From Tubulanus polymorphus (Eukaryota; Animalia; Nemertea): a stretch of 64,000 bases of DNA. The DNA lies in contig NC_134025.1 in NCBI RefSeq assembly GCF_964204645.1, positions 18,017,101 through 18,081,100 on the forward strand. The letters run 5' to 3'. Positions 1 to 64,000 of the stretch are shown piece by piece. Below the pieces are notes generated by a model. It ran no database searches. It was not told the DNA's origin and saw nothing but the letters and a program-made list of their open reading frames with translations. The translations under genes were made by a program, and so were the position numbers. The stretch's first letter is position 1. Every line of letters starts with the position of its first letter.

Positions 1-3000
1 AGATATATATCACAAAAAGCAATTTTTAAAATCAATGGACAAAGGAAATGAATTAAATGAAGACATAATTCAAGACCCACCAATCATAAAAACAATTTAA
101 AAAGTTCATCAAAGAGCTGCTGCTCATGCTATATTTATAAAAAAATCAAATTATCCTGAATTATATGAAAGTCAATATATTTCTTATAGAGGTGAAGATG
201 TAGTAAATGAATTTTGTAATAATATAATTGAATTGAATTGAATTGAATGTGATTTTGCACAATTATTAAATCAAAATAAAAAAATAATTATGACTTAAGA
301 AGATGAAGTTAATTTTCATTATGCAACTCATTGTTGTTATTGTGAAAAACGTTTTTATTCATTTGATAAAAAGTTAAAGATCATTATCATTTAAATTCAA
401 AATATCGTGGAGCAGCTCATGAAGATTGTAATTTACAAGCTAAAAAAGTAAATTTCGTATCAATATTATTTCATAATTTATCAGGATATGATACTCATCT
501 ATGTATAAAACAATTATCAGGAAAATTAGGCGCAATTAATCAAGAAATAGAAGAATATAATGCTATAAATGATGCAAATGTAAGAAAATATGATTTTAAG
601 CTATTAGCTAAGACATCTGAAAATTACATTTCATTTCAATTTGCTTGTTTGAGATTTTCAGATCCTTATAGATTTTTAGCAAGTTCATTAGCTAATTTCC
701 TATTTTAAAGCAAATGATGAATATAGATTATTGTATATCGATGCTAATAATTTATATGGTTGGGCAATGATGCAATATCAACCATATAGAAATTTTATAT
801 TAACAGAAGTAGAAAATGATGATAAAACTAATTGGGAAAGCGCAATTATGAGTTTAGAAGATGATGCTCCAATTGGTTCTTTCTTTGTAATTGATTTAGA
901 ATATCCTAATGATGATATAAAATTAAAATATAAAAACTTACCATATTGCCCAGAACATTAAGCCGTAGATGATAGTTATCTAAATGAATACCAGAAAAAA
1001 ATAAAACTGAACGACCATGTTTTTACAGAAAAATTGATATTAACACAAAATAATGAATGTAATAATATTGTTCATTATAGAATATTAAGATTTTATCTAA
1101 AACAAGGAATGAAATTAAAGAAAGTACATAGAGATATTGAATTTAATCAATCGAAGTGGTCCGAAAAATATATAGATTTCAATACTCAACAGAAAACAAT
1201 ATCTAAAACAGATTTTGAAAAAGATTTTTTTAAAATTAATGAATAATAGTTTTTATGGAAACATGTGAACATATTAGAAATAGAAATGATATTGAATAAG
1301 TAAATAATTCTGAACGATTGGGACATTTACAATCGAGTCCTGGACACTTAGGAAATAAAAGATTTGAAGATTATTTAACAGCAGAAAAATTAAAAAGAAC
1401 GTCAATGAAATCTAATAAACCTATATTCATTGGTTCAACTGTTTTAGAAATATCAAAATTATTAATGTACGATTTTTATTATAATGTTTTACAACCACTT
1501 TTTGGGGAAAAGCATATAAAAAATCTCATATTTTGATTCTGTAATAGCTGATACTCCAATATTATTAAAATACAATAATGAAATGTTAATTAAAAGAATT
1601 TCAGAAATAATTCCTAAACAAAATGAACTTTATATTTCGTATGGTGAAAAAGAATTAATATAAATTAATGAATAAATGGATGTTTGGACAAAAAATGGAT
1701 GGGAAAAATTAAAGAATATAATGAGACATAAAACAAATAGGAAAATCTATAGAGTTAGAACTAAATTACGGTTTGTAGATGTTACTGAAGATCATAGTTT
1801 AATTAAACAAAATCGTGATAAAACCAACTGATATAGAAATTGGAGATGAATTATTACATAAAAAATTCTATTCAAGAATGAATCATATGTCATTTGATGA
1901 AATAATTAATAATATCTGTAACATTAGAAGAAAAAGAATATTTTATCAAAGGATTTTTTATGGGAGATGGTTCAGCAGGTGTTTATAAATATGTTAATTG
2001 CACAAAATATTGTTTGTATTTATGTAATCAAGATTTGAAATTATAAGAAAGAATTAAGAAATACTGTGAAGAAGTTTATTCACACAAAGTTTTTAAAATC
2101 ATAGATATTATGAAATCATCAGCAGTTTATAGAATATATGTAAATAATCCTAAAGATTTAGCAATTAAATATAATGATGAATTCTATATTCACGCAATAG
2201 TAAAAAGCAATACTTCAACAAAATAAAAGGTAGTCCCAGATTATGTATTAAATGCAAAATATAATTCAAGAAAATGGTACTTCGTTGGATTCTACGCAGC
2301 AGATGGTTTAAAAAAATATACAAAAACAAAAACTTTCATTTGCTCAAAAAATAAAAGTTGCTATATCAGGATTGATTAAATATTTTATGCAATTCAGTAG
2401 GTTTTAATACGAATATTGGATTAATTAAATCTAAACCGAAAATATTTAAATTAAGGTATGTTGAAAAAGAATTAACTGAAGAAGTTAGAGATTCATTTGA
2501 AATATATAACCCAACAGATGATGTATATGATTCAACGACTGAAGATGGTACATTTAATTGTGGATTTCCATTAGTTTGCTTAAATACAGATGCTTACATA
2601 CTAAATCAAGACAAAATCAAGACAAATAACATATCAAAAGACTTAAAAACATTAAAACATCATTTTGACTTTAGCAATTATCCAAAAGATCATGAATTAT
2701 TTAGCAACGATAATACAAAAATTCCTGGATAGTTTAAAGATGAATCAGGGGGTGATGAAATGATTGAATTTGTTGGGATATGAAGTAAAATGTATAGTTA
2801 TAGAACTAAAGATCATGAAGCTAAAAAGTTAAAAGGAATAACAAAGCATGTGGTGGATGAACATATAGAATTTCAAGATTATATTAAGTGTTTATATAAA
2901 TCAATAGTAATGAAACATAAAATGAATTGTTTAAGATCAGAAGATCACGAGATGTACATTAATGAATTTGAAAAAAACTAGCTTAAATTCGATGATAAAA

Positions 3001-3047
3001 GATATATTTTGGATGATGGAATAAAAACATAACATAACGGTTATTAA
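1..3047 (+). pseudogene. Protein-primed family B DNA polymerase pseudogene with intein (copy A)
   Basis: Fragments YIDANNLYGWAM, KTDFEKDFFK, KMYSYRT..KKLKGIT, DDKRYILDDG. About 0.5 kb is deleted near 700 relative to copy B. Confidence 0.93.
1538..2585 (+). other. Intein with LAGLIDADG homing endonuclease in pPolB motif C (copy A, degenerate)
   Basis: YFD|SVIADTPILL..., VDVTEDHSL, KGFFMGDGS, VGFYAADG, VYDSTTEDGTFNCGFPLVCLN|TDAYIL. Confidence 0.92.
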
Positions 3048-3049
3048 AA

Positions 3050-4371
3050 CCGTATCAATATCATCATACTCGAAATCACTATTGGCTTCTTCATTTTCAT
3101 CTAATTGTTTTTCTATAATTTCTTTAGGTTCCGTCACTTCATTTTTCTCATTTAAATAAAATTCTATATTATTCAACATTTCATCTCGCTCTTTTTGTTT
3201 CTTTTTCTTTGTTAATTCATCAAATGGAATTATAATATCGATGTTTAAATAATTTACAATGTTATTTCAAAAGAATTCATAATTAATTGAATCTGTTATT
3301 TCATCATCCGCACAATATTTTAATATTTTTATGAATTAATAATGAATAATGTTTCTTTTGTATTTTTCAAATCTTCTTTTGTTAATTTAGGTTTTTTATA
3401 ATAATCGTTAAATAATAAATATAAATACATTTTCTTTCCTTTTGTGTCACATGTTAATGGCATAATTTTTTTTATTATATCTTTCTTAGTTATTTCACCA
3501 TTTTTATTTTCTGTCATTTTCATTTTTTCAAGCAATTGCATATATTCTGGTGTTTGATCTTCTATAGAAAATATTTTAAAGATTTCATCTAGATATTTTA
3601 GTTCTGGTTCTATAAGAAAATCTCTAGTTTTTCCATCAGCCCATAAATTTCTATGCCATCCACATTCATTACAAAATATCATAGAATCTTCCTGTTTTAG
3701 ATACTCGTAAATACATTGTGGGAATTTTTTTCTATCATATCTTGGCAATAGATGTTCATTAAGTTCTTGGTATTTACTTACGTTTACTTATGTTTTATTG
3801 TTTTATTATGTAGATTTGAATTGCTTGTTGTAATATTCAATATTAACAATAATATGTTTTTCTTACTAATTCATTATATTGTTTTTTTAAATTTTCAAGT
3901 GTTTCTTTATTATCTGGTAACGTTTTCTCATATTTTATTTTTTCCAACATATTATTTTTTCTTTCATTTAATTCTGCTTCAAATTTATAAGAAATTTTAT
4001 TTAAATGTACTTCATTTAATTGGTGTTTCTCCCAATCTTCTATATTTTCAGGACTAAATTTTATTCGACAATGCTCACAGAAATGATTCTTTGTATTATT
4101 CTTGTCATAAAATAAAAAAGGTCTTTCCCAAATAGGTTCAACTTCAACCGAATTATTAAAACTTTCGTTACTATCAACATTAACTATTAAGTCATTAAAT
4201 TTACACGTCTCTGAATGTTTTTAAAAATAATTTCTAGAGAATGTTTTATTACAATTTGGAAAGTTAAATTTTAGGGGGTTTATGATTTTCATCATGTTTT
4301 TTCATATGTCGAGCCATATTACCTTTTCTGTCAAGTTCACCACAAATTTCACATTCTATCTTCTCGTCCAT
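3050..4371 (-). pseudogene. Polinton C2H2 zinc-finger protein pseudogene (copy A)
   Basis: Homologous to 31701-33010 of copy B (MDEKIECEICGEL..., FCNECGW, DEIFKIFSIED). Confidence 0.8.
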
Positions 4372-4440
4372 TTATTAAGGAAAAATTTTATTAAAATTAA
4401 TTTTTAGTGGTTCGAGGTAATTTTTTTTGTGTAATAGATA

Positions 4441-7400
4441 ATGGTTGAATTAAAAGAATATAGAATATTTGTTGATTCTAGAAAACTGTTAAATTATAAA
4501 TCACATAATTTACTAATTAAATTAGATAAAGAATTTAAAAATTGTGTAGATTTAAAATAAGTAAATATAAGTTTATGTAATTCTTTTTATAATATATCGG
4601 ATAAAATTATTGATCATAGATTGTATATGGTTCAGGAAAAAAATAAAAGGTATCATCTATATCGAAAAGCAGGGTTATAGACGGACGCCGGGCGCCACAG
4701 GCGCCCGGAGGACGTCCGTTTGGTAAACGCGTATATGTGGATACTACGAAGTGTCTTCTTAACCGATTCTGACTAGCTGACAAAGTCAGGAAAAAATGAC
4801 GCCACTTGACGTCCGAGTTGAATCTCATGGGGGAAATCGGAAGTAGAATTACGTCACGCTAAAATCCGGCAGCGAAATAACAGATAAAATCCGGCAACTT
4901 TTGGATCAGGTGATTTCAGAATGTATTAATTTTTTGATATTTAGAACAAGATTGGGTTGTTGAATAGTTTAACAATGAACTGCGTTCATGGAACGAGTTG
5001 AAAATAGCTGAAATTCCCTTATGTAACAAAATTTAAGGAGTCATTATTACGTCAGTTTGTGTCGGTATTTAGTTGTACTGTGGGCCTCGCGGGCGTATTC
5101 TGAGTTGCCTTTCTTTTCGGAGTCATGAGAAAAATCGAGTTAGTTGATAATGCGATTTGTACCCATTCTTACCCATTCCCCTGTTGCCTCGGGTCGGATT
5201 TGGAGGGTGTTGATTGGTGGAGTTTAGTATCGTTTAGTATCAAGCACCCCGGACCGGATGCCACGTGCGAGTTGTTTATGAATGTGACGTCACCCTGTCA
5301 ATCACTTCCGGGTCATCCCTTGTCACGCTCCGGATAATCGTCGTTTTCCCTTTGTAATTAAATTAGAGTCACCTGATATTTCCCGAATAGGTAATCGTGA
5401 ATATTTTATAGTTCTGAGGTGCATGAGAACGTTTATGAAGAAATCCGGAGTGGAAATTAGCTGTGAGCGTTTTATCCGGGTTCAAAGCGCGCGCCAGTTG
5501 CCGAGACCGGCTTCTACGCGCCCTTCCCTCCCTTCCCGTTCAAAGGAAAGAATTTTTCTGCCGGTTTCTATTATTTTATCTATTAACCTCAGAAAGAAGC
5601 TTTCAGGAAATGTTTACTTGAAAGGAATCGGTGAAGAAACGAAGATTTTAGAGCCGTTTGAAAGTTCGAACCGAGCACAGTCATTCATGCGGCGCGAAAT
5701 CAACAAAAAGCGTGGCGCGACACTCCGGGGTCGGCAATCTCGCCATAAAAGGTGTGCGATTCGCCGACTCGACACAGTCTTCTCTCGACCGTTGAGGGGT
5801 TAAGTAGAAGAGTAGTTGCAGCAAGATGTAAGTGGTTGAGTTTCGTTGTGTGTTCGCCCTGCCGGGCTGTGGCGCTGTATGGGCGCGTTATTAGTTGAAG
5901 GGCCTGTAATACGTACGCGTCGTAGTTGAGTCGTCCGTACCTTTGTGTATATAGTAAAACAAGTCCCCAACACTTTTCCGAGGGGATGTGTGTCCCTAGG
6001 AAGTCGTATATTAACGTTCAACGCCCTATGATACGGGAATAAGTGGATAAATAAAAGTTATACATGCAATGTTAATGTGTCGGGACCCGAGGCGAGTTAG
6101 TCGTATCGCTCGGACGTTAGTGCGTATACCCGCGTGTAGTAGTAGGCCTAGCAGTATGTCTGGTCGTTCGTATACAGATGATGTTCAAGGTTGCGGGCCG
6201 ACAATAAAGTTTGGTTGAATTGAATTGGTGTAGAGAAGCGCTAGTGTGATGGTGTAAAGTCCCGGGTGTTGTACACGCGTATAAGTTATATTTTGTGGAG
6301 GGAGGCGACCTCGTTTAATAGTGTGTAATAAATTTATGATCCCGTGACGTTTTGTATGACGAACCTTGAGTCGCGTGCTTCGCGAAAGTTTCGGTGTGGG
6401 ATAATTAAGTCCGTGTATATATAAAAGAGTTATTTCCTTCTTTCTCACTGATACGCCCCCGCTGAGCTGATGGGAGCGACAGTAGAGTGTCAACGTAGAT
6501 AGAGCTGCGTCGCCGTAGTGGAAGAATACGTCAGAGAACAGTTATAGTCGATTAGCCCGTTATTACGTACAGTGTATTTCTAATGAAAATAAAGTGTACA
6601 TCGATTCATTTTCCTTTAAACATGTGGTCATTTAGGTAGATTTTGGTTGTTTGTGGCTTATATGTGCGAGTACCCCTGAATTGTGATTGAGCAGGTGTGT
6701 TGCGGACTCGGCAGTAGAGGATCATCGGATAAGGCCCCGAGGTCCTTCGAGGTACGATGCAGCGTTCGTCGGCTTTGTATCCTGTGGCGTTGGACATACT
6801 GTCACGCTGGCAGGAGGGATGAGTGACGAGGCTTGAGTCCCTTATAGAATAAGATAGGGCGATTCCAGGTCTGGAGTAAGCGCGCGCTGGTTACCGCGTA
6901 TCATGTTCGGGTTGAGTGGCCAATAACCCTAGGCGTGATGCTGTGTGTGGTAACTTTTCTCATCTCAAGCCGTGGGAGTTCCGGGAGCCGCACACCTGAG
7001 TGTAGTCGGGGATTTTCGCAATTCTTTAAAGCCACTTCAGTCATCGGAATGTTGAGCACTATATATTTTCCTGTGGAGGTACAACTACCCCTTCTTAACT
7101 ATACTCACCATATAGTTATGTGGACGCAGGAGGACTCTTGTAACGTCGCCTATATTGCCTAAAACATTTACCTTTACCAGATTGTTGTACAATACCGATT
7201 ATCGTTACCGGAGATGAGATACATCTCTCGGTTATTCGTATAAGAGGTGAGGATACATTCGTAAGAGGAGAGGAGACATTCGTAAAAGTAGAGGATTCGT
7301 CAGTATAACTCCAACGATCGTCCAGAAAACACGAACTATACATTACATATATACATGTATAAATTTTAGATATCACGTGTCTTTTACGAAGAACTTGTTA

Positions 7401-9140
7401 CATCAATTATTACAAGCACATGTCACATGTACATACACACTAGGTAAAATGCATAGAGCGAGTAGAACGTTACACTTAGCAACGGGAGCGAATTCAAAAT
7501 AACAAAGCGCGAAGCAGTCAATCCCAAGCCACGGCACTAAAGAAACGTTTATTTCATAAAATCTTTATGACCATAAAACTGCGGTTAGAGATGCGTTAGA
7601 GTCGTACGATTTACTCAAAATTTCACGGCAGCGCGCGGCCCGCATCGCATATCGGCACAGCAGCAACATCGCGGTCGGCAAAAACTAATCTCCGTCCCTT
7701 CTTTCACCAAATAAGGAATTCGGTACCGCTGGCCACGTGCACTGTTTATTTTGAGCCTTAGATTCCCGGTACTTGATATTCCCGGAGGATCACAAACAAA
7801 TAAATATTTTTCGCTAGAGAAATCAATTTTTGTATTGACATATGAATTTTCCTGCTGTATTTAATTCGACTTTTTCTTGCAGATTTTTCCGATTGATGTT
7901 GACGCGTTCCATTTACCGTAATTGAAAAATTCGTAGTAATCTTCTCGTCTTTCTATTATCAAATGGAGCTAATTTCTAAATTAACAACCAGGTCAAAATT
8001 CTCCAATCTTGCAAAAATACCGCACCGGTATCAGCTTCACCATGTCCATAGTACATTGTGGTTTTACAAAGTTTAAACCATAACAAATTCTTCATACATT
8101 TTAGTAAATCGAAGTAGTAATCTTTTAGCAGACAGTGGTAAACAGACCTAGGTTATCTTTAATTATACAAGAAATGTTTCAAGTTTTTTTCTTGCAGAAA
8201 ATTTAATTTCATTTGATCTGTTTCCTAATAATTTTCTAATCTTATGAGCCCAAATTTCAGAAATGAATCAAAACTTAGAGTTACAGTTTTATCTTCTTTC
8301 CATCCAACCCTTACCTCTGTGCCATAAGTTTCCAATTTTCTAAGTTTTAACTAAACATTGATTTAATTTCTTCATTGATTTAATGCTTTGGGCCCAAATC
8401 TAGTACGATTTCAATATGAAACAAAATTGGAGTCATTTTCTTTCCAGTTTCATTGACAACATTAAATGTGTTCCTTACTAAAGTCACCGACAATATTTTG
8501 AGTGTTTTCGTTACACCCGTATACGTGAATGAGGTTGTTTTCGGTCAATTGCTATAAGCTTATGATTTCTAGCTATGAAAAATTTAATCAAGCATTGACC
8601 GTAGCGTCCGTCACTAAGATTTCATCTATTACATATTATAATTTAGATACATTGTGACAAGAAATTAATAGAAAAGCCTGGCACAAATTAGGTAGTGGTG
8701 CTGGCTTTTAACATTTGATTTTTAAAAAGTGTTAGTTCTGATAAAATAAAGATAAGAATATCTCATAGTAAAAAATATCAATTTTTAGTTAAAAACCTAT
8801 AGCTAAACTGTTAGGAATTACACCAGATAAACTTTATTCAAATGTTGATACTACACCAAATATAATGCCTTTTACACATTTTTATATTTAATGTAATTTA
8901 ATTGATCCCACAAAAACATTCGAAGGAACTAAAGATACAATTTTAATTCTTGTTCATTGAATATTCTACCATTAAAAAATGTTAAACAATTTTGAATACA
9001 AATTAATCATAATTAAGCTGAATGTGATTTTAAACCTTGTATTACACGATTTAATAAATTAGAAGTAAGCAATCATAATGGATACTTAATTGATTTAAAT
9101 AATTTTCCTGTAATTTATGAATTAATTATAAGATGTAAAG
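4441..9140 (+). pseudogene. Minor capsid (penton-like) protein pseudogene, split by an insertion at about 4670-8632
   Basis: MVELKEYRIFVDSRK at 4441. Homology to copy B resumes near 8633 (YNLDTL..EINRKA, NHNGYLIDLNNFPVIYEL). Confidence 0.72.
4670..8632. mobile_element. Non-coding GC-richer insertion, probably a non-autonomous hAT-like element, possibly composite
   Basis: Starts CAGGGTTATAGACGGACGC; degenerate inverted match GCGTCCGTC..TCTATTAC near 8604-8632; interrupts the penton gene; no credible ORF. Confidence 0.5.
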
Positions 9141-9167
9141 AGTATTTTTTTATATATATATATAAAT

Positions 9168-11250
9168 AAGAATATAACAGTAGGACCGATTATATGTTTT
9201 GGATTTGATTTTAAACGTGAGAAAGAAATGAAATTTGATATTTATGATGTAATAACACATAATAAAAATATTGCATTTTTAATGAAACAACATTCGATTA
9301 TGAAACAACAATAAATAAGAAAACTTATAGTGTAGAAAAGATTATTGGTTTAATTAGAAATTTTATGAATTAGATGAAGATTTTATTATCGATGATATTA
9401 AAAGAATAATAACTGAAATGTAAATGAAACTAACAATGTCATAAATATTGAAATAATAATAAAAAAAATAAAAAAATATTTTGAAGATGGTAATTTTTTT
9501 TCTTAATAAATGGCGGATCAGAAGTGGATAATCACTGGTTCATATAATAAAGCATTACTATCAGTTGGAACTGTTGGTTATACGATGTTATGGAAGAACG
9601 GATTCAAATGGGAAATATTAATGTTGACAGATTTGATATAAATTATATTTTAAAATTAACGTTAGCAGTAACTTTATCTTATTTAGCAATTGATTATTTG
9701 GAAAAAAATATATTCCTCCTATTAACGTGTATTTTTTTGTTAAATAAATGGCATGTGCAATTAAACTATTATTGGATCGGCAATTGTTAAAGTTTTAGCA
9801 TTTACTGGATTTAGTGGATATTTATCCAAGCATATTGATAAAAATGGTTCATTATCAGAACGAAAAAGACATAATTTAGCATTAGAGAAATATAATAAAG
9901 CTGCGGAAGAATATAGAGAAAAGAGACTAAATTATATGGATTATATTAACAATGAATTATATAATCAGAAAATTTCACATAGAGATTTTCAATCAGTCGA
10001 TGATGCAATGAGTTTATATAACGCAGTAACAAATCGTGAAAAATTATATCTATATAAACCTAAATTACCAGATTATTATACACCAAGTAAAGAACAACAA
10101 CAATATGAAATAATTTGTATTTTAGGTGGAACAATTATTGTTATATTTGTAACATGTAAATTTACTAATTATTAATTTTTTTATAATATAAATGGAATAT
10201 AAAATTTATGGTGTAGATATTATTCCTCATGATATCAATACAACTAAATTGAAAACATATTTAGAAAAACAAATATTAGAATTTGATAATGATTAAAAAA
10301 TTAAAAAGAAAAAATATGTAAAAAGTAAAATTATATATTATTCTATTATTAGTGGTTTAGTTACAATTAGTTCGGTGATAACATTTTTAGCACTATTCAG
10401 TCTATTAACACCTTTAGCTATATGAATTGGCGTTTTAGGTTTAAGTTCAAGTGTTTTAACTGGTATAAGTTCAAAATTGAATATAAAAAGTAATAAAGAA
10501 AAAATTAAATCAAATATAAAAGAAACAATAAAATCAAAAAGTACGTTAGATTATATAATAAGCTTAAATGGTAATATAACTATTGAAGAACAAGATAAAT
10601 TATTAAAAGAATTGATAAATTATTAATTTTTTATTATATAAATGGAAGATAAAATTTATGGTTTAGATATTATTCCTCGTGATATCAATACAACTAAATT
10701 GAAAACATATTTAGGAAAACAAATATTAGAATTTGATAATGATTAGAAAATTAAAAAGAAAAAATATGTAAAAAGTGAAATTATATATTATTCTATGATT
10801 AGTGGTTTAGTTACAATTAGTTCGGTGATAACATTTTTAGCACTATTCAGTCTATTAACACCTTTAGCTATATGAATTGGCGTTTTAGGTTTAAGTTCAA
10901 GTGTTTTAACTGGTATAAGTTCAAAATTGAATATAAAAAGTAATAAAGAAAAAATTAAATCAAATATAAAAGAAATAATAAAATTAAAAAGTACGTTAGA
11001 TTATATAATAAGCTTAAATGGTAATATAACTATTGAAGAAGAAGATAAATTATTAAAAGAATTGATAAATTATTAATTTTTTTATTATATAAATGGTAGA
11101 TGGTTTTCCAAAAGCTTTCCAACATAATAAATCAATTAAATATAATATTCCAGCAATAGATTTTACTAAAAAAATATTACATATAGAAATGAAGTTTTAA
11201 ATTCATTAATTAATTTAGACATTTTTGTTACTGAAACTAATAATTTTAAT
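9168..11250 (+). pseudogene. Cluster of small Polinton genes (pseudogenised homologues of about 29150-30823 in copy B)
   Basis: e.g. MDYINNELYNQKISHRDFQSVDDAMSLYNAV matches the 29800-30222 ORF; VDRFDIN..LKLTLA matches 30247-30467. Confidence 0.85.
10168..11095 (+). repeat. 450-bp tandem duplication of one Polinton membrane-protein gene
   Basis: 10191 aatggaatataaaatttatgg and 10641 aatggaagataaaatttatgg are near-identical with a 450-bp period. Confidence 0.92.
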
Positions 11251-11680
11251 GTTAAGATCAGTGATCAGTGACGCGGTCAGTAACTCGGTCAGTAAGCGAC
11301 ACAAATGTTTTGCACAATACCGGTACTAACCAAGCGTTTCTTAATACAATACTAACAATACTACTAACAACTTGAACTACCGCAAATTACCCACCGATAC
11401 CGGTACCGGTACTACGAGGAGAGATGCAGAACAAACGCATATCACTTTAGAAATCTTAGATCCCCATCGTGAATCAGACTGTTCAGTGTAACACTGCTCT
11501 GTTGAAGAATTTCCTCTAAAAGAACATGATGTAGGCCTACCAAAATCCCAACGAGCGAGATACCAGTTAGCAAAAACTAGCCGTTTATTTCGATCACCAG
11601 AAGACGATCCACCCGCCACAGTTGAAAATATAGTCACACCGTGGTCTGGGAGAAAGTTACCAGTAACACCCATACCTATC

Positions 11681-12556
11681 ATGAACATTTCTAAAGTGAA
11701 ATGTCTTGATACGGACCCGTCAGATGTAGAATACCCGATAGAGACAATAACAGAAAAGCAAGCAAACAAGAAACGTAAAATCAATACTGATTCGCCTCTA
11801 ACCGATACCAGCTGCGATACAAACGTGGCCGGTTTTCTTAGGCCTGTTGATATGCCCTGTATTAAAGAAGTTGTAAAAGAAGCCATGAGTGAAGTTGCCA
11901 ACCAGAAAGTCGACAAAGAGGATTTCAGTCAACTGGTAGCAGAATTTGCGAAACTAAATACTCGAGTAGAAAACTATATTGGAACTGGTGAAACAATCCA
12001 TGATACGGCGAATATTATGAAGGAAGAGATTGAAACCAACATCTTGAATAAAGTTGAAAGTGACCTTGCCAAAATAAAAACAAGTATTTTCGAAACGAGG
12101 GAGAGGAGAACGCACTTAATCTTATACAATATTCCTGAATGTCAAGACGATGACTGGAAAGCGAGGTTTATCCATGACAGCGATGAAGTAGAAAAATTCT
12201 TAACTATTACGTTGGGTGCATCAGTATCTAAACCGAAACACATAATGCGCCTTGGCAAAACTAAAAAATCGAACGGACTAGCAAGACCAATCCGGGTTAT
12301 CATGGTGCGAGAATGGGAGAAAGACTTGTGTTTAGAACGATATATCAACGAAGTGAAATTTGGACGAGAAAAATTAGACGGAATATCGATAAGTAAGAAC
12401 AAAACTCGTATCGAGATGCGAAAATACAAGGAATTAAAACAGTCCTTAGAGGAGCGCAAGAAAAATGGTGAAACTGACCTTGTGATTAGAGATAATCGAA
12501 TTGTGAAGAAGAAAAAGAATTACTTTCAACAATCGGGACACGAACCAACCAATTAA
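11681..12556 (+). CDS. LINE ORF1 protein (coiled coil plus RRM-like region)
   Basis: RERRTHLILYNIPE, MRLGK...RPIRV, LVIRDNRIV; directly upstream of ORF2. Confidence 0.8.
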   Translation: MNISKVKCLDTDPSDVEYPIETITEKQANKKRKINTDSPLTDTSCDTNVAGFLRPVDMPCIKEVVKEAMSEVANQKVDKEDFSQLVAEFAKLNTRVENYIGTGETIHDTANIMKEEIETNILNKVESDLAKIKTSIFETRERRTHLILYNIPECQDDDWKARFIHDSDEVEKFLTITLGASVSKPKHIMRLGKTKKSNGLARPIRVIMVREWEKDLCLERYINEVKFGREKLDGISISKNKTRIEMRKYKELKQSLEERKKNGETDLVIRDNRIVKKKKNYFQQSGHEPTN

Positions 12557-12669
12557 AGTCGGTGTCCCAAAAACTTATCATAATTTAGAATCAGATGGAA
12601 ATTTAATATCAAGAAAAAAATCAGTTATTAAAGAAAAAAGCCTTAAATCATAATCAAAATGCCAATGGA

Positions 12670-15105
12670 ATGATTCAAATCAACTCGTTAAACTGTCTAT
12701 TCACAAATGCCGATCAACTCTTCAATAAATTTGACGAATTCGAACTGTTAGTTAATCAACAAATGCTCCAAATCATAGGAGTATGTGAAGTTAAACCGAA
12801 AAATCAACGGAGATATATAGCTGTTGAAAACATATTGATACTAGATGGCTATGATTGTTTTACACATTTTTCCTCTAACGAAGAAGGGCGTGGGATATGT
12901 TTATACATTAAAACTAACTTAAGTCCAGTGAAATTTCAACTAAACAGACCAATGAATTTGCAGAAAACGTCTGGGCGAGAATTAATGTCGGTGATAAAAG
13001 ATCATTATACATCGGTTGTATTTATCGAAGTCCGAACTCCAGCAAAGATAACAATGACAATCTAATGAACTTGTTAGATGATACATCGCGATGGAATGGT
13101 TAAGTACTTTTCTTTGGTGATTTCAACTACGGCGAAATTGACTGGACAATCTCGCCGTGTCTCAATCTGGCCAAACACTCATCCAGCATCACAATTTCTA
13201 GTGAGTAGCCTTGATGCATTTGTTGATTCAACACCAACTTCAACTATCTCGTTTTAGAGCCGATAACAGACCCAGTAATTTGGATTTGATATTTACTAAC
13301 ACAGACGAGAAAGTCAAAATCATCTGTCACAATGCAGGTCTAGGAAGAAGTGACCACAATTTAATTTCATTCGAATATGAAACTGAAACTATATATGACA
13401 GATCACTCTACAGGAGAGTTCAGTATTCGAAAGGTGATTACAAGAAACTGTGCGAATTAATGTCTGTTGATTGGGAAGAGTTATTTAATGGTAAAAATCC
13501 CGAAGAATGTTGGCTGATCTTTAAGAAAAAATTAAATGCTGCTATAGAGATATGTATCCCAACTATCAAAATTAACAGAGATAAAAAACCAAGACCGCTT
13601 TGGATGACAGTGTACCCTCAACTCTGTAGAAGCAAAAACCAAAGCATGGAAAAAATTCCTGAAAACTAGAAGCGACCAAGACTACAGCATCTGCATTGAG
13701 GCGAGAAAAAGATCACGATCAGATGTGAGAAAAGCAAAAAGAGATATAGAAATTAATATTTTTATTTCTGTGAAGAGTAATCCGAAAGTTTTCTGGCAGT
13801 ATAACAATGGTATACCACATTTTATTGTTCCCGATGATGGAAATCGCTATACTGAATCAGACGAAGAAAAAGCGGAAGTTTTGTCAGAGTTTTTCTCATC
13901 CGTTTTTACTCATGAAGACCCGATTGTGCAGCATCCAACCCAAGTTTCAGACCATAATGAATTAGGAAATCTGGTCATATCCGAAGAAAAGGTGATGAAA
14001 CTTCTAAAAAATATGAATGTGAACAAATCAGCTGGTCCAGATAACATACATCCGCGAGTATTATATGAAGCCAGAAATGAGATTTGTAAACCATTAACCA
14101 TTACCTTTCAGAAGTCACTAGAATCAGGCATAATTCCTTCTGACCGGAAACTGGGATCTATATCCCCATTATTTAAAAAGGGTGACAAACATGTAGCAAT
14201 AAACTATCGCCCGGTGAGTTTAACGTCGGTGGTATCGAAATTAATGGAAAAAATATTACGTGATGAAATCATGAATCACCTAGAGACAAACAATTTGCTA
14301 TCAAATAGTCAACATGGTTTTCGTTCTGGAAGATCTACTTTAAGCAATTTGCTCGAAACGCTTGATGACTGGACTGTAGCGCTTGACGAAGGCAATTCCG
14401 TTGATTGCATTTATTTAGACTTTGAGAAAGCTTTCGACACGGTTCTACACCGTCGAATGATTCTGAAACTGAATGCTTACGGAATCTACGGGAAAATCGC
14501 CGAGTGGATTAAATCGTTTTTATGTAATCGGAAAAAGCGTGTTCGAGTCAACGATAGTTTTTCAAATTGGAGACCTGTGATAAGCGGAGTTCCTCAGGGA
14601 AGCGTGCTCGGTCCGATGCTTTTCGTGATTTACATAGATGACTTCCCTGCAAAAATTACCACTCCAGTGAAGCTTTTTGCTGATGATACGAAATTATACA
14701 AAGTTATCAAGTCTTTAGACGACTGTCATGATCTTCAGCATAGTCTTGATAGCGCAATGAGTTGGTCGGATGAGTGGAAATTAAAATTCCACCCTGATAA
14801 GGCAGATAGGTTACGAATTGGATGCGTTGAACCGACTTTCAACTATGACCTTCAGGGTAGTGTCATCAAAACATTGGAATACGAACGCGATTTAGGAATA
14901 ACAATTGATGATAAATTGAATTTCAAACGTCATGTGAACGACGTCGTTCTGAAAGCTAATAGGGTGCTATACACCATAAAAAGAACCATCAATGTTCGTG
15001 ATAGCAAAGCGTTTGTGTTGCTGTACAAATCTCTGGTTCGACCAATTCTGGAGTACAACAATCCAGTGTGGTCTAATATTTCTCTGACGGAAATAGATAA
15101 ATTAG
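12670..15105 (+). pseudogene. CR1 ORF2 (AP endonuclease plus reverse transcriptase), frameshifted, 5' part
   Basis: CLFTNAD, GVCEV, GDFN, LDLIFT, SDH; NYRPVSLTS, QHGFR, YLDFEKAFD, GVPQGSVLGP, LFADDTK. Confidence 0.93.
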
Positions 15106-16326
15106 TGCTCATTTGCTAAACTTAGAGGCACCACTTAGGACACGTCATGTTATAATCCGCACTGGTACATCGAAGTGGTATACAACTGAAATACACCAAG
15201 CCCGGCAACTGAAGCGAAAACTCGAAAGACAGTGGCTGAAATCCGGACTTGAAATTCATAAAGAAATTTTAAGTCACAACGGGATTTAGTTGTCCAGTTG
15301 ATAAAGAACGCTAAATCTACATATTATCGCAGTACGATGACTGATTTGAAGCAGACTTACAGAATCATCAATCTTGATCTATTAAATAAATCACCAAAAC
15401 AGTTACCTACGGCTGATAGTAAAGAAGTGGCCGAGAAATTCAGCAGTTATTTTTATAATAAAATTGCAAAAATCCGAGAACATTTAGATTCACAGGATGG
15501 TGAACTGCTGTTTGAGGTGGAACATCAAACGCCTCCCGCATTGCCAAATTTTACTGAAACTAACTGTAATGAACTTTCTAAAGTCATTATGTCTATGTCT
15601 TCTAAGTCAAGTGTCTTAGACCCTGTGCCTACCAGTGTTTTGAAATCTGAAATTGTATCATCTGGCATGCTTCGTATTATTGTTAGTATAGTTAATGCAT
15701 GTTTCACTTCTGGTATTTTTCCAGATGAGCTTAAACAGGCTATCATTCATCCATTATTGAAGAAACCAACTCTCGATGCTCAGGTTTTGAAAAATTATCA
15801 TCCTGTTTCAAACATTCCTTTTTTGTCTAAGGTCATAGAAAAGGTAATTATTTCTAGAATTACTGTACATCTTGAAAATCATGGTCTTTATGAAACTTTC
15901 CAATCCGCTTATCGAGCCAATCACAGCACAGAAACAGCATTGGTTAAAGTAAGTAATGATATTCATTGTGCTAACAATAATGGTTACGTTGTCTTTATGG
16001 TTCTGCTAGATCTTTCAGCAGCCTTCGACACAATAGATCATGATATCCTCATTGACTGTCATCGTCATAATTTTGGATTTCATGATACTGTCTTAACTCT
16101 TATTCATTCATATCTGACAAATAGAAGTCAGACAGTTGTGGTCGACGGTTCAAGTTCATCTAGTAAACCATTAAACTGCGGAGTTCCGCAAGGTTCAGTC
16201 CTCGGACCTCTACTTTTTACTTTGTATACCCAACCTATTGGTAAAATAATTAGTAATTTATCCTGTTTGTTTCATATATATGCAGATGATGATCAACTTT
16301 ATAAGACTGTTAATCCAAATATGTTA

Positions 16327-19300
16327 CAGGGATGATAATTTTCCGCCGATCGGCGGATTTCCGCCTTTTCAATCAATTTTTATCATTTCTCAGATCAATG
16401 CATATCCGTTGAAAAAATGGGGTGGGGGTTAGGACGATGACTGTGGTTTTCTCCAGCATTGTAAGGATAGATTGGCATGACCATAAAATCGTTTCCCGAT
16501 CTATTTTTAAATGCGATCATTTAGCGGCATTTGTATACTAACAAAGTTTTCTCTGTCGGTTGGCGAGCGCGTGTCTGGATATATGTATATACATGTATCT
16601 ACATTATTGATTTTTCACCGAGCGGTGGTCGTTTTTAATAGTACATGCTTGTGTTTTAAACACGTGTGCGTAGTGTGAAATTGCGATATAGAATCATGTG
16701 GAAAATTGTTGAGAGAGTTGGGACGATTGACCCCAGGACAATCGACCAAAAAGAATTTAAAAAAAACCTATGGAAGTGGGATTGGCTGGAGAAAATGGTT
16801 GATGGGATTCCTCTCGCTGACTTCGTGAGGAAGATAGACATACCGGGGAAAGCTTATTGTCTCTGGTGCCAAACAGAAATAAAATACGGAAGTAAGGGTC
16901 GAATTGCGCTTGAAAACCACGCTAAAACTCAGAAACACGTTGACATCGTCAAAGAACGGAGATCTAATTACGTACTTCCAGGTAAGTAGGCCTACGTTCA
17001 CATGCCACACAGGTTAATATTTGTAAATAAAATTAGACGATTTTCAAGTTTTTCTTAAATTGTAAAATCAAACCGAATAAAGAACTAGAATTTGCATTCA
17101 CTTTCAGGTAGTTCGGGAGCCGATGTTGGTCGATCTTACGGGATCTGCCCAATATTCCAAAATCCAAATAATGAACAACAGGCCGTTACGACGACCGCTA
17201 AACCTAAAGTCCCAATATCGGACCGGGTCGTAAGCCAGGAGGCTTTAGTTCTTTCATATATTGCTGAAAACTCATTGCCGTTTTCTCAGTCTCCAAAATT
17301 GATTGAGTTGGCAAAAGCACTTGCCATGGATCGGGCAGCATTAAGCAAATTGTCTATGGGTCGTTTAGCGGCTTCATATAAGATGCGACTGGGTCTGGCG
17401 CAAACCACCGAAGAACAGTTAGCGGATGAACTCAGAAATACGTTCTATTCACTAAACATCGATGAGGCTACAAGCCAATCCACAAAAAAAGTTCTGTCGA
17501 TCCTTGTCAGTTACTTTAGTGAGAAGGAGAGACAAGTTGTTGTCAGACATTTGGCCTCATGTAATCTTATTTCTACCACTAGCGCATCTGTTTATAGTGC
17601 TTTGGTTGAGGTTTTCCAGCAGCGTGATTTAGATTATAACCGATTAATGTCTGTCCTCCTCGACAGCTGTAACGTCATGAGAGGTAGTGAAACTGGCTTG
17701 GAGAAGTTAATAAAGGATAATTTGGCCCAGCATTTGCTTGACATCGACGGTGATTCGATACATCACACTCACAACGCCGCGAAACATTTCACAAAAGAAT
17801 TTGATGGATTCATAGAGAAATTGATAACCGATATTGCAAGTGATTTGCATTTTTCTAAGGACGTAGAAAACTGGCTCCAAATTATCCTTGATCTCTTAGG
17901 CATTGGGTTTTCGATGCCCGAGCGGTACGTCGGAACCCGATGGCTATCGGTCCATGATGCGGCGTCAGACCTTATTCGCAAAATCGATGGATATACTCTG
18001 CTGTACTATGGATTTATACAGAAAGACAAAATCGTGTATTTGGCTCTATGTGTTGACATATATCGCAAATTTAACTTGTCTGAACCCACGAAAGATGAGA
18101 TCAAAAAAATCTATGTTGCTGCTGCCGCCAAATGGAAAAATCTGACAGCGGAAGGAAAAGAAAGAAAGCTACGAATTATCGATAAACTCATCATTCAGCG
18201 TAAAAAGCTTAAGCTTTATGTGCATTTTTACACGGCGGTATTGCCAGTTCTAAAAAGATATGTACTCTTATTCCAAACTGTTGAAGAGCCATGTGTCCAC
18301 AAGCTCAATGATGAGCAATGTCAATTATTCAGGGATTTCATTTCCCTTTGTGTTAAACCATCTGCAATTCCTGAATCGGATCGAAAGTTGTCTTCTCTGA
18401 TAATCTCAGAAAACCTCCTGCCAACCACTGAGATGTTCATAGGCGAATCTGCATCCCAAATAATTGCGGGGGAAAATAAATCATCCCAGTTTGTCAAAGA
18501 CTTTCATGATCGTGTCGAGAGGGCCTATCTCAATACCGCCCAGTATCTCGCTAAAAAAATGCCTATCGACAATAAACTTCTCCGGTATATCTCGGCAATA
18601 GACCCAAAATGCCAGCGACATGAAACGGCACTGAAATATATGAAAAAACTCCCACAATTAGTCGTCAATGTTCTGGCTAATGAAACGGAGATCAACTGTT
18701 ATAAATTAGAAGTGCATAAATTCCACTCGGATTCCAGTCTGCCAGCAGCAGTTGATAAAGATGGAAAGCAAGTTAGAATCGATTCCTGGTGGGCTGCTGT
18801 ACATGATTTGGGCAAATATCCATACCTCTGTCGCATGGTATTTGCTTTACTTAGCTGTTTCAGTTGCCCAGTTGTCGAGAGCTCGTTTAGCATTATGGGC
18901 GAAATTCTGAACAGCACAACCAATAGACTTCATGTCAAATCTTTCAGCGCAATCCAGAGTGTGAAATACGGATTAGGCAAAACGTCAGCTGTAGACTTTT
19001 TCAAAAGAGAAGATATTCTTCATGACCCTGTGTGTCCAAATCTCGTTAAAAATATGAACACTGCAGCTAAACGATACAAGGATGAATTGCAGGGTGAAAA
19101 AGATAAGAAAGCGGCTCGTATGGAGGAACTTGAGGCTAAAGAGGTTAAGAAAGTTTCAAAACGCAAAGCCCGCGAACAGTGCATCTCAGCTGCAAAGAAA
19201 GCCCGAGAGGCACATGTATCTGCTATGCGTGCAAAACAACGACAAGCTAAAAGACATAAGCAGATGGAACTTGTAAGACTATTAAAAAAGAAGTAATCTC

Positions 19301-19904
19301 TGGCTTGTCCACTATTGGAAAAACATTTATGTGTTTTGTTAAATAAAATGATGCCGACTGACTGTACTGACTATGTACATGTAGTATGTTTAGATTGGTA
19401 ATGATGTGTACATGTGTTTTATAGAATATTTTTCCAAACCTTACTTCGTTAGAAAATTCATAAGATAACCCACTGTTCTATTTAAGTTTTTTTTATGGAA
19501 ATCTAGCTTGTTGTGATATCAGTTTATTAAAAATTAGTGCTTTAATGATGCATGCTGGAAAATAAAGTCTAATTCAATTATCTATTGCGTGGGCAAGTGA
19601 TCGTCGCTTTCAAGAAGATTGATCAATGTGGGATTCGAACCTACTAGTTACATTATAGTTGTCTCTGCATCAATTATGTCCCTGCCGTCTTGGAACTAGC
19701 AGTGTGTTGTGTAAAACATGGACGATGTTGTTTGATTTTTTGGCTTTGCTGAGTGAAATTTCAATCGGAAAACTGCTGAAAAACGATCTGAGATGATGTG
19801 AAAATCAAAAATTTTCTGGGGGAGGGCCCCCAGACCCCCCATAATTACTTCGCGCCTACGGCGCTCGTTTCCGCCTTTTCAATAATGGTCTGTTATCATC
19901 CCTG
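16327..19904 (+). mobile_element. Autonomous hAT-superfamily DNA transposon
   Basis: 12-bp TIR CAGGGATGATAA; 6-bp TSD ATGTTA (16321-16326, 19905-19910). Removing it restores the L2 RT reading frame. Confidence 0.93.
16696..19296 (+). CDS. hAT transposase, two exons (16696-16981, 17108-19296), about 824 aa, apparently intact
   Basis: BED-like finger CLWC..HAKTQKH; phase-1 GTAAGT..TTTCAG intron keeps the frame; catalytic LNIDEATS, LLDSCN, VESSFS; dimerisation region DSWWAAV..KYPYL. Confidence 0.88.
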
Positions 19905-21371
19905 ATGTTAAATGAGGTGTTATCTACAGTAGCAAACATTAATGACCTTGTTGCAACTTTATTCAACTGGATGACTGTTAACAAGCTTCAGGCTAACTCG
20001 GATAAAACCGAATTTATTATTTTAGGTTCTCGATATGCTAAGCGCCTGCTCCCTGCTGATTTACATCTTTCGATTGGAGATGTTGACATTTTTCCCTCCA
20101 CTAAAGTTAAAAATCTGGGTGTTATCATAGATTAATCTTTGTCTCTAAATGATCACGTAAATGCTATTTGTAGGACAGCAAACTACCATTTGTATTCTAT
20201 AGGTAAAATACGCCAGTATATTGATACAGACTCTTGCAAAGCTGCTGTCAATTCACTCATTGTTTCTAGATTGGACTATGCAAACTCATTACTTTTAGCT
20301 TCTAACACAACTTTACTAAGGCGTCTTCAGCTTATTCAGAATAATGCAACACGGTTGATAACAAAGACTAAAAAGTCAGATCATATAACACCAATTCTTA
20401 TTGATCTTCATTGGCTGCCGATTTCTGTTAGAATTGAATTCAAAATTTTTTTGCTAGTCTTTAAATGTCTAAATAATCTGGCACCACCATATTGGCAGTC
20501 ACTTATATCCTTGCATGTACCGAGTAGGTCACTTCGTTCCAGCCAAGATACGTCGTTTGAACATTCCTTTTAGCAATAAATCCAGCTGTAAGAGAGCTTT
20601 TAGTTTTGCTGCTCCAGCGCTTTGGAATGCCCTGCCTGTCTCTGTAAGGCTTAGTCCATCAGTGCAATGTTTTAAGTCAAATTTAAAAACGTACCTTTTT
20701 AAAAGGACTTATATGTTTTAAGCTATTTTACTGTGTCTTTGCTCCTGCTGTTTTATCATATGCTTTTTAAGTTCTTGATTTTATGTAAATGTATTAACCC
20801 TTTGTACAGCGCATAGATTATTATTTTAGTTATGCGCTATATAAGAAATAAATTATTATTATTATTATTATTATTAGAGAGTATTCAAAGAAGTGCGACG
20901 AGAATGATTGTGAATGTAAAACTTGCCGTATGAAGAAAGATTAAAATATCTTAAAATTCCTAGTCTCACTTATAGACGATTACGCTATGACATGGTCGAG
21001 ACCTTCAAACTAGTAACTAACGTATATTCCACCGATAATGATATTTTCATGTTAGATGCTAGACGCCGTTTCACCAGAGGACATCCTTACAAGTTGGAAA
21101 AAAAGACGATGCCGCAAGAACATTAGACTGAAATATTTTACAAAAAGAATTATCAATTACTGGAACAGTCTGCCGACAGAAGTTGTGGAAGCACCATCTG
21201 TGAATTCGTTCAAGGCTCGGCTGGACGATTATTGGAAAGATTATGAACTAATAACCAACTACAAACTATACAGATGCTAATGATACCTCGGCAAATGTGC
21301 ATTAACTTCAAAATCTAACAACTGTGTATCGTTAAACAGTGTTAAGATCGCCAAAGCGGTCCATCACTTAA

Positions 21372-21399
21372 TGTTACTGTTACTGTTACTGTTACTGTT
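21372..21399. repeat. (TGTTAC)n microsatellite in the CR1 3' region
   Basis: Direct reading. Confidence 0.85.
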
Positions 21400-22457
21400 T
21401 AAATATTCCCTCGTGTTTCTATTTAGTTCCCTTTCTGGTGAGGGCACCATGTGACGGTATGGTCTGTCCCTTCCTGGTGGTCTGGTTTTAAGTAAACTAC
21501 TATAGATTTGATGGTACTTGTTCTCAAATTCTGTAGAATTGCTTTGTAAGGGTTTGTGGGTTGAACATATTTGTTTAGCTTGTCGTTTAAATGTGCATGT
21601 GCTGGTGCGTATTGGATTGTTTGGCACATATTTTTAGTTTTTCTGTACCTATAAGCTGATGGGTGTTTTTCATTTCTTTGTATTTACGGTCAATCTTTGT
21701 TGTAAGTGTTAAAAGATAAATAAAGAAAAATATCATACGAAGAATTGTCGCTCGACTTAGCTGATATCTACAGTAGACACATACGTCACTTTCAGACTTG
21801 TTTATTTATATAACATCTATTTATGTTAACTCCAGCTTCCGTACATTTATCTAAACTACTTATCTCCACAACATAATACTGTTCATAATTACATTTGTTT
21901 CAAAAATTTGCATGATACTTCTGCAAAAAAGATTTATTTGAAAGTGAGTTGAGATCTCGATGACAGTAATTGGAAAAGTAGGCTTTCATACCAGAGGACG
22001 AGAGGACGAGACACCACTCATCACCACAAGTAATAATTCAATTGAGTATGAGACACCACTCATCACAGCTAGGCTCTAGTGAGAACGGACGATTGCTCTG
22101 TGACACACATATACAGTGAGTGCGCGTAACAACAGCTGCGCGTGGATAGATCGATACAGTGAGTCTCTACTGAGAACGGTTATTAACGCGTGTGCTATTA
22201 CTGTAGTACAGTGATTGCGTGGCAACTGTACCCGGATAAATAGATGCTGTGAGGCTTAGGTGAGAACGGTTAATAGCGTGTTTGTTATATACAGGGGGAA
22301 GTAATCCCCACTCATCACCACAAGTAATTTGTTTTCCTTATAAATTGGAGATAGAAAAGCATTCTTAGCAACAATAAATAACAGAATAAAACCAGCAAAA
22401 AAACAATTTGAAATAAAAAAGTTAGTTGATGTTACAAAAGAAATTGAACATAAAATA

Positions 22458-22670
22458 TTGAAATTAGAAAATATAAAAACTAAATATGGAGAGAAAGTAT
22501 CAGCTAATTTAAGCTACTGCAATGTTAGTACATCGCGAGAATTTAAAGTATTTTTACCTGATAAATGGGTTTCATTGAGTACAGAGGAATTAAAAGATTT
22601 AGAAGGATTTAAAATAATCTATCATGGAAAAAATGAAGATGGCCATCATGATTTAGAAATTGTTGATTAA
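22458..22670 (+). CDS. Small conserved Polinton protein (true start probably further upstream)
   Basis: Near-identical homologue at 54478-54732 in copy C. Confidence 0.65.
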   Translation: MKLENIKTKYGEKVSANLSYCNVSTSREFKVFLPDKWVSLSTEELKDLEGFKIIYHGKNEDGHHDLEIVD

Positions 22671-22888
22671 ATTTAAAAAATAAATTAATAAAAATAATGA
22701 ATATTAAGAATCCGAAATAACTTATCTGGACAATTTAATTGCTCCGCATAGATGGTGCCATAAACAGAACCCACACAGTGATAGACAAAAGTAGTGAGAT
22801 GGTGCCGTATGGCACCCACATGATGATATTCAATTAATATTCAATTAATTTAAAAAAAATTATTTTTTTTTGCTTTTTTTCTAAAATA

Positions 22889-23242
22889 TTAATCCATTTT
22901 TTTTATTGTCAATTTTGGAATTTCAGAAGTATTTTCATTTTTAATAGCAGTTGTTTCAGAATTATTAATATCATGAATTTTATTTGATTTCTTATACCAA
23001 TTACACCCGATCAAAATGAATACAATTACAAATCCAACCGTAAAATATAAATATTTATCAAATATTCTATTATCAGAAGGAGTAGAAATAACAATATTTT
23101 CACCATTTTTATTAACATTTTTATTACTTATTTTTTCTTTTACAGCTTTTTTATATTCTTGTGATTTAATTCCTAATTGCCGAGACCATTCAATTTGTTT
23201 CTGTGATCTCGGTTTTTTCTTCACTTCTTCCACCTTGTTCAT
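22889..23242 (-). CDS. Polinton hypothetical single-pass membrane protein
   Basis: 117-aa ORF with TAAATG start and hydrophobic YLYFTVGFVIVFILIG. Confidence 0.7.
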   Translation of the reverse strand: MNKVEEVKKKPRSQKQIEWSRQLGIKSQEYKKAVKEKISNKNVNKNGENIVISTPSDNRIFDKYLYFTVGFVIVFILIGCNWYKKSNKIHDINNSETTAIKNENTSEIPKLTIKKMD

Positions 23243-23297
23243 TTATTATAGAAATATTTTTACTTTCAATATTTGAAAATGTTATAACTCCAGTTGA

Positions 23298-23780
23298 TTA
23301 TAATGTCATAAATCCACCTAATTGAAATGATAAATATCCAATCCATTTATTTAATTCAGTCATAACTAAATAATCATTTTTTAAATCGGAATATAATCTA
23401 TTTTCGTCTTCAATTGGTAGTATATAATTACATAATTTACTATAACCTTTTACTACATTTTCTGATATCGCGTCATTAATTCTAGCTGTTCTCGCGGCTT
23501 CATAAATCTTAAATAATCTAATAATTTCATCTGATTTCATTGTATCTAATTCATTATAAGTTAAATTTTTACCGACAAAATTTTTACATTTTCCAGATGC
23601 TATTAATATTTCTAATTGATGTTTACAATAAAGATAATATTCATAATTATTATTTGTTGTAACATTATTTAAAGCACCATCATCTGAAGTTAATTTTGTT
23701 TCTGTTATTCCTAAATCATCTAAAGTTTTTTCAATTAGAACATCACCATTTTTAGATTTTATTTTCTTTTCACCTACCAT
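23298..23780 (-). CDS. Polinton hypothetical protein
   Basis: 160-aa ORF with T-tract/TAAATG start; N-terminus also in copy C near 54106. Confidence 0.7.
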   Translation of the reverse strand: MVGEKKIKSKNGDVLIEKTLDDLGITETKLTSDDGALNNVTTNNNYEYYLYCKHQLEILIASGKCKNFVGKNLTYNELDTMKSDEIIRLFKIYEAARTARINDAISENVVKGYSKLCNYILPIEDENRLYSDLKNDYLVMTELNKWIGYLSFQLGGFMTL

Positions 23781-23812
23781 TTATATAACAAAAAAATTAG
23801 TTGTGATGTTGC

Positions 23813-24082
23813 AACTAGAATTCAACTAGAATGTAACTAGAATTCAACTAGATTAACAAGCTAGTTGAAATATTGTTGTTTTTGTTTATTTCTTGTTAAA
23901 TCTAGTTGATTTTTGTTTCAACTACTAACAACTAGAATTCAACTAGAATGTAACTAGAATTAGACTAGATTGACAAGCTAGTTAAAATATCGTTAAATCT
24001 AGTTGATTTTTGTTACAACTACCAATAACTAGAATTCAACTAGAATTCAACTAGAATTCAATTAGATTAACAAGCTAGTTGA
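23813..24082. repeat. Intergenic array of 11-bp AACTAGAATTC-type units, in both orientations
   Basis: Repeated aactagaattc/aactagaatgt/ctagttga; related array at about 53900-54075. Confidence 0.85.
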
Positions 24083-24084
24083 AT

Positions 24085-24691
24085 TTAAATAAATTCATAT
24101 TTAAATGGGTGTTGTAATCTAAATAGTAATTTTGATCTTTTAATATTTTTCAACTTATCCATATATTCATTATGTAAATCATGTGGAATAATATCATTTT
24201 CCTCAAGTGCATTTTTCATCGATTTTCTATCTTTATTGTAGAATAAAACTAGAAATCTTATATTCTCCCTAAAGTCTTTAACAATTGAATTATATTTTTG
24301 ATTTAAAACCCATGTTGTTATCCCAAAATGTCTCCCAGAGAAAGCTAGATAACATAACTCACTTTCTCTAACTTTTGAATCATGTAAATTTGCGCAATCA
24401 TCTATGATAAATAATGTATTTGATCCTTTATAAATATCAATTGCTATTTTTATACAATTATCTACATTTTCTTTAACTGTTTTAGGATCTAATATAATAA
24501 ATTTATTATTTCTAGTAATATTTCTATCATAAGTTTGATTAAATTCATATGTTGGACAAAATAATACTATATTATCAAAATAGTTTTCATAATGTTTCTA
24601 ATAAATTTAATATAAAATAAGTTTTTCCACAATTTGTTACGCCAGAAATTAACATATTATGAGGCTCAAATATAAATAATTCCTTATTCAT
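24085..24691 (-). pseudogene. A32/FtsK-like DNA packaging ATPase (one frameshift)
   Basis: Walker A ISGVTNCGKT, Walker B FIIDDCA, SGRHFGITTWVLNQKY. Confidence 0.9.
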
Positions 24692-25809
24692 TTATATATT
24701 TTTAATTTTACTTGATAATATCCATTCATTAAATTTATCTGGCCATCCAACCCATTTTACTAAAGAATATTTTTTTCTTTTAATAGTTTTTGTTTTTAAT
24801 ACTTTTTCAATTTTATATTCTTGTTCTAGATTTTCAGTAGTTAAACTTAATTCTTCTTCGTAAAAGTAGCCATCAACTTCTTCACCGTCTAAATCTTCTA
24901 ATTTATAGACATATGGTTTTGTTGTTATTACCTTTTTTATTTTATATATTTCTCTAGTAAAATTTCGATCGTATCCTTTGTCAAATATCTTTTTATACTT
25001 AGAAATTCTAACATTTTGACCAACTTTAAATTTAGGTTCACCAAAATGATCTACAAGAAATGCTCCATATAAATTATTCCAAACAATTTCAGCATTTTCA
25101 GGTTTTCTAGCATCAATAGGTTTCATTCCAATAGAAGAATGATAAGAATTATTATATCCTTCTATCAATTTTGGTAAAACATCAATCCATTTAAAAGTAT
25201 TATTTGCTGTAAAATATTTCCACATTCTTGTTCTTAATGTTCTATTAAATCGTTCAACAAATGCTGCTTTTTTATCCGATTTTGTTGAAAAATATTTAAT
25301 ATTATGATTATCTAAGAATTCATGGACAAGTGAATTATCAAATTCTTTTCCATCATCAAATTGTATTTTTTCTGGTTTAATTTATCATCCGACAGAAATT
25401 TTCTTAAAACATTTGATGTTTGTACAGCATCTTTTCTATAAAGTGGGAAGCTCCATACATATTGACTAAAAATATCAATTATATTCAATAACCACCAATA
25501 ATCATCATTATCTTTCTTAACATTTTTCATATCAATTAAATCTCCTTGCCACTGTTGATCTACATAACTTACCATAGTTTTACGAGTTTTATATTTTCTA
25601 ACAATTTTTGTATATGTTGGTTGTTCTAACATAAATTCATTTATATCTTTATATTAAACTAAATTTTGTGGGATTATCTTATCTAATTTATCTTGTTTTA
25701 CTTTACTCCATATATTTTTGGTAGAAGAATAAGCAACCGAACTCTCAGGGTTGTAATATAAATTTCTTAAATATTGTTCTTTAGTATTAGGAGTTTTTTT
25801 ACCTCCCAT
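24692..25809 (-). pseudogene. Retroviral-like (rve) integrase with C-terminal chromodomain
   Basis: QQWQGDLID, IIDIFSQYVW, DDGKEF, VERFNRTL, YNNSYHSSIGMKP, SLVKWVGWPDKFNEW; frameshift near 25380. Confidence 0.93.
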
Positions 25810-25839
25810 TTATATATCGTTAATTTTAAATTTATATTT

Positions 25840-27088
25840 CTAATATTGAATACTATCTAACTGTGAATTTACAATATTTAATTGTGCGTCAGATATAATA
25901 TAAATGTGCATTTTGAAATTTTGGTCTCCTTTTTTCTTTTTCATGAATAATTGTATTCCATCTTTAGTGTTCTGTAATTTCTTCCCAGAACCATGTAATG
26001 AATTATCCTCTGTTGTTCTAAAATCTAACCATAATGCATATTTATTACCGGTATAATAATCAATTTGATTAATATTACAATTTTCAAATGATTTTACTTT
26101 TTCATTCATAAAATGTTTTCTAATTTCTGGCCATTGATCAATCATTCTCATTCCTTGACAAAATATTTTATTTGCTATTCCTTCAATAGTTATTTCTACT
26201 TTTGTTATTTCAGGATTATAATAATTATCAACCTTTATTGCGCCATTAGTATATGTTGCAATGGTAAAAAATATTAATATACCTTTAATAGATCTTCTTG
26301 GGAAGTTAATATTCTCATTAATTATTTCATCATTTGCAATTATAGTTACAGTTTTAAATTTATCAATATAATCATATAATAATGAAAATCCTTGATTGTA
26401 TTGAGTTTGAATTGTGCTAGCAATATTTTCATTAGTTACTGTGTTATATTCTAAACATATATTCGATAATTTATAACCCATATCTTTAACAACGCTAGAT
26501 AATACAATTTCATTTACAGGAGCAAATGTTATCTCAAATATAATATCTTCTTGAATTGCGTATATATATAAAGGTGCATTATTATTTATCAATTCAAAGT
26601 CTAATGGAGTTTTATATTTGCTTCCATAAATCTTTTTAAATCAAATTATCTGTGGCACGAGTTACTATTGCGTCATTAGCTCCTGATCTTAATTTATTAT
26701 GGTTTTCCGATTGAATACCCTGAAATATCATATTATTTCTATTTTCTTTAGTTAACCATAAATCTTTATAATGCATAAATAAATTATAATCATCTAATGA
26801 GAAAACTGTTTCTGGACCAATCTTTATTGTTAACTTTTTAATCAAATACCTTCCAACATTATCAACAACATAATTGTTATCATGGCCAGTTACTTTTATA
26901 TCAGCTGATAAATAAATACTATTTGGAACATAAAAAGTATTTTGTGTTAATCTAGGAATTCTAACATTTAAAGTTTCATCGGGATTAATATTTGAAGGAT
27001 TATGAGTAATTATATGATGTGATCTTTCTGCTTTAATAGCATTAGATATTCTAGATATCTTAGAAGGACTTATATAACTCCCACTCAT
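25840..27088 (-). pseudogene. Major capsid protein (double jelly-roll type), one frameshift near 26635
   Basis: About 415 aa in total; THNPSNINPDETLNVRIP, FEITFAP, LSNICLEY, PRRSIKGIL, ALWLDFRTTEDNSLHGSG, typical of Maverick capsids. Confidence 0.78.
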
Positions 27089-27112
27089 TTATTTAACAAA
27101 AAAATTAATTAT

Positions 27113-29339
27113 TCATTTTTTATTTATTTTTTCTTGATATCTTTTTGATATCATATTCACTAACCCAAAAATAATAGCACTTACAACTGTAATTAAAAAT
27201 AAGATAATATGTTCAGCAGCAAAGTTAAGAATATTCCCAGCTGATTTCAATATAAAACCAACAATTGATGCAATAATTCCTGGCAATGCTGCAGCAGATT
27301 TTTTAGATAGTTCCCATAGATATTTTGCTAATTTCTTTAAACCATCCTTAACTTTATCTTGTATAGAATTATTATCATTCGGGGGTTTATCCGGTTTATT
27401 GGGAGTAGGAGTAGATTTCAAAGCATTTGATATTGCTAAACCAATTGTTGTAAATAAAACAGTTACAGCTGTTAGAATTGAAAGAATTGTTATTCCTTCT
27501 AATTTAAATAATAACTTTATTCTATCTTTCAGTGATATTTCAGAATTTGGTTTTATCAACAAATCTTTAAAAATAACTTTTAATCTATTAATATTATAAT
27601 CATATGATTTTAATAATAATTTAATTTCTTCTTTTTGTAATTCTATGTTATATTCTAAATCATCAATTTCTTTTTCTAAATATGCATTTCTTTTTTTAAA
27701 TTCAATTTCTTCAATAACTTTATTATCTCTATCTAATTTTAATTGTTCTATTTCTTTATTTTTATCAGTTAATTCTTTTTCTAAAGTTCTAATTTCAAAA
27801 TCTCTTATACTTTTATCATGCGCAATTTTATCAGATGCATTTCTTATACTAATAATCTCTCCAATTGCTTTATCAGAAAATATATCTAAATCTTCTAGTT
27901 GTTGATCTGTTGCATCAACTAATCCATTCGGTAAAAAATTTTCAATTGGAACTTTATTTGATTTAAGATTACTATTTTTGGAAGTTATATTCTGTTCAGA
28001 AGTTGTTTCTGTTTCTAATTTCTTTTTGATTATTTCAAATAATTCATTAATTCTTTGTTTAAATACGTCTATATTATCATCTATTTCTTTTTGTGTAACA
28101 TCAGTTATTTCATTACTATTACTTATTATTTTAATTTTATCTGGTTTTAAACTTTTCTAAGTTGATTCCGCTAATATTTTGGAATCATTATCCAATTTAA
28201 TATTTTTAGTTTTAGTTTCTGATGATTGAATGTGTTTTTTATTTCTTTCACCTTCCATTAATTTTGGGGCAGAATTAATCTTTTTATTTATATCATTTAA
28301 TCCAATTGAATTATTTATTGTTGCAGTTTTAATTAGATTATTGTAACCAATTATATTTCCCATCTTTAATACTAAATCATTAGAAATAATTAATAGATTA
28401 GGGCCTATACAATAATTTAGTCTTACATGAGATTTATCTAAATAATTTTGATATCTCACAATGTTTTCTGGAATCGATCTATTTTTATCATTATGAATGG
28501 AATCTTCAAATAATACTTTGAATTGTTTCTGCGCATCGAATGAAGTGTTATCATTTCCAACTATTGGTGATCTTGTTTCAACTTGCGCACCTAAAATACA
28601 TATCAAATAAGTTCTAATAGATTGATTTATTCTTTGTATACCAGGTTTTGTAAATCCTTCACTATAAGATTCAATAAAATTAATCCATCCATTATTATTA
28701 TCAATTCTATAATCATGATAAGCTCCAATTCTATGCATATAATCAATTCTTTTTATTTCATACTGTTCACCAACGCCATGTAATCTACCATGCGCTCTAA
28801 AATCGGAATTAATATTTATATTAAATTCATTACATATTTTATACAACTTAGATAGATTAATATTATTATCCAATTCTTTAAAATATTTCGATCCAGGTAA
28901 AGGGCATTCTAATTCATTTAATATTATTCTGATTTGAAAATATGTGTGAAATCTAAATATTGTATGAATGAATTTTAAATCAGAATATTTCAAATTTTTA
29001 TCTTAGTTATTCAAGTGTTCATGCCAACTTACACCACAACCAGTTGTTGCACAATGAACAGCAAAATTTAATTGATTCTGCCAATATTTCATATTAGATT
29101 TTACTTTATATATATTATATTCATCTCGAGTAAAAGTAACTTCATATGTATTAAATATATTTTCCATTTTAGAAATAAAATAGTTTGTTTCAGTAACATA
29201 AATTTCTAAATTAATCAATGAAGGTAAAACTTTAAATATTAAATTTAAATATTATCATGTTACTAAAATCTATTGCTGGAATATTATATTTATAATATTC
29301 ATTTGATTTATAATATTGGAAAGATTTTGGAAACCCCAT
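27113..29339 (-). pseudogene. Large Polinton protein (conserved N-terminal domain, coiled coil, C-terminal transmembrane helices), frameshifted
   Basis: ATG at 29339; WQNQLNFAVHCATTGCGVS, RFHTYFQIRIIL, INQSIRTYLICILGAQ; K/E-rich region; hydrophobic 27113-27562. Confidence 0.65.
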
Positions 29340-29355
29340 TTATATAATAAAAAAA

Positions 29356-29781
29356 TTAATAATCAACTAATTCTTTTAATAATTTATCTTGTTCTTCAAC
29401 TGTTATATGACCATTTAAACTTATTATATAATCTAGTGTATTCTTTAATTTATTAATTTCTTTTATATTAGTTTTAATTTTTTCTTTATTACTTTTTATA
29501 TTTAATTTTGAACTTATACCAGTTAAAACACTTGAACTTAATCCTAACACGCCAATTGATATAGCTAAAGGTGTTAATGGACTGAATATTGCTAGAAATG
29601 TTATTACAGAACTAATTGTAACCGAACCACTTATAATCAAATAATATATAATTTTACTTTTTAGATATTTTTTCTCTTTAACTTTTAAGTCACTTTCAAA
29701 TTCTAATATTTGTTTTTCTAAATATATTTTTAATTTAGTTTTATTTATATCATGAGGAATAATATCAATATTATCTTCCAT
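29356..29781 (-). CDS. Two-transmembrane-helix Polinton protein
   Basis: Intact 141-aa ORF; homologue duplicated in copy A. Confidence 0.75.
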   Translation of the reverse strand: MEDNIDIIPHDINKTKLKIYLEKQILEFESDLKVKEKKYLKSKIIYYLIISGSVTISSVITFLAIFSPLTPLAISIGVLGLSSSVLTGISSKLNIKSNKEKIKTNIKEINKLKNTLDYIISLNGHITVEEQDKLLKELVDY

Positions 29782-29799
29782 TTATTTAGAAAAAAATTA

Positions 29800-30222
29800 C
29801 TAATTAGTAAATTTATATGCTACAAATATAACAATAACCGTTCCACCTAAAATCCAAATTATTTCATATTTCTGTTGTTCTTTACTTGGGGTATAATAAT
29901 CTGATAATTTAGGTTTGTATAGATGTAATTTTTCTTTATTGGTTACCGCGTTATATAAACTCATTGCATCATCAACTGATTGAAAATCTCTATGTGAAAT
30001 CTTCTGATCATATAATTCCTTGTTAATATAATCCATATAGTTTTGTCTCTTTTCTCTGTATTCTTCCGCTGCTTTATTGTATTTCTCTAATGCTAAGTTA
30101 TGCCTTCTTTGTTCTCCTAATGAACTATTTTTATCAATATGTTTAAATAAATATCCACCACCAGTAAATGCTAAAGCGTTAACAATTGCCGATCCTATAA
30201 TAGTTATAATTGCAGAAGCCAT
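29800..30222 (-). CDS. Conserved small Polinton membrane protein
   Basis: MASAIITIIGSAIVNALAFTGGGYLF..RHNLALEKY; homologue in copy A. Confidence 0.78.
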   Translation of the reverse strand: MASAIITIIGSAIVNALAFTGGGYLFKHIDKNSSLGEQRRHNLALEKYNKAAEEYREKRQNYMDYINKELYDQKISHRDFQSVDDAMSLYNAVTNKEKLHLYKPKLSDYYTPSKEQQKYEIIWILGGTVIVIFVAYKFTN

Positions 30223-30246
30223 TTATTTAGCAAAAAAATTATGCAT

Positions 30247-30467
30247 TTATATGGGAGGAATATATTTTTGTTTTTCCAAATAATCAATAGTTAAATTAGA
30301 TAAAGTAATTGCTAATGTTAACTTTAAAATATCATTTATATCAAATCTATCAACATTAACACTTCCCATTTTGAATACTTTTTTAATACCATTGAATAAC
30401 CAACAGTTCCAACTGATAGTAATGCTCCATTATATAATCCAGTTATTATCCACTTATTATCACTCAT
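30247..30467 (-). CDS. Small hydrophobic Polinton protein (not in the ORF track)
   Basis: MSDNKWIITGLYNGALLSVGTVGYSMV..VDRFDIND..IDYLEKQKYIPPI; homologue near 9510-9730. Confidence 0.6.
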
Positions 30468-30481
30468 TTATTTATCAAAAA

Positions 30482-30823
30482 ATTACTATCATCAAAATAT
30501 TTAGTTATCTTAGTGATGATTAATTCAACATTTATTTTATTACTAGTTTCATTTGTATATATTTCAATTATTATTTTTTTAATATCATCGATGATAAAAT
30601 CTTCATCTAATTCATAAAATCTTAAAGATTCTCTAATTAAATTAGTAATCTATTCTACATTTAAAGTTTCTTTATCTATTGTTGTTTCATACTCAAATGT
30701 TGTTTCATTAGAAAATGCAATATTTTTAATATGTGTAATTACATCATTAATGTTAAATTTCATTTCTTTCTCACGTTTAAAATCAAATCCAAAACATATG
30801 CTCGGCCAAACAGTTATATTCAT
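30482..30823 (-). pseudogene. Small Polinton hypothetical protein with internal stop
   Basis: MNITVWPSICFGFDFKREKEMKF; homologue near 9168-9495. Confidence 0.6.
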
Positions 30824-30844
30824 TTATATAATGAAAAAATTACT

Positions 30845-31632
30845 CTCTACATCTTATAACTCATAATTCATAAATTACAGGGAAATTATTTAAATCAATT
30901 AAATATCCATTATGATTTCTTATTTCGAATCTAAAATTATTAAAATGCGGAAAACAAGGTTTAAAATCACATTCAGCTAAATTATAATTTATTTGCGTTC
31001 CAAATTGTTTAACATTTTTTAATGGTAAAATATTTAATATACTAGAATTACAAATTGTATCTTTAGTTGCTTCCAATGTTTTTGTAGGATCAATTAAATT
31101 GCAATAAATATAAAAATGTGTAAAAGGTATTATATTTGATATACCATATGTGTTTCCGTAAATATAAGTATCTGAAAGAATTCCTAACAGTTTAGCAAAA
31201 GGTTTTTTTTACCATGTAAGCATGTTTTCTTATCATCACTGAATCATCAAGACTTTCATCATCAAACTTTACTCTAGTAAAATTAGAGCTCTCACTTTTT
31301 ATGAATTTAATATTAAATTTAGAATCACTGCCTAACATAATCCGAGCTTTTCTATTAATTTCTTTCGCTAGTGTTTCTAAATTATATAATCCTGGTGTAA
31401 TCATAAGTTGATAAGATATTTTACTATTACGTCTTTCATAAATAAAAAAGGTTCTATGTTCGTCAGTTTTATCCGTTATATTATAAAAAGAATTACATAC
31501 ACTTATATTAACTAATTTTAAATCTACACAATTCTTAAATGCTCTATCTAATTGTACTAGTAAATTATGTGATTTATAATTTGTAAGTTTTCTAGAATCA
31601 ACAAATATTCTGTATTATTTTAATTCTACCAT
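30845..31632 (-). pseudogene. Minor capsid (penton-like) protein, frameshifted
   Basis: IFVDSR, SFYNIT, ITPGLYNLETL, FYIYCNLID, FEIRNHNGYLIDLNNFPVIYEL: the pattern of Polinton/virophage-like pentons. Confidence 0.72.
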
Positions 31633-31700
31633 TATTTATAACATAAAAAAATTACCGCTCATCACTAAAAATTAATTTTAATAACATTTTTCCTAAATAA

Positions 31701-33010
31701 ATGGATGAGAAGATAGCATGCGAAATTTGTGGTGAACTTCTAAGAAAAAGTAATATGGCTCGACATATGAAAAAACATGATGAAAATTATAAACCCCCTA
31801 AACTAAACTGTCCAAAATGTAATAAATTATTCTCAAGAAATTATGTTAAAAAACATTCAGAGAAGTGTAGAATTAATGGCGCAACGGCTAATGTTGATAG
31901 TAATGAAAATAATAGTAATTCTGCTGAAGTTGAACCTGAAGTTATTTGGAAAAGACCTTTCTGATTCTATGATAAGGATAATATAAAAGATCATTTCTGT
32001 GAGCCTTGTCGAATGAAATATAACCCTGAAAATATAGAAGATTGGGAGAATCATCAATTTCGTAAAGAACATATAGATAAATTTCTAATAAATTTGAAAC
32101 TGAATTCAATGAAAGAAAAGATAATTTATTAGAAAAAATAAAATATGAGAAAACGTTACCAGATAATAAAGAAACAGTTGAAAAGTTAGAAAAACAATAT
32201 AATGAATTAACAAGAAAAACATATTATTGTAAATATTGTAAATTGATTATTACAACAAGTAATTCAAATCTACATAATAGAACGATAAAAAATAAAGAAA
32301 ACGTAAGAAAATACCAAGAGCTTAATGAAGATCTATTACCAATAAATTATAAACGAAAATGTCCGCAATGTAGTTATGCGACCTTAAGACAAGAAGGTAC
32401 TGTGTTATTTTGTAATGAATGTGGATGGCAAAAGAATTTATTGGGTGAAGAAAAAACTAGAAATTTTCTCATAGATCCAAAATTAAATTATCTAGATGAA
32501 ATTTTTAAAATATTTTCTATAGAAGATCATACACCAGAATATATGCAATGGCTTGAAAAAATGAAAATAATAGAAAATAAAAATGGTGAAATGACTAAAA
32601 AAGATATTATAAAAACAATTATTCCGTCAACATTTAACACAAAACAAAAGAAAATGTATTTATATTTATTATTTAACGATTATTATGAAAAACCTAAATT
32701 AACAGAAGAAGATATGAAAAATATTTAAAAAAATATTCAAACAAATATTAATGTATCATTTGGAAAATAGAATAACAGATTCAATAAATTATGAATTCTT
32801 TTTAAATTAGATTGTAAATTATTTAAACATAGATATTATAATTCCATTTGACGAATTAACAAACAAAAAGAAACAAAGAGAGCGAGATGAAATGTGGAAC
32901 AAGATAGAACTTTATTTAAATGAGAAAAATGAAATGGAAGAAGAACCTAAACAATTAAATGAAAATGAAGAAGCCAATAGTGATTTCGAGTATGATGATA
33001 TTGATTTTAT
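31701..33010 (+). pseudogene. C2H2 zinc-finger protein gene(s), frameshifted; convergent with pPolB
   Basis: CEICGELLRKSNMARHMKKH, CPKC..HSEKC, CPQC..CNEC. Confidence 0.72.
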
Positions 33011-33013
33011 GAT

Positions 33014-36000
33014 TTAATGGCCATAAGGTAATGTTTTTATACCATCATCTAAAATATGCCTTTTATCATCAAATGGATTCAAACTAGTTTTTTCAACTTC
33101 ATTAATGTACATCTCATGCTCTTCTGATCTTAAACAATTCATTTTATGTTTCATTACAATTGAGTTATATAAACACTTTATATAATCTTGAAATTCTATA
33201 TGTTTATCAACCACATGTTTTGTTATTCCTTTTAACTTTTTAGCTTCATGATCTTTTGTTCTATAACTATACATTTTACTTCTTATCCCAACAAATTCAA
33301 TCATTTCATCACCCCCTAGTTCATCTTTAAATTTACCAGGAATGTTTTTATTATCATTGCTAAATAGTTCATGATCTTTGGGATAATTGCTAAAATCAAA
33401 ATGATGTTTTAATGTTTTTAAGTCTTTTGTTATATCATTTGTCTTGATTTTAAGTATGTAACTGTCGGTATTTTTTGGATTAATGGGAACCCAGAATTGA
33501 ATGTTCCATCATCTGTTGATAAATCATAAACATAGTCAGTTGGGTTATATATTTCAAAAAAATCTTTAACTTCTTCTGTTAATTCTTTTTCTATATGCCT
33601 TAAATTAAAACAATTTGGTTTAGATTTAATTAATTCTATATTCATATTAAATCCTAATGAACTGCATAATATATTTAATCCTGATATAGCAACTTTTCCT
33701 TTTTGAGCAAAGGATGTTGTTTTGCGGTTTTGGAAACTTTTTGAACCATATGCGGCATAGAATCCAACGAAGAACCATTTTCTTAAATTATTTTTTGCAT
33801 TTAATACATAATCTGGAACTATCTTTTCTTTTGTTGAAGTATTACTTTTCACTATTGCATGAATATAGAATTCATCATTATATTTTGTAGCAAAATCTTT
33901 AGGATTATTTACAAATATTCTATAAACCGCGGATGATTTCATATGATCCATGATTCTAATTGTTTTATGTGAATAAACTTCTTCGCAGAATTTCTTTATT
34001 CTTTCTAATAATTTCAAATCTTGATTGCATAAATACCAACGATATTGAGTGCGATTAACATATTTATACACACCTGCTGAACCATCACCCATGAAAAATC
34101 CTTTGATAAAATATTCTTTTTCTTCTAATGTTTCGGGTTCTATATTATAAATTTATCAATTATTTCATCAAATGACATATGGTTCATTCTTTGGACAAAT
34201 CTTTTATGTAATAATTCATCTCCAATTTTTATATCAGTTGGTTTTATTTCATCGCCATTTCGTTTAATTAAACTATGATCTTCTGTAACATCTACAAACC
34301 CTAATTTAGTTCTAACTCTATAGATTTTCTTATTTGTTTTATGCCTAATAATAATCTTTAATTTTTTCCATCCATTTCTTGTCCAAACATCCATTAAACC
34401 ATTTATTTGTATTAATTCTTTTTCACCATATGAAATATAACATTCATTTTGTTTTGGAATTATTTCTGAAATTCTTCTTATCAATATTTTATTATTATAT
34501 TTTAATAATATTGGGGTGTCAGCTGTAACAGAATCAAAATATAATATTTCAATATGCTTTTCCCCAAAAAGTGGTTGTAAAACATTATAATAAAAATCAT
34601 ACATTAATAATTTTGATATTTCTAAAACAGTTGAACCGATAAATAATGGTTTATTAAATTTCATTGAAGTTCTTTTTAATTTAACTGCTGTTAAATAATC
34701 TTCAAATCTTTTATTTCCTAGATGTCTAGGGCTTGATTGTAAATGTCTTAATCTCTTAGAATTATTTACTAATTCAATATCATTTCTATTTCTAATATTT
34801 TCACATGTTTTACCATAAAAACTATTATTCATTAATTTGAAGAAATCTTTTTCAAAATCTGTTTTTGATATGGTTCTCTGTTGAGTATTTAAATCTATAT
34901 ATTTTTCTAACCACTTCGATTGATTAAATTCAATATATCCATGTACTTTCTTTAATTTGATTCCTTGTTTTAGATAAAATTTTAACATTCTATAATGAAC
35001 AATATAATTGTATTTATTATTTTGAGTAAGTATTAATTTTTCTGTAAAAACATGATCTTTCGGTTTTATTTTCTTCTGGTATTCACTTAAATAACTATCA
35101 TCTACAGTTAAATGTTCTGGGCAATAAGGTAAGTTTCTTGTTTTAAAATTTATTTTATCAGGATATTCTAAATCAACTACAAAGAAATAACCAATTGGTG
35201 CTTCATCTTTTAAACTCGCAATTGCGCTTTCCCAATCAGTTTTATCATCATTTTCAACTTCTGTTCATATAAAATTTTTATATGGTTGAGGTTGCATCAT
35301 TGCCCAACCATATAAATTATTGGCGTCAATATATAATAATTTATATTCATCATTTGCTTTAAAATATCTATCTCCCATAACACCACTAATTCCACCTCTA
35401 ATTGATTTTTCAAATAATAAAACCATATCTGGTTCTTTTAATAAATCTAATTCTACATTTGTATATTTTAAACCACATTGCCAGGTTAAACCAGGACTAG
35501 AGAAGCAATAACAAGGATCAACATTAAAATGATTCAAATTAACTTCTCTAAATCTTTCAAATATGTCAGCCAATATCATAACATCTGATTTTAAATATAA
35601 ATCAACTAATTCACCATGATTTTTCATCTTAGAATGGTTCCAAATATTTAATGTTCTATTAAACACTTCATCTTTCACATACTCCTCTTTTAATTGATCA
35701 AAAAATTGTTCCTTTAATAATTATGTTACATTAAAATCATCATGTGTTTTATAAAATGAATAAGGAATTGCGCCTTTATATCTCAATAATTTAAAATCTT
35801 GTTCATTTGGATAATAATATCGAGTTATTATAAAATCATTATCAACTAAATTTTTTGATAAATTATCTAATGAACTTGCTAGAAATCTATAAGAATCTAA
35901 AAATCTTATGCAACCAAATTGAAATGAAATATAATTTTCAGATGTTTTAGCTAATAGTTTAAAATCATATTTTCTTACATTTGCTTCATTCATAGCATTA

Positions 36001-38079
36001 TATTCTTCTATTTCTTGATTAATTGCGCCCAATTTTCCCGATAATTGTTTTATAAATAGATGGGTATCATAGCCTGATAAATTATGAAATAATATTGGTA
36101 CGAAATTTACTTTTTTAGCTTGTAAATTACAATCTTCATGAGCAGCTCCACGATATTTTGAATTTAAATGATCATGATCTCTAACTTTTTTATCAAATGA
36201 ATAAAAACGTTTTTCACAATAACAACAATGAGTTGCATAATTAAAATCAATTTCATCTTCTCTTGTCATAAATATTCTTTTATTTTTGTTTAATAATTTT
36301 GCAAAATCACTTTCTAATTCAATTATTTTGTTACAAAAATTATTAACTACATCTTCACCTCTAAAAGAAATATATTGACTTTCATATAATTCGGGATAAT
36401 TTGATTTGATGTAAATTCCATAAGCAGCAGCTCTTTGATTAACTTTTTTAATTGTATTTATAATTGGTGGGTCTTGTATTGTGTCTTCATTTAATTCATT
36501 TCCTTTATCCATTGATTTTAATAATTGCTTTTTGTTATATATTTTTTTTCTCTCTTGATCAGTTAATTCTTTATTCAACGGTTCAAAATCCCCATAAATT
36601 ACAAATGGAACAATATTTTTAAATTTATGATTAGTAAATTTCAACTTACAATCTTTTTTTGTTGGCATTATTAATTTACAAAAATCTTTATTATAACATA
36701 ATTCTTTATGTTTTAATAATGTATTCTCAGTCATAAATTTAGATAAACATTTTCTACATAGATAAATTTTATTATGATGATCACTTTCTGTTCTAAAGAA
36801 TAAATCAATTTGTTTTAACCACATATAATGTTCATTTTCATATTTTTTGTCATATAACAAATCTATAGCATTTTCATCATCATAATATTCTGTTAAATAT
36901 ATAAATTTAATATAAAAATTTAATATTTTCACCTTTCGTCTTTGGTAATTGTATTAAGTCGAATACATTTATTTTTAAATTATTAACTTTTTCTATTTTA
37001 GGAATCATTTTTATAGTTACTGGATATTGATCAATTTTATATAATGTTTCATATTTCCGGTAATTTGTTATTCTAAAACTATGCGTCATATCTTCTGTTG
37101 GGTGTAAACAACTAATAATTGACCATAGAAAACATTTATTATCTTCATTTTGAACATTTATTACTGCTTTTGTTGTAAATGGTAATTTAATATAAGATGA
37201 TGCTTTAATATCCTTTTCTGTTGTAAAGTTTGAATCATTTTTAAACATTTTATTACTTTTTGATGTTTTATTCCTTTTTGTATTGTAAACATTTAAATCT
37301 AAATATATAATTTCATTCAATGTTAAGCCAGAACCCTCAAAATATCTTTCTTAAATATGACGTTTAAATTCATTAAATATTTTTTCTAACTTCTCTTTTA
37401 TTTGTGTTTTTGAAATTATTTCTTCAGAGTGTGTTTGAATATTATAATCCATTTTTTCTTCTGACTTTATAAAACTTACTTTCCCAGAGATACTAATTTT
37501 TGGATATTCAACATCTGTTATCAAATCTAGTATTTTTTCTATTATTTCATTAAATTTACTATAATCTTCTATTGTTGTACCTTTAAAAAATCTAAATATA
37601 ATAGCTGCAGGACCAATTTTACTATGTAATGTTTCTAAAATTTCAATTGTATCTTTTATTTCTAGTGAATCAATATAATTTCTAACATTTTCCATGTAAG
37701 GTTTATTTGAAATGGATTTAGTGTTTGAAGTTGGTTTTTTTACTTTTTGAGGTTCATCATCAAAATAATCTTTTCCTAAAACATTATTACTCAAATTTTG
37801 ATGGTGTTTTTGTGATTCGAGATGTCTATTATAATTCCTTTTTACTATAAATTCATCACAAACTTCACATTTTATTTCATCCACATTCATATTTTCTAAT
37901 CTTTCTTTTCTTTCATTGGAATTTTCTGGAGTTTCAAAATCTATTACATTTTTTATATGATTTGCAGTTTTTTCATGTCGTGTTTTATTAGATGTATCGA
38001 CGTATTTTTTACAATATTGGCAATAATATTGATTTTTATTAACATTATTATTTTCTGGCTGGTGTTCATTCTCTCCCAT
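33014..38079 (-). pseudogene. Protein-primed PolB (N-terminal Zn fingers, endonuclease VII-like insert, exonuclease, polymerase) with intein
   Basis: VIYGDFE, VRDHDHLNSKYRGAAHEDCN, FHNLSGYD, FLDSYRFL, YLKSDV, YIDANNLYG, KLMNNSFYGKT, YFD|intein|TDS, KKLKGI; several stops and frameshifts. Confidence 0.96.
33470..34532 (-). other. Intein with LAGLIDADG homing endonuclease (about 355 aa after correcting two 1-bp deletions)
   Basis: Block A SVTADTPILLK; block B VDVTEDHSL; block C FIKGFFMGDGS; block E FFVGFYAAYGS; blocks F/G YVYDLSTDDGTFNSGFPLIQKN followed by extein TDSY. Confidence 0.95.
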
Positions 38080-38639
38080 TTATTAGGAAAAAAAATACTT
38101 GTGGTGATGAGTGGTGTCTCGTCCTCTCGTCCTCTGGTATGAAAGCCTACTTTTCCAATTACTGATGACTTCTTGGCAGATCCTTTTTCCGGTTCTTTCG
38201 GTGATTTTGGTTCAGGCTCTGGTTCGAAAGGAGGACGCGAAGCTGCTGAACTTTTGTCCAGTGTAGAGAAAACACTCGTGAGTGGTGCATCAGCTTGAGG
38301 CCCAGTAGGATTAAAGCTATCAATGATTGTGGAACGTGAAGATATAGACAAATGAGTAGAATGCAAGTAGAACAGTACAGGGTTCGAACTAAGCGCCAGT
38401 CCGACACTATTAAATTTATGATCGGATTTTAATATCTTCCAGCCCATCGGACTAGCTCGTTTAAAATCTGTGTCGCAATTCGCTGCTTATTTGTTTTGCT
38501 TTCTAGCCTATGCAATGATTTCAGATAGGACTAGGGGATTTAAGTCGGACTAGTGAGATAAGAAATCGTCTTTCCCCTTGGAAAGTAGTATAGTTATGAT
38601 TTTGCTTAGTTAATTGATTCATAAACAAAAATACATGTG

Positions 38640-39555
38640 GTTGTTGTTGTTGTTCGTCCTTCGGAGTCGAAGATGACCAAACTTCAGTTTCAGCTTCCGT
38701 GTGTTCTCTGATGGCTGATGAGACCGATTTTGGCTCTGAAGCCCCGACCGCAGTCTGGACATCTGTTCTGCACGGATGCTGGATAGGGAGCAGCCTTTCT
38801 GAGGGTACGTTTCCGCATTGCCTCGTCAACCCGCCTGATTTCAGAGGTCATGGCTCCCTGGTGAATCAAGCTTTTGAAGCTGGCTCTGTCAGAGGCAGAA
38901 TTTTCCCAGGTTTTGGGATCAATGCCAAATGCACCAAGGGAGATTTTTAGAGTGTCCTTGTAGCGTTTCTTCTGGCCACCTGTTGATCTTTTGCCGGAGG
39001 CAAGTTCACCGAACAGAAGTTGCTTTGGGATGCGGCTGTCAGGCTTGCGCACTATGTGTCCTGCCCACCGGACTTGTGCCTTCTGAAGCAGGGTGTAGAT
39101 GCTTGGGAGACCTGCTGTGGCAAGGACATCAGTATTGGGAATTTTGTCTTGCCATCTTATGCGAAGGATCCTGCGGAGACAGCTCATGTGGAAGTTGTTC
39201 AGCTGATTGGCATGTCTACTATAGACAGTCCAGGTCTCGCAGGCGAATAGGAGTGTTGTGAGTACGATGGCACGGTATACGGAGATCTTTGTCTTGGTGG
39301 TTATCCCTCTTCGTTCCCAGACACATTTCCTGAGTCTGCCAAAGGTAGCGCTGGCTTTTGCAATTCTGTTTCTCGCCTCCGCATCTATGTTCACGGAAGC
39401 AGACAGTGTACTCCCAAGGTAGACAAAGTGTTCAACTCCTTCCAGGTATGTCCCGTTTATCTGGATTGCAGGTTTACTGTGAGGTTTCCCTGGTGGAGGT
39501 TGGTAGAGTACTTTGGTCTTAGGGATGGAGATGGTGAGGCCGAGGAAAGTCGCAC
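38640..39555 (-). mobile_element. 5'-truncated RTE (BovB-like) LINE with (CAA)n tail
   Basis: VEHFVYLGST, RIAKASATFGRL, LLFACETW, RWAGHIVR..RIPKQLLFGEL, GGQKKRYKD, C-terminal CPDC..HQRTH; (GTT)n at 38640. Confidence 0.92.
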
Positions 39556-39689
39556 CATGTCATGCTGCAACTTGGTTCAGTGGTAGCACCAAGTCAGTCC
39601 AGGGTAATGCTTACCCTGCGTGTAGTCACACTTCCATCATTGAGAGATGACCACTCAACATCAAATGGCAGTAAACCACATGTGGTGGT

Positions 39690-40731
39690 TTACTGATCAT
39701 ACTCATGAACCTGATATATCATAATATAAGTTACCTTAACAGTTGAATAACTAGTCGATCTCAGGGTTAGTTCATTTAGCCAGCCATCATGTTTCATCAT
39801 CATATGTGTGAGATTAATTATGTCTTTTGTATTATAACTAGTTGCCGACCGATCATTCCATAGTGCTATTTTCAAGCCTTCACTGCACGTTTCATCGATT
39901 ATTGTAGAATTCCTAACCGCTGTAGGCTTTTTTCATGGTGATATAACAGTTTTCTCCATTTCATCCTGAAAAAAAAACCAGTTACAAGAACTATCTCGCT
40001 AACCAAAGGATTAAGTTTGTTTTGAAACATCATAATGCTCTGAAATATGAAATCATATGTTTGCCAATTCTCTTGACACTAATACACTGAAACTAATCAA
40101 CTCTATTTTGATAATTCCGATTTGTAAATCCTAAAAAGTATTTGAAAAGTCTCGAAGAGAATTTATGACAATCTTTCAAATTTCATGGTATTTTAAGGGA
40201 TTCAATATAAATTGTATTTTGAAGTAATGCTGACAGAAATTCAACTCTCTAGAAACGTACCTGATGAACAGTAGCAGTGACAGAAACCAGACTGGTTGAT
40301 TTTGATTTGTAGAGATCTCTTATCTGTTGAATAGTCATGTCGGGTGGTGCAGGAGGATCGACCATTAGTTCGGCTTCACGCAAAATATGACCTGGAACTG
40401 GTTCATCTGTAGTTTCACTTATGATGGTTTTGGATGTGAAAAACAAGGCTTGCCTGCCAACATTATAATTCCGTATGTAGACAGATTTCCCAACATTCAA
40501 TTTTCATTCATGTTCTTTTATGTTAGATATTCCTTTATATCCAGCAGATCGGTCAGCAATGGCTACAGTAATACTATTATTAAAACTGCTGACTTTTCTC
40601 TTGACTATTTTCACTTTAATTGGTTTCTCGTACGGTGCATTACTGCTATGTTTTCCATCTATAATAGATTTCAAGTCTTTCGTCTGAAAAGAGCAATAGA
40701 AATTTGTATACAAAAAAGCCAAGGCAAACAA
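39690..40731 (-). pseudogene. Putative OB-fold (RPA-like) ssDNA-binding gene fragments, probably multi-exon
   Basis: TVAIADRSA, GKSVYIRNY, LVSVTATVHQV, KIALWND; AG/GT-bounded segments. Confidence 0.45.
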
Positions 40732-40859
40732 TTTCGCTACCGAGACATTTATAAGTTGACAACAAATACATGTTTTTGTTGGGTAACCTGAAAAGATACG
40801 TGACTTTCTAATAATCAGCTATTGTAAACCTATGTAAAGTATGCTATGATCTGCCCAAT

Positions 40860-41490
40860 ATGCGTCCATTACACCAGTTGAAATATTATCAGGGGACATA
40901 TTGGTGAATATCAAATCAAGGATGCTATCATATGTACTGGTTGATTCTTTTATATCAACTGCAGGCAAGTGAAATTTTCCAACATGAATATCTCAACCGA
41001 TGAATTATAATTTTTGTGTTGACAAACTGATTTCATGTTAAAATCACCAGTGATAATCATGTTTGTTGCCACGTCGATACGTTCCATATTCTGCAACATA
41101 CTAAATACTTTATCCAGGGTGCTCTTGGGTGAAATGTAAACAAATATTACCTGAATTGGTGTATGATTGTGTTGTATGCATATGTATGTAGCCTCTACAT
41201 CGTGATAACTAACCAAGTGTTTCTCTAAAAGATGTACTTTTCCATTGTAGTAAGTCATGACTTGGGCGGCCACTTGATTGTGAACCATAAGAGTTGTCAT
41301 TTCTGATCATGTTGAAACCAGTGAGAGCATACCCAGCGGAGTTGTCAGTAGATTTAATACGTGATTCAGAAAAAGTTGCAATATCTGCGGACAGAATGTT
41401 TGGATTGGATTGAATATCAGCTTTATTGCCATGGGATGATCTGGCATTGTGATAAATTATTTCGAAGGACTTCTCTGTCAAGTTGTACAA
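40860..41490 (-). pseudogene. Helentron AP-like endonuclease
   Basis: YHNARSSH, DIATFSESR, FVYISP, IITGDFN. Confidence 0.82.
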
Positions 41491-44130
41491 CGGAGTGTGT
41501 AAAAGAGCTGCACTTTAGAATTCTTTTTCAGATGGTCAATATGTTCGGTAACATCCTTTGAAATTGATATCTTTTGTTCATTAAGATTCAGTATGTATAA
41601 TCCATTGATGTTTTTGACTCTACTAAACGTCACATAATGAGAATGTCTAAGTAGTGACTGTGGACATCTTTTTAGTGGGGAAGCGTCCATATCAACTACA
41701 ATCTTGTCATGGGTTGCACCTTGAGATGAATGTATTGTTCGCCCTGCACTAGGCCTTGGATGTTCGAATATCACGGATACCGGATACCGGACACCGGACA
41801 CCTAAATACCGGATACCGGATACTCGAGATTGAGGAGTATATAGCGCATCGGGTCTAACGGTCAGCGGTAAACGGCAGTTTGTGTGAGATCAAGTAGAAG
41901 AATAAAAGGCCTAGATTATTTTCATAATACATCGGTATATGCTTTTCAAGTAAAGTAGCATACAAATGTTACCGGTATAGACAATTCAATACAGATTTAT
42001 TGCTTCCGAGTAATAACTCGATTACATACGACAGACCCGGTAACAAACAGTGGACAGAAAATATTTTTTATAATTCTGCCAATTTGAACGGATTACCGAA
42101 TAGACCGTTACCGTTTTGGGCAGAGCTTCTGTACAATACAAAATATCTTTATCATTCAGTTTCACGAAGAAGGCCATTTTAATTAAGTAAAGCGTTATTG
42201 ACGATCTATATTTTCATGATCTTTAGAATCAAATTTAACATCAGGGTAAATAGTCACTTAGAGAAATGGTAGGTACCGGTATTCGACGAACTGATTTTTG
42301 AAGGTTATACCAAAACAATTGGTGTCCAGGGGTGTTGATTTTCGACGATCGCCATGGACTCAATTTCATTTTTAGGGACATTGTGATTGAGAATGAAATG
42401 TAGACATATCGTCCAATAAATAGAATATACCGAATATTCTACTCCATAAAATAAGAAAACGAATTTTAATTCTTTGTTTGTAAATACTTGTTTTTCATTG
42501 GTGTTCATCCTAAATCAACAAATACAAACTGTAGAGATCTTTAAAACAAATTTTATTAGAAGAAACGTTACAAATGCCAGACTCGCTTATGGCTTTCTAA
42601 CTTGAGATATAGGGCCTTGCAGTACTCAGCCCTATTAACGAAAGGATTTTACAGAAAACCAAAAAGGGCCACCAATACATATCCATCACCAGTGAAGTAA
42701 GATAATAAAAAATGAATATAACGTTTAACTTCACCTAACCAAAGAACAACAGTATTCAGAAAGAAATATGTATAATATTGAGATCGATGATGACAATAAA
42801 AACGTGAAAGCAGGCTGTAATCAGGCTGACAAATAAGTTGGTTAGCCTCTGTAACAATTTGACAAATAAATTGTATGTCGCGGCAGTACTACTTACAACA
42901 GCACGGAAACGACTCCTTAGACCCGATGCGCTATATACTCCGCAATCTCGAGTATCCGGTATCCGGTATTTAGGTGTCCGGTATCCGGTATCCGTGATAT
43001 TCGAACAGCCCTAGGCCTGAGTGGAAATTGAGTGCCCTGAACAGTATGTTTTTTACAAAGAATACTCGTTTAGTTGCAAACACTGGAGTCTTATCAGGTT
43101 TAATATCCTTTCCATAAAAACATCTGCATTTTTTTATATGTTCTTGACCAATATTTGGATTATGAAATTTCATCCATACTAAAGTTGGAATTGTGGAGGC
43201 ACTGTCAGCTTTCTGAATTTTTTGTATTACACAGTCAGAGCCGTATATGATGCCATCTTCAATAGAAATATTAACATATATCATATGTACGAGAGATTCA
43301 GCAATATTAAGGGTTCGCATAATTCCAGCCACATCGTTGTACGTCTTGCAAGATTGTAACGTTTTCATTATGCTTTGTTTCATGGAATTTGAGACGTCGT
43401 CAATCACAGCATCATGGGCTTTGACAATAATCTTTTCCATATATATGTTTTCAAATACAGTTCTATTTTGACTGTTGACTTTTCCTTTCAACGGAAAGAA
43501 GTGTGGTGCAGTAGCTGGATATTCAGGTTGGTTTGGTGATATTTGTCTACTCTTAAGAACCAACAGATCAGCAGGAGTTACTTGTCCGACTCTAAGTCTA
43601 TTCAGTAACGTAGCATATTCTAAATCATCTCTCTGCCGCATTATTTCTTCTAATTCAAATATTTCATAGTTTTCAACCCATACATCGGATGCTAAAGGGC
43701 CATAAGAATCAGGAATTGTATCAAATATGTATCCATCAAAGACAGGTTTGAGTTGGCAAAAATCACCAATAGCAAGCATTGACAAACCACCAAAGATACT
43801 TCTATTACCCTTGATTTCTTGCAGACGTAAATTAATTAAATTCAGCATACCAGAGCGAACCATGGAAATCTCATCTATTATAACTAATTGAAGATCGAGG
43901 TATTTAGTGCATAAAGTATCTAATGCGCTCGAAGTTAATTTCTTGTACTCATATTCCTGACTAGGATATATTTTAAGTGCCGAGTGTATTGTTGACCCTC
44001 CAATCTGATATGCTGCCATGGCAGTAGGTGCCATCATTAGAATCTTTGATTTATCGGGACTCTCCCCAGCTTTTGATATCAAGGACCTAAGTAAATATTG
44101 ATATATAGCTATAATAAGAATAGACTTCCA
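41478..44130 (-). pseudogene. PIF1-like helicase, interrupted by a MITE
   Basis: MAPTAMAAYQIGGSTIHSAL, IIDEISM, GDFCQLKPV, EIMRQRDD, QFPLRP|SAGRTIHSSQGAT, YVTFSRV. Confidence 0.92.
41757..43011. mobile_element. Non-autonomous DNA transposon (MITE) with about 100-bp TIRs
   Basis: TIR tgttcgaatatcacggataccggatacc..gcgcatcgggtctaa at both ends; (C)TAGGCCT duplicated; removal restores the helicase motif. Confidence 0.9.
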
Positions 44131-44999
44131 GATAAGTAAATGTAAAATAAAAAATCATCATTTCGGTTAAACCACTGGATAATGTGTGTGAATATTTTAT
44201 TCTGTTTAAGGTTCAGAGATTGTAACAAAGATTTATATTCAATCTAACTTATTCTCCCTAGAAGAAGTTCCACAGTGTCGTCGTAATTGACAGCCGGTAA
44301 GCCAATGTCATGGCATAAATCATAGTTTTTCTGGTTCTCAATCTCATTCTGAAGCTCTTGCTCTGCAGCTTGCCCAGCTTCAATTGAATCATCATTATGT
44401 GACTCATATTTATCCAACATTAGTCTAAGAAGAGGTAAACACTGATTAAATGTTGTATTATATGATGTAAGAGGGGTAATTGAGCTTTCATCACGCCATG
44501 GTAAATACAAGAGGAGTCGTTCTCGGTAATAGTTCTCTGGATCGTTTTTTTTAATCATAATTAACGAACCGTTTTACCCTTGGGTTATTTCGGATTTTGA
44601 ATGATGCAACATCATCTAAGTTATCATCATAGAAATCCTCATCCTTGGTATTAGGGAATATTAGGTTAATGTTTGCTGCAAAGTTAGCAGACAGTAATTT
44701 TCAAGCAAAAAGTCTTTTTGCATAATGACCTAAAATTCTTTTACTCTGAATGTCTGTTGATTGCTTTGGAAGTTTTTCTAGTGACTTTTTCCCTTTAAGT
44801 AAGAAAGTTCGTTCATTAGGAGGACTAGTGTTAACGAATACGATTTCACGGGAGCAGCGAGTGATGGGCATTTGAAGAACTAATTATGCCGCTTCTTGTG
44901 CCCCTTTTTCGGTTGAGTATAGGAATTTGTTCCCAATATGTCTGACGGATTGCTCTAAGGTCAAATTATCTGATTTGCTTTCTTTACAAGCTCTTATAT

Positions 45000-45332
45000 A
45001 ACACTCATTCCTTTCTGTAATTTGCAGGACTAAGCTACTATATAGTAAGCGATAGCATATACATCGTCTAAGATAATAGAACGATAACAACACTCAAACG
45101 TGGTGAACGGATAATAAGATAAAAACCCACTATCTACAGATTAAGAAAATCTAAAAACAAGAATTAATTTATTCAATCTAAAATATTTATAAGACCTGAC
45201 GATGATCTCTAGGGTGAGATCGTAACGTCGTGTCTTATTATTATTATTATATATTTCAGATTGCATAAATAAATTCTTGTTTTTAAATTCTTTTAATCTG
45301 TAGATAGTGGGTTTTTATGTTATTATCGTCTA
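45000..45332. mobile_element. Penelope-like terminal remnant: inverted repeat around a degenerate hammerhead motif
   Basis: Inverted repeat about 45111-45165 / 45272-45326; CTGACGA-stem-GTAAC core at 45196-45229. Confidence 0.6.
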
Positions 45333-45339
45333 ATATAAA

Positions 45340-46353
45340 TTGGATACCATGATTTATACATGCAACAGATCTCTCATATAAGGATTTACCCGGACTTCAT
45401 TAGGACTCCTTTTCAGAAATATTTTAGGTTTGGCCAAACAAGATCTGATAATACTGATGTAGACTGTTTCAGTCCTAAAAAAGTGTTTTGAAGAAAGTCA
45501 TCAAATGAAATACGCAACTCATTTTCATCCATATTGCTAAGGGTAACTTGAAGAGCTTTATATTTCAACTGGAGTTGTTCAAGATCTGTTGTCTCATCGG
45601 GATCAAAAGGTTCTAAAATCTGTGTATTCCTCATTGGAGGCCATGGACATACAAAACGACATGTAGATTCTTCTTCTTTCTACAAGTTTTGGAATGCTTA
45701 TGGTATTGATGTTTAAGATACTTTGTGTGCTGGTCAGGTATGTCGGAGGATACACTGATTGCTTTGTCAATATAATCTATGATTTCCGCTACAAGGTCTT
45801 GTCCATAACGTTTTGGGTTCTCAAGCCAAAGAGTGATGTGCAAGTGTGGTGAACCTCTCTGCTGAAATTCAACGCGGTAAAAGTAATCTGATATCTTATC
45901 TAGTGGACCTGCTGTTCTTTTGAGCCCATTATTTATGAAGGGAAATACCCTGTGATCAAAATAACGAGCACAGGTGACTGGATCAGAACTTATCAAACGA
46001 GACATAGTTGACCAATTGAAGTTATCAATTTGTTCATCTGAATACTGTATGTCATCTACTAGTTTCCCAAGGCTTCTGAGTAATGGATACCATTATGTTT
46101 CGGCAGCAGACAGGGATATAAACAAAGTTGGAAATCCAAGTTGTCGAATCATGGCATATATATCCTTCTTCCTTTTGTATAAATATGGAGGTGAATTGCG
46201 TATGGTACGGAATATATAATAACCTTCATCAAGCTTGACCATCTTTTCATGAATTGCATCATTCAGCACATTTTCAGCAGTGTACTGTTTGCCTTGATTT
46301 TTACAACGCCTTACAGAAAGAGTTGCCTTCTCTGATATCTGTTTGATTTGCAA
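45340..46353 (-). pseudogene. Helitron Rep (HUH endonuclease) domain
   Basis: RQLGFPTLFISLSAAET, DPVTCARYF, RVEFQQRGSPHLHITLW, QYHKHSKTC. Confidence 0.92.
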
Positions 46354-46354
46354 T

Positions 46355-47650
46355 TTTTATGCATGCTATATTCACTTCGTCGTCCGTCCGTCCGTCCGTC
46401 AGTCCGCAGTGGTTTCCGTGCCCTAGCACCCAAACCCTTTGACAAATTTTCCTGAAATTTACCAACTGTGTTGTACTAGATGAGTTTAGTAACTGACTAG
46501 ATTTTGGATCCTGTAAGTTCAAGGTCAAGGTCACATGAAGTCATTTTGTTAATTTCATATCCGAGCTCAAACTTATAAACGGTTTAAGATAACTAGATGA
46601 AATTAAATGGATGAGTTATACTAAAAACTGTGGGTAATTGATTAGATTTTGGGTCCTGTAGGTCCAAGGTCAAGGTCACAGGAAGCCATTTTGTAAATCT
46701 AATTTCCGGGCTCTAACTCATAAACGATTTGAGATAACTCAGTGAAATTCTATGGATGTGTTATCCCAGTGACCGTGGGTAACTGATTCGATTTTGGAAC
46801 CTGTAGGTCAAAGGTCAAGGTCACCAGGTGCTGTTTGGTATTTTTAATTTCCGGGCTCTAACTCATGAACGATTTAAGATAACTTGCTGAAGTTTAATGG
46901 ATGGGTTACCCTAGAGACCTTCAGTGACTGCTTAGATATTGGGTCCTGTAGGTCTAAGGTCAAGGTCACCAGAAGTTATTTGGCTATTTTTATTTCCGGG
47001 CTATCACTCATAAATGGTTAAAGATAACTTGGTGAAATTAAATTGATAAATTGTCCTAGAGCAAATAGATAACTGATTAGATGTTGGGTCCTGTAGGTCA
47101 AAGGTCAAGGTCACCAGAAGTTGTTTTGCAATTTTCGGGCTCTAATTCATTGATTGTTTACGATTACTATGTAGAATAATTAATGAATTAATCTTGTGAC
47201 TATAAGTGGGCCTAACTGATTCAACTTTGAGTAGTGTAGGTCAAAGTTCAATGTCACAGCTCGAAGAAGTGAGTAACTGATATAAGTCCTGATCGAGTTT
47301 AGCAGACTATAGTGTTAGTGACTATATGATATGCCTTCAATAATTTTAATGGTTGCATATTTCATAATTGTCAAACAACGAATACCCTGTACATTAACTC
47401 AGGGAGTATTTCCTTATTCAAACTATTCCTGTTGAGTTACTTTACTCTATTTTTTCCTGATCAAATATTCGTTCACTGTTCGACTATTCCTATTGAGTTA
47501 CTTTACTCTATTTTTGCTGATCATGTATTTGTTCACTATTGAATACCTAAGCTGCTTCATATACAATTCAATATATCCCCAAGGTGTACTTTACTCTCAG
47601 GCGTTTCACCTGATGTGGGGGCATCAGTCGACTTCAGCGACATTCTAGTT
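46355..47650 (+). mobile_element. HINE/DINE-1-like non-autonomous Helentron with a central tandem array
   Basis: Inserted in a T-run; (GTCC)n at 46381; about 6 units of about 147 bp carrying AAGGTCAAGGTCAC; ends in CTAGTT; splits NIFFKLK|KLQIKQI. Confidence 0.8.
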
Positions 47651-48620
47651 TCAGTTTGAAAAATATATTAGTAATGTTTGAAGCCACTCTGCGATCTACA
47701 CATCGAAGCTCATGCTTGCAAATGTCACTAAAATGTACAGGAACTTGTCTGCTATCATTAGTGGGCCGTGTTTGTCCACAAAAGATGGTAGGCCATGCTA
47801 AATGCACTGCATCAGTATCACAGTAGAGTCCAATTGGCTGCTGACCTTCCCCAGGGGCAAAACTATATACATTGGGATCAATCTCGTCCAATAAAGTATC
47901 CATGTTATTTACAGTTTCCTTGTTGTCAACCTCTATAAATTCATCATCAGAATCTTCTGCAGATATTGCATTGCCTGATATATGTTCTTGATTGATTTCA
48001 AGACTGAAAATGGAATCTATAAATGGTGTGATACCAGAAGGTTCACTAATATGATTGATCCAATCTTTATCCAATGCTATACCAGCTGATTGGTACAAGG
48101 TACCGTTACTCAATAACCAATGTAAAGCCTGGACAACTTTTCGTGGACGTACATTTTCACTGATTTCAACAGTTTTGTATGATATTTTTCTTTTCAGCCT
48201 CACAGCAACTGTTTGCGAATCTGAATATTTTCGAGGTAATGAATTAACTGTTGTTTCACAATCAACCGGGACATTGACAACATTGCCACGAAGCAAAACG
48301 TATCTGCATGAAGGGAATCCGGAATGCAATCAAACGTTCTTCTAAAGGCGTCAAATAGAGCTCAGGTGGTTTTTCTGGAAAGCCCATTCCCTTGAGAATA
48401 GACATTTTTGGTATTTTACCAATCTTTATATGTTTTAGACAAGTATTACAAATCCATTCACTGTTTTCACAAGAAATGAGTCCAGTTAAGCAATCCCTTA
48501 ATAGTTCATCATGTTGCATGTTGACAGTGGCAAAGTTGTGCACAGATTCTTTGAACCAAGTTTGTAAGCAAACTGAACAAACATAGTCACGACCTGTTTC
48601 AAAAGATGTTAAGAAGCTGT
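47650..48620 (-). pseudogene. Helitron pre-Rep conserved region (Cys-rich)
   Basis: WICNTC..IPKMS, LTPLEERLIA.RIPFMQI, GNVVNVPVD, LKRKISYK, FAPGEGQQP, WPTIFCGQ. Confidence 0.85.
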
Positions 48621-48961
48621 CACAAATTTTGTTTAAAAGTATTTACAATAAATACTGATTCTGGGGGCTTGTTATCAAGTGACTTGATCTCACTATTGTG
48701 TGAAGTCTTTCTTTTTTAGGAACACACAAATGATCAGATTTTTCGGGAACTCTTTTCCTTTTTCTATCCCTATCTTTTCTTCTCTCTGCCTCTCGGAAGT
48801 AAGGATCTTTTCGAATTTGTTGCATGTATATCTTCATCCTCTGAGCCTTCATCATTTTTGTTTCTGATCGCCTAAATACTGTTGTAAACTTTTTTTGAAA
48901 CATCTAAAACGTTTTCATATCCAGAAGACTTATTTTCAGTACACAAAGCTGATAATGGAGG

Positions 48962-49560
48962 TTACGATATAAGTTCCAAATTCTGTTTAGAAATTTGTGA
49001 CGTGGACATGTGTTTAAATTTTTGTTGTGATCTTGGAATACCAAGGGAAAAAGCTTTCTTTGAAACCTTCTTACGAAGAAAAAATGACATGTCAAAAGAA
49101 TCAACATTAACAGCTAATGCGTATTCTTTGAGGTATCGTTCTAAATCCAACACATTAGCAAATTGGAGAACTAGAGTACCATCCGCACAGGGTAATCCTA
49201 AATTGTTTCTGCTATGAGAATCGACTATATGAAATTGTGAATTTTCACATACATTTGATTTTAATGAACCAGTGACAGAACTTTTAGCTTTTAATGGGAG
49301 ATCATCAAAGCAGTTGAAGTATTCAGGCAAGTCAGTTATGAACAAGTATGAAGCTTTAGAGAAATATTTTGTTATTTGCTTATACAATTCATCGCCTTCC
49401 CGTAACACATTATCAATATCATTATGCAACCATAATTCAGGATCAAGCACCAAAGAGTAAATTAGAGCATATGCTGAGTTGGGAACACATTGCTTACCAG
49501 CAGAAAATGGTGAAAATTCATCCAAGTCACCTTGATGAAATTGTCCATGAGTAATATTTG
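48962..49560 (-). pseudogene. Herpesvirus tegument deubiquitinase-like (peptidase C76) cysteine protease domain of the Helentron
   Basis: FHQGD..FS..SAGKQCVPNS, IDNVLREGDELY, HIVDSHSR. Confidence 0.7.
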
Positions 49561-49700
49561 CAACACTATTAGATCATGCTAAAACAATCATTTAGCTACA
49601 ATAATACTCTTGTTGAATGATACACAGAGGACAAAACTTGCAATGTATAGGCAGTTTAGACTGTGTATGAAGTTGTATAATGAAGTTGTATAATAGAAAC

Positions 49701-49990
49701 GTACACTCTGTAGTATTACGTTATTAACGAGACCGAACTGTATTACACTAACTTGTACTACAGAATCGAACACTCTGTAGTATTACAGTATTACCGAGAC
49801 TGAACTGTATTACACTAAGTTGTACTATAGAATCGCACACTCTGTAGTATTACGGTATTAACGAGACTGAACTGTATTACACTAAGTTTTACTATAGAAT
49901 CGTACACTGTAGTATTACGGTATCAACGGGACTGAACTGTATTATACTAAGTTGTACTATAGAATCGTACACTGTAGTATTACGTTATCA
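49701..49990. repeat. Minisatellite, about 66-68-bp unit, just over 4 copies
   Basis: cactctgtagtattacg..gaactgtattacactaa..tagaatcg repeated. Confidence 0.88.
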
Positions 49991-51100
49991 ACTTACCTTG
50001 ACTTATCTTGCTTGAATGAACTTGAATATGTAAAACTGAAATAAAAATGTAATATAACATATTGAAGTAACTTCCAAAATCCAGAAATCTGAACCCAGTG
50101 CCCCAACTGCACACCAAGCTTAATGGAAATTCATCAAGAACAAGAATTGATGTTGACACGTATATCCCCGGGACACTCCGCATCAGTACTTGTGACACAA
50201 CAGATGAAGCATCTGCAATGATTACACCGGACGCGCTGTTGCCAAAAAACCAATATGTCCCCCGGACGAAGTCGTGGGGGACAAACCAAAAGCCCTTAGG
50301 GGCACTATGGCCAGCCTGTCACATTTGCTTATCATAATGATGTAGTCTGTGGGTTATATTTGTCAATATACACAATTTTGATGGCTAATAAGCATATCAA
50401 GGTCATCAACCCGATTTGAGAAAAGCTATCTTCGAACAATTATCCGTAGCACAAATAAAAATTCCTCCCAGAAACCAAAGCAACTAAAGATTTCCTAGAA
50501 ATCGATCTTGAAATATTATTTTAAATCTTAAAATAAAACCCGGAAGTAAAACAGTAGACGATACCGCTGGTTCACGTGAACACATGCGCAGCTGATTTCT
50601 GTAGCTAAGCCGATCATAGAGGAGGCTTTGCTCTCTGATTGGCTTTTTAAAACTGATATTTTTTCATTCAGGCTTTCGTGAAAAACCCTCTGTTAATTTT
50701 AATGAGGCATTTTTTCAAAATTCGGCTTCCTAGGAATTGGAGAATGGATTACACTTGAATGCATTTGTAGGCCTATGAATATATGACCAGTTGCACAATG
50801 AAAAAGCCTTTCTGATTCATCTGGAAACCATGTCATTTAAATTCGCTCCATTTGCATAATGATAGGCTCAGCCTACGGCTGGCCTAAACATGTTTAGTAT
50901 TACTATTAGACTATTGTGTACAAGTGCTGACAAATGCTGCTACTGCAGCGCAGCATTGTGAAATGAATTCACACAGTCTTTCTATTTTGATATTCAACTC
51001 AAGTTAATTGTGTTACATTTTCAAACTGTGAATTATAAATGAAAAGTTGGTGGCTTACTAGTCTTGAAATGAAGGCTAAACTTAATAATGGCGTAATGTT

Positions 51101-51717
51101 GGGGTGTTCGAACTTGTGAATCACTGAATCACTGAATTTTATGTTAATTATAATTTTTCATTTCACTGATTGTTTCAAATAATTGTAAAATAAACAATAT
51201 AATAAATGATAAATCATATAAGTGGCGGCATATTTGGCGACAGTAACACTTTTAAAGCAAGATTCACGTTCAACGCTTCAACATTAAATTGAATTTGCGG
51301 TAAGCGGGCTCGGACCAACACACGTAAATTTATTTTTATTACATCCAGCAGTCAACAATTTCACTTCAATCATTGCCCCACGTTTCAATCGTCATGATTG
51401 TGTGTATTTTTCTATCAAATCTGCAACTTGGGTCCCCCTAAGGGCAAATCCCCACTAAAGCTGTTAGGCTACATCGAAGTCCCGATGACAATAGCCGAAG
51501 GCCCTTACCGCAGTCCGCAAAATACTACATCCGTTACCGGAGTCCAACTGAATTTTTTATCGAATATATGTAACGAAATTGAATAGATAAAATATAAATT
51601 TTCTTTAGAATATGTAAAATTAACATGGATTCAGCGTATTTAAAAATAAATTCAATGATTCAGCAAAATTAACATGATAATCAGCGTTTCAGCGATTCAG
51701 CGAAATTCGAACACCTG
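51101..51717. mobile_element. MITE with GGTGTTCGAA termini and subterminal (C)TGAATC repeats
   Basis: ggggtgttcgaa..ttcgaacacctg; TAATGTT(G) on both flanks. Confidence 0.75.
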
Positions 51718-52635
51718 TAATGTTGCATCCAACATCGACCGGCACCAAAAATTAGCAAGAAAATCCATGTTCATCGCGTTTGTATTTATATGAAACCTGG
51801 CAACAAAATACCAGATATAATCAAAATTTCCCTAAGATTCATTTGTAAGGCATCACAAGATTAAGATGCGTTTTGGGATCAGAATTATTGAATTTGAAAA
51901 CCGATATAAATCACATTCCCACCAGGCAGGAGGGGAACACGCCATTTTGCTTTTTCATTATCGACTAATCATCGTTCCGTTCGGACATATTTTCCAGCAC
52001 GGAGTGGGTTGTCATGCCGTTTTCTATCATTTAATTATAAGTTCAATTAATGGTGTAGGTGATTACAGTTCGTATGATAAGAATAATAGCTTACTTCAAA
52101 GAAAATATTTGATTAACTTACTTGAGCTCGGCAATACCGCAACACCCTTGCTCGACGAAAATGGCGCGTGAGCTAACCGAGTGCAAAATGGGGATTCCCA
52201 TATCCTTGATTTTCTGATTATACAATGAATATTGCCTCGAAACCACAAGATTAATAGTAAACAAATAAATACATAGATTTTCTTTATTTCTAAAAATGAA
52301 TCTTTATTCTTAAATCAAATTCTTCTTGATTCGATTGAACAGCGGCTCTCCCAGTGACGTCATCATCATGAAAACAAGGTCAAGCATCGATTAGTAGAAT
52401 GGGGAAAAATTTACGAAAAATGTATCGAAAATTTGCTCATTTTTTCCCAGTACTTTCAAATTGCTTAGAGCTGATGGGCGAAACTGGCCATATTAATTCC
52501 ACTATCTATTTCCCTCCAAATGACAAAATATCAGCTGTGTATATTTAGTGGTTACAATTTGTGCCACCAAGAGCTAACAGAAAGTTAAACTCAGAACCAT
52601 TCTATAAGGATCAACACAGTTGATCCTAAAAACTG

Positions 52636-54790
52636 ATAATATACAAAAATACAATGATGGAAGAGAATTTGATAATTCATTTGTTCATGGACTCTTAGAT
52701 TATCATAATATTAAATATTTTTCAACAAAATCGGATAAAAAAGCAGCAGTTTTTGAACGATTTAATAGAACATTAAGAACAAGAATGTAAAAAATTTCTC
52801 AGCAAATAATACTTATAAAAGGATTTATATTTTACCAAAATTGATAGGAGGTTATAATAATTCTTATCATTCTTCTATTGGAATGAAACCTTTTGATGCT
52901 AGAAAACCTGAAAATGCTGAAATTGTTTATAATAATTTATATGGGGCATTTCTTATAGATGATTTTGGTGAACCTAAATTTAAAGTTTGTCAAAATGTTA
53001 GAATTTCTAAGTATAAAAAGATATTTGATAAAGGATACATCCATAATCTTACTAGAGAAATATATAAAATAAATAAAGTAATAACAACAAAACCATATGT
53101 CTATAAATTAGAAGATTTAGATGGTGAAGAAGTTGATGGGTATTTTTAAGAAGAAGAATTAAGTTTAACCACTGAAAATCTAGAACAAGAATATAAAATC
53201 GAAAAAGTAGTAAAAACAAAAACTGTTAAAAGAAAAAATATTCTTCAGTAAAATGGATTGGATGGCCTCATAGATTTAACGAACGGATATTATCAAGTAA
53301 AATTAAAGATATATAAATGAATTAGGAATTATTTATATTTGAACCTCATAATATGTTAATTTTTGGTGTAAAAAATTGTGGAAAAACTTATTTTATATTA
53401 AATTCATTAGACAATGTTTATAAAAACTATAGTATTATTTTGTCCAACGTATGAATTTAAACAAACTTATGATAGAAATATTACTAGAAATAATAAATTT
53501 ATTGTATAAGATCCTAAAACAGTTAAAGAAAATTTAGATAATTGTATTAAAATAGAATTTGATCAAATTATTTATCATAGATGATTGTGCAAATTTACAT
53601 GATTCAAAAATACGAGAAAGTGAATTATGTTATTTAGCTTTTTCTGGTAAACATTTTGGGATAACAACGTGGGTTTTAAATCAAAACTATAATTCAATTG
53701 ATAAAGATTTTAGAGAAAACATTAGATTTTTAGTATTATTCTACAATAAAGATAGAAAATCAATGAAAAATGCGCTTGAGGAAAATGATATTATTCCACA
53801 TGATTTACATAATGAATATATGGATAAATTGAAAAATAATAAAAGATCAAAATTACTATTTCGATTACAACACCCATTTAAATATGAATTTATTTAAGTT
53901 CAACTAGCTTGTTAATCCATTATATTTTTATTTACATTCTAGTTGAAATTTAATTGATGGTAGTTGAAACAAATATCAAATAAAATTCAACAAGAAATAA
54001 ATAAAAACAATAATATTTCAACTAGCTTGTTAAACTAGTATATTTTTAGTTACATTCTAGTTGAATTCTAGTTGCAACAACACAACTATTTGTTTTGTAA
54101 TAAAAATGGGTGGTGAAAAGAAAATAAAATCTAAAAATAGTGATGTTCCAATTGAAAAAAACTTTGGTTGATTTAGGTATAACAGAAACAAAATTAACAG
54201 ATACAAAATTAACTCCAGATGATGGTGCTTTAAATGATATCAAATTTGTGTTGTTAATAATTTTGAAACTACTACTATTAAAAATGAAAATATTTGTGAA
54301 ATTCCAAAATTCACAATAAAAAAAAATGGATTAATATTTTAGAAAAAAAGCAAAAAATAATTTTATTTTTAATTAATTGAATATCTAGCTACTTTTGTCT
54401 ATCTACGCGGAACAATTCAATTGTCCAGATAAGTCATTTCGGATTCTAGATATTCATTATTTTTATTTTTTTATTTATTAAACAATTTCTAAATCATGAT
54501 GACCGTCTTCAATTTTTCCATGATAAATTATTTTAAATCCATCTAAATCTTTTAATTCCTCTTTACTCAATGAAACCCAATTATCAGGTAAAAATACTTT
54601 AAATTCCCGCGTTGTACTAACAGTACAGTAACTTAAATTCGCTGATATTTCATCTCCATATTTAGTTTTTATCTTTTCTAATTTTAATAATTTATGTTCA
54701 ATTTCTTTTGTAACATCGACTAACTTTTTCATTTCAAATTGTTTTTGCTGGTTTTATTCTGTTATTTATTTCTGTTATTTATTATTCTGA
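52636..54790 (+). mobile_element. Polinton fragment C: integrase 3' half, ATPase, repeat array, deleted ORFs, terminal small ORF
   Basis: Closely similar to 22370-25350 of copy B in the opposite orientation; many stops. Confidence 0.92.
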
Positions 54791-57394
54791 AAACGCCATA
54801 TTCCCATTACTAGCGCGTTCACACGCAAACCATTCACTCGATACTAAACATTGGTCAAACAAAGCGAAGTGGATCATATCCAGTGCCAGTTGCAATTCAA
54901 ACGCAATCATTGGTCTGGTGCTAAAATTTGGCTCGGGCTTGGTCCGACGTTTTTGGTCGGGCTAAATTTGGCCCGGGCCAAACAGGCTCGGGCCCATTTG
55001 GCACCCGTGTTAACAGTTGTTCCGGGCCAAAGATGCTCGTGTGATTGCCTTTGTTTCTCTGAATGTTGCTATTTAAAGTTCAATCATTTCAGTCTACCAA
55101 ACAAAGGATTTTCCGTATGTCTGGTGACATGTATTTCCATAACCCTAGGACTGCATTTTAGGTATTTTTCGCGGATGACCGAAAGCTGCTGTCTCTTTCT
55201 AGTAATTTGATGGTATCTTTCGAAATTTAAATTTCAATAAAGGACCAATGGCCCAGCAGCTCACCGACATGATAATCTGAGAAGTAAAAGGAAGAAAGCA
55301 AAATATGCTTTCAAATAAGTGGCTGCTGACCTGGTCCCAAAGTAATTGGTCAGGAAGATCTCATCGAGAGATTAAGTCTGGCAGTGTTAATCTTACCAGT
55401 CAATCCTGTGGTAACATTGAGCTTTGCATTTGAAATTGGGGTGGATGGGGGGGGGGGGGGGTAATAATCAAAGCTTAGTTGACAAAGAACTGTGAGATGG
55501 AGAGGTAACACTTCATATAAAATAAAATGTTTAATTCTTTTGCAAAATAACAAGCTAATTTTTTTACAATAACTTGAATCTTGAATAGTTCAGATGTTCC
55601 GTCGTACATGTATCTAGGTTATGGTTTCTCGTGAACGTCGTAATTTTTGTTATAAGTTTAATGACTGCTACTCGCCAGATCATTACCTAAACAAGAGGCC
55701 CTGAAGGTAAAGAAGAGAAAATATATGTTTTACTGATGCTTCTGTATTCCATTGCCCTAGCAAACTAATTAATGACCAAATATCGCGAGTTGCTAAATTA
55801 CGCTAAATATTAAGTTCGTTCGTATCATCTCGAATTTCAGCCTGGCCACCCTCAAGAAAAGTTTTAAACGCCTGTGCAATGTTCTATCAAAATCATTGAA
55901 GAAACTGTTTTCATGCACAAGCACGCATTGTAGCGACAGATAAGAAGACAAAGCAACTCAAACCCACCGTTCATATCGCTAAATCGGGTCTTTAATTATG
56001 TTTTTTATAACTTTTTTCGGAAATAATTCAGTAATCGCACATTCGCTATTAAAATAGCTTCAGGGACAGCCGAAAATGTGGAGAGCTCTCAATTGGCAAG
56101 CTGTTGCTACCATCATTAATCGGTATTGCGCAATCGCAAGGCCAGCAAATCCATTGAGTAAAAAGTGGAGGGGTGGAAGATTATTTTTTTCTCCTAATAA
56201 CCTATAGTAGCAAACGATATAGCTGAAAGAAGTTTGTATTCCGATTCAGCAGGCATTTTTTTTTACAAACGAGGTCCAGTCATGAAAAAATGAAGGTCTT
56301 TTTGTTGGATATACATTGTGATTCGTTAATTCATCAGGAGAAACTGAAGACTTACCTCCCTCCCTCGTACATGTACCATACCCGACGACTGGTGGAAGTT
56401 AATACGCTACGGTTTCTTCGAGTATCTTGACGTCGACGGTACTCTTATTTCAAGAGTCAGTGACCAAAGTATAAAAATGTAACGTGCTTTTCCGCCATTT
56501 GTTTTCTTAACAGTAATCGTCAATACACAGCTTGATATTTTACGAAATGGATCTATTTTAGCGAGGATCCACCTGTCATTCTACACAGTGTTAAGCGCAT
56601 GCGCATCTACTAATGACTATTCATGAGCTAAGGAAATTTTCTAATTATCTAAAATTTTACAGCTTAGATCAATCACATCGCAACGAAATTCGCACAATAG
56701 CGAGTGTTAGGCTATTTGAATCATCTGCAACAAGAAATACGACCGGGTCTATCACCGTTTCAAAATAAATGTGGCTTGTTAACATCCCTTTCTAGCAATA
56801 TTGGCACAAGACCAACTAGACCGTTGGCATAAGAAGCGAACCATAGGTTCGCTAAAAAGGAATCAGACATATCTCCTTGTTTGACTAAGTATGAACTCAA
56901 CTTTAAGGGACACTCCCTTAAAAGGTGCCGAAGTAAAATCATGTGTCGAGTGGAGATGATATTGTGTCAGAATTTCATCAAAATCGGAGAAAATTGAATA
57001 TTTTGAAAATAATGATTTTACGTGTATGTTTAAATCCGTCATAACTGGAGCAATTTTCATAAAAACATATCTATGGAATCAGCAATTAATTGTAATTAAG
57101 AAGAATACTATGTTTAAGATGTTATCAAAGAAACAAGTTTTCTGAATTCGTCAACTGTGAAACTAGTGCCAATCAAATGTGTTCCCATTAAACAACCGAC
57201 CGCGAGCCGAGTCGATGTGGGACGTGGCCTAGACTGAAAATCTCAAGAGCTATACTACCGGTTTTTAGGTGCCTCTGAACGTCGGCCGTTAAAAAACTGA
57301 ACAATTGTTATTTGGAAAGGGCCTAGTTAGAGAAAATGCTAGATGTGTATGTATATCGTGTGACACAGGCTCCATATTCCAACGAAACACACAC

Positions 57395-60380
57395 AAGATA
57401 GATAATTATCCTGTTAGAATTAAAAATATCCCAAAAATAGAAAGAGATAATAATATAAAGATAAATGTGTTTGATTTAGTCAAATTGCCAAAAACAAAAG
57501 GTAATTATATTAAACATTATACATTAGAAACTCTTATACTTATCAAAAGATTATGATTCAAATGAATCATATATTATGAGAATCATTATATGTGGATAAA
57601 ACGTATTGATTTATTTTTCAAATCAGAAAATGATTTTGATAATAAAATATATCTATGTAGAAAATGTATAACTAAATTCAGAACCGAAAGTGCATTATTA
57701 AATCATAAACAATTATGTGAAAATCATGATTATTGTAAAATAGTTTTACAAAATGAAAAGGATAAAGTATTAGAATTCAAAAAATATGATTACAAGAATA
57801 AAGTACCATTTGTTATATATGGAGATTTTGAATCATTAAATAAAGAATTAACTGATCAAGATAGAAAAGAAATATATCATAAAAGAAAGAAATTAAATTC
57901 TAATGAAAATGATGTTATTGATTATTCAGATCCTCTAATAACAAATACAATTAAAAAGATTCATCAATCAGCTGCAGCTTTTGGATTATATATAAAATCT
58001 GATAATCCAGAACTAATCAAAAGTGAATATTATAATTATAGAAATGAAAATGTTATAAATCGTTTTTGTGACTTATTAATTGAGTATGAAATCAAATTTA
58101 GTAAAGTATTAGATACAAATAAAGAAATTATAATGACGGAAGAAGATAAAGAAGAATTTGAGTTTGCTGATAAATGTTATTATTGTGAAAAACTATTTAA
58201 TTATAAAGATAAAAAAGTGAGAGACCATGATCATTTGAATGGAAAGTGCGGTGCACGAGAATTGTAACTTACAAGAAAATCAATTTTGTTCCAGTAATAT
58301 TTCATAATTTATCAGGGTATGACGCTCATTTATTTATCAAACAGTTATGCCATAAGATAGAAGAAATCAATAATGAAATAGGAAGATTAAATTTAAATAG
58401 ATCAAAAGATAAAATACCAACTAAATTTAAAATGTTAGCTAAAACGTCTGAGAATTATATATCATTCCAATTTGGGTGTCTAACTTTTATAGATTCATAT
58501 AGATTTTTAAGTAGTTCATTAGATAACTTATCAAAATCATTAGTTGATGATGAATTAAAGATATTAAAACAACACTACCCAAATAATGATGATTTTCAAT
58601 TAATCAGATATAAAGGCGCAATTCCATATTCATTTTATAAATCGCATAATGATTTCAATATAACTGAATTATTAAGAGAACAATTGATGATGAATTAAAA
58701 AATGATGAATTAAAAAATGAATATGTTAAAGATGAAGTCTATAATAGAACATTGAATATTTGGGATCATTTCAAAATAATAAATCATGGACAATTAGTAG
58801 ATTTATATTTAAAATCAGATGTATTATTATTAACTGATATATTTGAAAGGTCTAGAGATGTAAACCTAAAATATTTTAATATTGATCCTTGCCATTGTTA
58901 TTCATCACCAGGATTAACTTGGGATTGTGGTTTAAAATTTACAGATATAAAAATAGATTTGTTAACAAATATAGATCAATTATTATTATTTGAAAAATCT
59001 ATAAGAGGAGGAGTTTCAGGTGTATTAGGTGATAGATATTTCAATGTAAATGATAATCCTGGATATAAGTTATTATATATAGATTATTAAGTTATTATAT
59101 ATAGATTATAATCTTTATGGATGGGCAATGATGGAACCATAACCTTATGGAGTATTTGAAGTAAGTGAAGTTTTACAACATGAAAATAATAAATTTGATT
59201 GGAAGAAAAGAATTCTAGATATTGCAGATGATTCAGAGACTGGTTACTTCTTTGTTGTAAACTTGGAATATCCTGAAGATAGAAAATTTAAATCTAGAAA
59301 TCTAGCATACTGTCCAGAACATAAAACTGTAACGCATGAAGAATTATCAAATCATCAAAAAAGAATTAAACCCGAAAATCATATTCCTACAGAAAAGTTA
59401 ATGGTAACTCAGGAAGATAAATATAATTAAGTAGTGTATTATAGAATGTTGAAATTTTAATTGAATCAAGGAATGATTCTAAAAAAAGTACATAGATATA
59501 TTTCATTCAGTCAATCTAAATAGTTAGAAAAATATATAGATTTTAACACCAAACAGAGAACTAGAGCTAAAACTGATTTTGAGAAAGATTTCTTCAAACT
59601 AATGAATAATGCATTCTATGGTAAGACTTGTGAAAATATTAGAAATAGAAATGATATTGAGTTAGTTAGTAATGGTAAAAGAATTAGACATTTACAAACA
59701 TATCCTAAGTTCATAGGTAACAGAATATTTGATGAAAATTTAGCGGCAGTTAAAATGAGGAGAACATCTATGAAATTTAATAAACCAATCTATGTTAGAG
59801 CATCAGTTTTAGAAATATCAAAACTATTAATGTATGAATTCTATTATAACGTATTACAACCTCATTTTGGAGAAAAGCATATAGAAATCATATATTGATA
59901 TTGATACTGACAGTTACATAGTAAAGATAAAAACTAATAACATAACTGATGATTTAAAAACATTAAAACATCATTTCGACTTTAGTAATTATCCAAAAGA
60001 TCATGAATTGTTTGACAATGATAATAAAAAGGTGCCTGGTAAATTCAAAGATGAATTAGGAGGTGAAGAAATGATAGAGTTCATAGGTATTAGATCTAAA
60101 ATGTATTCATATAAAACTATGAACTCATGAATCAAAGAAATTGAAAGGAATAACCAAAAGCGTTGTTGAAAAGAATATTCATTTCAAAGATTACATCAAT
60201 TGTATATTTAATGAAGAAGTTAGAAAACATAAGATGAAATGTTTAAGATCTGAGTACCACGAGATGTTTATTGAAGAAATTGATAAGGTTAGTCTAAATC
60301 CATTTGACGATAAAAGATATATTCTGGATGATGGTATACACACAGTTGCTTATGGTTGCAATTTAGGAGAATATCTATAA
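57395..60380 (+). pseudogene. Intein-less pPolB pseudogene (copy D)
   Basis: VIYGDFES, FHNLSGYDAH, MNNAFYGKT; contiguous ATT GAT ACT GAC AGT TAC (IDTDSY) at 59900-59917. Confidence 0.93.
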
Positions 60381-60483
60381 TTTAAAAGTGAAGAAACAAA
60401 AGAGAATGAAATATTGAAAAGGAATCTAACGTGTTAATCAAATTTTGATAAAGATATGTATAATAAATGGAGCCAATGGATAA

Positions 60484-60860
60484 ATGGAACAATCACAAAC
60501 TATCAATATAAAAAATAATGGTGTTGTAAATATATATCAGAAGACATGTTGCAAATGTAAAAAAAGTAAACCATTTACAGAATATTATAATCATAAAACT
60601 AAGAAAGATGGTAAACAAACATATTGCAAAAGCTGTACTAAACTATATAATAAAAAATTTCTTGAAAATAATCCAAATTATCCAACAGAATATTATATGG
60701 ATAATATTGAAAAATTCAAAGTTAAAAATAAAAAATGGAGAGAAAATCATCGAGATTATAAAACAGAATATATGAGAGAATGGAGGGATAATAATCGTGA
60801 ACATTAAAATAATATATTAATAATTATCAAAAAGAAAGGCGCCGAACAGATTTTAATTCA
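60484..60860 (+). pseudogene. Truncated N-terminus of a putative HNH/endonuclease VII-type protein
   Basis: KTCCKCKKSKPFTEYY..KDG..YCKSC, then K/E/Y-rich helix and, after a frameshift, YQKERRRTD. No catalytic domain visible. Confidence 0.5.
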
Positions 60861-60894
60861 ATTACCACAAATTATGGTTACAAAATCAACCAAC

Positions 60895-62561
60895 GAGGAG
60901 AGAATCCCACAATGATAATAAAAAGTCCGAAAATGAAACTTCGAGATAGTAGTTACCATCACTTAACATTAACTTCGGCATTCCTACGGATTGTATCATC
61001 GACCTTATCTCTATTTGTACGACGGACTCCTTTTTTGAATTCAACAATTGTTTTTACGAACAGACATTCGGTATCGCTATGGGAAATCCTCTTAGTCCTA
61101 TTCTAGCTAATTTATTCCTAGAACATGTTGAATCTGAAATATTGCCTCTGTATACTGATATTCACCCTTAAATCTGGCTCAGATATGTTGACGATGTTCT
61201 GGCTTTGGTTCCCTTTGACTTCAATGTTGAAAACTTTCTTATATATTTAAACTCCCTTTACCCGTCTCTGGCTTTTACGTATGAATGGGAATCTAATAGT
61301 AAAATACCTTTTTTGGATGTTTTGATTTTTAACTGTGGATACTTTTTGAAATTCGCGGTTTATAGGAAACCTACCAACGCTGAACCCTACCTCCATTACT
61401 TCTCTTTTACTTCTCCGGATATTAAACTCGTTTAGCTCAAGGATTATTTCTTCGCGCTTTGAGAATTTGCGACCCCTCATTTCTACCCGATGAAATTCAA
61501 CATATTAACCAATCTCTCAAAAAACTTGCCTACCCCGATTTCCTATAGAAAAAAGCTCTCCTTAAAGCTCGTACTACGCATTTTAGAAATAACAACCTTA
61601 GAACTCCTACGTTGGCTACCGATAAACAGCCTATCATTGTACCGTATGTACCTTTCCTCGAGGATTCTAAAGTTTCTCTTCGGTCACTAAATAAACAACT
61701 TATCTTTAAATACAATAATAAACTTAGTAACATATTGATTAATAACAAACCGAAAACCGAATCCCTAAACTGTGGAATTTATAAAATACCTTGTAAAGTT
61801 TGCGACAAAGTATATATAGGAGAAACAGGTCGGAATCTTAATCAACGCATAAAAGAGCATAAATTAGATGTAAAAAACTTTAAACCTGAAAGCGGAGTTG
61901 CTAGTCATGTTTTTCAGACTTCACACAATTTTGATTTTACTAATGCTGAATTAATTTACCCTTGCAGCGATAAAACTAGAAGACATATTTTGGAATCTGC
62001 ATTAATTATTGAAAATTCGAACAACGTTGTAAACCTTAACAATGGTTTTTCACCCCATAATAAACTTATATCAAAATTCCTCTGTAAACTGGTTAAACTC
62101 AACACTTGATTTCCCCTTTGATTATTTGTTATTTGTTCTCTCATCAATTTCGTCTCTGACTTAACTTGTATTCACCTTTGTTTTAATTTAAGTGCCCTCT
62201 AGTTTGTCTTTCTTTTTAATACTGACTTTAAGTTTCATTTATATTTATACTCACTATTGTTGTTTATAATTACCCCTTAGTTTGCTTCCCTTTAATCTAT
62301 TTTAGCGTGTAACTGTTTCTACGTTAATTTTCCTTTAGTTTGTATCATCTCTGATTACTTGAATTATTCTCTTTGTCTCTGGATTGTATATATATCTAAT
62401 AATTTCTGTAGTATCTCATTATTCCTGAAGATGACTATAAGGATATAGTCGAAACGTTGAAATAAACTACTATCTCGAAGTTTCATTTTCGGACTTTTTA
62501 TTATCATTGTGGGATTCTCTCCTCATCGCGTCAACACGGATATAGTGTTCTACCAATCGTG
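60895..62561 (+). mobile_element. 5'-truncated Penelope-like retroelement (RT plus GIY-YIG) inserted in the integrase of copy D
   Basis: GIAMGNPLSPILANLF, WLRYVDD, IPFLDV, VYRKPT; GIYKIPC..YIGETGR..RIKEH; 13-bp TSD AAAATCAACCAAC (60882-60894, 62562-62574); about 60-bp inverted copy of the 3' end at the 5' side. Confidence 0.93.
62418..62466 (+). ncRNA. Minimal hammerhead ribozyme-like motif in the Penelope terminal repeat
   Basis: CTGAAGA, stem GACTATA/TATAGTC, GAAACGTT, flanked by TTATTC / GAAATAA. Confidence 0.6.
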
Positions 62562-63502
62562 AAAATCAACCAACATATCAAATCCACAAGAAAATGGATA
62601 AAACTTATTTAACAAGAAAAGTTATGGTTTCATATATCGATCAACAATGGCAAGCAGATTTAATTGACAGGAAGAATTTAGAAGAACACAACAAAGGATA
62701 TTTCTGGATATTAAATGTTATACATGTATTCAGTAGATACGCATGGTCAATTCCAATCAAAAATAAAACTGGTATAGAAGTTACAAATGCTTTTAAAAAT
62801 ATATTTAAAGAAGCTATTCCAGGTAAGATACAATTTGATGAAGGTAAGGAATTTTATAATAAACATTTTAAAAAACTATTATCTGATAACGATGTAGAGT
62901 ATTTTTCAACACACTCAGATAAAAAAGCATCTATTATAGAAAGAATTAATAAAACATTGAAAACTAGAATGTGGAAATATTTTACTGCTAATGAAACATA
63001 TAAATATATCGATGTGTTAGATGATTTAGTGAAAGGTTATAATAATTCAAAACATAGTTCTATAAATATGAAACCTATACAAGCTAGAAAAGAAGATAAT
63101 TCAGTTTGGAATAATTTATATGAAGCATTTGTTACACATGATTTTGGAGAACCTAAATTTAAAATAGGGCAACATGTTAGAATATCTAAATATAGAAAAA
63201 CCTTTTATAAAGGTTATACCCCTTATTTTACTGAAGAAATATTCAAGATTAAAAAGATAATATTAACTAAACCTTTTGTTTATAAATTAGAAGATTTAAA
63301 AGTTGAAGAAATATTAGGTTATTTCTATGAACAAGAATTATCACTTGTACCAAATCCAGATGAAATAGAATACAAAATAGAAAAAGTATTGAAAACAAAA
63401 ACTCTTAAAGGAAAAAAGTATTCTTTGGTGAAATATAAAGGGTATGATGATAAATTTAATGAATGGAATTTATCTAGTAAAATTAAAAGAATAAATGAAT
63501 AA
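62562..63502 (+). pseudogene. rve integrase with chromodomain (copy D); N-terminus disrupted
   Basis: QQWQADLID, QFDEGKEF, IERINKTLK, LVKYKGYDDKFNEW. Confidence 0.92.
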
Positions 63503-64000
63503 AGATTTATTTATATTTGAACCGCATAATATGTTAGTTTCCGGGGTAACCAACTGTGATAAAACACATTTCATATTAGACTTGTTAGAAACTATTTATA
63601 AGAATCATTTTGATAATATAATATTATTCTGTCCTACTTATGAAATGAATAAAACATATAATAGAGATAAAGTTAAGATAAAAAAGTTTATTATATTAGA
63701 TCCTAAAACAGTAAAAGAAAATTTAGATAATTGTATTAAAATAGCAATTGATATTTATAAAGGATCAAATACATAATTCATTATAGATGATTGTGCAAAT
63801 TTACATGAGAGAAAGAGAGTTGTGTTATCTCGCTTTCTCTGGGAGACATTTTGGGATAACAACATGGGTTTTAAATCAAAAATATAATTCAATTGTTAAA
63901 GACTTTAGGGAGACTAAGATTTCTAGTTTTATTTTATAACAAAGATAGAAAATCTATGCAACAATGATTGGAAGAAAATCAAATTATACCTACTGAATTA
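63495..64000 (+). pseudogene. Packaging ATPase (copy D)
   Basis: VSGVTNCDKT (Walker A G to D), IIDDCANLH after a stop, GRHFGITTWVLNQKY. Confidence 0.88.

Follow-up and report, generated by a model that had tools for sequence, protein, structure and literature searches.

The question that this locus raises is what an insert in the catalytic motif C of a protein-primed family-B DNA polymerase (pPolB) is, and how it came to reside in what is likely an animal genome. In the window (the whole 64-kb stretch of DNA that was analysed) the interrupted gene, hereafter copy A, is read on the minus strand: its N-extein (...HIEILYFD) ends at 34,533, the insert opens with SVTADTP from 34,532, and the C-extein (TDSYIL) picks up at 33,469, so that pPolB motif C is split as YFD|TDS. 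The split by 1,063 bp (355 codons) given in a preliminary description of this DNA is exact in its coordinates and includes two frame breaks; when frameshifts are allowed for and each break is written as X, reading through yields the 355 positions. The gene and its insert comprise the following parts.

34533..38079, minus strand: N-extein, protein-primed PolB (PF03175, 27.8 bits on 35,268-35,720), with three stops and a frame change
33470..34532, minus strand: intein (Hint and LAGLIDADG) in polymerase motif C, with two frame breaks, near 34,153 and 33,476
34155..34532, minus strand: N-terminal splicing region with Ser1 and block B TEDH, N-extein frame kept (TIGR01445 and PI-PkoII matches)
33598..34152, minus strand: LAGLIDADG homing endonuclease domain, bounds approximate (PF14528, 24.1 bits; motif table)
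33470..33597, minus strand: C-terminal splicing region with block F VYDL and the terminal Asn, start approximate (alignment to intact homologues)
33014..33469, minus strand: C-extein of the pPolB, Thr+1 first (frame reading; intein-free relatives)

The residues on which protein splicing depends are all found in copy A, i.e., Ser1, the block-B TEDH, the block-F VYDL, the terminal Asn and Thr+1, which confirms every splicing block that had been claimed. Profile searches, proposed beforehand as a check on the Hint and LAGLIDADG assignments, scored above curated cut-offs for both domains: the N-part matched TIGR01445 (36.2 bits, E 9e-9, NCBIfam cut-off 24.5) and the middle of the insert matched Pfam LAGLIDADG_3 (PF14528, 24.1 bits, cut-off 22.5), and the N-part taken alone reached 17.1 bits with Pfam Intein_splicing, under its cut-off of 35.8. 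Among PDB sequences the N-part matched PI-PkoII (E 1.4e-4) and two mini-inteins. Two LAGLIDADG motifs had been reported; the first is intact, but the second has lost its catalytic acid in copy A, and both motifs retain their acids in a second window copy (copy B) and in six homologues. A position-1 nucleophile, a block-B TxxH and a C-terminal Asn followed by Ser/Thr/Cys+1, as expected of class-1 inteins, are all present, Asn being followed by Thr in copies A and B and in all six homologues. The penultimate His of this class is replaced by Lys in copy A (Leu in copy B, His in four of the six homologues), which is not disqualifying, since the Mimivirus intein also has Lys here and Lys is thus a known variant. 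As anticipated, removal of the insert restores the polymerase: YFD|TDSYIL stands uninterrupted in the four nearest relatives that lack an intein. A spliceosomal intron was considered and rejected, since what the insert encodes is a conserved protein, read in frame in homologues. Its sequence marks the insert as an intein of full length, LAGLIDADG homing endonuclease included, and intact members of the family are predicted both to splice and to cleave.

Copy A itself is dead. Besides the frame breaks of the insert, its N-extein holds stops at 35,721-35,723, 35,265-35,267 and 37,351-37,353 and a frame change near 36,910-36,950, and with the polymerase broken upstream of the insert it is unable to make the precursor. 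Two further copies of the gene lie in the window, one occupied and one empty.

1538..2585, plus strand: copy B, second intein-bearing copy, 88% DNA identity to copy A, four stops and four frame breaks
59880..59925, plus strand: copy C, empty allele in a more distant copy, exteins about 80% identical in DNA

Both intein copies in the window are therefore dead, and the case for a functional element is carried by homologues. The intein is out of frame in copy A and in frame in five intact pPolBs, i.e., P0001 (whose intein is 61% identical to that of copy A), P0007, P0014, P0017 and P0018; partial cases are P0002, P0126, P0264 and L081, the last being the one pPolB added by a metagenome scan (80 loci). 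The PF03175 scores of these polymerases fall far apart (111 bits in P0014, 28-62 bits in the window copy, P0007 and P0001), a gap that suggests the Alpha and Beta PolB classes of Starrett 2021, and the weak score of copy A suggests that its pPolB belongs to the divergent Beta class. The P0001 intein was modelled with AlphaFold (36 rows; pLDDT 92.6, pTM 0.91); the model found its best structural match in the TliVMA intein (E 1.7e-17, TM 0.64) and also matched PI-PkoII, PhoVMA, PI-PfuI, PI-SceI and I-DmoI (structures 7qsu, 7qss, 2cw7, 1dq3 and 1vde among the matches). The predicted fold, modelled for this homologue and not for copy A, is the expected Hint beta-fold around an inserted nuclease.

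Of the 120 closest pPolBs by extein, three carry the intein, a metagenome scan with full-length P0001 gave no match, and intein motifs occur in none of 90 further cluster members. In the search of 50%-representative proteins (best 150 of 3,144) the pPolB extein profile was matched by none of 141 new proteins, which makes intein-bearing pPolBs rare in that part of the library. One named polymerase relative is filed under a bacterium, on a contig that is probably mis-binned.

What carries copy A is an integrated virus-like element, here called element A, with the following features.

21965..38163: Polinton/Maverick element A, 16,199 bp, AG...CT termini, 24% GC (flanks 38-39% GC)
21959..21964, plus strand: target-site duplication, left copy, 6 bp GATGAC
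38164..38169, plus strand: target-site duplication, right copy, 6 bp GATGAC
21965..22032, plus strand: terminal inverted repeat, left, 68 bp, perfect
38096..38163, minus strand: terminal inverted repeat, right
24692..25653, minus strand: rve integrase with chromodomain, frameshifted (rve_3 weak in element A)
24085..24597, minus strand: A32-like packaging ATPase, C-terminal part (Pox_A32 28.1 bits, above cut-off)
25840..27088, minus strand: likely major capsid protein of the double jelly-roll type, split into two pieces (Capsid_N under its cut-off, E 9e-4)

Polintons (Mavericks) are marked by terminal inverted repeats, AG...CT ends, a 6-bp target duplication and a length of 15-25 kb. Element A shows these repeats, ends, duplication and size together with pPolB, rve integrase, ATPase and capsid genes, and the integrase copy at 62.5-63.5 kb scores 34.5 bits with rve; an adenain-like maturation protease found no match among the 18 ORFs of this decayed element, mostly of at least about 130 aa. 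Given the terminal repeats, GATGAC on both sides, the rve integrase, the A32 ATPase and the likely capsid gene, element A is an integrated Polinton, and the perfect 68-bp repeats within a 6-bp duplication bear out the earlier claim of integration into a host genome.

Element A is flanked by LINE reverse transcriptases, a hAT transposase, a Helitron and a GIY-YIG element. Look-alike clusters of the LINE reverse transcriptases in the Atlas are commonest in Chordata or Cnidaria in all four cases among the matches listed, look-alikes of the hAT transposase fall in animal phyla in seven of nine rows, and a coral and a ribbon worm are the sources of those named polymerase relatives for which a host is plausible (43-45% identity). 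On this evidence from flanking-transposon look-alikes and polymerase relatives, the host of element A is likely an animal. Against this, the window is without a host gene throughout its 64 kb, one set of hAT look-alikes is commonest in Streptophyta (the other two of the nine rows), and the nearest polymerase relatives are metagenomic proteins, all of which would suit a protist, an alga or another eukaryote, where intein-bearing endogenous viruses have precedent; with the LINE, hAT, coral and ribbon worm matches pointing to animals, we regard such a host as very unlikely. The entry into an animal germline proposed in the preliminary description accordingly stands as to the integrated Polinton, the animal host being a likely one, judged from the flanking transposons and polymerase relatives.

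Raw genomic reads from an independent study, filed under the same species label and aligned such that copies alike at 85% are counted together, cover the insert continuously. Thirty-nine of them skip exactly 1,063 bases (17 at the joint 33,469>34,533 and 22 at the same joint 4 bases over), and nine more skip 1,071 bases with other letters between. Summed read depth is ~200 over 11 insert bins vs ~400 over 10 upstream extein bins, from which, by rough arithmetic, the intein would be present in about half of the copies that are alike at 85%. Of 207 reads over the first frame break 151 differ from copy A, as do 31 of 116 over the second; the first break, at least, is thus decay confined to this copy. 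Empty alleles are thus known from copy C, from the reads that skip 1,063 bases and from P0162-P0165, and the intein family is polymorphic, occupied and empty alleles standing side by side in the window. The idea of a lone intein event in this locus holds in that a real intein sits in a Polinton, but the family is a polymorphic one spread over several polymerase lineages. Next to its empty site copy C has a short insertion that breaks the frame; a repair scar was considered here and dismissed, about 50 frame-breaking gaps being found in the 2.4 kb alignment of that copy. Although no single contig or read runs across the whole stretch, an assembly artefact or a chance insertion of unrelated DNA is refuted by the intact homologues at the same site and by the independent reads; two window copies, continuous read depth over the insert and precise empty-site joints leave it a vanishingly small chance.

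Where did the intein come from? It occupies motif C, the site used by the Mimivirus PolB intein, as had been stated, and all six Mimivirus strings listed in the preliminary description are present in the named Mimivirus PolB (P0086), whose intein is 39% identical to the P0001 intein and 37% to that of copy A. More generally, pPolB inteins are 35-42% identical to giant-virus Pol-c inteins. Among the best 120 of 893 matches to the P0001 intein there were five pPolBs, one topoisomerase II and 114 RNA-primed family-B polymerases. A scan of viral contigs returned 80 loci at 32-42% identity, 20 of them with giant-virus MAG names, and none of the 80 as close as the pPolB inteins. In the set of 231 giant-virus-type Pol-c rows a single lineage, that of the Mimiviridae entries, bears a name; the remaining rows are classed by Pfam PF00136, and the DNA loci also by MAG names (the 20 of 80 above).

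Intein trees were built with LG+G4 (IQ-TREE) and FastTree, 15 near-duplicate rows being left out of the first, and rooted on five motif-B-site inteins, the set being one from which archaeal Pol-c inteins are absent. The pPolB inteins form one clade throughout (FastTree support 99 on 114 rows and 100 on 233 rows; IQ-TREE 100/99 on 37 rows), and in both rooted maximum-likelihood trees this clade is nested among giant-virus-type Pol-c inteins. Giant-virus-type inteins are supported as its nearest relatives outside protein-primed polymerases. Yet a tree in which the clade is held outside the giant-virus inteins is not rejected by the AU test (p=0.113), the trees give the clade no supported sister group, and their backbone is unresolved. 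These points leave room for an origin elsewhere than in giant viruses, in some eukaryotic, archaeal or phage polymerase outside the sample, or for a pPolB clade that is an old sister of the giant-virus inteins; according to Ogata et al. 2005, archaeal PolB has the same site. We consider this unlikely in view of the 114 RNA-primed polymerases among the best 120 matches, the position inside the giant-virus inteins in both trees, and the 37-39% identity of Mimivirus to pPolB inteins as against the 24% that Ogata et al. give between the Mimivirus intein and its best archaeal match. A transfer from giant virus to Polinton is thus the favoured direction but is not proven; the crossing from a giant-virus PolB into a pPolB put forward in the preliminary description keeps its nearest relatives and its nested trees, but has to share the field with the outside position. 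Mimivirus as the specific donor was rejected, neither tree grouping it with the pPolB inteins, and so was the common GFPLI C-terminal string as a mark of the donor clade, a grouping absent from both trees.

The exteins tell a different story from the single intein clade. In the extein tree the intein-bearing polymerases are scattered, requiring six changes on 70 rows and likewise on 27 rows (counts in which gain and loss are not told apart), and their monophyly is rejected (p-AU 1.8e-29). The comparison of intein and extein trees called for earlier therefore yields one intein clade over scattered exteins, but no supported sister. The P0014 intein adjoins the window copies with support of 99/93 and 92/90 in two trees; it is 46% identical to the intein of copy A (E 1e-97), whereas the two exteins give no significant BLASTP match. 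Within the main group the distances run in parallel, copy A being 61% identical to P0001 in the intein and 57% in the extein, and 47% and 44%, respectively, to P0007, and extein-like groupings forced on the intein tree are not rejected (p=0.084 and 0.13). With similar distances and unrejected groupings, old descent with loss explains part of the scatter.

Could it explain all of it? A splicing-competent intein acquired once, long ago, and then merely inherited or lost, with homing playing no part in its spread, agrees with these parallel distances, with the topology tests that fell short of significance and with the DNA identity of copies A and B, which is the same in the intein (88.3%) and in the upstream extein (88.6%). 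Selection argues otherwise. Comparison of copy A with copy B gives dN/dS values of 0.26 for Hint-N, 0.29 for the LAGLIDADG domain and 0.13 for Hint-C (each p<0.001), similar to the 0.27 of the N-extein, and purifying selection has thus acted on all three intein parts, the endonuclease included, whose motif acids are both kept in the six homologues. A further argument comes from the P0007 cluster, i.e., 136 members on contigs up to 1 Mb that mix proteins of 1,537 aa and 1,191 aa, the gap being the 346-aa intein; seven of the 15 members listed are occupied. When these seven were compared with the four nearest full-length intein-free proteins (1,191 aa), the exteins proved 97-99% identical, and all nine fixed extein differences lay within -7 to +43 residues of the site, a clustering as tight as which was seen in none of 200,000 random draws, though the 11 proteins are related and the pattern may reflect one event. 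Such site-centred differences are homing-like: they would fit either co-conversion of the flanks or escape of the empty allele, and either would imply an active nuclease. At classified empty sites, 58 of 90 read DCDS, DTDG or DTDA and not DTDS. Together with the intein that P0014 shares with the window copies over an extein that does not align, these occupied and empty alleles lead us to regard inheritance and loss alone as distinctly improbable.

We are thus confident, if short of certain, that this is a full-length LAGLIDADG intein in motif C of a Polinton polymerase in a likely animal genome, and that intact members of its family are predicted to splice and to home. Splicing would follow the standard class-1 pathway (an N-O shift at Ser1, transfer to Thr+1 and cyclisation of Asn) and would rejoin YxD to TDS into a working polymerase. 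Where a cell also holds a second Polinton genome with an unoccupied motif C, the endonuclease would cut that site, and repair templated by the occupied copy would transfer the intein with some flanking DNA. As to its origin, we envisage one capture from a giant-virus-type PolB occupied at the same site, by way of the catalytic motif common to both polymerases; Polinton lineages would since then have inherited the intein, lost it and been invaded anew, with at least one jump across polymerase classes that lie very far apart. The fuller proposition, that animal germlines carry live homing (a giant-virus intein in Polinton pPolBs, a jump between two classes, ongoing spread between copies inside host cells, and escape of empty copies by a change in a motif that is otherwise conserved), we put forward tentatively, as one that falls a little short of an even chance.

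A canonical intein is here found in the DNA of a likely animal genome, although its carrier is a resident virus and no gene of the host, and the polymerases of Polintons gain a real splicing element where speculation alone existed. As homing needs donor and target in one cell, the intein informs on whether, as replicating viruses, the Polintons of animals encounter giant viruses and one another; if live homing is true, it would be a molecular record of animal Polintons sharing infected cells with giant viruses. The coexistence of occupied, empty and possible escape alleles makes homing directly testable. That canonical inteins are essentially unreported from animal nuclear genomes, as the preliminary description held, agrees with Green 2018 (PMC5784728), whose main text and supplement give zero inteins for Metazoa, and work on intein inhibitors, in the part of PMC8529194 that deals with it, builds on the absence of inteins in animals. 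A full-text literature search (with most subscription journals, Repbase and InBase outside its scope) returned no Hint-type intein in a pPolB or an animal genome, nor did the portions covered of PMC12220804, PMC13768754 and bioRxiv 10.64898/2026.10.13.758929; the earlier statement that no description is known thus holds for the full-text literature covered, a prior mention being possible. The surprise is lowered by precedents in partly comparable systems, i.e., algal and protist viral polymerases with inteins and the inteins of insect iridoviruses.

The closest known counterpart is the Mimivirus PolB intein at the giant-virus Pol-c site ('site III'), which occupies residues 1053-1403 (351 aa) in the description given within Ogata et al. 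2005 (PMC549080). It shares with the present intein the D|T insertion point, the length (351 vs 355), Ser1/Asn/Thr+1, the penultimate Lys, a central LAGLIDADG nuclease and 37-39% identity; the carrier differs, being here a protein-primed PolB of a 16-kb integrating element and not an RNA-primed Pol-delta-like enzyme, with exteins that are not alignable by BLASTP (no significant match of the Mimivirus extein to that of copy A) and a gene present in many chromosomal copies of a cellular genome. Adintoviruses, as presented in the main text of Starrett et al. 2021 (PMC8502044), in which intein, homing and LAGLIDADG occur zero times, resemble element A in pPolB, rve integrase, A32 ATPase, capsid-like gene, terminal inverted repeats and 6-bp duplication; a maturation protease was not detected among the 18 scanned ORFs of the decayed element A. 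Nuclease domains inside Polinton pPolBs are known as HNH and VSR insertions (Jeong et al. 2023, PMC10748475, whose main text contains intein, Hint and LAGLIDADG zero times; Krupovic et al. 2024, PMC11071308), and one sentence of the latter suggests these insertions to be results of intein invasion; unlike them, the present insert joins a splicing domain to a LAGLIDADG nuclease and lies in the catalytic motif. Invertebrate iridoviruses, such as Chilo iridescent virus with its Gln-terminated intein (cited in PMC549080 and PMC5784728), likewise bring inteins into viruses that replicate in animal cells, but are free lytic large DNA viruses and not integrated Polintons. Endogenous viruses have also carried inteins into nuclear genomes within a polymerase gene in Klebsormidium, Tetrabaena and Hondaea, where intein-bearing viral-type DNA polymerases lie on nuclear scaffolds (in the cases set out by Gallot-Lavallee et al. 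2023, PMC10710043, two supplements of which gave no match in a term search). Those are giant-virus-like genes of algae and a protist, whereas here an integrase-encoding, multicopy Polinton in a likely animal host harbors coexisting occupied and empty alleles. The element is thus of a familiar type and shows signs that it still moves, but the protein family that hosts it is new and the host kingdom is likely new as well.

At least four Polinton copies are nested in the window. Besides element A, the Polinton at 21,965-38,163 that carries the motif-C intein, further partial copies occupy 1-11,250, 52,600-54,800 and 57,400-64,000, with 72-90% identity to element A. Repeats within these copies, other mobile elements and the zinc-finger region of element A are as follows.

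10,166-10,915: direct duplication of 300 bp (96% identity), within copy B, the second intein-bearing Polinton
17,089-19,296 (+): hAT-type transposase, long open frame of 735 codons
22,308-22,334: partial duplicate of the terminal repeat's inner end, lying some 300 bp inward from the left end of element A
23,767-24,092 and 53,899-54,074: short CAACTAGAAT-like tandem repeats, in the element interior, downstream of the ATPase gene
31,701-32,728 (+): ORF(s) encoding zinc fingers; every other gene of element A lies on the opposite strand
42,970-49,970: decayed Helitron, with pieces of Rep and PIF1 helicase
46.3-47.2 kb: 145-bp tandem array, with the decayed Helitron
49.7 kb: 67-bp tandem array, also with the decayed Helitron

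The CAACTAGAAT-like repeats were found in two element copies, and the zinc-finger ORF(s) and the polymerase gene of element A are convergent.

Polymerase motif C proved highly variable at sites without an intein. Among 124 proteins (P0162-P0279 together with the P0007 cluster, in which intein-bearing and empty pPolBs are mixed), the motif read DTDS in 32, DCDS in 26, DTDG in 23 and DTDA in 9, while it was not found in 18 and was mis-anchored or fell into other categories in 16. It is possible that this variation represents an escape from the intein nuclease.

The intein family of element A also extends to other sites and other proteins (P0280-P0287, P0013, P0022, P0025, P0028; P0373, P0397, P0401, P0414, P0288, P0016). 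Some proteins harbour two or three inteins of the family, type II topoisomerases are further hosts, and in giant-virus-type PolBs the same family is seen at motif B and at a site just past motif C.
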